A stretch of 41,836 bases of DNA from Methanomicrobia archaeon (lineage in GTDB: Archaea > Halobacteriota > Syntropharchaeia > Alkanophagales > Methanospirareceae), in contig JAFGKP010000065.1 of NCBI GenBank assembly GCA_016928455.1, forward strand, positions 1 to 41,836, given 5' to 3'. Below the pieces are notes generated by a model. The model was not told where the DNA came from. It saw only the letters and a program-made list of their open reading frames with translations, and did not search any database. Positions 1 through 41,836 of this stretch are shown in pieces. How positions within the stretch are numbered: the stretch's first letter is position 1; each line of letters starts with the position of its first letter. The position numbers and the translations under genes are program-made.

Positions 1-2
1 CC

Positions 3-791
3 TCCTCGAGTAATATCGGGCTCTCCATCGGGACGGGCGCAACGAGCAGGCGCATCGCCTATGCGGCCGGTGGAATTCTGATCATGCTCGCGTTCTTTCC
101 CAAACTGGCTGCGATCTTTGTGATCATGCCCAAGCCGGTAATGGGCGCTGCACTCGTCTATGCCGTGAGCTTCATGATCGTTACCGGGTTCAGGATCATC
201 ATGTCACGGATGCTGGACGTGCGGAAGACGTTCGTGGTGGGGATCCCGTTGATCTTCGGGCTCAGCGTGGACGCATTACCCGGCTTATATGAGAACCTGC
301 ATCCCTGGATCTATCCCATCTTCAGCTCATCGCTCTCACTGGCCACGATCCTGGCAATAACGCTGAATGTCATCCTGCGCATTGGCATTGCGCAACGGCA
401 GCGGCTCGTGCTGCGGCCCGGTGTGGACACCTCGGATACCATCTTCGCGTTTATGGAAAAGCAGGGTGCGGCCTGGGGCGCGCGCAGGGAAGTGATCTAC
501 CACGCGATCGCGGCACTGACGGAATTTTATGAATCGGTCTCGTTCTTGAACCTGGCGAGAGGTGACATTACTGTCGACGCCAGTTTCGATGAGTTCAATC
601 TGGACATGGACATTCAGTACGCGGGTTCGCCCATGGAATTCCCTGCTGAACGTCCTAGCGAAGGCGAATTGATCAGTGATACCACTACCACGGTCAAACT
701 CTCGGGCTTCATGATTATGCGCTACGTGGACCGGCTAAGAACTGAACTCAAGGGTGAGCGGTGCCGCGTAAAATTCCATTTTGACCATTAA
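3..791 (+). CDS. Nucleobase:cation symporter-2 (xanthine/uracil permease) family transporter, C-terminal part; the 5' end lies outside the window
   Basis: The frame is open from nt 3 (SSSNIGLSIGTGATSRRIAYAAGGILIMLAFFPKLAAIFVIMPKPVMGAALVY...). This matches the conserved NCS2 C-terminal TM segments (G.TGV.SR....GG.I...G.FPK......IP.PV.GG). A soluble tail of about 110 aa follows. Stop codon at 789-791. Confidence 0.7.
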   Translation, partial: SSSNIGLSIGTGATSRRIAYAAGGILIMLAFFPKLAAIFVIMPKPVMGAALVYAVSFMIVTGFRIIMSRMLDVRKTFVVGIPLIFGLSVDALPGLYENLHPWIYPIFSSSLSLATILAITLNVILRIGIAQRQRLVLRPGVDTSDTIFAFMEKQGAAWGARREVIYHAIAALTEFYESVSFLNLARGDITVDASFDEFNLDMDIQYAGSPMEFPAERPSEGELISDTTTTVKLSGFMIMRYVDRLRTELKGERCRVKFHFDH

Positions 792-814
792 CTTTTCTTT
801 GGAAAAGAAAAGTT
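790..814. repeat. Perfect 11-bp inverted repeat (AACTTTTCTTT gga AAAGAAAAGTT) overlapping the permease stop codon
   Basis: Read directly: arms at 790-800 and 804-814 with a 3-nt loop. It may be a 3' stem-loop. It lies within the duplicated PGF-CTERM tail remnant (see findings). Confidence 0.6.
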
Positions 815-877
815 AAGTAAAGAAAACTTTACTGAACAAATTTTAAGGAAAAAAGGAGTAGTATGTATTAAAGTAAG

Positions 878-1345
878 ATGAAGCGAACGTTTACGGTTCT
901 GGCAACGAGTGCCGTACTGGTTGCTGTGCTCATCGTGTTGCTGCTACCGGTTCAGGTGGTGGGGGTCAGCACCCCGTTTGTCATCTACGGGCAGGTGTTT
1001 GACAGCAAGGGGAAAACGCCACTTGATGGGGTTACTGTAACGGTCACGAATCTCGCGACCGGGAGTGCAGTCAGCGGGGTCACAGAGAATGGCGGCTGGT
1101 ATCTGGTAGATCTAGCTCATCTGGAGCCAAATGCAGCCCATGCGGCAGGCGATGACATTCAAATTACGGCGAGTGGTGCAGGGGGAACAATAACGGCGGT
1201 CGTAGCACGAGCAGAGGAGAGTCCGCAACTCGTGAGACTGGCACTCGAAGAAGGATCGGGAGCAGGTGCAGTACCGGGTTTTGAAGCAGTTCTGGTGGTG
1301 CTCGTGGTCGTACTAACGTTACTTTGGAAAAGAAAACGGTACTAA
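878..1345 (+). CDS. Small secreted/surface protein with an N-terminal signal anchor and a C-terminal PGF-CTERM (archaeosortase A-type) sorting signal
   Basis: N-terminal hydrophobic segment (FTVLATSAVLVAVLIVLLLPV). Beta-sandwich-like core (IYGQVFDSKGKTPLDGVTVTVTNLATG, resembling a carboxypeptidase regulatory-like domain). Gly/Ser linker, then PGFEAVLVVLVVVLTLLWKRKRY-stop, i.e. PGF + TM helix + basic tail. Confidence 0.7.
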   Translation: MKRTFTVLATSAVLVAVLIVLLLPVQVVGVSTPFVIYGQVFDSKGKTPLDGVTVTVTNLATGSAVSGVTENGGWYLVDLAHLEPNAAHAAGDDIQITASGAGGTITAVVARAEESPQLVRLALEEGSGAGAVPGFEAVLVVLVVVLTLLWKRKRY

Positions 1346-1481
1346 CAAACTTCTTAGAAAACTTGAAAGCCCCGGAAAGTATATTTCCTAACAAATTTAC
1401 ATATGGTGATCAATAATTGAGGTTGAAGTACTCTGCGAGAGACTTTGTTATCCCGGGTAACTACGCGATAACATCACACAG

Positions 1482-1518
1482 AAAAAAACCGCTCAGAAAC
1501 CACCAAAAATAAAAAGTA
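1482..1518 (-). terminator. Oligo-T terminator tracts downstream of tRNA-Val
   Basis: The minus strand immediately 3' of the tRNA reads TACTTTTTATTTTTGG, followed by a T7 run (complement of A7 at 1482-1488). Archaeal terminators are typically oligo-T. Confidence 0.5.
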
Positions 1519-1592
1519 TGGGCCCGATGCGATTCGAACGCACGACCTCCGCCTTGTCAAGGCGACGTCATAACCAACTAGACCACGGGCCC
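1519..1592 (-). tRNA. tRNA-Val (anticodon GAC), 74 nt, no encoded CCA, no intron
   Basis: The reverse complement GGGCCCGTGGTCTAGTTGGTTATGACGTCGCCTTGACAAGGCGGAGGTCGTGCGTTCGAATCGCATCGGGCCCA folds by hand into a cloverleaf. It has a 7-bp acceptor (GGGCCCG/CGGGCCC) and a 5-bp anticodon stem (TCGCC/GGCGG) with loop TTGACAA. The T arm is GTGCG-TTCGAAT-CGCAT and the discriminator is A. Confidence 0.9.
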
Positions 1593-1707
1593 CCTGTACC
1601 GGCAAAGCCGCTTTTAATATCTGCACCTCGCGCTTATAAAACTACGTGATAGCTGAATCACTACTATCCGGTATCAGTGAATGGATGCGGGGTAGAGGTC
1701 CGTGATC

Positions 1708-2634
1708 ATGACGAACGATAAAGAAAATTACGACTTGATCGTGGTTGGTGCGGGACCTGCAGGCTTGACTGCAGGTATATTCGGTGCGCGGAGCGGTCTG
1801 AAGACGCTCGTGCTTGATAAGGGTATCTGTGGCGGTTTGACCAACGAGGCCACGCTGATCGATAATTATCCCGGGTTCAGGCGGATTGGGGGCATGGAGC
1901 TGATCGAGAAGATCAAAGCGCAGACAGCAGACTACGCGGAGATCCAGGAACTGGAAGGCGTCGTAACGATTGAGGCCCCTGAGCACGTGGAAACGATGCG
2001 GGTCGTTACGGAAAAGGGCGAGTATCGCACTTCTGCGATCATTCTCGCAACGGGCACGAAGAAGCGAAAACTTGGTGTGAAGGGCGAGGCTGAATTCCTC
2101 GGCCGCGGCATTTCCTACTGCGCGACCTGCGACGGGTACTTCTTCAGAAATAAAGCGGTCATGGTCGTCGGTGGCGGCGACTCGGCGGTGAGAGGCGCGT
2201 TGTATCTCCAGAATATCGGCGCTGAGGTCTCCTTAATACACCGCCGCGAAGAGCTCAGGGCTGAGCAGTACTTACAAACTGCGCTGAAGGAGGCGGGTAT
2301 ACACATCTTCTGGAATTCCATCCTTAAGGAGATTCGCGGCGAGAAGGTCGTGCGCAGCGTGCTTCTACATGATAAAGCGCGCGATAGCGAAGAGGAAGTA
2401 CCGGTCGAGGGGGTCTTTATCTATGTCGGTGAGGATCCCGCCAACAGCCTGGCTCTGCAACTGCACCTGATGCTCGATGCGAATGGCTATATCAGCACAG
2501 ACAGAGGGCAGCGGACGAGCAGAACAGGCATCTATGCTGCGGGCGATGTCACGGGCGGTGTACGACAGATTGTGGTGGCGTGTGCCGAAGGAGCAGTTGC
2601 TGCCTCTTCTGCATATGACGATCTTGTCGGGTGA
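1708..2634 (+). CDS. trxB: Thioredoxin-disulfide reductase-like flavoprotein
   Basis: FAD fingerprint VVGAGPAGLTAG, redox-active CATCDG, second dinucleotide motif VVGGGDSA, C-terminal YAAGDV. A GAGGT Shine-Dalgarno-like element at 1695-1699 favours ATG 1708 over the track start GTG 1702. Confidence 0.85.
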   Translation: MTNDKENYDLIVVGAGPAGLTAGIFGARSGLKTLVLDKGICGGLTNEATLIDNYPGFRRIGGMELIEKIKAQTADYAEIQELEGVVTIEAPEHVETMRVVTEKGEYRTSAIILATGTKKRKLGVKGEAEFLGRGISYCATCDGYFFRNKAVMVVGGGDSAVRGALYLQNIGAEVSLIHRREELRAEQYLQTALKEAGIHIFWNSILKEIRGEKVVRSVLLHDKARDSEEEVPVEGVFIYVGEDPANSLALQLHLMLDANGYISTDRGQRTSRTGIYAAGDVTGGVRQIVVACAEGAVAASSAYDDLVG

Positions 2635-2655
2635 CGCTCGCGAGCGGGATCAAAA

Positions 2656-3321
2656 ATGCAGACCCAGAATCGAAAGATCCGGGAGATCGGTATAGACGAG
2701 GCCGGTAAAGGCCCGGTCATTGGCTCTATGTTCATCGCGGGAGTCCAGAATTTTGACGGGCTCGACGCTCTGGGTGTGCGCGATTCGAAACAGTTACGTC
2801 CAGCCCGGCGTGAAGCTCTTGCGGCGCAGATTGAGGCCGCGACCGAGGTGTTTGTGGTGGAAATGCGTGCGTATGAGATCGACGAGCGGCGTAGAGGGCA
2901 CACGATGAATGAGATCATGGTCGAGCGGTTTGCAGACGTGCTCACGCATTTCCGACCAGATCGGGCTTTTGTGGATGCCGCGGATGTGAAGCCCGAGCGG
3001 TTCGCCGCGAACCTGAGTGCGTGTTACCGGGATGCGTGTGGTGGTGAGGTCGCGCTCATCTCGGAGAACAAAGCGGATGAACGGTATCCGCTCGTCAGTG
3101 CCGCATCGATCGTGGCCAAGGTGCATCGGGATCGCTCGATACGCGCGCTCGAAGCGGAACTCGGCTGCACGATCGGGAGTGGCTATATGACCGATAAAAA
3201 AACCATACAATTTCTACAATCGCTACGAAAAGGCCGTGATTTTGACGACCTGCCCCTTTACGTGCGCAGATCGTGGCGGACAGTTCGGGATTTATATACT
3301 CACGACGGCTTTTTAGAATGA
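2656..3321 (+). CDS. rnhB: Ribonuclease HII
   Basis: [19 protein letters not shown] (catalytic DE), GVRDSKQL, and [11 protein letters not shown] near the C-terminus. The length of 221 aa is typical of archaeal RNase HII. Confidence 0.9.
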
Positions 3322-3322
3322 A

Positions 3323-4273
3323 ATGGTGACCCCTAAGACGGATACGGAAGAGGGGAAGCATCACGAGGGGAAAGAAGATAACACAGCTGATTATAACGAG
3401 ACGGTCAAGATTTGTCCTGAATGCGGCTCTAAGAATCTTATACGGGACTATGGCAGGGCGGAGCTCTTCTGTTCTCAGTGTGGCCTTGTAGTCGCGGAGA
3501 ATATCGTTGATCTCGGGCCTGAGTGGCGTGCCTTTGATTTTGAGCAGATTTCGAGACGCGCACGCGTTGGTGCGCCAATGACCTATCGGATTCATGATAA
3601 GGGCTTGAGCACGCTGGTTACCTGGTCGCCCACGGGTCAGGGCCAGTACAAATTAAAAAAATGGCAGCAGCGTACACACATCGCGAACACGACCGAACGG
3701 AGCTTCATATTCGCGCTCTCGGAGATCGATCGAATGGCCTGCGCGCTCAAACTGCCCATGAACATCAGGGAAGCGGCATCGATGCTCTATCGAAAGGCGA
3801 TGCGGAAACGACTCATTCGCGGTCGGAGCATTGAGGGCATCGCGACCGCGATCCTGTACATCACCTGCCGGCAATACGGCGTTCCGCGCACGCTGGAGGA
3901 GGTCAGGGACATCTCTCGCGTGGGCCAGAAGGAGATTAGCCGGGCATATCGGTTCCTCTTACGCGAGCTCGATCTGAAGGTCTCGCCCGCATCTCCAGTC
4001 GATTTCGTGCCTCGGTTCTGCTCCCTGCTCGATTTGACCGGCGATATCAGGTCCAAAGCCATTGAGATCATCAAGCGCGCATCAGAGGAGGAGCTGACCA
4101 ACGGTCGAGGCCCTATCGGCATTGCCGCGGCTGCTATTTACATCGCCGCGATACTCGGCGGCGAGCACCGCACCCAGAAAGAGGTATCAGACGTTACCGG
4201 CGTGACCGAAGTGACGATCCGGAACAGATATAAGGAATTGTCAGAGCAGTTGGATATCGACGTACTGCTCTAA
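3323..4273 (+). CDS. tfb: Transcription initiation factor IIB (TFB)
   Basis: N-terminal Zn ribbon CPECGS...CSQCG, B-finger/linker, and two cyclin-fold repeats ending in the HTH-like segment ([22 protein letters not shown]). It starts 1 nt after the rnhB stop. Confidence 0.9.
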
Positions 4274-4294
4274 CACCCACACGCAGCCACTCGT

Positions 4295-4323
4295 GAACTG
4301 AACTGAACTGAACGAAACGAAAG
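4295..4323. repeat. Short tandem repeat (GAACT)x3 followed by GAACGAAACGAAAG between convergent genes
   Basis: Read directly in the 62-nt gap between the tfb stop (4273) and the DUF99 stop (4336). Confidence 0.6.
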
Positions 4324-4335
4324 CGCTTCCCGCAA

Positions 4336-4917
4336 TCAAACAGTTTCAACACTGGTAAGAAGCGCTCGTGCGGCGAGCTTCGCAACACGCAGGGGCTCGG
4401 GTATCCTGCCGTGGGTGGTGAAGCGTTTGAGCAGTTTCACGGCGTCCGCCTTCTCCAGACCCAGAAACCGTATGAGATCTTCATAATCAGCGTTTATCGT
4501 TACGGGGATTCGCGCGCCCAGCCGCTGATAAGCTGCGAGTCGTATGTCACGATCCGCGTCGTCGAAGTGCGTGGCGATGTGCGCTTCCAAACCCGCTGAT
4601 TCCTCATAGGTCACGCAGATGAGCGGAATATGCAGCTGCTCGTAGAGGCTCGTTAGCTCAATGATATTGAACCAGCTGATAACGCAGCCGTTGAGCATGA
4701 GTGCATTTATGTCGTCCCGTTGGAGCGAAGCAACGAGGCGTATTACCCCATCAGTCGCGTCCATGCCCCCCACAGTGATGCGCGTGAAGCCCATGCCGTC
4801 AATGACCAGATCGGATCGCATCACGATACCGGCGAGCACCGACTTCTCATCCTCGCGCCGGAAACTCTCGGCAATGCCCAGTACACGAATCCCTTTCTTA
4901 TCCAGATGAAGTACCAT
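4336..4917 (-). CDS. UPF0215/DUF99 family protein (endonuclease V-like fold)
   Basis: The N-terminus KKGIRVLGIAESF..., the size (193 aa) and the overall pattern match my memory of the archaeal DUF99 family. No catalytic assignment is possible from sequence alone. Confidence 0.65.
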   Translation of the reverse strand: MVLHLDKKGIRVLGIAESFRREDEKSVLAGIVMRSDLVIDGMGFTRITVGGMDATDGVIRLVASLQRDDINALMLNGCVISWFNIIELTSLYEQLHIPLICVTYEESAGLEAHIATHFDDADRDIRLAAYQRLGARIPVTINADYEDLIRFLGLEKADAVKLLKRFTTHGRIPEPLRVAKLAARALLTSVETV

Positions 4918-4920
4918 TAA

Positions 4921-5421
4921 TTACACGTACGGGATGCGCTCCCGCTCTTTTTGCTCCCGGTACCGCCGCCTGAAGCCCGGCTCGGTTTGCAGTCGCTCGA
5001 GCTCGCGATCCAGTTTCTCATCCAGCCGCGCCTGCTCGCCCGAGATGTACTCTTTGCAGAGTTTCTGCGTCGTATCCGAGGAGTACTGCTGCACACCAGC
5101 CATAATAATTGCCAGATCCGCTTTCTGGGGCGCGATCAATCCGAAAGGCACGGGCGAGCCCCGGCTCATGAGCGCTTTGAGCTCTTCATCAAGCGTGCCC
5201 ACATCCAGGCCAAACCCGATCGCCTCGCTGCTACCGGTCTGCTCGAATTTGAGCTGCCAGAGGTGATCCGGGCTGGAGATGAACATATCATGTCGCCCCT
5301 TTGGATTGCAGCCGCTGAGCACGCGCCAATCCGCTCTCTGCTTGCTCCTGTCCCAACGCTCTTTCAATAACCGCGTGATCTCCGTAGACGTCTGGATTCC
5401 CATAGTACGTGCGTGCCTCAT
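4921..5421 (-). CDS. Hypothetical protein with a charged coiled-coil C-terminus, likely co-transcribed with the DUF99 gene
   Basis: 166-aa ORF ending 3 nt before the DUF99 start. A TATA-like AATTTTAT (complement of 5447-5454) lies about 26-33 nt upstream of the ATG. No family recognised. Confidence 0.5.
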   Translation of the reverse strand: MRHARTMGIQTSTEITRLLKERWDRSKQRADWRVLSGCNPKGRHDMFISSPDHLWQLKFEQTGSSEAIGFGLDVGTLDEELKALMSRGSPVPFGLIAPQKADLAIIMAGVQQYSSDTTQKLCKEYISGEQARLDEKLDRELERLQTEPGFRRRYREQKERERIPYV

Positions 5422-5625
5422 GTGTTACTAGCGTGCTACGCACATAAAATTCTAGTCAGAACCGCCAGCTACTCTTGCTTACCGCGTTCTCAGAAAAGAA
5501 GAGAACCATGTTCGCGATCATCCTTGCGGGTGAGACCAGGGCAGTAGATTACACGCTGAGGCACGAGAAAAAGCGCTCATTACCCTCAGGGAATAGCAGC
5601 GGAAACGAGCGAACGCTCAGTGACG

Positions 5626-5664
5626 ATGTATGTACGTATGTATATATGTATGTATAGTTTTTTT
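5626..5664. repeat. TG/TA-rich microsatellite-like tract (ATGTATGTACGTATGTATATATGTATGTATAG) followed by a T7 run
   Basis: Read directly in the 314-nt intergenic region between two minus-strand genes. Confidence 0.6.
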
Positions 5665-5735
5665 CTCCGCAGCTATCCCGAATGCATACCCGCTCACCTG
5701 CGATCGCCATTTCAGTTCGCGCGAGTCCACCGGAG

Positions 5736-6134
5736 CTAACGGCGTGTTCGCCGCTGTACCATCACGCAAACGCCCTGTACGAATTTTATACCGTTCCGTT
5801 TGCAGAACGCGATCGCCTGTGCGGATTCCGAGCCCGGCTGCATCCAGACCTTATCGATCCCCAGTGCATGACATTCTCGCACGATCTGCTCCGTTACGGC
5901 GGGCGGAACAACGGTCTCAACAACATCGGGCTTACCTGGTAGGTCGCTCAGTGAAGGATAGCACCGATCGCCCAATACCTCATCAAGATACGGATTCACG
6001 GGATAAACGGTATGGCCCGCCTCCTTCAGGTCTTTGTAGACCTTATGGCCATACTTCTCCGGATTGCGGGAAACGCCGACGACGGCGAAGACGTTTCCTT
6101 TCCGAAGGAATTCCGTGATAAGCTCTGAATTCAT
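5736..6134 (-). CDS. CoA-binding domain protein (YccU/YneT-like)
   Basis: FAVVGVSRNPEKYGHKVYKDLKEAGHTVYPVNP is the typical CoA_binding_2 N-terminal pattern. 132 aa. Confidence 0.8.
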   Translation of the reverse strand: MNSELITEFLRKGNVFAVVGVSRNPEKYGHKVYKDLKEAGHTVYPVNPYLDEVLGDRCYPSLSDLPGKPDVVETVVPPAVTEQIVRECHALGIDKVWMQPGSESAQAIAFCKRNGIKFVQGVCVMVQRRTRR

Positions 6135-6151
6135 CGAGTCTCCAAAAATAG

Positions 6152-7273
6152 TTACCGTCTAATGCTATGATACAGCTCCCCGTCATGCACCACCGCCAGG
6201 ATATCGTTCCGGGTCGCCCGCCGCACAACTCCTTTCACCGGATCCCGTACATGCCGCATATTCGCCGTTTCGGTACTGATCACCACGAGATTCGCCCTCT
6301 TGCCTTCTTCTAATGAGCCTATCGTTTCAGCTTCCTGTAACACCTGAGCAGCGTTGAGTGTGCACATCCTCAACACCTCACGGTCATCAAGTCGAAAGAG
6401 CTTCGCGATGAACTCCATCTCCGTCAGCATATCGGGCGCATTGAGCATGACGTTATCCGTGCCGAGAGCAACGGTTAATCCCGCTTCGAGCATCTGCTTC
6501 ACCGGCGGCACACCTAATCCATTGACCAGATTAGCACGAACGCAGACCACTGCAGCTATACCCTTCTCCACCATCCTCGTAAAATCCTGCGACGATGCCT
6601 TCACTAAATGCACGATATAATTCGGCTCGAGTTCCACGGCACCTTCTATATCCTCTGCAGTCCGTTCACCTGCGTGCAGCGCGAACAACTTACCCCGACC
6701 CTTCGCTTCCGCAGCTAACGTCCGCACATCTTCAGGATCATGGTCGGCAACACTCGACATTCCAATGCCATCAACCAGCGCGAAAAGCGCTTCAAGCTCC
6801 TCCTTGACAACGCTATCAGCAGGTCTGCCCAGTATCTTACCATGTGGTTTTACACCGCCTTTACCGGGCTTTAACGCCTCGCGGAGCGCATTCGTGCCAC
6901 GAATACCGCCCTCGCGGAAGTCCGCGAACAGCTGTGTACCCGTTGCTAACATATCCGTAATGGTCTCCTGCATCGCCGTAACCAGCTGAGCGTAGGGCGT
7001 CTCCGCCAGTATCCGGTGTTTGAACCCCCCGGGGCCCACAAGCTGCTCCAGCGGCAGAGCCGGTGGTTCCTTCGCTACTGCATCACCGATGTGCGTGTGC
7101 GCGTTGACGAACGCAGGCACGATAATGCCTTCAAGGTCCGCTGCTACTTTCTGCTCGCTGAGCTCCTTGATAATGCCCTGCTCAACCACAATGGAGCCCT
7201 CGACCGCATCAAACTCTTTGCCGCGTACCACAATGCCCGAAAGTATCAGCTCACCGCGTTGCATCCAGCGCAA
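6152..7273 (-). CDS. Metal-dependent amidohydrolase (chlorohydrolase/deaminase-like)
   Basis: PAFVNAHTHIGD (HxH metal site), FALHAGE, ALGTDN. The substrate cannot be assigned from sequence. Confidence 0.75.
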   Translation of the reverse strand: MRWMQRGELILSGIVVRGKEFDAVEGSIVVEQGIIKELSEQKVAADLEGIIVPAFVNAHTHIGDAVAKEPPALPLEQLVGPGGFKHRILAETPYAQLVTAMQETITDMLATGTQLFADFREGGIRGTNALREALKPGKGGVKPHGKILGRPADSVVKEELEALFALVDGIGMSSVADHDPEDVRTLAAEAKGRGKLFALHAGERTAEDIEGAVELEPNYIVHLVKASSQDFTRMVEKGIAAVVCVRANLVNGLGVPPVKQMLEAGLTVALGTDNVMLNAPDMLTEMEFIAKLFRLDDREVLRMCTLNAAQVLQEAETIGSLEEGKRANLVVISTETANMRHVRDPVKGVVRRATRNDILAVVHDGELYHSIRR

Positions 7274-7352
7274 TCACACCAAGTGTTGAAAGAGCCGCAA
7301 TGACAAATACTTTCCGCACGGTCGCCGTCATGTGCCCTGCCGTGGGTCTGGA

Positions 7353-8246
7353 TCAGCGTTCTCGCGTCATCCGCAGATCCAGGACAACATGATATTTCCG
7401 CGGGCCGACCGAGCGGACAATCCGCTGCTCCTCTCTCTGCACGTGTATGCGGTCACCGAACGCAGCGGCGATGAGCTCTTCCGCGCGCGCAAAGGGTGCT
7501 GTCAACAAATCACGCTCGCCTCGACCCCTCGCCACGGCATAATAATGGATCATACCCGCTGTTCCGTCTCCAGCATCTCCTCCACGCCACAATCGTAACG
7601 CGCGTACCGCGGCGGGTAAGAACGCATGGGCGCTTTCTGGCAACGGCATGAGCACACGGTCTATCCGGCCCTGCAATTCCGCCGCCACGTCCCCGGCATC
7701 ACCCAGAACAGGGATCACGCGTCCTTCGACCCGGTTCAACGCAACGTTCTCCTGCAGGTATGAAAACGCATGCGGATTCACATCGACGGAATAGACCGTC
7801 GCGTCCAGTTGCAGTTTCGCGATCAGAATAGAGAAGCAACCGACCCCTGCGAACATGTTGAGTATCGTTTCACCCGGCGCGACTTTCTCTGCGATACGCA
7901 TCCGCTCGTACGAGAGCCGCGGCGATAAAAAGACCTGCTTGAGGTCCGCCTTATACCGGCAGCCGCGCTCACAGTACGTGGTCTCCAGACTTGGATCGCC
8001 CCAGATCACTGTAAGATCCCTTGTCCGATAGCGGTCATCAGTTTGGGCGTGGAGTGGCACGGCCGCGATGGTGCGAACCTTTGGATAGACTGTATGAAGT
8101 GCTTCCGCGATATGCATCTGCTCGGCTTGCGCGTCCTCCGGGATCCGAATAATAATGACCTCGCCAATGCGGTCGAACGAGGTGACCAGCTTATCAATCG
8201 TCCGCTCGTCGAGAATTTCCACTAACGCTTTCTTTAAGTTCATCAA
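7353..8246 (-). CDS. trm5: tRNA (guanine37-N1)-methyltransferase Trm5/Met-10+ family
   Basis: Met-10+ architecture with the SAM motif NMFAGVGCFSI, DVNP, and the N-terminal FDRIGEVIIIRIP segment. Confidence 0.75.
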   Translation of the reverse strand: MMNLKKALVEILDERTIDKLVTSFDRIGEVIIIRIPEDAQAEQMHIAEALHTVYPKVRTIAAVPLHAQTDDRYRTRDLTVIWGDPSLETTYCERGCRYKADLKQVFLSPRLSYERMRIAEKVAPGETILNMFAGVGCFSILIAKLQLDATVYSVDVNPHAFSYLQENVALNRVEGRVIPVLGDAGDVAAELQGRIDRVLMPLPESAHAFLPAAVRALRLWRGGDAGDGTAGMIHYYAVARGRGERDLLTAPFARAEELIAAAFGDRIHVQREEQRIVRSVGPRKYHVVLDLRMTRER

Positions 8247-8351
8247 CCGTGCGCCCGGCGCGTTGCGAGTGACTGATTGTACGATGCGCCGTTAAGTTAT
8301 ATATTACAGGAAAGAGAATGGTAATGTTTATCTTATTATTACCGTCAAGAA

Positions 8352-9656
8352 ATGGCAGAAGAGTATTCCGGAATTCCACGCGATATACAGACGTTCTTCG
8401 AGGACGCGTATGGCAAGACGCTGCTGATCAAAGGTCCGCCGGGCACGGGCAAGACGGCCTTTGCGCTTACCCTGCTCAGTATGCTTAAGGGTAACGGTGC
8501 GTACCTCTCTACACGCGTCGATCCCGAGACCTTGTACATGCAGCATCCCTGGATCAGGGATAAAATCGCCGCGGAGAACATCATCGATGCGACCCAGTCG
8601 GAGCGTGAACGCGCGATAAAAACTACCGGGGTAACGATCAAGCCGCTCAGATATACCTCCGTCCCCGATTTCCTTAAGGCCGTCTATACGCGGACGGAAA
8701 AGATGGAGAGCCCGATCATTATCATTGACTCATGGGATGCGATCGCTTCCTATACGGGGTTCTATGAGTCACGGGAGCGTGAGAAATTGGAGCACAATCT
8801 CTGCGACTTCTCACGGAAGACGCGGACGAAGATCATTCTGCTTGTTGAGTATACCGGTCAGACCGCACTCGACTACCTTGTTGACGGTGTCGTGCTCGTT
8901 AAGAGCGCTATGAACCGCGAGCGCCGTCTGCGACGGATGGTGATGCAGAAGCTCCGGGGCTGCCAGATCACGAATCCCGTTCGTCTCTTTACGCTCGATC
9001 AGGGCATGTTCAAAGCGTTCACGGAGTTCAAAGAACATACTCAGGTGGACCTTGAGAATCTCGCAATCCCGAAACCGCTACCTGATCTCACTGAGCTGCG
9101 CATCTCAACCGGGATACCAATGCTTGATCAAATGCTCGGCGGTTATGGCAGTTTCAATCTCTTTGAAGGTGACTATGTGCCCTATGACCTCTTGGCGCGC
9201 GCAGTCTCCGTCAACGCGCTCAATCTCGGCCGGGACCTTGTGCTCACCTCACACAAGCAGTACGAATTCATCCCCAAGATCACGCCCTTCATCCAACCGG
9301 CCCATAAAGAGAAGATAAAGCTCGTCGAGGACATGCAGGATTTGCCGGTTAAGATCGAAAGCGAACGAGCCCTCGTTCTGCTTGATCTCGAGGGGGTCGC
9401 GGACGCCGATCTGGCGGTACGGGAGGTACTCACCCCAATAAAGGAGCGGCGGTGTGTGGTACTCTGCTACAGCAGTAAGGACGGCGGGCAAAAGAAAGAT
9501 CTGAATTCTATCACGGCCACTCATCTCAAAACCCAGTTCATTTCTGGCGTGCCCTGCCTCTACGGCGAGATGCCACGAACCGAATATTTTGGCCTTGAGC
9601 TTGCCCCCACCACGCAGAACAGCGTCTCTATTATCTCGCTCAAACCAATTGTATGA
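8352..9656 (+). CDS. Two-domain KaiC/RecA-superfamily ATPase, GvpD-like P-loop N-domain plus degenerate second domain
   Basis: The N-domain IPRDIQTFFEDAYGKTLLIKGPPGTGKTAFALTLL has an intact Walker A. The second domain begins ISTGIPMLDQMLGGYGSFNLFEG (KaiC-like TGI..LD..LGG) but has no GxxGxGKT. Confidence 0.7.
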   Translation: MAEEYSGIPRDIQTFFEDAYGKTLLIKGPPGTGKTAFALTLLSMLKGNGAYLSTRVDPETLYMQHPWIRDKIAAENIIDATQSERERAIKTTGVTIKPLRYTSVPDFLKAVYTRTEKMESPIIIIDSWDAIASYTGFYESREREKLEHNLCDFSRKTRTKIILLVEYTGQTALDYLVDGVVLVKSAMNRERRLRRMVMQKLRGCQITNPVRLFTLDQGMFKAFTEFKEHTQVDLENLAIPKPLPDLTELRISTGIPMLDQMLGGYGSFNLFEGDYVPYDLLARAVSVNALNLGRDLVLTSHKQYEFIPKITPFIQPAHKEKIKLVEDMQDLPVKIESERALVLLDLEGVADADLAVREVLTPIKERRCVVLCYSSKDGGQKKDLNSITATHLKTQFISGVPCLYGEMPRTEYFGLELAPTTQNSVSIISLKPIV

Positions 9657-10417
9657 CCCCAACAGAGCTCTTCAGTGTGGGCTTCTGCGCGGCTATCCTT
9701 CTCTACGCCTGCTACTCCGATCTCAAGACGAGAACGGTAAGCAATAAGCTCTGGCTGCTTCTGCTCGTGGTAGGTCTCCCGCTTGCTCTATACAACTGGT
9801 ATCTTAGCGGTCTTTCATTCCTCATCAGTCTCGGGTACTCCATCGTGTTCACCACGCTACTCGCCTATCTCTTCTTCCATCTGAATCTGTTTGGTGGTGC
9901 GGACGCAAAAGCTCTCATTGGTATCGCCCTGTTCATCCCTACAAATCCACTTTTCGATGCTCCGTTCCCTGATCCCTTTCCCTTTGCCATCACCACCCTG
10001 TTCAACGGCGCAATTATCTCACTGCTGGTCTTCCCCGTTATGTTTCTCTATAACGCGGTGAAGCTCCCGCCATCAGAGCTCAGGGCGCATCCTGGCCTGA
10101 CATTCGTCGGCTACAAGCGGAGAATCGATACACTCGCGAGTGCAAAGCGCACCTTCCAGCGGCTTCTCCACTCGTATGAGCTGACGGAAGAAACGAGCGG
10201 AGTAACAGTAAGGAGAGCACTCGCCCTTGCTGGACTCGAGATCGATGATGATGTGATAACTGAGCTCAAAACGTATCACGAGCAGGGTAAAATCGGGGAC
10301 GCCGTATGGGTCACTCCGGGATTGCCGTACATGCTCTTCATCACGACGGGGTTCTTCTTCGCACTCTTCGCAGGCAATCTGCCGTTCAGAATTATTATGG
10401 CGCTCCTCTCACTATAA
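9653..10417 (+). CDS. A24-family aspartic peptidase (archaeal prepilin/preflagellin peptidase, FlaK/EppA-like)
   Basis: First catalytic Asp context YSDLKTRTVSN and second GGADAKAL (GxGD-type). It is a polytopic membrane protein with a soluble insert (residues about 150-200). Its ATG overlaps the upstream stop (ATGA at 9653-9656). Confidence 0.8.
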   Translation: MTPTELFSVGFCAAILLYACYSDLKTRTVSNKLWLLLLVVGLPLALYNWYLSGLSFLISLGYSIVFTTLLAYLFFHLNLFGGADAKALIGIALFIPTNPLFDAPFPDPFPFAITTLFNGAIISLLVFPVMFLYNAVKLPPSELRAHPGLTFVGYKRRIDTLASAKRTFQRLLHSYELTEETSGVTVRRALALAGLEIDDDVITELKTYHEQGKIGDAVWVTPGLPYMLFITTGFFFALFAGNLPFRIIMALLSL

Positions 10418-10448
10418 CACTACGAACAAAGCGAGCACAGAATGGCTT

Positions 10449-11606
10449 TTACTTCTTCGGGAGCGAGAAGTAGACGGCCGAGGATACTTCATCACCGTTT
10501 TCTGTCCAGATCTTACCGCCTAATTTATCTAGAATCTTCTTGCAGAGGCTCAAGCGCAGATTTGTGCCTTCATAATCATACGGGAACAAGTGCTTGGGCG
10601 CGGTGAACATACCGCTCAAATCCTTTTCGTCCTTTACACTACTGCTGCCGTTACTGAGAACGGAGAAGAGATAATCCCCCGCAAGCTCCTGTGTTTCAAT
10701 GGTGACGCGCGGTCGCGCGGTGAGGCTGAGTTTCAACCCGTTTTCAATGAGATTGATGAACAGTTCCTTTATCCAGACGCGCTGCGTGGAGATCACTGGT
10801 AACGCCCCTGCCAGGATTTCACCGCCCCGCACCTCGATGAGCGCTCCGAGATCACCGACGATCTCCTCCAGAAGCTCGTTCAGGTCAACCGTCTCCAACT
10901 CATGGAATCGACGCCCCACGCGGGTTAACATGAGCAGGTCTTCCGTCAACGTGACCGTTCGCTCTGTCGCCTTCTGGATGCTGACCAAATATTCACGGCC
11001 GACCTCATCGAATCGCTCGGCATACGTGCCCAAAAGGAGCACGGAATCTCCCAACTCCTGTGTTACACGTTCGAGCTCGCGCATATAGATCTCCAATTCG
11101 TCCTCCAGGCGTTTCCGACGCGTCAAAATCTTCCATTCGCGTATCGCTCGTTCCGCGCGCCAGGGCAGCTCGCGTAACTCCTCCGGGTTCTTCACTACGT
11201 AATCCAGGGCGCCCGATTTGATCGCGTGCACCGCCAGTTGCTCCGAGCCCACGCCCGTGATAATGATGAGCGGGAAGCTAACTTCTTCAGGACTCATCGC
11301 GCCCCGTGTCAGATCCAGACCGGTGCCATCGGGCAGGAGATAATCCGCGATAACGAGTGCAGGAGAATCAGACCGCTTCTCCAGCCAGGCAAAAGCAGCA
11401 TCGAGATCCAGAACGTGCTGCACCTCCCAGAGCGAGCCTACATCCTCGAACGCCCTGCTAATGAGCTCAGCATGTGAATCGTCATCCTCAACCAGCAAGA
11501 TCGTCTTTCGCGTCACACGCTTTTCCGCGTCCTTCGCATCAGTCACGACACCGCGCTTCCCCGAATTCTTACCTCTCGGGTCTCCGATCAGATACGCCAC
11601 GTTCAT
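10449..11606 (-). CDS. Response-regulator receiver domain fused to a degenerate HisKA/HATPase_c-like module
   Basis: REC domain: ILLVEDDDSHAELI...VIADYLLPDGTGLDL...IIITG. In the dimerisation region, ELGDSVLLLGTYAERF occupies the usual position of the SHDLxxPL H-box, so there is no His. The N-box NLIENGLK is kept, while the G1 box (SNGSS) and G2 box (GTNLRLSL) are degenerate. Confidence 0.7.
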   Translation of the reverse strand: MNVAYLIGDPRGKNSGKRGVVTDAKDAEKRVTRKTILLVEDDDSHAELISRAFEDVGSLWEVQHVLDLDAAFAWLEKRSDSPALVIADYLLPDGTGLDLTRGAMSPEEVSFPLIIITGVGSEQLAVHAIKSGALDYVVKNPEELRELPWRAERAIREWKILTRRKRLEDELEIYMRELERVTQELGDSVLLLGTYAERFDEVGREYLVSIQKATERTVTLTEDLLMLTRVGRRFHELETVDLNELLEEIVGDLGALIEVRGGEILAGALPVISTQRVWIKELFINLIENGLKLSLTARPRVTIETQELAGDYLFSVLSNGSSSVKDEKDLSGMFTAPKHLFPYDYEGTNLRLSLCKKILDKLGGKIWTENGDEVSSAVYFSLPKK

Positions 11607-11843
11607 CGCGACTCGACACCGCTCCCTGATGAATAAATGGCAGGTTTACATAAATACCTTTCGCATCACGTATTCTGATAATAGCCCATAAGCGGTCTCT
11701 AATTATCCTATAGGGGCTGTAAACGGTTATTTCAGCGGATTCGCAAGGGTACTGTGCATACTTCGACACACGCGAAACAAAAAAAAACGAAAAACTTTTA
11801 TAGTGGTAGACCAAGGAAATGTAAACGATAGTTCCTCTTAATC

Positions 11844-12632
11844 ATGCACAATCTGCTACGTCTCGCGGCCTGTTCCAATCTGCGCAGAAATCTCCTGCAC
11901 TCTTTGCAGGCGGGAGGGAAACCGCTGAGTGAATTCCGTGACGAACTCGGGGTGAGCTCGACTACGGCGATCCATGCGTTGAGGGATCTTGAACGGGCTA
12001 ATCTTATCCGCCAGGATGAGGCGCGGAACTACGCATTAACGAAAATTGGCGAGATCGTCGCCCTGAAATTGGATGATTTTAGTGAGGCTGTTGAAGCGCT
12101 TCAGAAGCACGAGCGATTCTGGCTGGAGCATGACCTCAGCGATATCCCCGACCCCTTACTCGAGAAGATCGGTAATCTCCGCAATTCGATGCCGCTTTTG
12201 GGCTCTACCACCGACCTCTTCAAATTGCACGCTACCTTTATCCAGGTGCTCGAGACCGCAAATGAGGTGAAGGGGATCTATCCCATCTTCGACCTCGACT
12301 ATCTCGCCACTATTCGGGACCTCGTGAAGCGGGGAATCGAGGTCGATCTCATCGTCACAACTGAGGTTTTGGAGAGCATAGGGGGGGTGCTTGAGACGGA
12401 AGAACTCTTCCATGACTTACTCGAAGAGCCGAACCTCACGCTCTTCGCCACCGAACAGCCGTTGAAGCTCACGCTCACCCTCACGGATCGTGTCTTTTAT
12501 CTCGGCTTATTCGCCCCTGATGGCCTTTATGATTTCAATCGCGCATTGATCAGTGACGATGCCAGAGCGCTCGGGTGGGGACGGGCATTACATGAGCATT
12601 ATCGGCAACGCTCCAAGCTGGTGACGGAATAA
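11844..12632 (+). CDS. Winged-helix transcriptional regulator with a FilR1/DUF1724 middle domain
   Basis: N-terminal wHTH (RRNLLHSLQAGGKPLSEFRDELGVSSTTAIHALRDLERANLIRQDE). This is followed by the pattern and length (about 260 aa) typical of methanogen DUF1724 regulators. Confidence 0.7.
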   Translation: MHNLLRLAACSNLRRNLLHSLQAGGKPLSEFRDELGVSSTTAIHALRDLERANLIRQDEARNYALTKIGEIVALKLDDFSEAVEALQKHERFWLEHDLSDIPDPLLEKIGNLRNSMPLLGSTTDLFKLHATFIQVLETANEVKGIYPIFDLDYLATIRDLVKRGIEVDLIVTTEVLESIGGVLETEELFHDLLEEPNLTLFATEQPLKLTLTLTDRVFYLGLFAPDGLYDFNRALISDDARALGWGRALHEHYRQRSKLVTE

Positions 12633-12673
12633 TGCCTGGTACTATGCTCGTTTGAGGATAATTGGCAATTTCT

Positions 12674-12685
12674 GGCAATATTGCC
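12674..12685. promoter_or_regulatory. Perfect 12-bp palindrome GGCAATATTGCC with an extra TGGCAAT half-site 10 nt upstream; candidate operator next to a TATA-like box
   Basis: Read directly. TGGCAAT occurs at 12663-12669 and 12673-12679. TTTTAAA lies at 12696-12702, GGAGGT at 12748-12753, and the ATG at 12761. Confidence 0.4.
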
Positions 12686-12760
12686 GGAACATAACTTTTA
12701 AAGCTCCTCTTCGGAAATATTCTATTCCCCATCCCTTATCCATATCCGGAGGTAGCGATT

Positions 12761-13399
12761 ATGAGCCCCGCGGTAACATTCTGGAGCAATAGCTATGCCA
12801 GCCTAGCTTCTACGCTCTTCATTATTGCTTCATTTGCCACGATTGGGTTTGGAGTAAAGTATATCGACGATGCCTTTGATGAAGACCGATTTAATAAGGC
12901 GGTTGCAAAAGTCTTTGCACCTCTGTTAGTCTTCCTCTGGATTAGCGTCTCTTTACTCGATTCTATCTCCGCAACCATCTTATTCGCGATACTCATTGCC
13001 GTGCTGCTTTCAGGGAAGGTTGATAATCGCATCTTCAAGCTCAGTGCCCTTACGCTGATTACCGTGGTCGTGCTTACGCAATACGAGCACTTCTCGTGGG
13101 TGCCGCTGGCCGTTCTCACCATTATGGGCGTTGCAGATGAGCGGGGGAACGATTATGTCGATGCGCATGAAACCGGTGGAATTCGGGAGTTCTTCTTTGC
13201 GCATCGCTGCGGTATGAAGGTGAGCACGTTGGGTCTCTGCATCGCATCCTTCCTCCCCTGGCTGTATTTCGCGGCGTTCCTTGCCTTCGATTCCGCGTAC
13301 GAATTCGTCAAATTCCTCGATTATCTCCACGTCTCCGCGATTGGCTATAAAGTGTGGCGATTGCCGCTGGCCGTGATCCTCCTGGGCAAATTCAAGTGA
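12761..13399 (+). CDS. Hypothetical polytopic membrane protein with two acidic loop motifs
   Basis: About 6 predicted TM helices. Acidic motifs YIDDAFDED (residues 34-42) and ADERGNDYVD. A good GGAGGT RBS lies 7 nt upstream. No family recognised. Confidence 0.6.
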   Translation: MSPAVTFWSNSYASLASTLFIIASFATIGFGVKYIDDAFDEDRFNKAVAKVFAPLLVFLWISVSLLDSISATILFAILIAVLLSGKVDNRIFKLSALTLITVVVLTQYEHFSWVPLAVLTIMGVADERGNDYVDAHETGGIREFFFAHRCGMKVSTLGLCIASFLPWLYFAAFLAFDSAYEFVKFLDYLHVSAIGYKVWRLPLAVILLGKFK

Positions 13400-13467
13400 T
13401 TCTGAGCCGTCATATGTGGCGCGTGCATACCGTGACCGGACTTCTCAGGCATATTATGCCATCTCCA

Positions 13468-16400
13468 TTAGTCTAAATGAAGAACGCGTTTGCTCGGCGT
13501 CCCCTGGTATAACTTTTCTATGTGCACGACGGTCTCCTTCTCACCGCCCGATAACATGAGGATATTCTCAAAATTCTTTTCCACCTCGTCCCGTCCCACT
13601 TTCTTCAGTAAATGGGAATGCGGATCAAGAACAATTACCGTTGTGCAGTTCCACCGTTTCAAGCCTTCAAGTTGATTTTGGAGGAGCCCATACGTCTCCT
13701 TAGGTTGGTAATATCTCGCAAAGTCGTCATATACATCAATAATAACGATTCGTGGATGATTTCTTGATTGGCTCTTGATCACCTTCACAAGGCTCCGCTG
13801 AAATAAAATTTTATTGAGGGGCACCAGCATATGATCCTCATACTCGATCAATTCTGAGATGCCCTTCTCTTCATAGAGCGGCTCATAGAGATCGAGCATG
13901 GTGAGGTTATCCACGGATTCAAGCTCCATGAGGAGCTCGCCCTGTATCTGCCGGTACGGGCGTTTCGAAGTAGCATAGATGATACTCGTCCCCTCGAGGA
14001 GGTTCCGTTTCATGAGCGCTTGTATCAGCTTCTGTTTTGCTTTCGTCTCTTCGGCGATGAGCAGCGTGCTACTCCCTTTCACCAGACCTCCGGCCATGAC
14101 CAGGTTAAGTTCTTTGATCCCGGTGGAAATAATATCAAAGACCTCGCTGGCCGCGAATGGGGCGTGAGTATCGGTCCTTATTTCTTCTTTCACCAACCCC
14201 CGGAGGAGACAGCGCTTGAACGGGAATTCATCACCGAGAGCCTCAAGATATAATTTGAAGAGTTTCAAAAACTCATCGCGCGAGAACCGTGTTGCCTCCC
14301 TGGTCCGCATCTCCCCCTTTTCAAACTCAAAACAGTTAAAGAGCGCCTCCCGCCGCTTCAAACGATCAAAAATATTCTGCTGCTCGCTTAGCGAAATGAA
14401 CGTCCTTAACTGCGCGAGGAGATTGTTAATCGTTCGCTCATAAAGAATCGGATAATACAGCCTATCAAGCTCGACACGTAACTCTTCGGGAAGCATCAAA
14501 ATTTTTTCACCTAAAAGCCTCACCAGTTCACTTTTAATCTCTTCGAGCGATTTCCTTTTGATCATTACCTTCTCCATGTCAGGCATTTTATGAAGAGCGA
14601 GGAGAATTGCCACCGCGACGGTCACCTGGGTCATCTCATCCACTGATTCGAGATGGAATTCCCGATTCTGGGAATCAAACCTCATCCGTTGGAGTTCATC
14701 ACCAGGAACATATCTCGCTATCGCCTCCTCCCAGAGCTGCTCGAGATAGTCTGTCCTCAGGAAGTTGTGCGCATGGAAATTGAGAAGGTGGATGATATTC
14801 TCTTTTTTAATTTTTTGAGATCTCGATTCCCCTGTTAGAGTCATGGTCGAGAGGATCTCAATCAGCAGAACGGCAAAATAACCGACGAAGACTAGGTTGT
14901 GGTAGGGATAATGATGAAGATAATTGCTTAACGAGGAATAGAGCATGTAGACGACGAGAAAAACGACAAAGGCGAAGATGTATGAGAGTTCGCTCCATAT
15001 GTTTTTTCCCAGAATCTCCTCAAATCCCTTGTGCGTGACACTCAAGTATGCTCCGAAAGCGATCAAAAAGAAAGCAATGAAGAAGAGGATGAGCGGATAA
15101 GAGATAAACTCGATACGGCCGAAATACGTGGCTCGTCCATAAGTTAAGAAAAGAGTAAAGAAAATGAGGGAGAATATAGAGCAGAAGAAGATTAGATAAA
15201 GCAAAACGTCTAGACGTTTGAAGATCGGCACTATCGCTTGGTCTCTGAGGATTGTGCGCAAATCAAGAGCAAAGGCGAGGTAAAAGGCGAACGAAAAAAG
15301 GCCGAAGAGAAGAGCGTATATCAAAACCTTAGACTCACTCGTTGGAGCAGCCCACAAATTGAAAATTACACAGAAGACGTAAAGAGATACTATTAAATGG
15401 AGTGAGAGACCCAGTTTCAGATAGCTCCAATAGCGCAATTTTGTGCGAAATGAAATAGCCTCGAGATAGGTGAAAATTAAGAGTGTGGCCACAAAAACAG
15501 GAAGCAAAAAAACAAGTGCGATAACAAATGGAAGATCTTTATAAATGGTAAATGAATAGCTTTTGGCAGTGAGGTAGAATGACGCTGCTAAAAGGGCAAG
15601 TGTCATTGCCATCGTGACTTTGGGAAGATCAAAAGGCAACAGAACTTTCCACTTGGGCTGGAGGATAGCAGGGTATTCAATTGCAAAAGTGAGATAATAG
15701 CTTAACGCGAGCGTCACAGGAATGAAAAAAGAGAGTATAAGATAATAGCTTAACTGAAGGTTGAGTTTGGAGAATAAAAGTAATGAACCAATGAAGAGCG
15801 AAACCGCACCTGAGCTTGACCATAAAAAAGGTTTACTAACAAAACCGATCTCCGAATAACTCTTCGATAAAAAGATAAAATCATAAAAGAATGCGAAGCT
15901 AACAAAGCAGAACAGAATTATAAATAAATAGAGAATTGAACTATTTTCAAAAATTGGAAAGTCGAGCACATAAATAGCACCTTTAAAGAAAAACCATATA
16001 AGCGGAATAAAAAATATAAAGAAGATAATTGGTCTCACTTTTATTGCTTTTTCCTTTCTTTTCAGCAGCGGTTTTATAAGCTGATATTCCCCCACATTGA
16101 CCATAAACACAGCATAGGTATATAAGAAAGCCACAATAAATGCAATAGTCGTCCCCAAAACGCTGAAGTATTTGGCAAGTATTAAGTGCAATGTAACAGC
16201 ATCAACAATTGTACAAATATTGCCTACATATATGTTATTCCAGACCGAGGAGACTGATACCTTCTTAACATCCTGGATTAACAGCAGGGCAACGTAAAGC
16301 AAGAATATATTTAATATAAGTGATGAAAATATGCTAACTTTGGGGTCATTAAACGCTAAACCAGCTGTAGCCCCGGGCGTTAAAGCACTGATAATAACGA

Positions 16401-16482
16401 AAAAGAAGAAGATGCACCATCCCCTTCGTTTTCCCACGTTAATCTTAGAAGCCCAGCAACGATGAGTCAACTGATTGGCCAT
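13468..16482 (-). CDS. 1004-aa polytopic membrane protein (about 16-20 TM helices) with a cytoplasmic helical linker and a C-terminal KaiC/RecA-like (DUF835-like) domain lacking Walker A
   Basis: Residues about 20-550 are almost entirely hydrophobic F/I/L/Y-rich helices. The C-terminal ISTGIKELNLVMAGGLVKGSSTLLIAEETKAKQKLI aligns with the KaiC pattern TGI..LD..LGGGL..GS..LI.G..GTGKT, but EETKAK replaces the P-loop. A Walker B-like RIVIIDVYDD is present. The gene is very AT-rich. Confidence 0.75.
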   Translation of the reverse strand: MANQLTHRCWASKINVGKRRGWCIFFFFVIISALTPGATAGLAFNDPKVSIFSSLILNIFLLYVALLLIQDVKKVSVSSVWNNIYVGNICTIVDAVTLHLILAKYFSVLGTTIAFIVAFLYTYAVFMVNVGEYQLIKPLLKRKEKAIKVRPIIFFIFFIPLIWFFFKGAIYVLDFPIFENSSILYLFIILFCFVSFAFFYDFIFLSKSYSEIGFVSKPFLWSSSGAVSLFIGSLLLFSKLNLQLSYYLILSFFIPVTLALSYYLTFAIEYPAILQPKWKVLLPFDLPKVTMAMTLALLAASFYLTAKSYSFTIYKDLPFVIALVFLLPVFVATLLIFTYLEAISFRTKLRYWSYLKLGLSLHLIVSLYVFCVIFNLWAAPTSESKVLIYALLFGLFSFAFYLAFALDLRTILRDQAIVPIFKRLDVLLYLIFFCSIFSLIFFTLFLTYGRATYFGRIEFISYPLILFFIAFFLIAFGAYLSVTHKGFEEILGKNIWSELSYIFAFVVFLVVYMLYSSLSNYLHHYPYHNLVFVGYFAVLLIEILSTMTLTGESRSQKIKKENIIHLLNFHAHNFLRTDYLEQLWEEAIARYVPGDELQRMRFDSQNREFHLESVDEMTQVTVAVAILLALHKMPDMEKVMIKRKSLEEIKSELVRLLGEKILMLPEELRVELDRLYYPILYERTINNLLAQLRTFISLSEQQNIFDRLKRREALFNCFEFEKGEMRTREATRFSRDEFLKLFKLYLEALGDEFPFKRCLLRGLVKEEIRTDTHAPFAASEVFDIISTGIKELNLVMAGGLVKGSSTLLIAEETKAKQKLIQALMKRNLLEGTSIIYATSKRPYRQIQGELLMELESVDNLTMLDLYEPLYEEKGISELIEYEDHMLVPLNKILFQRSLVKVIKSQSRNHPRIVIIDVYDDFARYYQPKETYGLLQNQLEGLKRWNCTTVIVLDPHSHLLKKVGRDEVEKNFENILMLSGGEKETVVHIEKLYQGTPSKRVLHLD

Positions 16483-16507
16483 GTGCCCCTCTTGCTTCGT
16501 GCTTACG

Positions 16508-16514
16508 TTATATA
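16508..16514 (-). promoter_or_regulatory. TATA-like box for the 1004-aa gene (leaderless-type spacing)
   Basis: The minus strand reads TATATAA 26-32 nt upstream of the ATG at 16482. Further TATA-like elements lie at 16526-16535 and 16543-16552. Confidence 0.3.
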
Positions 16515-16708
16515 GGCAAAGGGTTGTATATAGCCTTTTCGGTTTTTAAAGCACTTTCGAAACCACAGGGTTCCGCACAACACCCGGTCAGTATTCTGAA
16601 GATCTTTCAGAGCAAATATGGTGAACACAGCTCTTTATCCGCTTAGTGCTCAGCGCAACCATGATGAAGTTGACCTGCGAACCGAAGAGTGTCCAGAAAG
16701 AGGTGAGA

Positions 16709-17185
16709 TTAAAGAACTCCCGGTTCAAAAAGCGGTTTTGATTTCCATTCCTCGCAGGGCAGTCGGTTGATCACTGCCTCGAAGAGTGCAGCGGATTCTT
16801 TGTTCAACGCAGTGATAAATCCAATATCGTGGCTAGTTTCGAGACCTGATCAGATCGAGCGTGAAGAACGGATGGCCCCGCGATCTATGTTCCGTTCTTC
16901 GGCTTTGTCCCCGTACGCTCTGATCGCTCTTTCCACCATACTACGGGCAAACATGGAAGTCAACAGCGATATCAATGGGCTCTTTTGGCTATCGGTCACC
17001 GCAAGGAGCTCAGAATAGACCGCAGGATGAAACTTAGCACAGCATCGACCTCAATCGTAACGAACTACTTAATGGCCATATCTGCGAAAGCAATTCTGAT
17101 ATCGTGCTGCTTGCGCGTGAATCCCGCCACCACGCGTGTTAGGTTATAATCGAAAGATTCTTTGCATGGAATAGCGGGAAAAACA
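16709..17185 (-). pseudogene. Possible degraded gene remnant of host-like GC between the two low-GC gene blocks
   Basis: A minus-strand reading frame runs 112 codons with a single in-frame TGA (16850-16852): GRCCAKFHPAVYSELLAVTDSQKSPLISLLTSMFARSMVERAIRAYGDKAEERNIDRGAIRSSRSI-stop-SGLETSHDIGFITALNKESAALFEAVINRLPCEEWKSKPLFEPGVL. A further protein-like piece sits in another frame at 17068-17185. There is no start codon or RBS. The statistical support is only moderate. Confidence 0.25.
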
Positions 17186-17401
17186 TCAATACTCGATATG
17201 GATACAGTTCTCCGGACATATTTTCTCGCATTCCCTACACCCATCACACATATCTCGAAATACTGCTGCGATGTCATAGCCCTTTTTCGATTGATTCGTC
17301 CTCTTCGGTTTTAACATAAACACCTTAGCAGGGCAAACAAGGACGCATTTCATGCAGTTCTCGGGATGCATGCACTTATCAGGCTCAAGGAATATTCTCA
17401 T
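17186..17401 (-). CDS. Small 2x[4Fe-4S] ferredoxin
   Basis: 71 aa. First cluster motif CMHPENCMKCVLVCP (atypical Cx5CxxCxxxCP). Second motif CDGCRECEKICP (canonical). Confidence 0.85.
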   Translation of the reverse strand: MRIFLEPDKCMHPENCMKCVLVCPAKVFMLKPKRTNQSKKGYDIAAVFRDMCDGCRECEKICPENCIHIEY

Positions 17402-17444
17402 AATGTTACTTAAAATAATTTATATCTTCTATTATTTAGATAGT

Positions 17445-18302
17445 TTACCAGAATGCTTTAGCGGGGGTCAATTGGCGTTCAATTATCTGTATGGCATTGT
17501 TCGAACATCCACTCATGCATAAACCACATCCCGTGCACTTTCGTATGTCTACAAACGCCTTACCATGGTCAACATTGAACGAAACAGCGCCAAATTGACA
17601 ACGTGTCAAACAGGTTTTGCAGCCGCGGCACTTCTCTTGATTCACGCGTACAACATATTCCCCTTTTATCAGTGCATGTTGCAAACCCGATTCATATCTC
17701 CCCTTATATGCTACACAATAAGACGCTGTGCAATTACAGATACATGTTACGTACGGCACCCTACCCCAAAGAATAACATGATAAAGGCCTTCTTTATCCC
17801 AATCTCTTAATAATCGCTCAGCAGTTGTTAAGCTTACTTCTTCCATATATTCGTCCGGATTAGCCTTTTTATAAAGTTCAGGAATAAGGCCAAAATTAAG
17901 GCAGCAATACTTTTCTTCACCAGCCATTTGCCTGCAGAGACAGGGAAGAATAGTGGGATTCTCACAGAGTTTTAATACTTTTATAGCGTCTTCCAGAGGA
18001 ATTACTTGTCCACCTTGGGTTTCTTTTAGCACCCGTTCTCCTAAATTCTGTGCGATTTTTTTAACCACGGGCACTGTCTTCAGCGATTCTATCGTCCCAA
18101 AATCAGTTATTATAGATTTCTCAAACTCGATCTCGTCAGCAATTTTCTCTAAAATCTCCTTTCTTGCTTCACCCATCTCTTTGCTGTAATTCTTCGGGTT
18201 AAAATACCACGTGCTCTTCTGGCCGGCGTGCTTCTTACAAATTTCGCACATACTCTTTATTGAATCATGGTCTTTAAATAGCTCATGGGCACGAGATCGC
18301 AC
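17445..18302 (-). CDS. Cys-rich iron-sulfur protein with a C-terminal 2x[4Fe-4S] ferredoxin-type domain and an uncharacterised Cys-cluster N-domain
   Basis: C-terminus: CRGCKTCLTRC and CTGCGLCMSGC. N-domain: CEIC, LPCLC, YCC and CICNCTASYC. The track start is GTG 18302. The alternative ATG at 18251 (MCEICKK...) sits better behind a TATA-like AAAATAATTA (complement of 18317-18327). Confidence 0.7.
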   Translation of the reverse strand: MRSRAHELFKDHDSIKSMCEICKKHAGQKSTWYFNPKNYSKEMGEARKEILEKIADEIEFEKSIITDFGTIESLKTVPVVKKIAQNLGERVLKETQGGQVIPLEDAIKVLKLCENPTILPCLCRQMAGEEKYCCLNFGLIPELYKKANPDEYMEEVSLTTAERLLRDWDKEGLYHVILWGRVPYVTCICNCTASYCVAYKGRYESGLQHALIKGEYVVRVNQEKCRGCKTCLTRCQFGAVSFNVDHGKAFVDIRKCTGCGLCMSGCSNNAIQIIERQLTPAKAFW

Positions 18303-18336
18303 TGCAAGGTGAGTGAGTAATTATTTTGCCGTTAAT

Positions 18337-18370
18337 CTGCAGAGACGTTCTGACTTGCGAACGTCTGCGG
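18337..18370. other. Bulged 12-bp hairpin in the 200-nt intercistronic spacer of the low-GC operon
   Basis: Arms at 18337-18350 and 18359-18370 (CTGCagAGACGTTC / GAACGTCTGCGG), 8-nt loop, one G-U pair and a 2-nt bulge. Read directly. Confidence 0.5.
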
Positions 18371-18503
18371 AGTAAGAGGATGGCTTTCTCGCAATAAAAT
18401 GAACTGGTAGTATCTCGAACGAATCGGAGCTGGAGTATCGCTTAAACCCACCCTTCCGCAATAGCTGCGGTATCTGTAACGTTTGCTTACCCTTTTGTCC
18501 CGA

Positions 18504-19631
18504 TCACATATCTACAAAGCATAGTAAGTCGCCTATATCGATCTTACGTTGCAACATATTCAGTATTCCAATAATCAAATCAAGATCTTCATCGTTAAGA
18601 GTATTTAAAATTTTACGATATAGATAAGCTAAATCTTTCGTAAAGTGCTGTTTTATAAACTCATTGTAATTCTGCAATACTGACATATCGTGATTTTTTA
18701 TGGCATCAACAGAATATTTACTGGCACGGTATGAACTTACTATAGCAGGCATGACTCCATAACCCAAAAAGGGATCTATTAGACCTGCAGCATTGCCTAT
18801 AAGAAGTATATTTTTGTAAGTGTGTACATCCAAATCAAAAATTTCTTCACACCCTTGAAAGTTATTGGTAACGCGGTTGAGCCGCTTAGCAATTTCCTGA
18901 TTCTTATTGAGATAGTTATAAAAATAACTATGCGCTGAGTGGTCCATTTTACTAGAGTCCAATACAATCCCGGCCGACGAGAGTCCCTGTGGGCACGAGG
19001 CTATGTAAAAATAACCTCCCGGAGCTAAAGCGACATTGAAATAAATCTCAGAGGTATCTGGTTGAGCGAAATAGTTCCCCGTTACACCATATGCTACTCG
19101 ATTACTGACGAGCTTTTTCCTTATATAGCGGTGAAAGATAGAATTACTTCCATCCGCTGCGATAACTATTTTTGGATGTATCGCTATGGTCTTTTCGCCC
19201 TGTAACAAAATTATTTCCGACACCCCCTCACTATCTTCGCACAATTTTTCGATTTTTATCTGGCCAAAGAAGGTACAGCCGTTTACTACTGCTTTTTGGA
19301 CGGTTGAGCACTCAAATGAATCAGAATCAGGACCTCTCTTGACATAATACTCCCCTATGTCTGAATGCAACGTAAACGAATTGCCGAAAGCGGAATGCCA
19401 CTTTGAATTATGTACTAAGTTCTCAGTTCTCAGTTCAAGCTCATTTATTATCGAGGTTAGCCCTAAATCTGTGGATGAATCAACTCGTGTCGTTATATGT
19501 GCGCCTACTTTATCGTTTTTATCGATGAGTACAGTGTCCAATCCGTGTTTCGAGCAGTATAACGCTGCAACTGAGCCCGCGGGGCCAGCTCCCACTACCA
19601 ATACATCACATTCAATTTCCACTGCTACCAC
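18504..19631 (-). CDS. Diverged geranylgeranyl reductase-family FAD protein (paralog 2)
   Basis: CDVLVVGAGPAGSVAA FAD fingerprint, AADGSNS, and a C-terminal LLIGNAAGLIDPFLGYGVMPAI (GDAA changed to GNAA). No Cys at the position of the GGR PCG(G/E) motif. Confidence 0.75.
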   Translation of the reverse strand: MVAVEIECDVLVVGAGPAGSVAALYCSKHGLDTVLIDKNDKVGAHITTRVDSSTDLGLTSIINELELRTENLVHNSKWHSAFGNSFTLHSDIGEYYVKRGPDSDSFECSTVQKAVVNGCTFFGQIKIEKLCEDSEGVSEIILLQGEKTIAIHPKIVIAADGSNSIFHRYIRKKLVSNRVAYGVTGNYFAQPDTSEIYFNVALAPGGYFYIASCPQGLSSAGIVLDSSKMDHSAHSYFYNYLNKNQEIAKRLNRVTNNFQGCEEIFDLDVHTYKNILLIGNAAGLIDPFLGYGVMPAIVSSYRASKYSVDAIKNHDMSVLQNYNEFIKQHFTKDLAYLYRKILNTLNDEDLDLIIGILNMLQRKIDIGDLLCFVDM

Positions 19632-20701
19632 CCTACCTTGTTTGATAATTCGTACGCTTTGTATAAATTGAAATATTCAGGATAAAGCAAGATGGCTTTA
19701 ATATTTGAAAAAGCGTTAACACCTTTCCTGAATGGTGCCATATGTCTTGCTAATTCTTTATTATTCATACCTTTTAGCCGGTCAAAAGCGTGGAGAAATA
19801 ACGGAGATGCAAAGACGGATCTCTTCCATCTTTCTGCGTATGCTCGTGGATTATCTGTAAGTAGTGCTTCTGCTGCCATTCTCCCCGCGACCATACCCGG
19901 TCTAATTCCTCCCTTTGTCAGCGGATTGCTCTGACATGCTGCATCTCCAACGAGCAGAATGTTACCGTTAACAGTATTCTGTAAACCTCCGAAGGCAACC
20001 TTCCTCGCCTGCTTTGTTAGAATAGTACCTTCAAATGGTTCTCTGACGCGGTGCGTTCGGAACGGAAAACCAACCTTAGTCGTAGCTCCATGTGGAAATA
20101 TCCATTTATAGTCCCCATCCCAACATTCATCATACTCAAAGATGAGCGTATTGTGCTCTGGTTCTTTCTCCACCACATATTGGACAAGCGTTTTCACTCT
20201 CCCAGCAATCCCGAGCTTTTTACGGATGAACGAATTCGGGCCATCGGCGGCGATGAGATACCTCGTTGTTATAGATTCGCCAGTGGTCATCTTCACCTTA
20301 ATCTCGTCGTCTCGTTGAATAAAATCCTGTAGGGGTTCCTGAATAAACTTCCCGCCTAATCTAACAAAGCGGTCAATAATCCCATTCAAAAAGGTAGGTC
20401 TATCGATAATGTAACCATTCATCGTCATTTCCAGTTCTACCTTCTCAGGCCAATATTCACGTATTTTATCAATCTTCTCTATGATACAAGAAGGTTTAAT
20501 TGGTGCTATATCCTGGAACAACTCGCCACTTACCCCTTCTCCACACATAGTGTGATAGCGATCATAATGGTCATTATCAAGGCGTTCTAAGAGAATGATT
20601 TCATGGCTATTATTTTTATCCAATAATTTAGAGAAAAAAGCAGCAGAACATCCGGCCGGGCCTGCTCCAACGATAAGAACGTCACATTTCGTTTCGTGCA
20701 T
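19625..20701 (-). CDS. Geranylgeranyl reductase-family FAD-dependent oxidoreductase (paralog 1)
   Basis: CDVLIVGAGPAGCSAA, HTMCGEGVS (candidate catalytic Cys), AADGPNS, LLVGDAACQSNPLTKGGIRPGMVAG. Its 3' end overlaps paralog 2 by 7 nt. Confidence 0.8.
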   Translation of the reverse strand: MHETKCDVLIVGAGPAGCSAAFFSKLLDKNNSHEIILLERLDNDHYDRYHTMCGEGVSGELFQDIAPIKPSCIIEKIDKIREYWPEKVELEMTMNGYIIDRPTFLNGIIDRFVRLGGKFIQEPLQDFIQRDDEIKVKMTTGESITTRYLIAADGPNSFIRKKLGIAGRVKTLVQYVVEKEPEHNTLIFEYDECWDGDYKWIFPHGATTKVGFPFRTHRVREPFEGTILTKQARKVAFGGLQNTVNGNILLVGDAACQSNPLTKGGIRPGMVAGRMAAEALLTDNPRAYAERWKRSVFASPLFLHAFDRLKGMNNKELARHMAPFRKGVNAFSNIKAILLYPEYFNLYKAYELSNKVGW

Positions 20702-20720
20702 CCGTTGTAGTTTGTCGAGG

Positions 20721-20730
20721 AAATATAAAA
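20721..20730 (-). promoter_or_regulatory. TATA-like box of the low-GC reductase operon
   Basis: The minus strand reads TTTTATATTT about 20-30 nt upstream of the ATG at 20701, which is leaderless-type spacing. A second element, GATTTATATTAG, lies at 20738-20749. Confidence 0.35.
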
Positions 20731-20755
20731 GGATTTCTAATATAAATCACTCAGG

Positions 20756-20762
20756 AAAAAAA
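20756..20762 (-). terminator. T7 tract (minus strand), likely pheT terminator, coinciding with the GC-content break
   Basis: The minus strand reads GGAATTTTTTTCCTG about 200 nt downstream of the pheT stop. GC content drops sharply on its island side. Confidence 0.4.
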
Positions 20763-20965
20763 TTCCAATTTCGATGCGCGCTCTCAGAGTCGTTATTGCG
20801 AAACAAACAGTGCCAGGTGAATGGAGAAGTGCCATTTGCCTTAATCCTGAGTGCTGGTCTCGATGGCGGTATCAGCGATCTCAGTACTCAAAATTGACAG
20901 CCGTAGTAACAATGAAATCCCGCGTAACGCTATTACTTTTTTGGCAACATGCATCCAGAACGGAA

Positions 20966-22624
20966 TCAGATGTGCTTGCTTCGTTTCACGCCTCCGTTGG
21001 TGATATCCAGCTCAAGGCCCACGACAGGATGGTCGAGGCCGAAGTTGCTGATTACCTCCGGATGGAGCTCGCCAAAGACGCCGATACGCGTACCATTCTT
21101 GACGATATCCGCTCTACGGCCGTACTCGAAGAACGCGCCATCGCGCGAATTCGCGAGCTCAGCGTCGTCCAGGTTCAACTCCTTGAGCACGGCGTCCGCG
21201 ATCGATCTAACCTCCGCGAAGTTCGCGGTAGCGTGCGTGGCAAGAGCAGCAAGCATGAACTGCTCCTCAAAGTTACGGACGACCGGCCCGACCTCAAAGA
21301 TACGCTGCGGGAGGTCGCGATGCTTGTTAATCGCGAGTATCTCCAGCAAATTCGGGAGAATCGAGCAGCGAAGCATCGTGTGCTCGATACTAATCGGAGC
21401 GGCGACCGGGACGTTCTCGGACGCCCGCTCATCACGCCGCATCAGGGTAAACTGCTTCCGCTCGGAGGTCAGTGTGAAGGTAACCACCTCAAAGTAGCCC
21501 AGGCCGATCATCAAGCTCCGCACCGCAGCGTTCTTCGCCTCTATTGGATGCACCGCACCAATGGTGAGCGTAGCTGGCAGTTCAGGCGCAAGTTTATTGT
21601 ACCCGTACCCGATCGCGATGTCCTCAACGATGTCCCAGGGATGGAGGATATCATAGCGATACGCGGGGATGAGTACCTCAAGGAGATCAGTATTCTTGAC
21701 TGCTGCGCCAAGACCCATGCGCTCGCAGCACGCTATGCAGTCATCCGCGGTAAGGTTAAGTCCGATGAGCGCATTAGCCTCAGGTACCGAGACCTCCCTC
21801 CTCACGGGTTCTAAACAGGGCGTCACCCGCGTTCCGCGCTCATCGGGATACCGAATACCTACCGATTGGAGCTCGCCACCACGCTCAGCCAGCGCTGTTG
21901 CGATGATATTGAGTGCGATCAATACGTGATCGGTCAGGCCCGTCACATCAAGAAAGAGTTCCTCGGTCGTTTCGGTCACCCGGGTCAACTCGCCATTGAT
22001 AATAGGAGGGAAAGAGAGCACGTTCCCGTTAGCATCGAGTATCAACGGATACCGATCCTTACCCTCAAGGATATACCGATAACCGATCCCCTTCGGATGC
22101 CGCTCGAGGATCTCCGCCATTGTCATCTCCACATCGTAATCAAGCGGCACAAACGAGAAGCCCGGATCTGCCGCGAGGTAGGTAAACGGGGGCTTTACCC
22201 GGGACAAATCGTGCACACCGATCGAGACATTCTTACGATTACGACCCAGCCCGCGATGCAACTGCTCCTGTAGGAGCATCAGCGACTCGATGCTGCGGGA
22301 ATCAAAGTGCAAATTTCTTACCACGCCGCAGACAATAAACGGTCGCACCGCAAGGACCGAAGGGTCAACCGTCATCTCGATTCCTGACGAAGTAACGTCA
22401 TACTTCGCGAGGCCGGGTTCGAGCTCGAGGAATTGCCGAAGCGTACGAGCAACACCCTCCACGCTGAAGAGGTCAGGGCGGTTGGGGAAGAACTCGACGT
22501 CCATATACTCCGCCTCTATTCGCTCAACATCCGCGCAGAGCAGTGGCAGATGCTCCTCAATTCGCGCGATGCTCACGCCAGTGAGTGCTTCCAGATCATC
22601 ATAGTACAATCTAATGACCGGCAT
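20966..22624 (-). CDS. pheT: Phenylalanine--tRNA ligase beta subunit (archaeal type)
   Basis: 552 aa. The N-terminus MPVIRLYYDDLEALTG, the B3_4/B5-like middle and the class II-like C-terminal domain are typical of archaeal PheT. Confidence 0.9.
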   Translation of the reverse strand: MPVIRLYYDDLEALTGVSIARIEEHLPLLCADVERIEAEYMDVEFFPNRPDLFSVEGVARTLRQFLELEPGLAKYDVTSSGIEMTVDPSVLAVRPFIVCGVVRNLHFDSRSIESLMLLQEQLHRGLGRNRKNVSIGVHDLSRVKPPFTYLAADPGFSFVPLDYDVEMTMAEILERHPKGIGYRYILEGKDRYPLILDANGNVLSFPPIINGELTRVTETTEELFLDVTGLTDHVLIALNIIATALAERGGELQSVGIRYPDERGTRVTPCLEPVRREVSVPEANALIGLNLTADDCIACCERMGLGAAVKNTDLLEVLIPAYRYDILHPWDIVEDIAIGYGYNKLAPELPATLTIGAVHPIEAKNAAVRSLMIGLGYFEVVTFTLTSERKQFTLMRRDERASENVPVAAPISIEHTMLRCSILPNLLEILAINKHRDLPQRIFEVGPVVRNFEEQFMLAALATHATANFAEVRSIADAVLKELNLDDAELANSRDGAFFEYGRRADIVKNGTRIGVFGELHPEVISNFGLDHPVVGLELDITNGGVKRSKHI

Positions 22625-22750
22625 ATCCTACTTCTCCTATTTCATTACGGTTCTTAAAAAGAAGAGCTATCTCTTTTCCACCGCGGCCGTACGTGATTGT
22701 ACCTGATTTACGAAGCGAATCACAGGCGGGCTACCACGCGTCGTAAACGG

Positions 22751-24055
22751 CTACAGAAGGAGATACATAGCGAAGAGGAGCGAGAAGACGCCGACAACAT
22801 CGGTCAAACAGGTGATAAGCGGGATGGTATCGTTGTCAGGATCCAGGCCGAACCGGAAGGAAAGAATGGCGATATAGTAGGACGCGAGGTTGAGAAAAGT
22901 CGTGCAGAAGAGGCCGCCCAGGAGTGCGATAGCGAGCATCTTCGGGAACGCAGGTGTAGCGAACTGAAGATAACGGCTCGCGGCGTATGCTGTTCCACCC
23001 ACAACAAGGAAGACGATGAGGGCGAGGCAGTAAATGACCATGAAATTCGCGGAGACGAGCCGATCGGGCAGTGATCTCGGTTCCACGGTCCCGATGTGGA
23101 GCATAGAGGAGAGTCGAGAGCTCAGAATGCCGCCCAGGGCGTTGCTCTCGCCCAGAAAAGGTGGAATAACGATGAACATCGCAGGCAGCGCGATGAGATG
23201 CTCCAATCGGATATCGAGCGTAACACCGGCGAGCGTATCGATGAGCCCGCAAATGAAGAGCATAGGAATGCTCTCGATAAGGATGCGACGCAACGCCCTA
23301 TCCTCCGACCGCAAGCCTCTGAAGGCAGCAAGAAGAGCCGCAGCAATAAAGAAGACCGAGATCAGGCTTACCGGCGAGAACCATTCCCACCCGCCCCAGC
23401 TCCACAAAGGTGCGAGCCGCTCCAGCTTTAACACCAAGAGGGCCGCGAGAAAGAGCGCAGGAATGGTGATCACGTCGCCCGCGGAGGTGATAATTGGCGA
23501 GGACATGTTGTCCAGATCCCAGTTGCGCTGATAGCCAATGATGGAGACGAGCAGTGCAATCGCAAGGAGGACGAGGCCAGAGATCAGTCCTGCAACGACC
23601 GAGATGAGCACGAACCCATGGAGTGAGATGTACGCTCCGTTTGGTGGGCCCAGGGGATACGCTGCCATTTTGACCAGGAAGCCGAGAATGACCGAGAGTA
23701 CGAGCGTGAGCACGAGCGAGCTACTGGCGTTCTGAAATAGGATCCCGCCCCGTTTCAGACTGGGAGAGTAAAGACCGAGATGCATGGACGTGCCCAGCCG
23801 CGAGACGAGCGCGCTGTAAATGTTGCCGCGCATTCCGATGGCCGGGGGGATCAAGATAATAAGGCCCGGAAGCGTCTGTAGCAGCCCGGTCATGAAGCTC
23901 AAGCCAATACCGGCCAGCAGTCCGGTAAAGGAACAAAAGAGGAGCGAGAGGGGCGCTTGCCGGAATAAATCAGAGAAATTATGAAAGAAGGTGGAGACAT
24001 GGCTGAGCGGTGTCCTCAACGCGTTCGATCCTGATGCTCTGCGTTCTTGGCTCAT
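22751..24055 (-). CDS. MgtE/SLC41-like divalent cation transporter (two MgtE membrane repeats, no cytosolic N/CBS domains)
   Basis: Internal duplication with MgtE-type motifs (GLIDTLAGVTLD... and PLITCLTDVVGVFSLL) and about 10 TM helices. Confidence 0.7.
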   Translation of the reverse strand: MSQERRASGSNALRTPLSHVSTFFHNFSDLFRQAPLSLLFCSFTGLLAGIGLSFMTGLLQTLPGLIILIPPAIGMRGNIYSALVSRLGTSMHLGLYSPSLKRGGILFQNASSSLVLTLVLSVILGFLVKMAAYPLGPPNGAYISLHGFVLISVVAGLISGLVLLAIALLVSIIGYQRNWDLDNMSSPIITSAGDVITIPALFLAALLVLKLERLAPLWSWGGWEWFSPVSLISVFFIAAALLAAFRGLRSEDRALRRILIESIPMLFICGLIDTLAGVTLDIRLEHLIALPAMFIVIPPFLGESNALGGILSSRLSSMLHIGTVEPRSLPDRLVSANFMVIYCLALIVFLVVGGTAYAASRYLQFATPAFPKMLAIALLGGLFCTTFLNLASYYIAILSFRFGLDPDNDTIPLITCLTDVVGVFSLLFAMYLLL

Positions 24056-24294
24056 ATGTACCCCTCACGCCATATTTCGCGCTCTCGTGCCCTCGCACGC
24101 GCTCTCCACGTATCTGTCCGGAAGCGACTCCGAGGCTGTTATTCCTGCCGTTTTCCTGATGGATTCTTCTTCGAGCGCTCAAGCTGCAACTACCAGGTGG
24201 CTTTGGTTCTGCTTCGCTTTCCTCTTCTCGTTGGTGCATGGACAATTACGCTCTTATTTTAACTGCACACTTTCTTTATGATGGCAGAATAAAA

Positions 24295-24594
24295 ATGCCT
24301 GCGAGTGACAGGGAACTGGCAGAAATACGGAAGCGAATCGATGAAATAGACGATACGATTGCCGATTTACTCGCCCAGCGGATGTACTATGCGAGCGAGG
24401 CACGTACGGAGAAGGTACGTATGAACCGGCCGATCGTGGACGAGCAGCGCCAGAAAGAGGTCATCGCGAAATGGTGTGAGCGCGCACGAAAGCCTCGCGG
24501 GTCGAAGGCGTCGCCGTTGAGCGAAGAGCTGCTGAGCAAACTCGCCGCACTCATTATTGAATACACCGTCAAAGAGGAGCTGGAAGATCGTTAG
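24295..24594 (+). CDS. Chorismate mutase, AroQ class
   Basis: ELAEIRKRIDEIDDTIADLLAQRMYYASEARTEK is the classic AroQ helix 1. I prefer ATG 24295 (100 aa) to the track start 24238, whose extra 19 residues are not protein-like and overlap a TATA-like TTATTTTAAC. Confidence 0.8.
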   Translation: MPASDRELAEIRKRIDEIDDTIADLLAQRMYYASEARTEKVRMNRPIVDEQRQKEVIAKWCERARKPRGSKASPLSEELLSKLAALIIEYTVKEELEDR

Positions 24595-24606
24595 CGTGAA
24601 CTCGGA

Positions 24607-25074
24607 ATGGATATGATAGTAACTACGGCGAAAGGCCTTACGGTAAGGGTACGGCAGTTTGAGACGGCGGACATTAACCGCGTGATAGGGATAGAGGTGG
24701 CGTCGTTCCTGGACGGCGATGCGCCACTGTATCTGGAATTACATGAGGAATGGCCACAGGGCTTTCTGGTCGCTGAGCTCGAGGGCACGGTCATTGGCTT
24801 TATTGTGCTCGTCCTGACCCCGGAGGGCGATGGGCGCATCTTTGCTCTCGCCATTGATGCGCGATACCGCGGCAGAGGCGTCGGTCGGACGCTCCTGAAA
24901 GCCGCGTTTAACATCCTGCGGAAACGGAAGATCGGGTACGTGCGGCTCGAGGTGCGCTTGAGCAATCACGTGGCGCAGCAGTTATACCGCAGCACGGGGT
25001 TCATGGAGATCGGGCTCGTGCCATATTATTATAAAGACGGCGAGGCCGCGATCGTGATGCGAAAGGTCTTGTGA
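24607..25074 (+). CDS. rimI: GNAT N-acetyltransferase, RimI-like (ribosomal protein alanine/N-terminal acetyltransferase)
   Basis: GFIVL...IFALAIDARYRGRGVGRTLL (acetyl-CoA binding R/QxxGxG/A), then LEVRLSNHVAQQLYRSTGF. Confidence 0.75.
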   Translation: MDMIVTTAKGLTVRVRQFETADINRVIGIEVASFLDGDAPLYLELHEEWPQGFLVAELEGTVIGFIVLVLTPEGDGRIFALAIDARYRGRGVGRTLLKAAFNILRKRKIGYVRLEVRLSNHVAQQLYRSTGFMEIGLVPYYYKDGEAAIVMRKVL

Positions 25075-25130
25075 ATGGCGCCTTTTAGGTGGGGAGCGTG
25101 CGCTGACCGAAAGTGAAGCTGCCACTAATT

Positions 25131-26741
25131 TCAGCAGAGCAGCGTCGCGATGACCGTGAGAAACACGGGCCCGCGTATATCAATCTTCCGGTTCGTTGAG
25201 GTTATGTATCGCGCAGCCACATCGTCAATCATGATATTGATGTCCGCGCCGCTCCGTACGATCTTCACATTTACCGTAATCGCTCCCTGCTGCGCCAGCT
25301 CACCATTCTGAGCGGATTCCTCGATCGTAGCGGCAGCGAGTGCCGCGAACGCGTCAAGAAATCGAATATTCGTGGGCACGCCCTCTTCGAACTGCTTCGC
25401 CCATTTCTCGGTCCTCGGGAGTCCCTGTACCGAACCAGCAAAGACGACGAGTTCGTTCTGCGTTGCAGGTCCGCAGAGCCTGGTGTTCTCCTCGGGCTCG
25501 ATCACCTTCACCGCAACCTGCTTACCGCAGAGGAGCCCATGGTACGCGAGGAACTCGCACGGTGATTCCACGCTCCCGTGGTCGTCACAGACCCGGATGA
25601 TGCTCTGCTCGATAGCCCGGCCTTCAGGCGTTTGCGGCGTCTTCTCCAGTTTGATAAGTTCCGCAAGCTCGAGATCGCTCAACACAAAGGGCGCGTGGAA
25701 TTGCGGGAAGACCAGAGCCCTTACGTCATCCGATTCATGCACGATCATTGCCAATCGCTCGACGCCAAGCCCGAGATTCATGACCGGATACGGAATATCA
25801 TACTGTGCCAGTGCGGTAGGCGAATAGATCCCGAAGGTAGCCAGCTCGACCCAGCCGAGTCGCGGATGGTGGCAGAAGACCTCCGTTTGCGTATCGGGCA
25901 TATAATACTTCGACCGCTTCTCATCCGGTCGGAATCGGATCTTGCGAAAGCCGAACTGCGAGAGCAGTCCGGTGGCCACTTCTTTGCCATCATCCAAGCT
26001 CACCGCGCCGTCTTCGTTGCTGAAGACGCAGGAGGCGGAATGGTAGCTTCGCAGCCGTATCTCATCTTCACGCTGCTCGCGGCGGAAGCAGCGATCCACG
26101 GAGAAGAGTCTGATCGGTAACGGCTTTTTATGCACGAGCTCTGCAAGCGTCAAGAACCAGCCGGAGGTCATGTGGCTCCGCAGGGTCGCGTTCGATGCGA
26201 CCGGAGCGATCTCTCGCAACTCGGGGAAAACGGTATCCAGTACCTTCGTCACCTGCATGTCCTCAACGCTCAAGCTCTGCGCTAATTCGTACACGAGATC
26301 ATCGCCACCGAGTTCACCACGCTTATACCGGTGCAAAGTCTCACGAAGCTCACTGATCTCCGCCGTGAGCTCCTTCTCAAACTGAACATTCATCTGCTGT
26401 ATGCGCTCATCGGAGATGCCGATGTCCGGCCGCGGCAGTCCGGCGAGATAGTAGCAGCGATCTAGAACGGCCAGTGCTTCCTTGCCGAATTGCCGCTTCA
26501 CGTCGTCCGCCTCGATGATCACCGGATTGATCATCTCCTCGAATCCGAGCCGCAGATAAGCAGCACGCAGCGCCTGGATGGTCTCGAGCACCGGATGGGG
26601 CTTGCCCCATCGCATCTGTCGTAACGAACGCGGATAGCATTCGTTCACGCGTCGCTCGCTCGCGTACTGTACGCCGCGACTCCAAGCGCCTTCAAAATCC
26701 GCGCTCGTTTCCGCCCGGATCTCTTCAGGATCAAATTTCAT
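25131..26741 (-). CDS. sepS: O-phosphoserine--tRNA(Cys) ligase (SepRS)
   Basis: 536 aa. GKPHPVLETIQALRAAYLRLGFEEMINPVIIE and FSVDRCFRREQ (class II motif 2) closely match my memory of the Methanocaldococcus SepRS N-terminal core. Confidence 0.88.
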   Translation of the reverse strand: MKFDPEEIRAETSADFEGAWSRGVQYASERRVNECYPRSLRQMRWGKPHPVLETIQALRAAYLRLGFEEMINPVIIEADDVKRQFGKEALAVLDRCYYLAGLPRPDIGISDERIQQMNVQFEKELTAEISELRETLHRYKRGELGGDDLVYELAQSLSVEDMQVTKVLDTVFPELREIAPVASNATLRSHMTSGWFLTLAELVHKKPLPIRLFSVDRCFRREQREDEIRLRSYHSASCVFSNEDGAVSLDDGKEVATGLLSQFGFRKIRFRPDEKRSKYYMPDTQTEVFCHHPRLGWVELATFGIYSPTALAQYDIPYPVMNLGLGVERLAMIVHESDDVRALVFPQFHAPFVLSDLELAELIKLEKTPQTPEGRAIEQSIIRVCDDHGSVESPCEFLAYHGLLCGKQVAVKVIEPEENTRLCGPATQNELVVFAGSVQGLPRTEKWAKQFEEGVPTNIRFLDAFAALAAATIEESAQNGELAQQGAITVNVKIVRSGADINIMIDDVAARYITSTNRKIDIRGPVFLTVIATLLC

Positions 26742-26836
26742 CGTTCTTTCCTGTACCGCTCAGTAACTCCTTACTTACTTAATCTCTCCGAATATACGTA
26801 CGTATGTTATAAATAGTGCGTGTATAAGAGTGGACT

Positions 26837-27310
26837 ATGCCGGGCGATTTTGCGGGTGTTCTGGAGATTCTCTGGGTGATTCTCACGGCGATGACCCCTA
26901 TTAGCGAGCTCAGGGGGGCTATTCCGCTCGCGCTCTTCGAGCTGGGCATGTCGCCTGTTCAAGCATATCTCTATTCGGTAATCGGGAACATGCTGCCCGT
27001 CATACCGCTACTCCTCTTCCTCGAGCCGGTCTCGACCTGGCTGCGGCGATACCGGAGCTTCGATCGCTTTTTCGACTGGCTCTTTACGCGCACACGTCGC
27101 TACGACGCTCGCATGGAGAAGTATGGCGCGCTCGGGCTCGCATCCTTCGTGGCCATTCCGCTGCCCATGACGGGCGCGTGGACCGGCTGTGCCGTCGCCT
27201 TCGTCTTTGGCATTCGCTTCAAATACGCGTTCCCCACGATCCTTGCGGGTGTGCTGGTCGCCGGGGTGATCGTCACACTCTGGTATCTGGGTGTGCTGGT
27301 GATTTTATAG
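26837..27310 (+). CDS. Small membrane protein of the putative small multidrug export family (COG2426-like)
   Basis: PISELRGAIPLAL signature, 4-5 TM helices, 157 aa. A TATA-like GTTATAAATAG lies about 20-30 nt upstream of the ATG. Confidence 0.65.
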   Translation: MPGDFAGVLEILWVILTAMTPISELRGAIPLALFELGMSPVQAYLYSVIGNMLPVIPLLLFLEPVSTWLRRYRSFDRFFDWLFTRTRRYDARMEKYGALGLASFVAIPLPMTGAWTGCAVAFVFGIRFKYAFPTILAGVLVAGVIVTLWYLGVLVIL

Positions 27311-27387
27311 CACTACTGCAGAAATGAGGATTGATTGAGTGAAGCTCAAGATTTTTAACGTCTCAGAGCCATTGGTTCAGTAAGATA

Positions 27388-28002
27388 ATGGAGCTCGAGT
27401 TCGAAGACGAAAAACGGATACGGTTCGCGCGCGAGTTCTCCGAGCTGGATAGATTCGTCTTTGAGTTTGTCCGCGTTCTGAATAATCAGGGGATACGGTA
27501 CGTGGTGGTGAGCGGCTATATCACTATTCTCTTCGGACGAACGCGAACAACAGAGGACATCGATCTTCTTAGTGAAAAGATCTCATTTGATGAGTTCAAT
27601 AAGCTCTGGCTTATGCTCAGCGAGAACTATGAATGCTTAAATACCACAGATGTTACTGATGCTTATTCCCATTATCTGCTTAATGCTACTGCAGTGAGAT
27701 TCGCCAAAAAAGAGCAGTTCATTCCAAATATCGAGTTCAAATTTATCAAAGATGAGGTTGATTATTACAGTCTGACCGAAGCGATAGAGGTTAGGGTCGG
27801 TGATAACACGCTAAACATCTCTCCACTAGAGCTTCAGATTGCGTACAAGATGTTCCTGGGCTCGGAGAAGGATCTGGAGGACGCGATGTTCTTGTTTGCA
27901 CTCTTTACCGAGTATCTTGATCTCCAAACGCTTATGACGTTCCTTACTAAATTCGGCGTTGAGGATGCGACCGTCAAGCAGTATCTAAAAGGCTTGCTAT
28001 GA
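27388..28002 (+). CDS. Nucleotidyltransferase-fold-like protein (DUF2204/minimal NTase-like)
   Basis: VVVSGYITILFGRTRTTEDIDLL fits the hG(G/S)x9-13 D-h-D pol-beta NTase signature. GC content is lower than the surroundings. The rest of the protein is not recognised. Confidence 0.5.
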   Translation: MELEFEDEKRIRFAREFSELDRFVFEFVRVLNNQGIRYVVVSGYITILFGRTRTTEDIDLLSEKISFDEFNKLWLMLSENYECLNTTDVTDAYSHYLLNATAVRFAKKEQFIPNIEFKFIKDEVDYYSLTEAIEVRVGDNTLNISPLELQIAYKMFLGSEKDLEDAMFLFALFTEYLDLQTLMTFLTKFGVEDATVKQYLKGLL

Positions 28003-28199
28003 ACATTGATCTGCAGGAGCTGGAAGAGAAGAAGGAGCGAAACCGGAAGGAGCGCTTGGAGTTCATCGCGCTACAGGTAGAATGGCTGAAACGGACGCCG
28101 AATGCGGTCTGGTCAAAGCAGCAGGCGGCATTTATTGATTCGGTGCTTGCGAGCGCGCAGCGATCAGGACGGGGGAAAGAGCGCGGGAAAGATGTTTAG
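27999..28199 (+). CDS. Small charged helical protein, translationally coupled to the NTase-like gene
   Basis: 66 aa. Its ATG overlaps the upstream stop (ATGA at 27999-28002). The sequence is Lys/Glu/Arg-rich and predicted helical. Confidence 0.4.
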   Translation: MNIDLQELEEKKERNRKERLEFIALQVEWLKRTPNAVWSKQQAAFIDSVLASAQRSGRGKERGKDV

Positions 28200-28323
28200 A
28201 TTGAGAAAGCAGACTGATGCGGACACCAGAAACCGTTTTCTGTAGTCGCAACCAAAAACGCAGGTACAAAAAAGGTCGCGGAAGGCTTTTATACGTACGC
28301 GGGCAAGGGATGTAAGAGCAAGC

Positions 28324-28521
28324 ATGAAGCGGGCGATAAACCTCATACTCAGGATCGTCGTATGCCTCGCGCTCTTTATCGCCGTCATGTTCTTCGTCGC
28401 CTGGCTGCTCGAGGATATTATTTACTTCTCGCTCTTCATTGGGATCCCCGCTGGTCTCATCAGTGCACTGGTCGCCTTCGTGGTGCTCACCTGGTATTAC
28501 GGAAACTCAAAAAACCCGTGA
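28324..28521 (+). CDS. Small two-TM membrane protein
   Basis: 65 aa with two clear hydrophobic helices. CTTTTATA at 28287-28294 lies about 30 nt upstream of the ATG. Confidence 0.4.
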   Translation: MKRAINLILRIVVCLALFIAVMFFVAWLLEDIIYFSLFIGIPAGLISALVAFVVLTWYYGNSKNP

Positions 28522-28537
28522 TGCGGAGCCGAAACGG

Positions 28538-28795
28538 CTACGCCACTTGGTCGAGCTCATCGTACTTGGTGAGCAGCTCGTTCCAGACCTTTAACGTCTC
28601 CTGCGCCTCTTCCTCGTCGATCGTCTCTATCGCGAAGCCTGCATGGACAATAACGTAATCCCCTACCTCGACGTTCACGAGCGAGATATCAATTTCGCGT
28701 GATACGCCGCCGAAATCAGCCTTCGCTCGTCGTCTTAGTCCGCTTTCTTCTCGTTCCCCAAGCGCCACGATCTTCGCCGGTATCCCCAGGCACAT
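28538..28795 (-). CDS. hypC: [NiFe]-hydrogenase maturation chaperone HypC/HupF
   Basis: Invariant N-terminus MCLGIPAKIV. 85 aa. Confidence 0.9.
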   Translation of the reverse strand: MCLGIPAKIVALGEREESGLRRRAKADFGGVSREIDISLVNVEVGDYVIVHAGFAIETIDEEEAQETLKVWNELLTKYDELDQVA

Positions 28796-28808
28796 GATAC
28801 ATCAACCT

Positions 28809-31061
28809 TTACGTTTGTTCCTTAAATGTCCTGCCCACTATCACGTTCTGACCGATCGAAACGCCGCCGTCTCCGTTCGGTATCCGATCGTGCGTCAGGA
28901 ACGTGAAGCCCCGCTCTTTCACCAATCGCTCGGCCATTCTGACGATCGGGAGATCATAAGAGACCCCGCCGGTTATCCCGATTGTCTGGACTCCCGTGCT
29001 CTCGCAGACGTCCGCAGCGATCTCCACCAGCTCCTGCAGCAGTGTTTCCACGAATGAGTATGCGACGTCCGCTTTCTCCTGCTCCGTGCTGATTCGATAG
29101 TCCGCTAACTGGTCGAAGAGCGGTAGCGTTCGCACGATCTTCCGATCCGATGCTTCGACCGTCGTCTCGAACGCGTACGTGGGTTCACCGTGCGCTAAAT
29201 ACCGCTCGAGCTTCATCGCCGGCTCGCCATCGTAGGTCATCCGCTGACAGATGCCGAGATAGCAGGCGAGCGCATCCAGGACGCGCCCGAAACTGCTCGT
29301 TAGCGGCGCAGTCCTCATGAGCTTACGCATGACGCTCGCTTCACGCTCAGTTAGTAATCGGCCAGCATCGCGCTCTCGTCCCAGGAGTGAATAGATGGCG
29401 AAGACGAGCCGACGGGGGTCGCGAATCGCCATCTCGCCACCAATGAGCGGGATCTCTTCCAGCGAGCCGACGCGTTCGAAGGAATAGTAATTGGAGAAGA
29501 GGAGCTCGCCACCCCAGGCCTTTTTATCCAGACCGTAGCCCGTGCCGTCCAGAGTCAGTGCCATCACCTCTTCGACACCATTATCGAGCATCAGCGCTGC
29601 CGCATGCGCCCAGTGATGTTGCACCGCAACAAGCTCGAGCGAGTATTCATCGGCCAGCGATTTCCCGTACCGCTTCGTCGCGTAGCCGGGATGTACATCC
29701 ACGCCGATCGCATCGATATCGTCCATCGCGAGCCCCAGCAGTTTCAGCAATTGCTCCGTTCCGGCAGCGAGGAACTCCAGCGTCGGGTAGTGGAACGTGC
29801 TGCCGATGTACTGGCTGGTAAACAGTTTGCCATCTTTCGAGATGCTGGACGAGACATTCTCCATCGCGCCCAGTGACAGTATCCGCTCGGTATACGGGAC
29901 GGTGAGCGCGGTCGGCACGAATCCGCGTGATCGTCGCAGGAACTGGCTTCGAGCGCCGTAGCATTTGACCACCGAGTCATCCAGCCGGTTTACGATCGTC
30001 CGATTGTGGAGCAGGAAATAATCAGCGGTGAGGTTGAAGGCCTCCTCGTTGCTGACCGTCATCGGCTCACCCGGTACATTCGCCGAGGTCATGAGTATCC
30101 CGTGGGCTTTGAGATGGTGGAAGAGCACATGATGCAGCCCGGAATAAGGCACATACACACCGACCGTGCTCAAGCCCGGTGAAATCCCCGCCAACTCATC
30201 TAAGTCCGAATTCGATTTCTTCTCCAGCAGCACGATCGGCCGCTGTGGGACGGTCAATAATCGCTCCTCGTGCTCGGTCAGATTCAAGTGTTTCTCAATC
30301 GCCCGCACATCGCGGAACATCACAGCAAAGGGCTTCGATGGCCGCCCATAAAGCGCTCGCACGCGATCTGTCTGCTCGAATGTCCCGAGAAGATGCATGC
30401 CGCCCCAGCTCTTCGCGATGCCAAGTGCACCTTCGTCAATCAGTCGTGCAAAGGTCGCGATCGGATCATTATCCGCAAGCACTCTCTGGTCCTTGTCGTA
30501 CAGGGTATATGTTGGGCCGCAGCGCGGGCACGACGTCGTCTGCGCGTGGAAGCGACGGTCCTGCGGATCCCTGTATTCCGCGAGACAATCCTCACACATC
30601 CGGAATTCCTGCATTGAGGTAGTTATACGGTCGTACGGGACGTTCTTGATGACCGAGAACCGCGCGCCGCAGGAGGTGCAGTTGATGAATGGATAGAGAT
30701 ACCGGCGATTCGCGTGATCGAAGAGCTCACGGACGCACTCATCGCAGATCGCTGTGTCTACGGGCGTCACGGAAGTCTTGCGCCCTTCTGAGCTCGTAAG
30801 TATCGAAAAATCGTCATACCCGTTAATTTGCTCGTCCTTAACTTCGATCTTCTCGATCGCGGCGAGCGGCGGCAGCTTCTCACGGAGCAGATCCAGGAAA
30901 TCGGCCACGCTATCGCCGTTTCCAGCGCCCTCGACAAGCCCGATCTCCACGTTCGAGCCTTTGTTCAGCACATAGCCGTGCAATCCGAGCGCTTTCGCCA
31001 CCCGATACACCGTTGGCCGAAAGCCAACGCCTTGCACCGTGCCACTCACCATGATCTTCAT
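28809..31061 (-). CDS. hypF: Carbamoyltransferase HypF
   Basis: Acylphosphatase domain (VSGTVQGVGFRPTVYR). Two Zn-finger pairs (CDECVRE...CTSCGARFS and CEDCLAEY...CPRCGP). YrdC-like and Kae1-like domains follow. 750 aa. Confidence 0.92.
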   Translation of the reverse strand: MKIMVSGTVQGVGFRPTVYRVAKALGLHGYVLNKGSNVEIGLVEGAGNGDSVADFLDLLREKLPPLAAIEKIEVKDEQINGYDDFSILTSSEGRKTSVTPVDTAICDECVRELFDHANRRYLYPFINCTSCGARFSVIKNVPYDRITTSMQEFRMCEDCLAEYRDPQDRRFHAQTTSCPRCGPTYTLYDKDQRVLADNDPIATFARLIDEGALGIAKSWGGMHLLGTFEQTDRVRALYGRPSKPFAVMFRDVRAIEKHLNLTEHEERLLTVPQRPIVLLEKKSNSDLDELAGISPGLSTVGVYVPYSGLHHVLFHHLKAHGILMTSANVPGEPMTVSNEEAFNLTADYFLLHNRTIVNRLDDSVVKCYGARSQFLRRSRGFVPTALTVPYTERILSLGAMENVSSSISKDGKLFTSQYIGSTFHYPTLEFLAAGTEQLLKLLGLAMDDIDAIGVDVHPGYATKRYGKSLADEYSLELVAVQHHWAHAAALMLDNGVEEVMALTLDGTGYGLDKKAWGGELLFSNYYSFERVGSLEEIPLIGGEMAIRDPRRLVFAIYSLLGRERDAGRLLTEREASVMRKLMRTAPLTSSFGRVLDALACYLGICQRMTYDGEPAMKLERYLAHGEPTYAFETTVEASDRKIVRTLPLFDQLADYRISTEQEKADVAYSFVETLLQELVEIAADVCESTGVQTIGITGGVSYDLPIVRMAERLVKERGFTFLTHDRIPNGDGGVSIGQNVIVGRTFKEQT

Positions 31062-31082
31062 ACTTTGTCCATCCTCTCAACT

Positions 31083-31862
31083 TCAGAGCGTCTTACCTGA
31101 TCTTATCTTCTCTGCGATCCGGCGAACCGCACGTACCGCGGGCGAATCATCAGGCAATTCCACCACGGGCCGACCTTTACTGTCGTATTCGATGATCAGC
31201 GGGTCAAACGGGATGATCTCGTCGAGTTCGATTCCATACGAGGATGCAATCGCCTGAAATTCCTCGGCCGCGCCTTCAGGTATCTTGTTCGCCACGATGA
31301 GTAGTTTCTTCACATCAACGTCGATCTCACGTGCGATCTCCTGGAGTCGCAGCGCCGTCTTGATGCTCTTCTGTGTCGTGTCGAGCACCACGAGCATGAT
31401 GTCCACGTCACGCGTGGTCCGCCGGCTGAGATGCTCCAGCCCTGCTTCACAATCGATGATCGTGTACTCGTAGTTCTGAGCGGCGGTGTCAATGATCACG
31501 CGTATAAGGTGATTCACGGGGCAGTAACAGCCCGGGCCTTCAGGACGGCCCATCACCAGTAGGTCATAGCGGTCCTCTTCTGCCATAATCGCTGAAATTT
31601 TGCCCTCGAACTGCGACCGCAAATCCAGGGCGATGTTCCGCTGCTTCTCCTCCAGTAGCTGCTCCCTGATATCACCCACGCTCTTTTCACAGGCCACACC
31701 GAGCGCATCAGGCAGGTTCGAATCCGCATCCGCGTCGATCGCTAAGATGCTGGTAGTCTGGTCTCCGTGTACGCTCAGAAGTTCCCGTAGCAACAGAGCA
31801 GCGATAGCCGTTTTACCCGTGCCGCCTTTTCCTGCTACCGCTATAACTTTACCGTTTTTCAT
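31083..31862 (-). CDS. cooC: CooC-type nickel-insertion ATPase (CODH/ACS accessory protein)
   Basis: Deviant Walker A AVAGKGGTGKTA and the metal-binding CYCPVN (CxC) motif. 259 aa. Confidence 0.85.
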   Translation of the reverse strand: MKNGKVIAVAGKGGTGKTAIAALLLRELLSVHGDQTTSILAIDADADSNLPDALGVACEKSVGDIREQLLEEKQRNIALDLRSQFEGKISAIMAEEDRYDLLVMGRPEGPGCYCPVNHLIRVIIDTAAQNYEYTIIDCEAGLEHLSRRTTRDVDIMLVVLDTTQKSIKTALRLQEIAREIDVDVKKLLIVANKIPEGAAEEFQAIASSYGIELDEIIPFDPLIIEYDSKGRPVVELPDDSPAVRAVRRIAEKIRSGKTL

Positions 31863-31906
31863 CGATCAACATGAGTGCTGCGTAAGAGAAAAACGCAACG
31901 TGTGAG

Positions 31907-32053
31907 CTAGCGAGTGCGACGTGTGGACTTCATCCGTAAGTTACTCGAGTTGCATTTCCGGCATCGCGTCGCTCTCATCGCGTTCCGCGCGTTGCAATCC
32001 ATGCAAATCTTCATCCGGAAGAGCCGTGCCTCAGCCTCTGGAAAGCGTGCCAT
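31907..32053 (-). CDS. rpl40e: 50S ribosomal protein L40e (48 aa; absent from the supplied ORF track)
   Basis: Hand translation gives [48 protein letters not shown]-stop. This has the L40e signature [18 protein letters not shown]....T.CRKC. GGTGA (complement of 32063-32067) lies 9 nt upstream of the ATG. Confidence 0.85.
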
Positions 32054-32104
32054 TACTGTTCTTCACCTCTCTCTTTTATCGTTACTATAACTCAGTGCAC
32101 TAAC

Positions 32105-32112
32105 ATTTAAAT
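32105..32112. promoter_or_regulatory. Palindromic TATA-like box ATTTAAAT in the divergent rpl40e/asd intergenic region
   Basis: It lies about 21-28 nt upstream of the asd ATG (32133) and about 52 nt upstream of the rpl40e ATG, which has an SD-containing leader. Confidence 0.35.
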
Positions 32113-32132
32113 CTTTTCACGCGTTTTGGATT

Positions 32133-33197
32133 ATGGGAACTATGAGAAAACGAAAAGTAGGCGTTCTGGGTGCAACGGGTAGTGTTGGACAGCGCTTCGT
32201 GCAGCTCCTCGAGGGACATCCCTGGTTTGAGCTCGGGGCGCTGTTTGCTTCTGAACGAAGTGCAGGTAAGCGGTACAAGGATGCAGCGCAGTGGTTCCTT
32301 CCATCCAAACTGCCCCAGGAGGCTGCGGAAATGGTCGTGCAGCCCATGGACGCCATCGGCGCACCAGCGAACGAGGAGCTAGCGATCATGTTCTCGGCAC
32401 TACCGGGCGACGTTGCGAGTAAGGTGGAGCGACGCTGCGCGGAATTGGGCTTCGCCGTCTCCAGCAACGTGGCAGTACATCGGATGGAGCCCGACGTGCC
32501 GCTCATCATTCCCGAGATCAACGCGGATCACCTGGCACTGATCGAGATGCAGAAGTCGAACCGGGGCTGGGATGGCTTCATCGTCACCAATCCAAACTGC
32601 TCTACGATCGTTATGGCCTTAAGTTTGAAGCCTTTGCTGCCACTGGGCATTCATACAGTTCACGTCGCTACGATGCAGGCCGTTTCGGGCGCCGGCTACA
32701 CCGGCCTGGGCTCGATGGCAATTTTGGATAACGTCATTCCGTACATCGGTAAGGAAGAGGGGAAGATGGAGCGCGAGACGCTCAAGATACTCGGCCGCCT
32801 TGACGGCGCCAGCGTGCGGAACGCGCCCTTTACCGTTTGCGCCTCCTGTCATCGCGTTCCGGTAATGGACGGCCATACCATGGCGATCTGGGTGAACTTC
32901 AAGGATGCAGTAAGCGCTGATGCGGTAAAAGATGCATTTCTGAACTTCAGCAGCGAATTCAAGACACCGTTCGCGCCTGAAAAGCCCGTGATCGTCCGTG
33001 AGGAGCCTAACAGACCCCAGCCAAGGTTGGATCGCGATGCGGGCAATGGCATGAGCGTTTCCGTCGGCCGCATTCGATCCGGTAACGTAGGAAACGAGAT
33101 CAAATACATCGCTCAGGGCCATAATACCGTACGTGGCGCGTCTGGCGCGTCAATTCTGAATGCCGAAGTACTCGTAGAGCGTGGCTATATCCCGTAA
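32133..33197 (+). CDS. asd: Aspartate-semialdehyde dehydrogenase (archaeal type)
   Basis: VGVLGATGSVGQRFVQLL NAD(P) motif, active-site region NPNCSTI, and H in the HRVPV context. 354 aa. Confidence 0.85.
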   Translation: MGTMRKRKVGVLGATGSVGQRFVQLLEGHPWFELGALFASERSAGKRYKDAAQWFLPSKLPQEAAEMVVQPMDAIGAPANEELAIMFSALPGDVASKVERRCAELGFAVSSNVAVHRMEPDVPLIIPEINADHLALIEMQKSNRGWDGFIVTNPNCSTIVMALSLKPLLPLGIHTVHVATMQAVSGAGYTGLGSMAILDNVIPYIGKEEGKMERETLKILGRLDGASVRNAPFTVCASCHRVPVMDGHTMAIWVNFKDAVSADAVKDAFLNFSSEFKTPFAPEKPVIVREEPNRPQPRLDRDAGNGMSVSVGRIRSGNVGNEIKYIAQGHNTVRGASGASILNAEVLVERGYIP

Positions 33198-33252
33198 TCA
33201 CGGTCAGAATCGAACGAGATCCCCTGCTCAGCTCAATACAGAAAACGGAAGA

Positions 33253-33816
33253 ATGGCTCAGGAAAACGCGCGAAAAGCGCAGTACAGGTTCGTTGTGGGA
33301 ACCGTCAGTATAGTATCGGTGAGCGAGTTCCTTGCTGCGCTGAAAGCGGTAGCAGAGCAGCACGCCGTGACCATACAGGCGCTGGATACCGACCTGGTAG
33401 TGAGTGAAGCGCACCTGCACGCGGCCGTTGAGAAGGCGCTGCGGGCCGTGAAGAAGGGCACGAACATCACGAGCGAGTTAGGGATGGAGATCCTGGTATA
33501 TGCTGCGGGAAAGCGGCAGATTGGCCGGGCACTGGCGATGGGCGTTACTGAAGGCACGAAGCGTATCGCCTGTATCATCGTTGCGACGTCGGCGGGAACG
33601 GATTTGGATGCGGTCGTCGTGGCAGTAAAAGCGAGCACAGGCCTCAGCGAGGAGCTAGATGCGCTGCAGCTCTCGCAATTAGAGCATGATGTGTCGAAGC
33701 GAGCCCGATTGAAGCGGTTCTTCGGGATCACGGATAGTGAGCTGAGTGCGGTAGGCGAGGAGAAGTTGCAACAGCTCGTATTGGAGCGCGTGGCACTTTT
33801 AGACGTGCTGAAATAA
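33253..33816 (+). CDS. cgi121: KEOPS complex subunit Cgi121
   Basis: SELGMEILVYAAGKRQIGRALAMGVTEGTKRIACIIV closely parallels Methanocaldococcus Cgi121 (SFWMEILVRASGQRQIHEAIKIIGAKDGNVCLIC), and the C-terminus ERVALLDVLK also fits. I prefer ATG 33253 over the track start, which overlaps asd. Confidence 0.65.
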   Translation: MAQENARKAQYRFVVGTVSIVSVSEFLAALKAVAEQHAVTIQALDTDLVVSEAHLHAAVEKALRAVKKGTNITSELGMEILVYAAGKRQIGRALAMGVTEGTKRIACIIVATSAGTDLDAVVVAVKASTGLSEELDALQLSQLEHDVSKRARLKRFFGITDSELSAVGEEKLQQLVLERVALLDVLK

Positions 33817-33853
33817 CCAGAAGCAAAAAAACAGATGGCGGTGGAGCGGAAGT

Positions 33854-34432
33854 ATGCTTGAACTCGAACTGAGCATTTTGGGCGCGATACTCTTCTTTTT
33901 ACTGAGCCATCTCGCTATGCTGACCTACTACAAAAAATACGATTACTGGTGGCATTACTATTGTGATCTCGGCTATACAATCCCTAACAATCGTCTCTCA
34001 ACGATCCTTTATAGGGCTGGATTGATCCTCTTCGCCGTGCTGCAGATCCCTCTGTGGGTTAACATTGACTCGTATTTGACCATAAACATCGTATTCATTA
34101 AAGCTGCTGGATTGATAGGTAGCATCTCTTTTATTTTGATGATCGTATTCCCTTATGAGCGGTCAAGAAGGCTGCATTTCTTATCACTATTCTCTGCGTT
34201 CACCGGGGTGACTGCAGCGTTCATTATTGCGAACTATGAGCTTCATCATGCTCTTTTGAATGTTTATTTTTGGTGCTTCCTCGTTTATATCTCTGTTGTT
34301 ATTATAACAACAGCCTTGTACCGTAAAGAAATGAAGCTGGCACATAAATACCAAGCACCGGTGCAAAAGACTTTCGTTATTCTCTTCCTGGTTACGGTCA
34401 TCGTCTTTTGCCTGACCCTGGCGTCGGCTTAG
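33854..34432 (+). CDS. Hypothetical polytopic membrane protein
   Basis: 192 aa, about 6 TM helices, lower GC than the neighbouring genes. No family recognised. Confidence 0.5.
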   Translation: MLELELSILGAILFFLLSHLAMLTYYKKYDYWWHYYCDLGYTIPNNRLSTILYRAGLILFAVLQIPLWVNIDSYLTINIVFIKAAGLIGSISFILMIVFPYERSRRLHFLSLFSAFTGVTAAFIIANYELHHALLNVYFWCFLVYISVVIITTALYRKEMKLAHKYQAPVQKTFVILFLVTVIVFCLTLASA

Positions 34433-34482
34433 TGAGTCGTGTACGGTAAGTTAGTGGTCGTTTGCGACAAAATGGACTGGTT

Positions 34483-34713
34483 ATGATTATCATACGGTGC
34501 AGCCGCTGCGGGCGAAAGTTGTTCAAGTATCAGAAACTCGGCTCGGGACGGTTGTGGCACTGCTGGAACGCCAGAATCGTTGAGGACTACAGTATCCGCG
34601 AGGGCACTGAGGTGAAATGCCCCTGTGGCAACGTGATCGGAATCGAGCAGTCGAAATGGATAAAGCTAAAGCAGGGTGCATTCAGCTATTCAGGCGCCAT
34701 GATAGAGCGGTAA
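34483..34713 (+). CDS. Small zinc-ribbon protein
   Basis: CSRCGRK...(about 45 aa)...CPCGN form two Cys pairs. The track start is TTG 34462. ATG 34483 (MIIIRCSRCG...) is more likely. Confidence 0.4.
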   Translation: MIIIRCSRCGRKLFKYQKLGSGRLWHCWNARIVEDYSIREGTEVKCPCGNVIGIEQSKWIKLKQGAFSYSGAMIER

Positions 34714-34861
34714 TGCGGCCGCACAGACAGCAAGCTAAAGCGGTCTGCACGTCATCCTTACCTACTTTCAGGTGCCAATGTATACACTGCTACCATCTGC
34801 GCGGCATGGACGGCAGCAGACCAGCTGTTGAGATGCGTGCTATAAGGAGCTGAATGACGAA

Positions 34862-36535
34862 ATGGGTAAGGAACTGACCGTATTCGATTACGAGGCGGAA
34901 CGAAAGAGGTTCACGTGGGAGATACCTGAGGAGTACAATTTTGTCGAGGTGGTACGACGGTGGGCAGAGGATCGAACGAAGGTACTCGCGATCACGGAGC
35001 ATCCGGACGGGACGGTAGAGCGAGCAGGCTACCGGGAAGTGTGGGCGAAAGCTCTGCGATTTGGCGCCGTCTTGCGCGATTCAGGCATCCAGAAAGGCGA
35101 TCGGGTCATGATGCTCCTGCCACGGGGCACGGATATTTATACCGTGAGCATCGGCATTTGGGCGATCGGCGCCGTTGCAGTTCCCTGCACCATCATGCTC
35201 AGGCGAGCGGATATCGAATATCGTCTCGTGGATGCAGAGGTCAAGGCACTGGTAACCAGTACTGCGACCGTTGCTGCTGAGGTTGAGGCATTGAAGGGCG
35301 CAATTCCACCTGAGAACCGCTTCTTTGTGGGGCAGCGAGAGGGCTGGCGGGACCTTCGACAGGAGATCCGTGCTGCATCACGCGATCTAGCGCGTGAAAA
35401 GCTCACCGCGACTGATCCCCTGGTCATCAATTACACCTCAGGGACGACAGGTGCACCAAAAGGCGTGCTCCACACCCATTCAGTGATGTATTGTTACGGC
35501 CGGCTCAATCGCTACTACTGGTGGGATACCCAATCGGACGAGCTCTGCTGGGGAACGACGGAACCCGGCTGGACGAAATGGTACTGGGCGCCCCTGGGCG
35601 CGATAGTCAATGCAGGCGCGACGAACTTTCATTATGCTGGCAAATTTGATCCTGAGAAGTTCTTCGCGCTGCTGGCCAAATGGCGGATCAACAGGGCCTG
35701 TATGACCGCTACGGAGCTCAGAACGATGGCTGCCATTGATGACGCGAACGAGCGGTACGACCTGACCGATTTGAAGGTTATTTTGACCGCGGGGGAGCCG
35801 TGCACACCGGGCATTATTCGCTACTTCGAGCAGAAGTTCGGGATAGCGGTTCGCGAAGGGTATGGCCAGACGGAGACGTGCGTGGTGGCCTGCACTATAC
35901 CGGGTATGGAGATCAAGCCGGGATCAATGGGTCGGTTCACGCCGGGTGTTGATGGCGCGATCGTGGACCCGGAGACCGGCACGCGCGTGCCGACAGGCAA
36001 AAAGGGCATGATTGCTATTGCCAAGGGCCACCCGATGCTCTTCAAAGGTTATCATAACAAGCCCGATAAGACCGCGGAATGCTACGTTGGCTCGTGGTAT
36101 CTCACCGGTGACCTCGCACGGATGGACGAGACGGGCTATATATGGTTCGAGTCACGGGCGGACGATGTCAGTATCAGCTCAGGCTACCGGATCGGCCCGT
36201 TTGAGGTAGAAAGCGCGGTCAATTCGCACGAGGTGGTGCTGGAGTGCGCGATGGTTCCCAGCCCGGACCTGCTCCGGGGTGAGATAGTGAAGGTCTTTGT
36301 GGTCTTGAAGCAGGGCTACGAGCCGTCCGACGCGCTTGCTCAGGATATTCAGCAGCACGTAAAACTGATAACCGCGCCCTATAAGTATCCGCGTGCGATC
36401 GAATTTGTGGACGAGCTTCCGAAGACGATCAGCGGTAAAATCAAGCGTAAAGAGCTCAGAACCCGGGAATTCGAGCGGAAGCGCGAGGTTATCGAGAAAC
36501 TTAAGGAGAAAGGAATGTGGCAACGGGGGGGATAG
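34862..36535 (+). CDS. AMP-forming acyl-CoA synthetase (medium-chain/ACSM-MacS-like)
   Basis: AMP-binding signature INYTSGTTGAPKGVLHTH, then YGQTE, TGDLARMDETGYIWFESRADD, and C-terminal PKTISGKIKRKELR. An AAGGAG RBS lies at 34842-34847. Confidence 0.85.
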   Translation: MGKELTVFDYEAERKRFTWEIPEEYNFVEVVRRWAEDRTKVLAITEHPDGTVERAGYREVWAKALRFGAVLRDSGIQKGDRVMMLLPRGTDIYTVSIGIWAIGAVAVPCTIMLRRADIEYRLVDAEVKALVTSTATVAAEVEALKGAIPPENRFFVGQREGWRDLRQEIRAASRDLAREKLTATDPLVINYTSGTTGAPKGVLHTHSVMYCYGRLNRYYWWDTQSDELCWGTTEPGWTKWYWAPLGAIVNAGATNFHYAGKFDPEKFFALLAKWRINRACMTATELRTMAAIDDANERYDLTDLKVILTAGEPCTPGIIRYFEQKFGIAVREGYGQTETCVVACTIPGMEIKPGSMGRFTPGVDGAIVDPETGTRVPTGKKGMIAIAKGHPMLFKGYHNKPDKTAECYVGSWYLTGDLARMDETGYIWFESRADDVSISSGYRIGPFEVESAVNSHEVVLECAMVPSPDLLRGEIVKVFVVLKQGYEPSDALAQDIQQHVKLITAPYKYPRAIEFVDELPKTISGKIKRKELRTREFERKREVIEKLKEKGMWQRGG

Positions 36536-36599
36536 AGGAGGCCCCATGCTCAGCCAAACAAACAAATACGTTCTCGGCCAAATGATGACGATACACGTT

Positions 36600-37730
36600 T
36601 CATACGAACCCTGGCGCGGACGAGAAGAGCGACCAGCGGCGATAGCTCATGCATCGCTTCAACCGTTCCAAAGCGAGCTCTTCAGCCGCTTCACGCGGCA
36701 TAATCCCGCGCTCCGTAGCGTCTCCGAGCACCAGCCGGGTATTGAGCCGCACTTTCTCTTCGATAGTCTGGAATGCGGCCGACGGTGAAGCGCCGCGGTA
36801 CTCCATGGCTGCGCTGATTACGCCACCTGCATTGGCGATAATATCAGGCACGCAGAGCACGCCGTTCTCGTGCAGCCAGTGCTCCGCACCCCGCGTAATG
36901 GGGATGTTGGCACCTTCCATCACCAGCCTGGTCTTCAATCGGCGCACGTTCGTCTCGGTGATCACGTCGGGCCGCGCTGCTGGGATCCAGATATCGCACT
37001 CGAGTTCGATCACCGCGTCACAGTCAAGCTTCTCGCCGTTCTTATAGTGGGCCACGCTCTTGCCCGCATCCTTTAACGCGATCAGGGCATCGACGTCCAG
37101 CCCCCGTGGATTGTAGATCGTGCCCCGGGAATCCGCAGCACCCACGAGTAACGCGCCCTTCTCAGTAAGGAACCGCGCAGCATGTTTACCCACAGCGCCG
37201 AAGCCCTGGACGACGACCCGCGCACCGTCCATATCGAAATCGCGGTATTCGAGCGCGACATCAGTGGCATGGCTGAGCCCCCACGCGGTGGCTCCAAGCT
37301 CGTCGAGCGGGATACCACCGAATTCACAGGGCAAGCCCACCGCACGCCCGATCTCATCCTTGATCCAGGCCATACACTCCTCATCCGTGCCCATATCCGG
37401 CCCGAAGATGTACTCCTGTAGCTCTCGCAGTGAGCTGGCGAATGCCCGAATCAGCTGCTCCTTTTTTCCCTGCGGCATCCGCGGATCGCCGTAGATCACT
37501 GACTTACCGCCTCCGTGCGGCAGATCGGCAGCCGAGTTCTTCAAGGTCATGGTCCGTGCCAATCGGAAGCACTCCTCGGTACACACCTCCAGTCCCATTC
37601 GTAACCCCCCGATTGACGGCCCTCTGGCCACGTTGTCCACCACCAGCACCCCCTTGAGCTGCACTGAAGGCTCGTACACATGAATGACCTTGGCCGGCCC
37701 TAATTCATCTGCGAATCGAAATGCGTCCAT
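36600..37730 (-). CDS. Glu/Leu/Phe/Val amino-acid dehydrogenase family protein (short, 376-aa type)
   Basis: GPSIGGLRM, catalytic-Lys region LPHGGGKSVIYGDP, and Rossmann motif VVVQGFGAVGKHAARFL. Confidence 0.85.
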   Translation of the reverse strand: MDAFRFADELGPAKVIHVYEPSVQLKGVLVVDNVARGPSIGGLRMGLEVCTEECFRLARTMTLKNSAADLPHGGGKSVIYGDPRMPQGKKEQLIRAFASSLRELQEYIFGPDMGTDEECMAWIKDEIGRAVGLPCEFGGIPLDELGATAWGLSHATDVALEYRDFDMDGARVVVQGFGAVGKHAARFLTEKGALLVGAADSRGTIYNPRGLDVDALIALKDAGKSVAHYKNGEKLDCDAVIELECDIWIPAARPDVITETNVRRLKTRLVMEGANIPITRGAEHWLHENGVLCVPDIIANAGGVISAAMEYRGASPSAAFQTIEEKVRLNTRLVLGDATERGIMPREAAEELALERLKRCMSYRRWSLFSSAPGFV

Positions 37731-37778
37731 CCTTCATCCCTCGTCTACACTTTCTCTATCCTCTACTCTTCTTCATTG

Positions 37779-38534
37779 TTACGCTTTCGCTGCGCTTACT
37801 CGCTCAATCGACCTGCCGGGTGCAGTGTACGCCGAGTCCAGCACAACTCGCGCGTCCACAGCCACAGCACCTGATTCAGAGACGATAAGCGGATTGACCT
37901 CAATCTCGCGTATCTCGTCCAGCGACAGCAAGATATCCGAAAGCGCCACAACTGCGGAGGCCAGTTGCTCCACGTCCACGGGCCGGGACCCCCGGAATCC
38001 GGTCAGGAGTGGGTAGCTCTTCACCTCCTGCATCATCGCAAAGGCCTCCTCCCTGCTCACCGGAGCGAGCCGGAAGCTCACATCCTTCAGGAGTTCGACG
38101 GCAATGCCGCCAGTGCCAAACATCACTGCAGGCCCAAATTGCGGATCCCGCAGCCCACCCACGATCAACTCGATCCCCGGGGGGACCATCTCGACCAGAA
38201 GGAACCCTGCTATCTGTGCTTCAGGCGCCGATCGCCTCAGATCACGTGTCATCTCGTGAACCGCAGTGCGCACTTCTTCAGTGTCCTGTAGACCCAGGAT
38301 CACGCCACCGACGTCGCGTTTGTGGACGATGTCGGGCGAGATCACCTTGAGCACAAACGGCGGAGATAGCTCCTCTGCTTTCACGCGCACGTCCTCAGGC
38401 GCTTTGATCCAGAGATACTTTGGGACCGAAATGCCCCACGCGGCAACGAGTGCCTTTGCCTCAGGCTCCAGGAGCATGTGCCGTCCCTCTGCTACGGCCT
38501 CACGTACGAGCCTCTTCGCATCCTCTTTATTCAT
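37779..38534 (-). CDS. ADP-forming acyl-CoA synthetase, beta subunit (ATP-grasp domain)
   Basis: LLEPEAKALVAAWGISVP...FVLKVISPDIVHKRDVGGV... is the typical ATP-grasp_5 / ACD beta pattern. Confidence 0.8.
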   Translation of the reverse strand: MNKEDAKRLVREAVAEGRHMLLEPEAKALVAAWGISVPKYLWIKAPEDVRVKAEELSPPFVLKVISPDIVHKRDVGGVILGLQDTEEVRTAVHEMTRDLRRSAPEAQIAGFLLVEMVPPGIELIVGGLRDPQFGPAVMFGTGGIAVELLKDVSFRLAPVSREEAFAMMQEVKSYPLLTGFRGSRPVDVEQLASAVVALSDILLSLDEIREIEVNPLIVSESGAVAVDARVVLDSAYTAPGRSIERVSAAKA

Positions 38535-38578
38535 CTTTTTGCTTTGACACGCTGCTTGCGCCCCTGCAGGCGAGATTA

Positions 38579-39955
38579 TTATGAACGTGCGTACCGTTTA
38601 CCGGCCGCCAATACCGCAGCAGCCCTCGCAACGCTTTCCGGTGTGAAGAATACCGGCATGCCGTGCTCCGCGAAGCGCGCTGCGATTCTTCGTGAGAACT
38701 CGCTGCTCAGGGTGCAGATGAGCAGTGGTACGTTATGGCGATCCCTGACAGCTTTCAGGGCATCAACCAGCTTTTCCGTGATCTTTGGTGCGCCCCAGAG
38801 CACCGTGACAATAACCAGGTCGAACGTATCTTTCAACCCTTCCTCAAGGGCATTAACGTAATCCGAGTCAATCGCACTGCCGGTTAAATCGATTGGATTA
38901 CCGGTTGATGAGAATCCGATCAGGCGTGTGCTCAGACGCTTCCGTGTCTCCTCGCTCAACTCGCGCACCTCGAGGCCCAGATCCTCACAGGCGTCCGCAA
39001 TATTCACCCCGACACCACCACCGTCCGTCACGATCAACACCCGCTTACCCGCAACGAGCTCATAGGTGTTCAGAACCTTGATGGCATCCTTGAGCCCTTC
39101 ATAGCCGTTCACCTCAATGATCCCGGCCTTCTTGAAGGCGGCCTTGTAGATCTCATACCGCCCGGATATTGCGCCCGTATGGGATCGTGCGGCATGAATG
39201 CCTGCCTCACGCTTGCCCACCTTCACAACCACCACCGGTTTCTTTCTGGTGCAGCGTGATGCGACCTCGACAAACCGCTTGCCGTCGTCTACCGACTCCA
39301 TATAGATGACCACAACGCTCGTTGCCGCATCGTTCGTCAAGAACTCGAGACAGTCTGACTCACCGACATCAACTCGATTCCCATAACTCACGATCCGGGC
39401 GACGCCAATATCCTGTGAGACCAACTCAACCATGATCAGTTCGGCGAACGACCCGCTCTGCGTGAGTACGGAGACGCCGCCACGAGTGGGTCTTTTTACC
39501 CGCTCCTCCGGGGTGAAGAAAGTGTCAATTCTGGAGACCGCGTCGTAGATGCCCATGCAGTTCGGGCCGATGATCCGTATCCCCTTTCTTGCACCCAGCG
39601 CGCTCAGCTCGTCCTCCAACGCCGTTCCGGCAGACCCGGTCTCTTTGAACCCTGCGCTCACAATAATGGCGCCTCGTACATTCTTCGCGCGCTCCAGGAC
39701 TGTCATGACTAGCGGTGCCGGCAGCACAAAGATCGCCACATCGATCACCGCTTCAATCTCGCTCAGTGAACGATAGCACCGGACACCGTTAATGGATGCG
39801 TAGTTGGGATTGACGAGATAGACCGCCCCGGGATAACCGATCCTCTTGAGGTTTTCCATGATGACCTGGGACGGCTTGCCGGGTCGCGGCGATGCCCCGA
39901 CGATAGCGATCGATTGCGGATTAAAGAAGAAGCTGATGTCTCTTCCAGTACTCAT
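38579..39955 (-). CDS. ADP-forming acyl-CoA synthetase, alpha subunit (CoA-binding + succinyl-CoA synthetase-like domains)
   Basis: FFNPQSIAIVGASPRPGK, GPNCMGI, and the phospho-His loop region ARSHTGAISG. 458 aa. Confidence 0.85.
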   Translation of the reverse strand: MSTGRDISFFFNPQSIAIVGASPRPGKPSQVIMENLKRIGYPGAVYLVNPNYASINGVRCYRSLSEIEAVIDVAIFVLPAPLVMTVLERAKNVRGAIIVSAGFKETGSAGTALEDELSALGARKGIRIIGPNCMGIYDAVSRIDTFFTPEERVKRPTRGGVSVLTQSGSFAELIMVELVSQDIGVARIVSYGNRVDVGESDCLEFLTNDAATSVVVIYMESVDDGKRFVEVASRCTRKKPVVVVKVGKREAGIHAARSHTGAISGRYEIYKAAFKKAGIIEVNGYEGLKDAIKVLNTYELVAGKRVLIVTDGGGVGVNIADACEDLGLEVRELSEETRKRLSTRLIGFSSTGNPIDLTGSAIDSDYVNALEEGLKDTFDLVIVTVLWGAPKITEKLVDALKAVRDRHNVPLLICTLSSEFSRRIAARFAEHGMPVFFTPESVARAAAVLAAGKRYARS

Positions 39956-40895
39956 CTACGATCTCCTGTACCCTCTTCAGCGTCTCTTCCTGCCGCACGG
40001 GCTTGAAGAGATGAGCGAACCGCCCCTGTTCCTTGAGATACTCTTCCACCGGCTTCAATTTAGGCGGCACGATCGTATGGGTTACTTCACCATAAACGGC
40101 CTCTTTTAATGGCCAGACACCAGTATCAACGGCCAGTTTCGCCAGTTTAATGGCGCGGCAGGGCTCGATGCCCCAGCCGGGCGGGCAGGGCGAGAGAGCA
40201 ATGAAGAGTTTCGGACCGCTGTACTGCTCGGCCTTCTTCAGCTTGTTGAAGAGATCAACGGGATGTGACGGCGAGATGGTAGCAAGATACGGTGGCTTGT
40301 GACTGTTCCAGATAGCAAAGAGGTCCTTCTTGGGTTTCCGGGCGCCAACGCCGAACGGAGTTGTTCCGGTACTGGAGGCGAACGGTGTCGCTCCGGACCA
40401 CTGGAAGCCGGTATTGCCATACGCCTCGTTATCATAGCAGATATAATAGAAATCGAGGTTGCGATAGATCGCCCCGGAGGTCGAAGCAAGGCCTATATCG
40501 TATGCAGCGCCGTCACCGGTCAATACCACGACCTTTAAGTCCTCTTCCGGCTTGAGTCTGCCGGTTTCTAATAACGTGTCGAGAGCGTCTCGCACTCCCT
40601 GCGCAGCAGCAGGGGCGCACGCCATCGCGGTGTACAACCAGGAACTCTGGAACGGATTGTAAGGGTAGATAGGCAGGAGTGTGAAACAGCCTGCCGCGTT
40701 CACGATAACGACTTTCGTGCCCAGTGCCTTCATACAGTACCGGAGTGTTAAGATCCCACCGCAGCCCGCACAGGCAGGCGTGCCCGGAAAGAGTACCTCT
40801 TCGCGCGGAAGCTGCTTGATCGATTTTATCTGTTCGGGCTCCTTATCGTTCATCCCTTTTCTGCGATCTCCTTCACTCGCCTCATCTCGTCCCAT
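39921..40895 (-). CDS. 2-oxoacid:ferredoxin oxidoreductase beta subunit (TPP-binding)
   Basis: PGTPACAGCGG, GDGAAYDIG (TPP GDG motif) and NEAYGNTG. The alternative start ATG 40853 would give an ATGA overlap with the alpha-subunit stop. The 3' end overlaps the ACD alpha start by 35 nt. Confidence 0.85.
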   Translation of the reverse strand: MGRDEASEGDRRKGMNDKEPEQIKSIKQLPREEVLFPGTPACAGCGGILTLRYCMKALGTKVVIVNAAGCFTLLPIYPYNPFQSSWLYTAMACAPAAAQGVRDALDTLLETGRLKPEEDLKVVVLTGDGAAYDIGLASTSGAIYRNLDFYYICYDNEAYGNTGFQWSGATPFASSTGTTPFGVGARKPKKDLFAIWNSHKPPYLATISPSHPVDLFNKLKKAEQYSGPKLFIALSPCPPGWGIEPCRAIKLAKLAVDTGVWPLKEAVYGEVTHTIVPPKLKPVEEYLKEQGRFAHLFKPVRQEETLKRVQEIVDEYWKRHQLLL

Positions 40896-41836
40896 TCCTT
40901 TTCTGTGTACAGGAGGTAAGGGGTTGGCAGTACCTTACCGGTATCAACCGCCTCACGCATCGTATCGAAGATGAACGCGAACTCCTCGGGACTGATATTC
41001 TTGCCGCCGAGCCCGCCGATGAATGAGAGCACGAGCGGCCCCTGGTGCACAGTACAAAGGCAGCTGGCAACTTCTGCATGCAGAACGCCGCCCTTGCCGA
41101 TGCTGATGTTCTGGTCAATGACCGCCACGGCCTTACGAGTCTTGAGTGCGTCCTTGATCATCGCATCGGGAAACGGTCGCAGGAGCCGTATCCGCACAAG
41201 CCCTGCCTTGATGCCCCTTTTGCGGGCAGCAGAGACCGCAGCCTTCCCCAGCGTAGAGAAGGAATTGGTCATCACGAGCACGAGTTCGGCATCCTCCAGG
41301 AGATAGCCCTCGATGATGCCGTACATACGGCCGAAGGTCGCTTCAAAATCGGCACAGACCTCGGTATAAACCTCCAACGCCTTCCGACTCGCCAGATGCA
41401 TCTGATATTTGAAATACGAATAATACGAGCCACCAAGAACTGCGACGCCCTGGGCCATCGGTTTACTCGCCCGGAAGAACGCATGTTTTGGTCGGTAGTG
41501 CGGGAGAAAGGTTTTTACCAGCTCGACGTCCGGGACCTCAACGGGCTCACGCGTAAATGAGAGATAAAACCCGTCCAGATTGACGATAATCGGCAGCAGC
41601 ACCCGCTCGTCCTCAGCTAACCGGTACGCCATCAGGATAGAATCCAGCACCTCCTGGCAGGTCTCGCAGTGTAGCTGCAAGAATCCGGAATCGCGCGCGG
41701 CGAGGACGTCGTTATGGTCTGGCTCAAGCGTGATCGGTGCGGATAACCCTCGTGAGACGTTGACCAGCACCAGGGGAACGCGCCAGCCGGCGAGCGCATA
41801 GAGCATCTCGAACCCGTAGAGCAGCCCCTGACTCGA
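40850..41836 (-). CDS. 2-oxoacid:ferredoxin oxidoreductase alpha subunit; the 5' end lies outside the window
   Basis: The frame stays open to the window edge (SSQGLLYGFEMLYALAGWRVPLVLVNVSRG...). This is the typical PorA/VorA/KorA pattern. Confidence 0.85.
   Translation of the reverse strand, partial: SSQGLLYGFEMLYALAGWRVPLVLVNVSRGLSAPITLEPDHNDVLAARDSGFLQLHCETCQEVLDSILMAYRLAEDERVLLPIIVNLDGFYLSFTREPVEVPDVELVKTFLPHYRPKHAFFRASKPMAQGVAVLGGSYYSYFKYQMHLASRKALEVYTEVCADFEATFGRMYGIIEGYLLEDAELVLVMTNSFSTLGKAAVSAARKRGIKAGLVRIRLLRPFPDAMIKDALKTRKAVAVIDQNISIGKGGVLHAEVASCLCTVHQGPLVLSFIGGLGGKNISPEEFAFIFDTMREAVDTGKVLPTPYLLYTEKEWDEMRRVKEIAEKG

Follow-up and report, generated by a model that had tools for sequence, protein, structure and literature searches.

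A low-GC cassette of GGR-family flavoproteins and Fe-S proteins as an apparently imported part of a larger uncharacterised archaeal gene module

A described precedent is that of Methanosarcina acetivorans, in which geranylgeranyl reductase (GGR) requires an adjacent ferredoxin, beside Tes; this precedent, which a first-pass annotation of the DNA analyzed here had invoked, is genuine (PMC8941075). GGR paralogs with locus ferredoxins cluster together, and menaquinone-acting GGR paralogs are also documented (PMC10821996). As for ANME-1 archaea, their membranes are GDGT-dominated (PMC6581649), and they are predicted to use menaquinone, the futalosine pathway and the Fqo complex being found in their genomes (PMC9012536). 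Here, we analyzed a 41,836-nt stretch of archaeal DNA (the window) together with about 60 related loci. Sequence comparison indicated that four genes of the window, encoding two GGR-family flavoproteins (types A and B), a Cys-rich Fe-S protein and a small ferredoxin, were acquired horizontally and belong to a larger module that is uncharacterised.

All four minus-strand ORFs noted in the first pass were present (19625-20701, 18504-19631, 17445-18302 and 17186-17401), as were the 7-nt overlap between the two flavoprotein genes and the low GC of the cluster (GC3 of 0.38-0.51 vs 0.61-0.72 in all flanking genes). However, the low-GC unit did not end at 17186 as had been thought, but extended into a 1004-aa gene (Big1004; 13468..16482, minus strand) that had been omitted. 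A single TATA-like box had also been claimed, whereas three genes, GGR_A, the Cys-rich gene and Big1004, were each preceded by such boxes at ~25-30 nt, with spacers of 252 nt and 703 nt. These boxes were TTTTATATTT (20721..20730, minus strand; ~25 nt 5' of the GGR_A ATG), TATTTAAAGA (18271..18280, minus strand; ~25 nt 5' of the Cys-rich gene ATG at 18251), and the pair GGCTATATAC and CCTATATAAC (16507..16534, minus strand) 5' of Big1004, where a GAGGGG Shine-Dalgarno-like site was also observed; all are pattern-level readings of the sequence. The spacer between the ferredoxin gene and Big1004 had ~465 nt more than in L118, an 87%-identical relative; no ORF, repeat or Rfam match was found in this extra stretch (16583..17125). 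IS1-type transposase remnants were seen near two loci.

The two syntenic close relatives, L077 and L079, matched the window in both flanks (mostly 80-93% protein identity), whereas positions 15113..20998 had no nucleotide homology to either of them. This imported low-GC cassette holds the 5' part of Big1004 and the genes for the ferredoxin, the Cys-rich protein, GGR_B and GGR_A. Between PheT and unk212, the relatives carry a B12-rSAM gene, GGR-C and Big1004, and the window carries A, B, the Fe-S protein, the ferredoxin and Big1004; A and B occupy the exact site of a canonical-like GGR in sister genomes. The breakpoint lies inside Big1004, where identity and GC3 (the latter at codon ~400) shift together. 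Residues 47-250 of Big1004 were 45-50% identical to the A/Fe-S-type cassettes L081 and L008 and only 22-23% to the host relatives, whereas residues 781-1004 were 87% identical to L077. Big1004 is therefore a mosaic gene, with codons ~1-400/455 imported with the cassette and the remainder resident. In most hosts, the GC content of the cluster was below that of its flanks.

Both flavoproteins, type A (358 aa; 19625..20701, minus strand) and type B (375 aa; 18504..19631, minus strand), matched the TIGR02032 superfamily model, in line with the GGR fingerprint described in the first pass, but their scores (131.7 and 105.8 bits, respectively) were below the cut-off of 158.8. Since both scores are below the cut-off, even a prenyl-reductase activity of A and B is putative. 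They are divergent GGR-family flavoproteins and could not be recognised as housekeeping DGGGPL reductases (62-104 bits vs equivalog cut-offs of 580-780). The motifs reported for A (MCGEG and LVGDAA..GGI) were found, as was DYKWIFP; A retains GxGxxG and the MCGEG Cys, has a C-terminal region of ~80 aa unlike canonical GGR, and has orthologs with 64-86% identity in L007, L008, L081, L083, L090, L118 and L120. In B, the reported lack of a Cys at the MCGEG position, GNAA and GYGV were likewise observed, together with GYFYIAS, but GNAA is not typical of this type: it occurred only in the window and L118, and other type-B orthologs had GDAA. The equivalent of Cys47 is absent from B, the clade motif at that site being R-I/V-D-S-S-P/T-D-F/L, and GGYFYIA replaces YxWxFP. 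B is similar over its full length to the T. acidophilum GGR and, by overall similarity, is closer than A to a solved GGR (3OZ2; 94 vs 30 bits). The type-B clade (at least 42% identity) was limited to ANME-1, Methanospirareceae and Hydrothermarchaeota.

The Cys-rich Fe-S protein (17445..18251, minus strand) has 268 aa instead of the 285 aa counted from the GTG at 18302 that its ORF reaches. Because homologs are 266-268 aa long and all begin with MCxxC, the ATG at 18251 should be the true start. The protein carries the expected C-terminal 2x[4Fe-4S] domain. Among the extra Cys clusters that had been proposed, C2, C5 (together with H8), C104, C106, C117, C172, C174 and C179 were invariant, but in YCC and in CICNC the first C was not conserved. 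The view that this protein belongs to no known family held, as residues 1-160 had no Pfam, NCBIfam or PDB match; its uncharacterised family comprises about 138 clusters at 50% identity, and its predicted structure reached a pLDDT of only 67. The 2x[4Fe-4S] ferredoxin (71 aa; 17186..17401, minus strand) has the motifs Cx5CxxCxxxCP and then CxxCxxCxxxCP as described, the atypical first one being kept in relatives. Its gene was located directly 3' of that for the Cys-rich protein in all close relatives; of 31 distant loci checked, 28 had the same arrangement. Furthermore, the Cys-rich protein and the ferredoxin are naturally fused in four proteins, in two of which (P0139 and P0165) the C-terminal extension aligned with the window ferredoxin from end to end. 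Judged by adjacency and fusion, the small ferredoxin forms a single functional unit with the Cys-rich protein. The pair, sometimes fused, recurs without GGRs in Asgard archaea and bacteria, beside DPD/PreA-like, acyl-CoA synthetase and Fe-ADH genes; its presence next to such unrelated enzymes means that it is not GGR-specific.

The four genes were linked in related genomes, but a closed four-component system, as first envisaged, was not supported: the conserved partners are Big1004 and unk212, which lie outside the region considered at that time. The module is lineage-specific, occurring in Hydrothermarchaeota and in ANME-1-type archaea (Methanophagales, Methanospirareceae and relatives), and consists of one to three GGR-family reductases of four types (A-D), an optional Cys-rich/ferredoxin unit, Big1004, unk212 and usually a FilR1-type regulator. 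The gene immediately before Big1004 was the Fe-S pair or GGR-C in 35 of 36 informative loci, and at least one GGR was directly upstream of the Fe-S pair in nine of the ten loci with enough upstream DNA. GGR was absent from L003 (Fe-S pair and Big1004) and L109 (Big1004 and unk212), so the membrane pair can exist without locus-encoded reductases. Big1004 has ~16 TM helices (residues ~22-547, N-in/C-in), a helical linker (560-780) and a KaiC/RecA-fold domain (781-1004), in which Walker A is replaced throughout the family by AEETKxKQK and the Walker-B-like VIIDVYDD is retained. Under this topology, its two most-conserved motifs are both in cytoplasmic loops; for the membrane domain, neither a fold or family relative nor an obvious catalytic residue set was detected. 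The small polytopic membrane protein unk212 (212 aa; 12761..13399, plus strand), for which no family was found, is an almost constant neighbour that follows Big1004 in about 35 loci, L109 included. Its invariant motifs are K-Y-I-DD-A-F-DE, G-K-x-DN, DE-x-G-x-x-Y, H-R-x-x-M-K and FLAFD. The recurrent next gene past unk212 encodes a FilR1/HVO_A0261-type transcription regulator (11844..12632, plus strand), whose linkage was weaker than that of the other parts.

The explanation that we prefer, tentatively and at slightly less than even odds, is a modular isoprenoid reductase system that is anchored in the membrane and receives its electrons from dedicated Fe-S proteins. Through the ferredoxin and the Cys-rich protein, low-potential electrons would reach the FAD of GGR-A, which has the full catalytic motif set, and of GGR-B, whose Cys-less clade probably differs in substrate or regiospecificity. 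The GGRs would hydrogenate C=C bonds in the isoprenoid chain of a membrane lipid, the candidate substrates being archaeol or GDGT intermediates or a polyprenyl or quinone side chain. They are predicted to act on the cytoplasmic side of the membrane pair Big1004-unk212, which may make, hold or present the substrate.

An unlikely alternative is a signal-transduction module, made up of Big1004, unk212, the FilR1-type regulator and the stand-alone KaiC ATPase found at many loci, that senses membrane state and controls the expression or activity of the reductases, taking no part in the chemistry. The RecA-like domain of Big1004, which lacks a P-loop, weakly matches sensory/interaction pseudo-ATPase families (MEDS, DUF835 and PAXNEB), so that regulation would fit it as well as catalysis; a bona fide KaiC ATPase of ~240 aa is encoded in divergent orientation upstream of the GGRs in eight loci (L009, L084, L090, L107, L109, L120, L121 and L123); a FilR1-type regulator follows unk212 in many loci; two-component genes are frequent neighbours; and, when the cassette is exchanged, the KaiC-like domain remains on the side of unk212 and FilR1. 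However, no stand-alone KaiC adjoins the window cassette, and the invariant acidic/basic set of unk212 (DDxxDE, DN, DE and HR..K) is more active-site-like than sensor-like. Moreover, the N-terminal membrane segment of Big1004 moves together with the reductase genes, which suggests direct physical or functional matching over generic sensing.

It is improbable that the reductases, like MenJ and the menaquinone-specific prenyl reductase known from Archaeoglobus fulgidus, instead act on menaquinone (or a different electron carrier of the membrane) by saturating its polyprenyl side chain, with Big1004 and unk212 handling the quinone. Besides the predicted menaquinone use of ANME-1 (PMC9012536) and the menaquinone-acting paralogs (PMC10821996) mentioned above, the contig of L081 (L122), which has the same A+B+FeS+Fd+Big layout, carries, at a distance of 6-9 kb, MqnA and two CofH-type radical SAM genes, but Mqn genes were near the cassette in this locus only. 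MenJ was among the weak NCBIfam matches, yet its scores of 37-65 bits compare with a cut-off of 700. Archaeoglobi are the classic saturated-menaquinone archaea, and no Big1004 homolog was returned from them.

We consider it quite doubtful that A is a catalytic subunit and B its diverged partner, as the first-pass annotation proposed, with B being non-catalytic in a heterodimer served by the orphan Fe-S protein and the ferredoxin. The two genes are translationally coupled through their overlap, B lacks the Cys essential in S. acidocaldarius GGR as well as the YxWxFP cavity motif, and both A and B are present in the window and in L118, L081 and L083. However, A was found without B, with D or alone, in L007, L008, L090 and L120; B was found without A, including with C, in L092, L106, L111 and L082; and two loci of Hydrothermarchaeota (L009 and L012) had B as the sole GGR next to the Fe-S pair. 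A and B are thus a non-obligate pair. The B clade is well conserved, has an invariant motif of its own and, in most members, a normal GDAA, which suggests that B is an active enzyme.

A non-isoprenoid substrate seems similarly remote. Here, the GGR likeness would reflect a shared fold only, and the flavoproteins and the Fe-S pair would reduce another hydrophobic or CoA-linked compound. Halogenases, hydroxylases and FixC use the same fold, and both the sub-cut-off scores of A and B and the neighbours of the Fe-S pair in other phyla would agree with this possibility. On the other hand, GGR was the best family match of all four types, type C being above the curated cut-off; A retains the GGR-specific Cys as well as YxWxFP, the cavity motif; and of the constant partners, which are integral membrane proteins, one carries DDxxD(E) motifs like those of isoprenoid enzymes. 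Finally, mere hitch-hiking of functionally unrelated neighbours on a flexible low-GC island exchanged as a block would account for the base composition, the in-situ replacement between close relatives and the transposase remnants, but is very improbable because linkage of the same families, in rearranged gene sets, is conserved between lineages separated at class level (ANME-1 and Hydrothermarchaeota), the Fe-S proteins occur as gene fusions, and no component matches a defence system.

Under the preferred membrane-anchored reductase system, the canonical-like type-C GGR of the sister genomes would fill the same role at the same locus without dedicated Fe-S proteins. The small ferredoxin is a dedicated partner, as had been supposed, but it is tied mainly to the Cys-rich protein rather than to the GGRs.

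Re-examination of the low-GC cluster placed four minus-strand genes at the positions assigned in the first-pass annotation: two flavoproteins resembling geranylgeranyl reductase (GGR), namely GGR_A (19625-20701, 358 aa) and GGR_B (18504-19631, 375 aa), which overlap by 7 nt, a Cys-rich Fe-S protein (17445-18302 when read from a GTG) and a small ferredoxin (Fd; 17186-17401, 71 aa). The length of 285 aa given for the Cys-rich protein had to be revised: because its homologs are 266-268 aa long and all begin with MCxxC, the true start is the ATG at 18251. The low GC was borne out at codon level, with GC3 of 0.38-0.51 in the cluster genes versus 0.61-0.72 in every flanking gene. Instead of the single TATA-like box proposed earlier, three genes carry TATA-like boxes ~25-30 nt upstream, as read from the sequence, and, with spacers of 252 and 703 nt between them, the genes likely form two or three transcription units. 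A scan for sigma-70 promoters and intrinsic terminators, which is unsuited to archaea, gave counts at chance level. In the spacer between GGR_B and the Cys-rich gene, ~90 nt upstream of the ATG at 18251, lies a perfect 8-bp inverted repeat (18343-18366; AGACGTTC / GAACGTCT, 8-nt loop) that might bind a regulator or form a hairpin at a transcript end. The 703-nt spacer that follows Fd contains an insertion of ~465 nt (16583-17125) missing from an 87%-identical relative (L118); its GC of 0.48 is above that of the rest of the gene set. A mobile element or RNA gene as its origin was rejected, since Rfam returned only one sub-threshold chance match, outside the spacer, and we found no direct, inverted or terminal repeats, no coding frame and no second copy in the window or in the loci compared.

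Both flavoproteins carry VGAGPAG (the GxGxxG FAD-binding Rossmann motif), and both scored below the curated cut-off of the GGR family model TIGR02032 (/ arCOG00570; 158.8 bits), GGR_A with 131.7 and GGR_B with 105.8 bits. Against the three equivalogs for the housekeeping digeranylgeranylglycerophospholipid reductase (NF041080, NF041160 and NF041385, cut-offs 580-780 bits), GGR_A reached 61.8, 42.1 and 27.8 bits and GGR_B 66.4, 103.6 and 27.4 bits, respectively. At values so far below the cut-offs, GGR_A is not recognisable as the housekeeping reductase of the lineage, a possibility that the first-pass annotation had raised against itself. No other GGR was found within the 41.8-kb window. Alignment to the T. 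acidophilum structure 3OZ2 supported the earlier motif reading: in GGR_A, MCGEG aligned with CGEG of 3OZ2, and both DYKWIFP (corresponding to YxWxFP) and LVGDAA...GGI are present; GGR_B, like the whole type-B clade, has no Cys at the position equivalent to Cys47 (RIDSSPDF) and shows GYFYIAS in the cavity stretch. Cys47 is essential in the S. acidocaldarius GGR (PMC10821996). The GNAA described for GGR_B is indeed present (LIGNAA), but it is shared with L118 only and is not general for type B, as the other orthologs have GDAA. The alignment scores ran in the opposite order to motif retention: GGR_B aligned full-length with 94 bits and GGR_A with just 30 bits, the C-terminal ~80 residues of the latter being unrelated to 3OZ2.

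Four GGR types could be distinguished in the window and related loci. Type A has MCGEG at the Cys47 position, DYKWxFP in the cavity, GDAA in the FAD motif and ~132 bits against TIGR02032; type B has no Cys (RIDSSPDF), GGYFYIV, GDAA in most members and 106-120 bits. Type C, found in sister loci, has VQCAEA, YGYIFP and GDAA in most members, and passes the family cut-off with 169-178 bits; type D has KSS and no Cys, YAWVFP, GDSA (GDAA in locus L001) and 146 bits. Type B forms a conserved clade of its own, with members at least 42% identical to one another versus ~26% to canonical reductases, which argues against a catalytic subunit plus degenerate partner.

As the first-pass annotation suspected, the Cys-rich protein belongs to no recognised family. 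Its C-terminal 2x[4Fe-4S] domain was confirmed (Fer4 35.6 bits, cut-off 21.1; Fer4_10 31.8 bits, cut-off 25.5), and residues 1-160 had no relative by Pfam, NCBIfam, PDB profile search or Foldseek on the AlphaFold model (pLDDT 67), all of which matched the ferredoxin-type region only. A homolog search returned ~60 clusters; those with names were from ANME-1, Syntropharchaeia and Alkanophagales, plus two Bacillota relatives at 30% identity. In a profile search of 1.84 billion representatives, 138 clusters belonged to the family at E <= 1e-30, nearly all of them 260-295 aa long and alike in architecture. The invariant residues are C2, C5, H8, C104, C106, C117, C172, C174 and C179 in addition to the eight Cys of the 2x[4Fe-4S] domain, ligands that would suffice for additional metal centres. 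Scanning of genomes recovered relatives with 52-73% identity in Methanophagales and Hydrothermarchaeota. At ~30% identity, relatives were present in Asgard archaea, Bathyarchaeia and anaerobic bacteria, among the last the cultured Desulfofundulus australicus and Desulfovirgula thermocuniculi.

The small Fd exceeded the Pfam gathering thresholds of Fer4_7 (36.9 bits, cut-off 27) and Fer4_6 (36.9 bits, cut-off 25); the atypical first motif noticed earlier, Cx5CxxCxxxCP, is followed by a canonical CxxCxxCxxxCP. Its gene lies directly 3' of the Cys-rich gene in all close relatives and, of 31 distant loci checked, in 28. Four members of the Cys-rich family are longer (352-400 aa) and have an additional C-terminal dicluster domain; in the two that were aligned, the 71-aa Fd of the window covers this extension end to end, including Cx5CxxCxxxCP. 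Such fusions are evidence for a physical complex, and the two proteins (the Fe-S pair) probably form one unit. The neighbours of the pair in distant lineages were heterogeneous: a DPD/PreA-like oxidoreductase and a ferritin-like protein in Asgard archaea, and an acyl-CoA synthetase, an Fe-alcohol dehydrogenase or a ~190-aa protein without assigned family in bacteria. Thus, the pair seems to behave as a portable redox module that is not GGR-specific. In the Asgard loci (within L019-L040, e.g., L030 8104-11079; Hermod-, Prometh-, Odin- and Thorarchaeota), the co-directional genes preceding it encode a ~405-aa DPD/PreA-like oxidoreductase with its own Fer4 domain and a ~145-aa ferritin/rubrerythrin-like protein. 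In four bacterial loci (L018, L021, L029 and L034, e.g., L029 11102-11674; Desulfofundulus, Desulfovirgula and other bacteria), a conserved ~155-200-aa protein without family match follows the pair, and AMP-dependent acyl-CoA synthetases were found nearby in three of them.

Just 3' of the four genes, on the same strand and within the low-GC patch, lies the gene for Big1004 (13468-16482), a 1004-aa membrane protein whose family (~66 clusters) occurs in ANME-1, Methanospirareceae and Hydrothermarchaeales only. The AlphaFold model (pLDDT 76) comprises ~16 TM helices, a helical linker and an alpha/beta domain. Foldseek matched the latter to the KaiC-like structures 2W0M and 2DR3 and to KaiC CI (target-normalised TM 0.53-0.59), and the membrane domain gave no match with Foldseek against the PDB or in profile searches against PDB sequences. 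A transporter-like internal repeat was rejected, as hhalign of halves and quarters gave probabilities <1%. All 31 family members matched PF06745 (KaiC; best E 3.6e-14), the window protein itself scoring 19.8 bits, below the cut-off of 26.6. Walker A (GxxxxGK[ST]) is replaced family-wide (consensus GSSTLLIAEETKxKQK, no glycine-rich loop), and the Walker-B-like VIIDVYDD is kept, with D916 invariant, and aligned with IIIIDSWDA of the GvpD/KaiC protein of the window; nothing beyond this stretch aligned between the C-terminal domain and bona fide KaiC. Weak but recurrent Pfam matches were to KaiC and to three non-catalytic domains of RecA fold, PAXNEB, MEDS and DUF835. The charge distribution supports an N-in/C-in topology, so that the two most conserved motifs, LQPKWKxLxPFD and THKGFEE..KN, would be in cytoplasmic loops.

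Convergent with Big1004 is the gene for a small polytopic membrane protein of 212 aa, unk212 (12761-13399, plus strand), which lies directly downstream of Big1004 in ~35 loci, including L109, which has no GGR. It had no Pfam or NCBIfam family, and its profile retrieved nothing from PDB sequences at E <= 10. Five motifs are invariant: K-Y-I-DD-A-F-DE, G-K-x-DN, DE-x-G-x-x-Y, H-R-x-x-M-K and FLAFD. Asp-rich motifs of this kind are typical of Mg2+-dependent isoprenoid-diphosphate enzymes; neither sequence nor profile searches found homology to UbiA-type or other Asp-rich-motif isoprenoid enzymes, and the resemblance, which lies in the DDxxDE/DN/DE motifs and not in membership, may serve as a lead. 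In the syntenic genome L003 (GCA_015665585.1), two tandem unk212 genes (12205-12780 and 13295-13870), both ~57% identical to the window copy, stand 3' of the Big1004 homolog. In many loci unk212 is followed by a FilR1-type regulator, and the block beyond it in the window (8352-12632; a GvpD/KaiC-type ATPase, an archaeal prepilin peptidase A24, a response-regulator/HATPase hybrid and the FilR1-type regulator) was also found in L003, L070, L077 and L079. Eight loci have a divergent gene upstream of the GGR genes for a stand-alone ~240-aa KaiC ATPase with an intact P-loop, GTxGxMK[ST] (L120 6924-7643, L121 5044-5751, L123 5235-5963, L109 5958-6722, and also L009, L084, L090 and L107), which might serve the KaiC-like domain of Big1004, devoid of a P-loop, as an active partner; the window has PheT, and no such KaiC, at that position. 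The flanks of the window at 25131-26741 and 28809-31061 encode SepRS and a full-length HypF hydrogenase-maturation protein, the latter notable in an ANME-1-related genome; SepRS is the O-phosphoseryl-tRNA synthetase route to Cys-tRNA and typical of methanogen-related archaea.

A census based on a metagenome scan anchored on Big1004, together with the earlier loci, revealed that Big1004 is directly preceded by the Fe-S pair or by a type-C GGR in 35 of 36 informative loci, both being present in L001 only. A Big1004 homolog lies 3' of the pair in every close relative that has it. Among loci with the Fe-S pair and Big1004, the accompanying GGRs were A and B in the window, L118 and L081; A and D in L007 and L090; A in L008; B in L009 and L012 (Hydrothermarchaeota); C and D in L001; and none in L003. 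Big1004 without the pair was accompanied by B and C in six loci, including ANME-1 GoMg4 (tags C5S30_02215 and C5S30_02225), by A and C in L083 and L120, by C in several loci, and by no GGR in L109. Fd stands in one co-directional cluster with the GGRs, and the order is repeated in L007, L008, L009, L012, L081, L090 and L118. The co-occurrence suggested by the first-pass annotation as a check was found, but in varying combinations, which imply that A and B are not an obligate pair and argue against the idea of a catalytic subunit with a diverged partner. The proposed four-component unit is also larger, with Big1004 and unk212 as further conserved partners. Big1004 did not separate neatly according to partner: in a rough NJ tree without support values, Fe-S-type and C-type loci are interleaved.

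Comparison with close relatives of the host (L077 and L079) revealed how this gene set had come to its site. The three genomes agree in gene order both on the PheT side (SepRS, MgtE and PheT) and on the unk212 side (unk212, FilR1, a response-regulator kinase, peptidase A24, GvpD/KaiC, Trm5 and an amidohydrolase), with protein identities mostly of 80-93% (in L077, 71% for MgtE and 76% for unk212) and nucleotide identities of 81-89%. The interval between PheT and unk212 is occupied in L077 and L079 by a radical SAM gene of class B, a GGR of type C and a homolog of Big1004 with just 46-53% identity, and in the window by A, B, the Fe-S pair and a Big1004 of its own. Nucleotide homology between the window and L079 is lost from ~15113 to 20998, with one break inside Big1004. 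Residues 47-250 of Big1004 are 23% identical to L077 and L079, 50% to L081 and 45% to L008; for residues 781-1004 the values are 87%, 55%, 55% and 56% (L077, L079, L081 and L008, respectively). GC3 within the gene changes from 0.36-0.43 (codons 1-400) to 0.53-0.67 beyond. Together, the loss of homology, the domain-wise identities and the GC3 switch indicate that the Big1004 of the window is a recombinant, in which the N-terminal membrane segment evidently came with Fd, the Cys-rich gene and GGR_A/B and was joined to a resident linker and KaiC-like domain. Horizontal acquisition of the low-GC segment (~15.1-21.0 kb) follows from this. The comparison further indicates that two cassette forms would fill one functional slot, the membrane part of Big1004 being apparently matched to the reductase/Fe-S set and the KaiC-like domain staying with unk212 and FilR1. 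As GGR_A/B occupy the exact site of the canonical-like GGR in sister genomes, they may be the main lipid saturase of this genome.

Cluster GC was also below that of the flanks in most host genomes (L003, L008, L077, L081, L012 and L109 compared), e.g., 0.42 versus 0.55-0.58 in L003 and 0.45 versus 0.56 in L077, and turnover at this locus therefore appears to be general. The low GC could stem from low-GC donors that contributed genes repeatedly or from selection favouring AT-rich codons. IS1-type transposase remnants were observed near the cassettes of L120 and L122 (the same locus as L081). Class-B (B12-binding) radical SAM genes adjoin the cassette in L077 (7075-8472), L079 (~7000-8424) and L003 (6618-7925), co-directional upstream of GGR-C in the close relatives of the host and divergent in L003. 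Their identity as Tes was rejected, as they gave generic class-B B12-rSAM matches alone (best models BchE, HpnJ and lipid B12-rSAM, all far below cut-off) and are just 25% identical to each other. Since B12-rSAM enzymes are known archaeal lipid modifiers, these neighbours may be relevant to the cassette.

The best-supported reading of the observed family relationships, linkage, fusions and cassette replacement is a modular, membrane-anchored isoprenoid reductase system. Fd and the Cys-rich protein would pass low-potential electrons to the FAD of the GGR paralogs, which would saturate C=C bonds in a membrane isoprenoid where the Big1004-unk212 pair faces the cytoplasm. GDGTs dominate the membranes of ANME-1 (PMC6581649); unsaturated GDGTs may arise from coupling of partly unsaturated archaeol or via the radical-SAM desaturase Ted, homologs of which are present in ANME (bioRxiv 10.1101/2025.10.20.683597). 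In the literature searched, no enzyme dedicated to tetraether saturation was found described, and a role at the tetraether level is therefore an attractive possibility. The chance that this membrane pair is new to archaeal lipid biology is substantial. A more specific proposal, which we regard as rather unlikely as a whole, is that Big1004 and unk212 might constitute a new integral-membrane isoprenoid-lipid machine of GDGT-dominated ANME-1-type archaea, e.g., one presenting unsaturated chains that span the membrane or are otherwise out of reach, so that they can be saturated or processed further, with interchangeable cassettes (GGR-C alone, or GGR-A/B/D plus the Fe-S protein-Fd unit) swapped between strains by recombination inside the membrane-protein gene and with the KaiC-like pseudo-ATPase as control. 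The main rival explanation would assign a regulatory role to Big1004, unk212, KaiC and FilR1. Alternatively, the substrate could be a quinone side chain: the futalosine pathway is present in ANME-1 (PMC9012536), and in one locus (L122, contig Ga0307379_10002239) an MqnA-type PF02621 gene between two CofH_C radical SAM genes (18850-21699; futalosine menaquinone pathway) lies 6-9 kb downstream of an A+B cassette with Fe-S pair and Big1004 like that of the window. A defence island was rejected, as a PADLOC-DB scan gave no match for Big1004, unk212, the Cys-rich protein, Fd, GGR_A or GGR_B.

We know of no substrate or electron donor for most archaeal GGR paralogs. GGR paralogs with locus-encoded ferredoxins are already known, and the multiplicity of GGR paralogs in archaea at large is a recognised open problem (PMC10821996). 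Full-text literature searches for GGR with ANME-1 or with KaiC retrieved nothing relevant. The Cys-rich Fe-S family with its fused or adjacent Fd, the Big1004 and unk212 families with their near-constant linkage to GGR genes, and an exchangeable cassette with an intragenic breakpoint appear not to have been described before. The first would add a portable electron-input module found across archaea and bacteria. The second, two uncharacterised membrane families with GGR-type reductases as their only consistent genomic partners, would point to an undescribed step by which ANME-1 process lipids or quinones; these archaea cannot be cultivated as pure cultures, and their lipids serve as biomarkers. 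The third offers, in alternative cassettes at one site in close genomes, a natural experiment on functional interchangeability, along with constructs ready for use in heterologous hosts, and a clear case of intragenic recombination yielding a chimeric membrane protein. If A/B and the Fe-S pair functionally replace GGR-C, there would be two electron-supply solutions for one lipid saturation task.

Among known systems, the solved archaeal GGRs (3OZ2 and S. acidocaldarius 3ATQ) share with A and B the flavoprotein fold and FAD-binding motif, type A also having the catalytic Cys, YxWxFP and LxGD and type B aligning full-length to 3OZ2. However, both are below the family cut-off and far below the equivalogs, A differs in its C-terminal region, and type B has neither the Cys reported as essential nor the cavity motif. 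Menaquinone prenyl reductases (A. fulgidus; mycobacterial MenJ) are likewise GGR paralogs for a non-phospholipid isoprenoid chain, and the host lineage of the window is a predicted menaquinone user, but the similarity of its GGRs to the MenJ model is very weak; to our knowledge, no Fe-S or membrane-protein partners are known for menaquinone-specific prenyl reductases. FixC/FixX, an ETF-quinone oxidoreductase-like flavoprotein plus a ferredoxin-like protein, is similar in joining a GGR-fold flavoprotein to a small ferredoxin-like protein, whereas scores against the FixC model were 31-40 bits (31.3 with PRK10157; cut-off 610), and no ETF (FixAB) genes were found in the window. The C-terminal domain of Big1004 has the fold of archaeal KaiC-like ATPases (ArlH, stand-alone KaiC) and of MEDS, DUF835 and PAXNEB/Elp4, but it differs from KaiC-like ATPases in having no P-loop and in being fused to a 16-TM domain without known relative. 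The precedent invoked in the first-pass annotation holds: in M. acetivorans, the GGR (MA_1484) needs the adjacent ferredoxin (MA_1485), its electron donor, with Tes (MA_1486) next (PMC8941075). Here, too, a GGR cluster contains a small ferredoxin, the putative electron donor, in a putative lipid-biosynthesis neighbourhood, and a B12-type radical SAM gene adjoins the cassette in sister loci. In contrast with M. acetivorans, the Fd of the window is tied to a second, larger Cys-rich Fe-S protein (adjacent nearly everywhere and sometimes fused), related loci have up to three GGR paralogs of four types, and the constant partners are two uncharacterised membrane proteins. Finally, flexible genomic islands with envelope cassettes replaced in situ also show alternative, compositionally deviant cassettes between common flanks in close relatives; the site described here differs from them in that it carries lipid-type reductases and Fe-S proteins instead of glycosylation or defence genes, and in that one breakpoint is intragenic and generates a chimeric protein.
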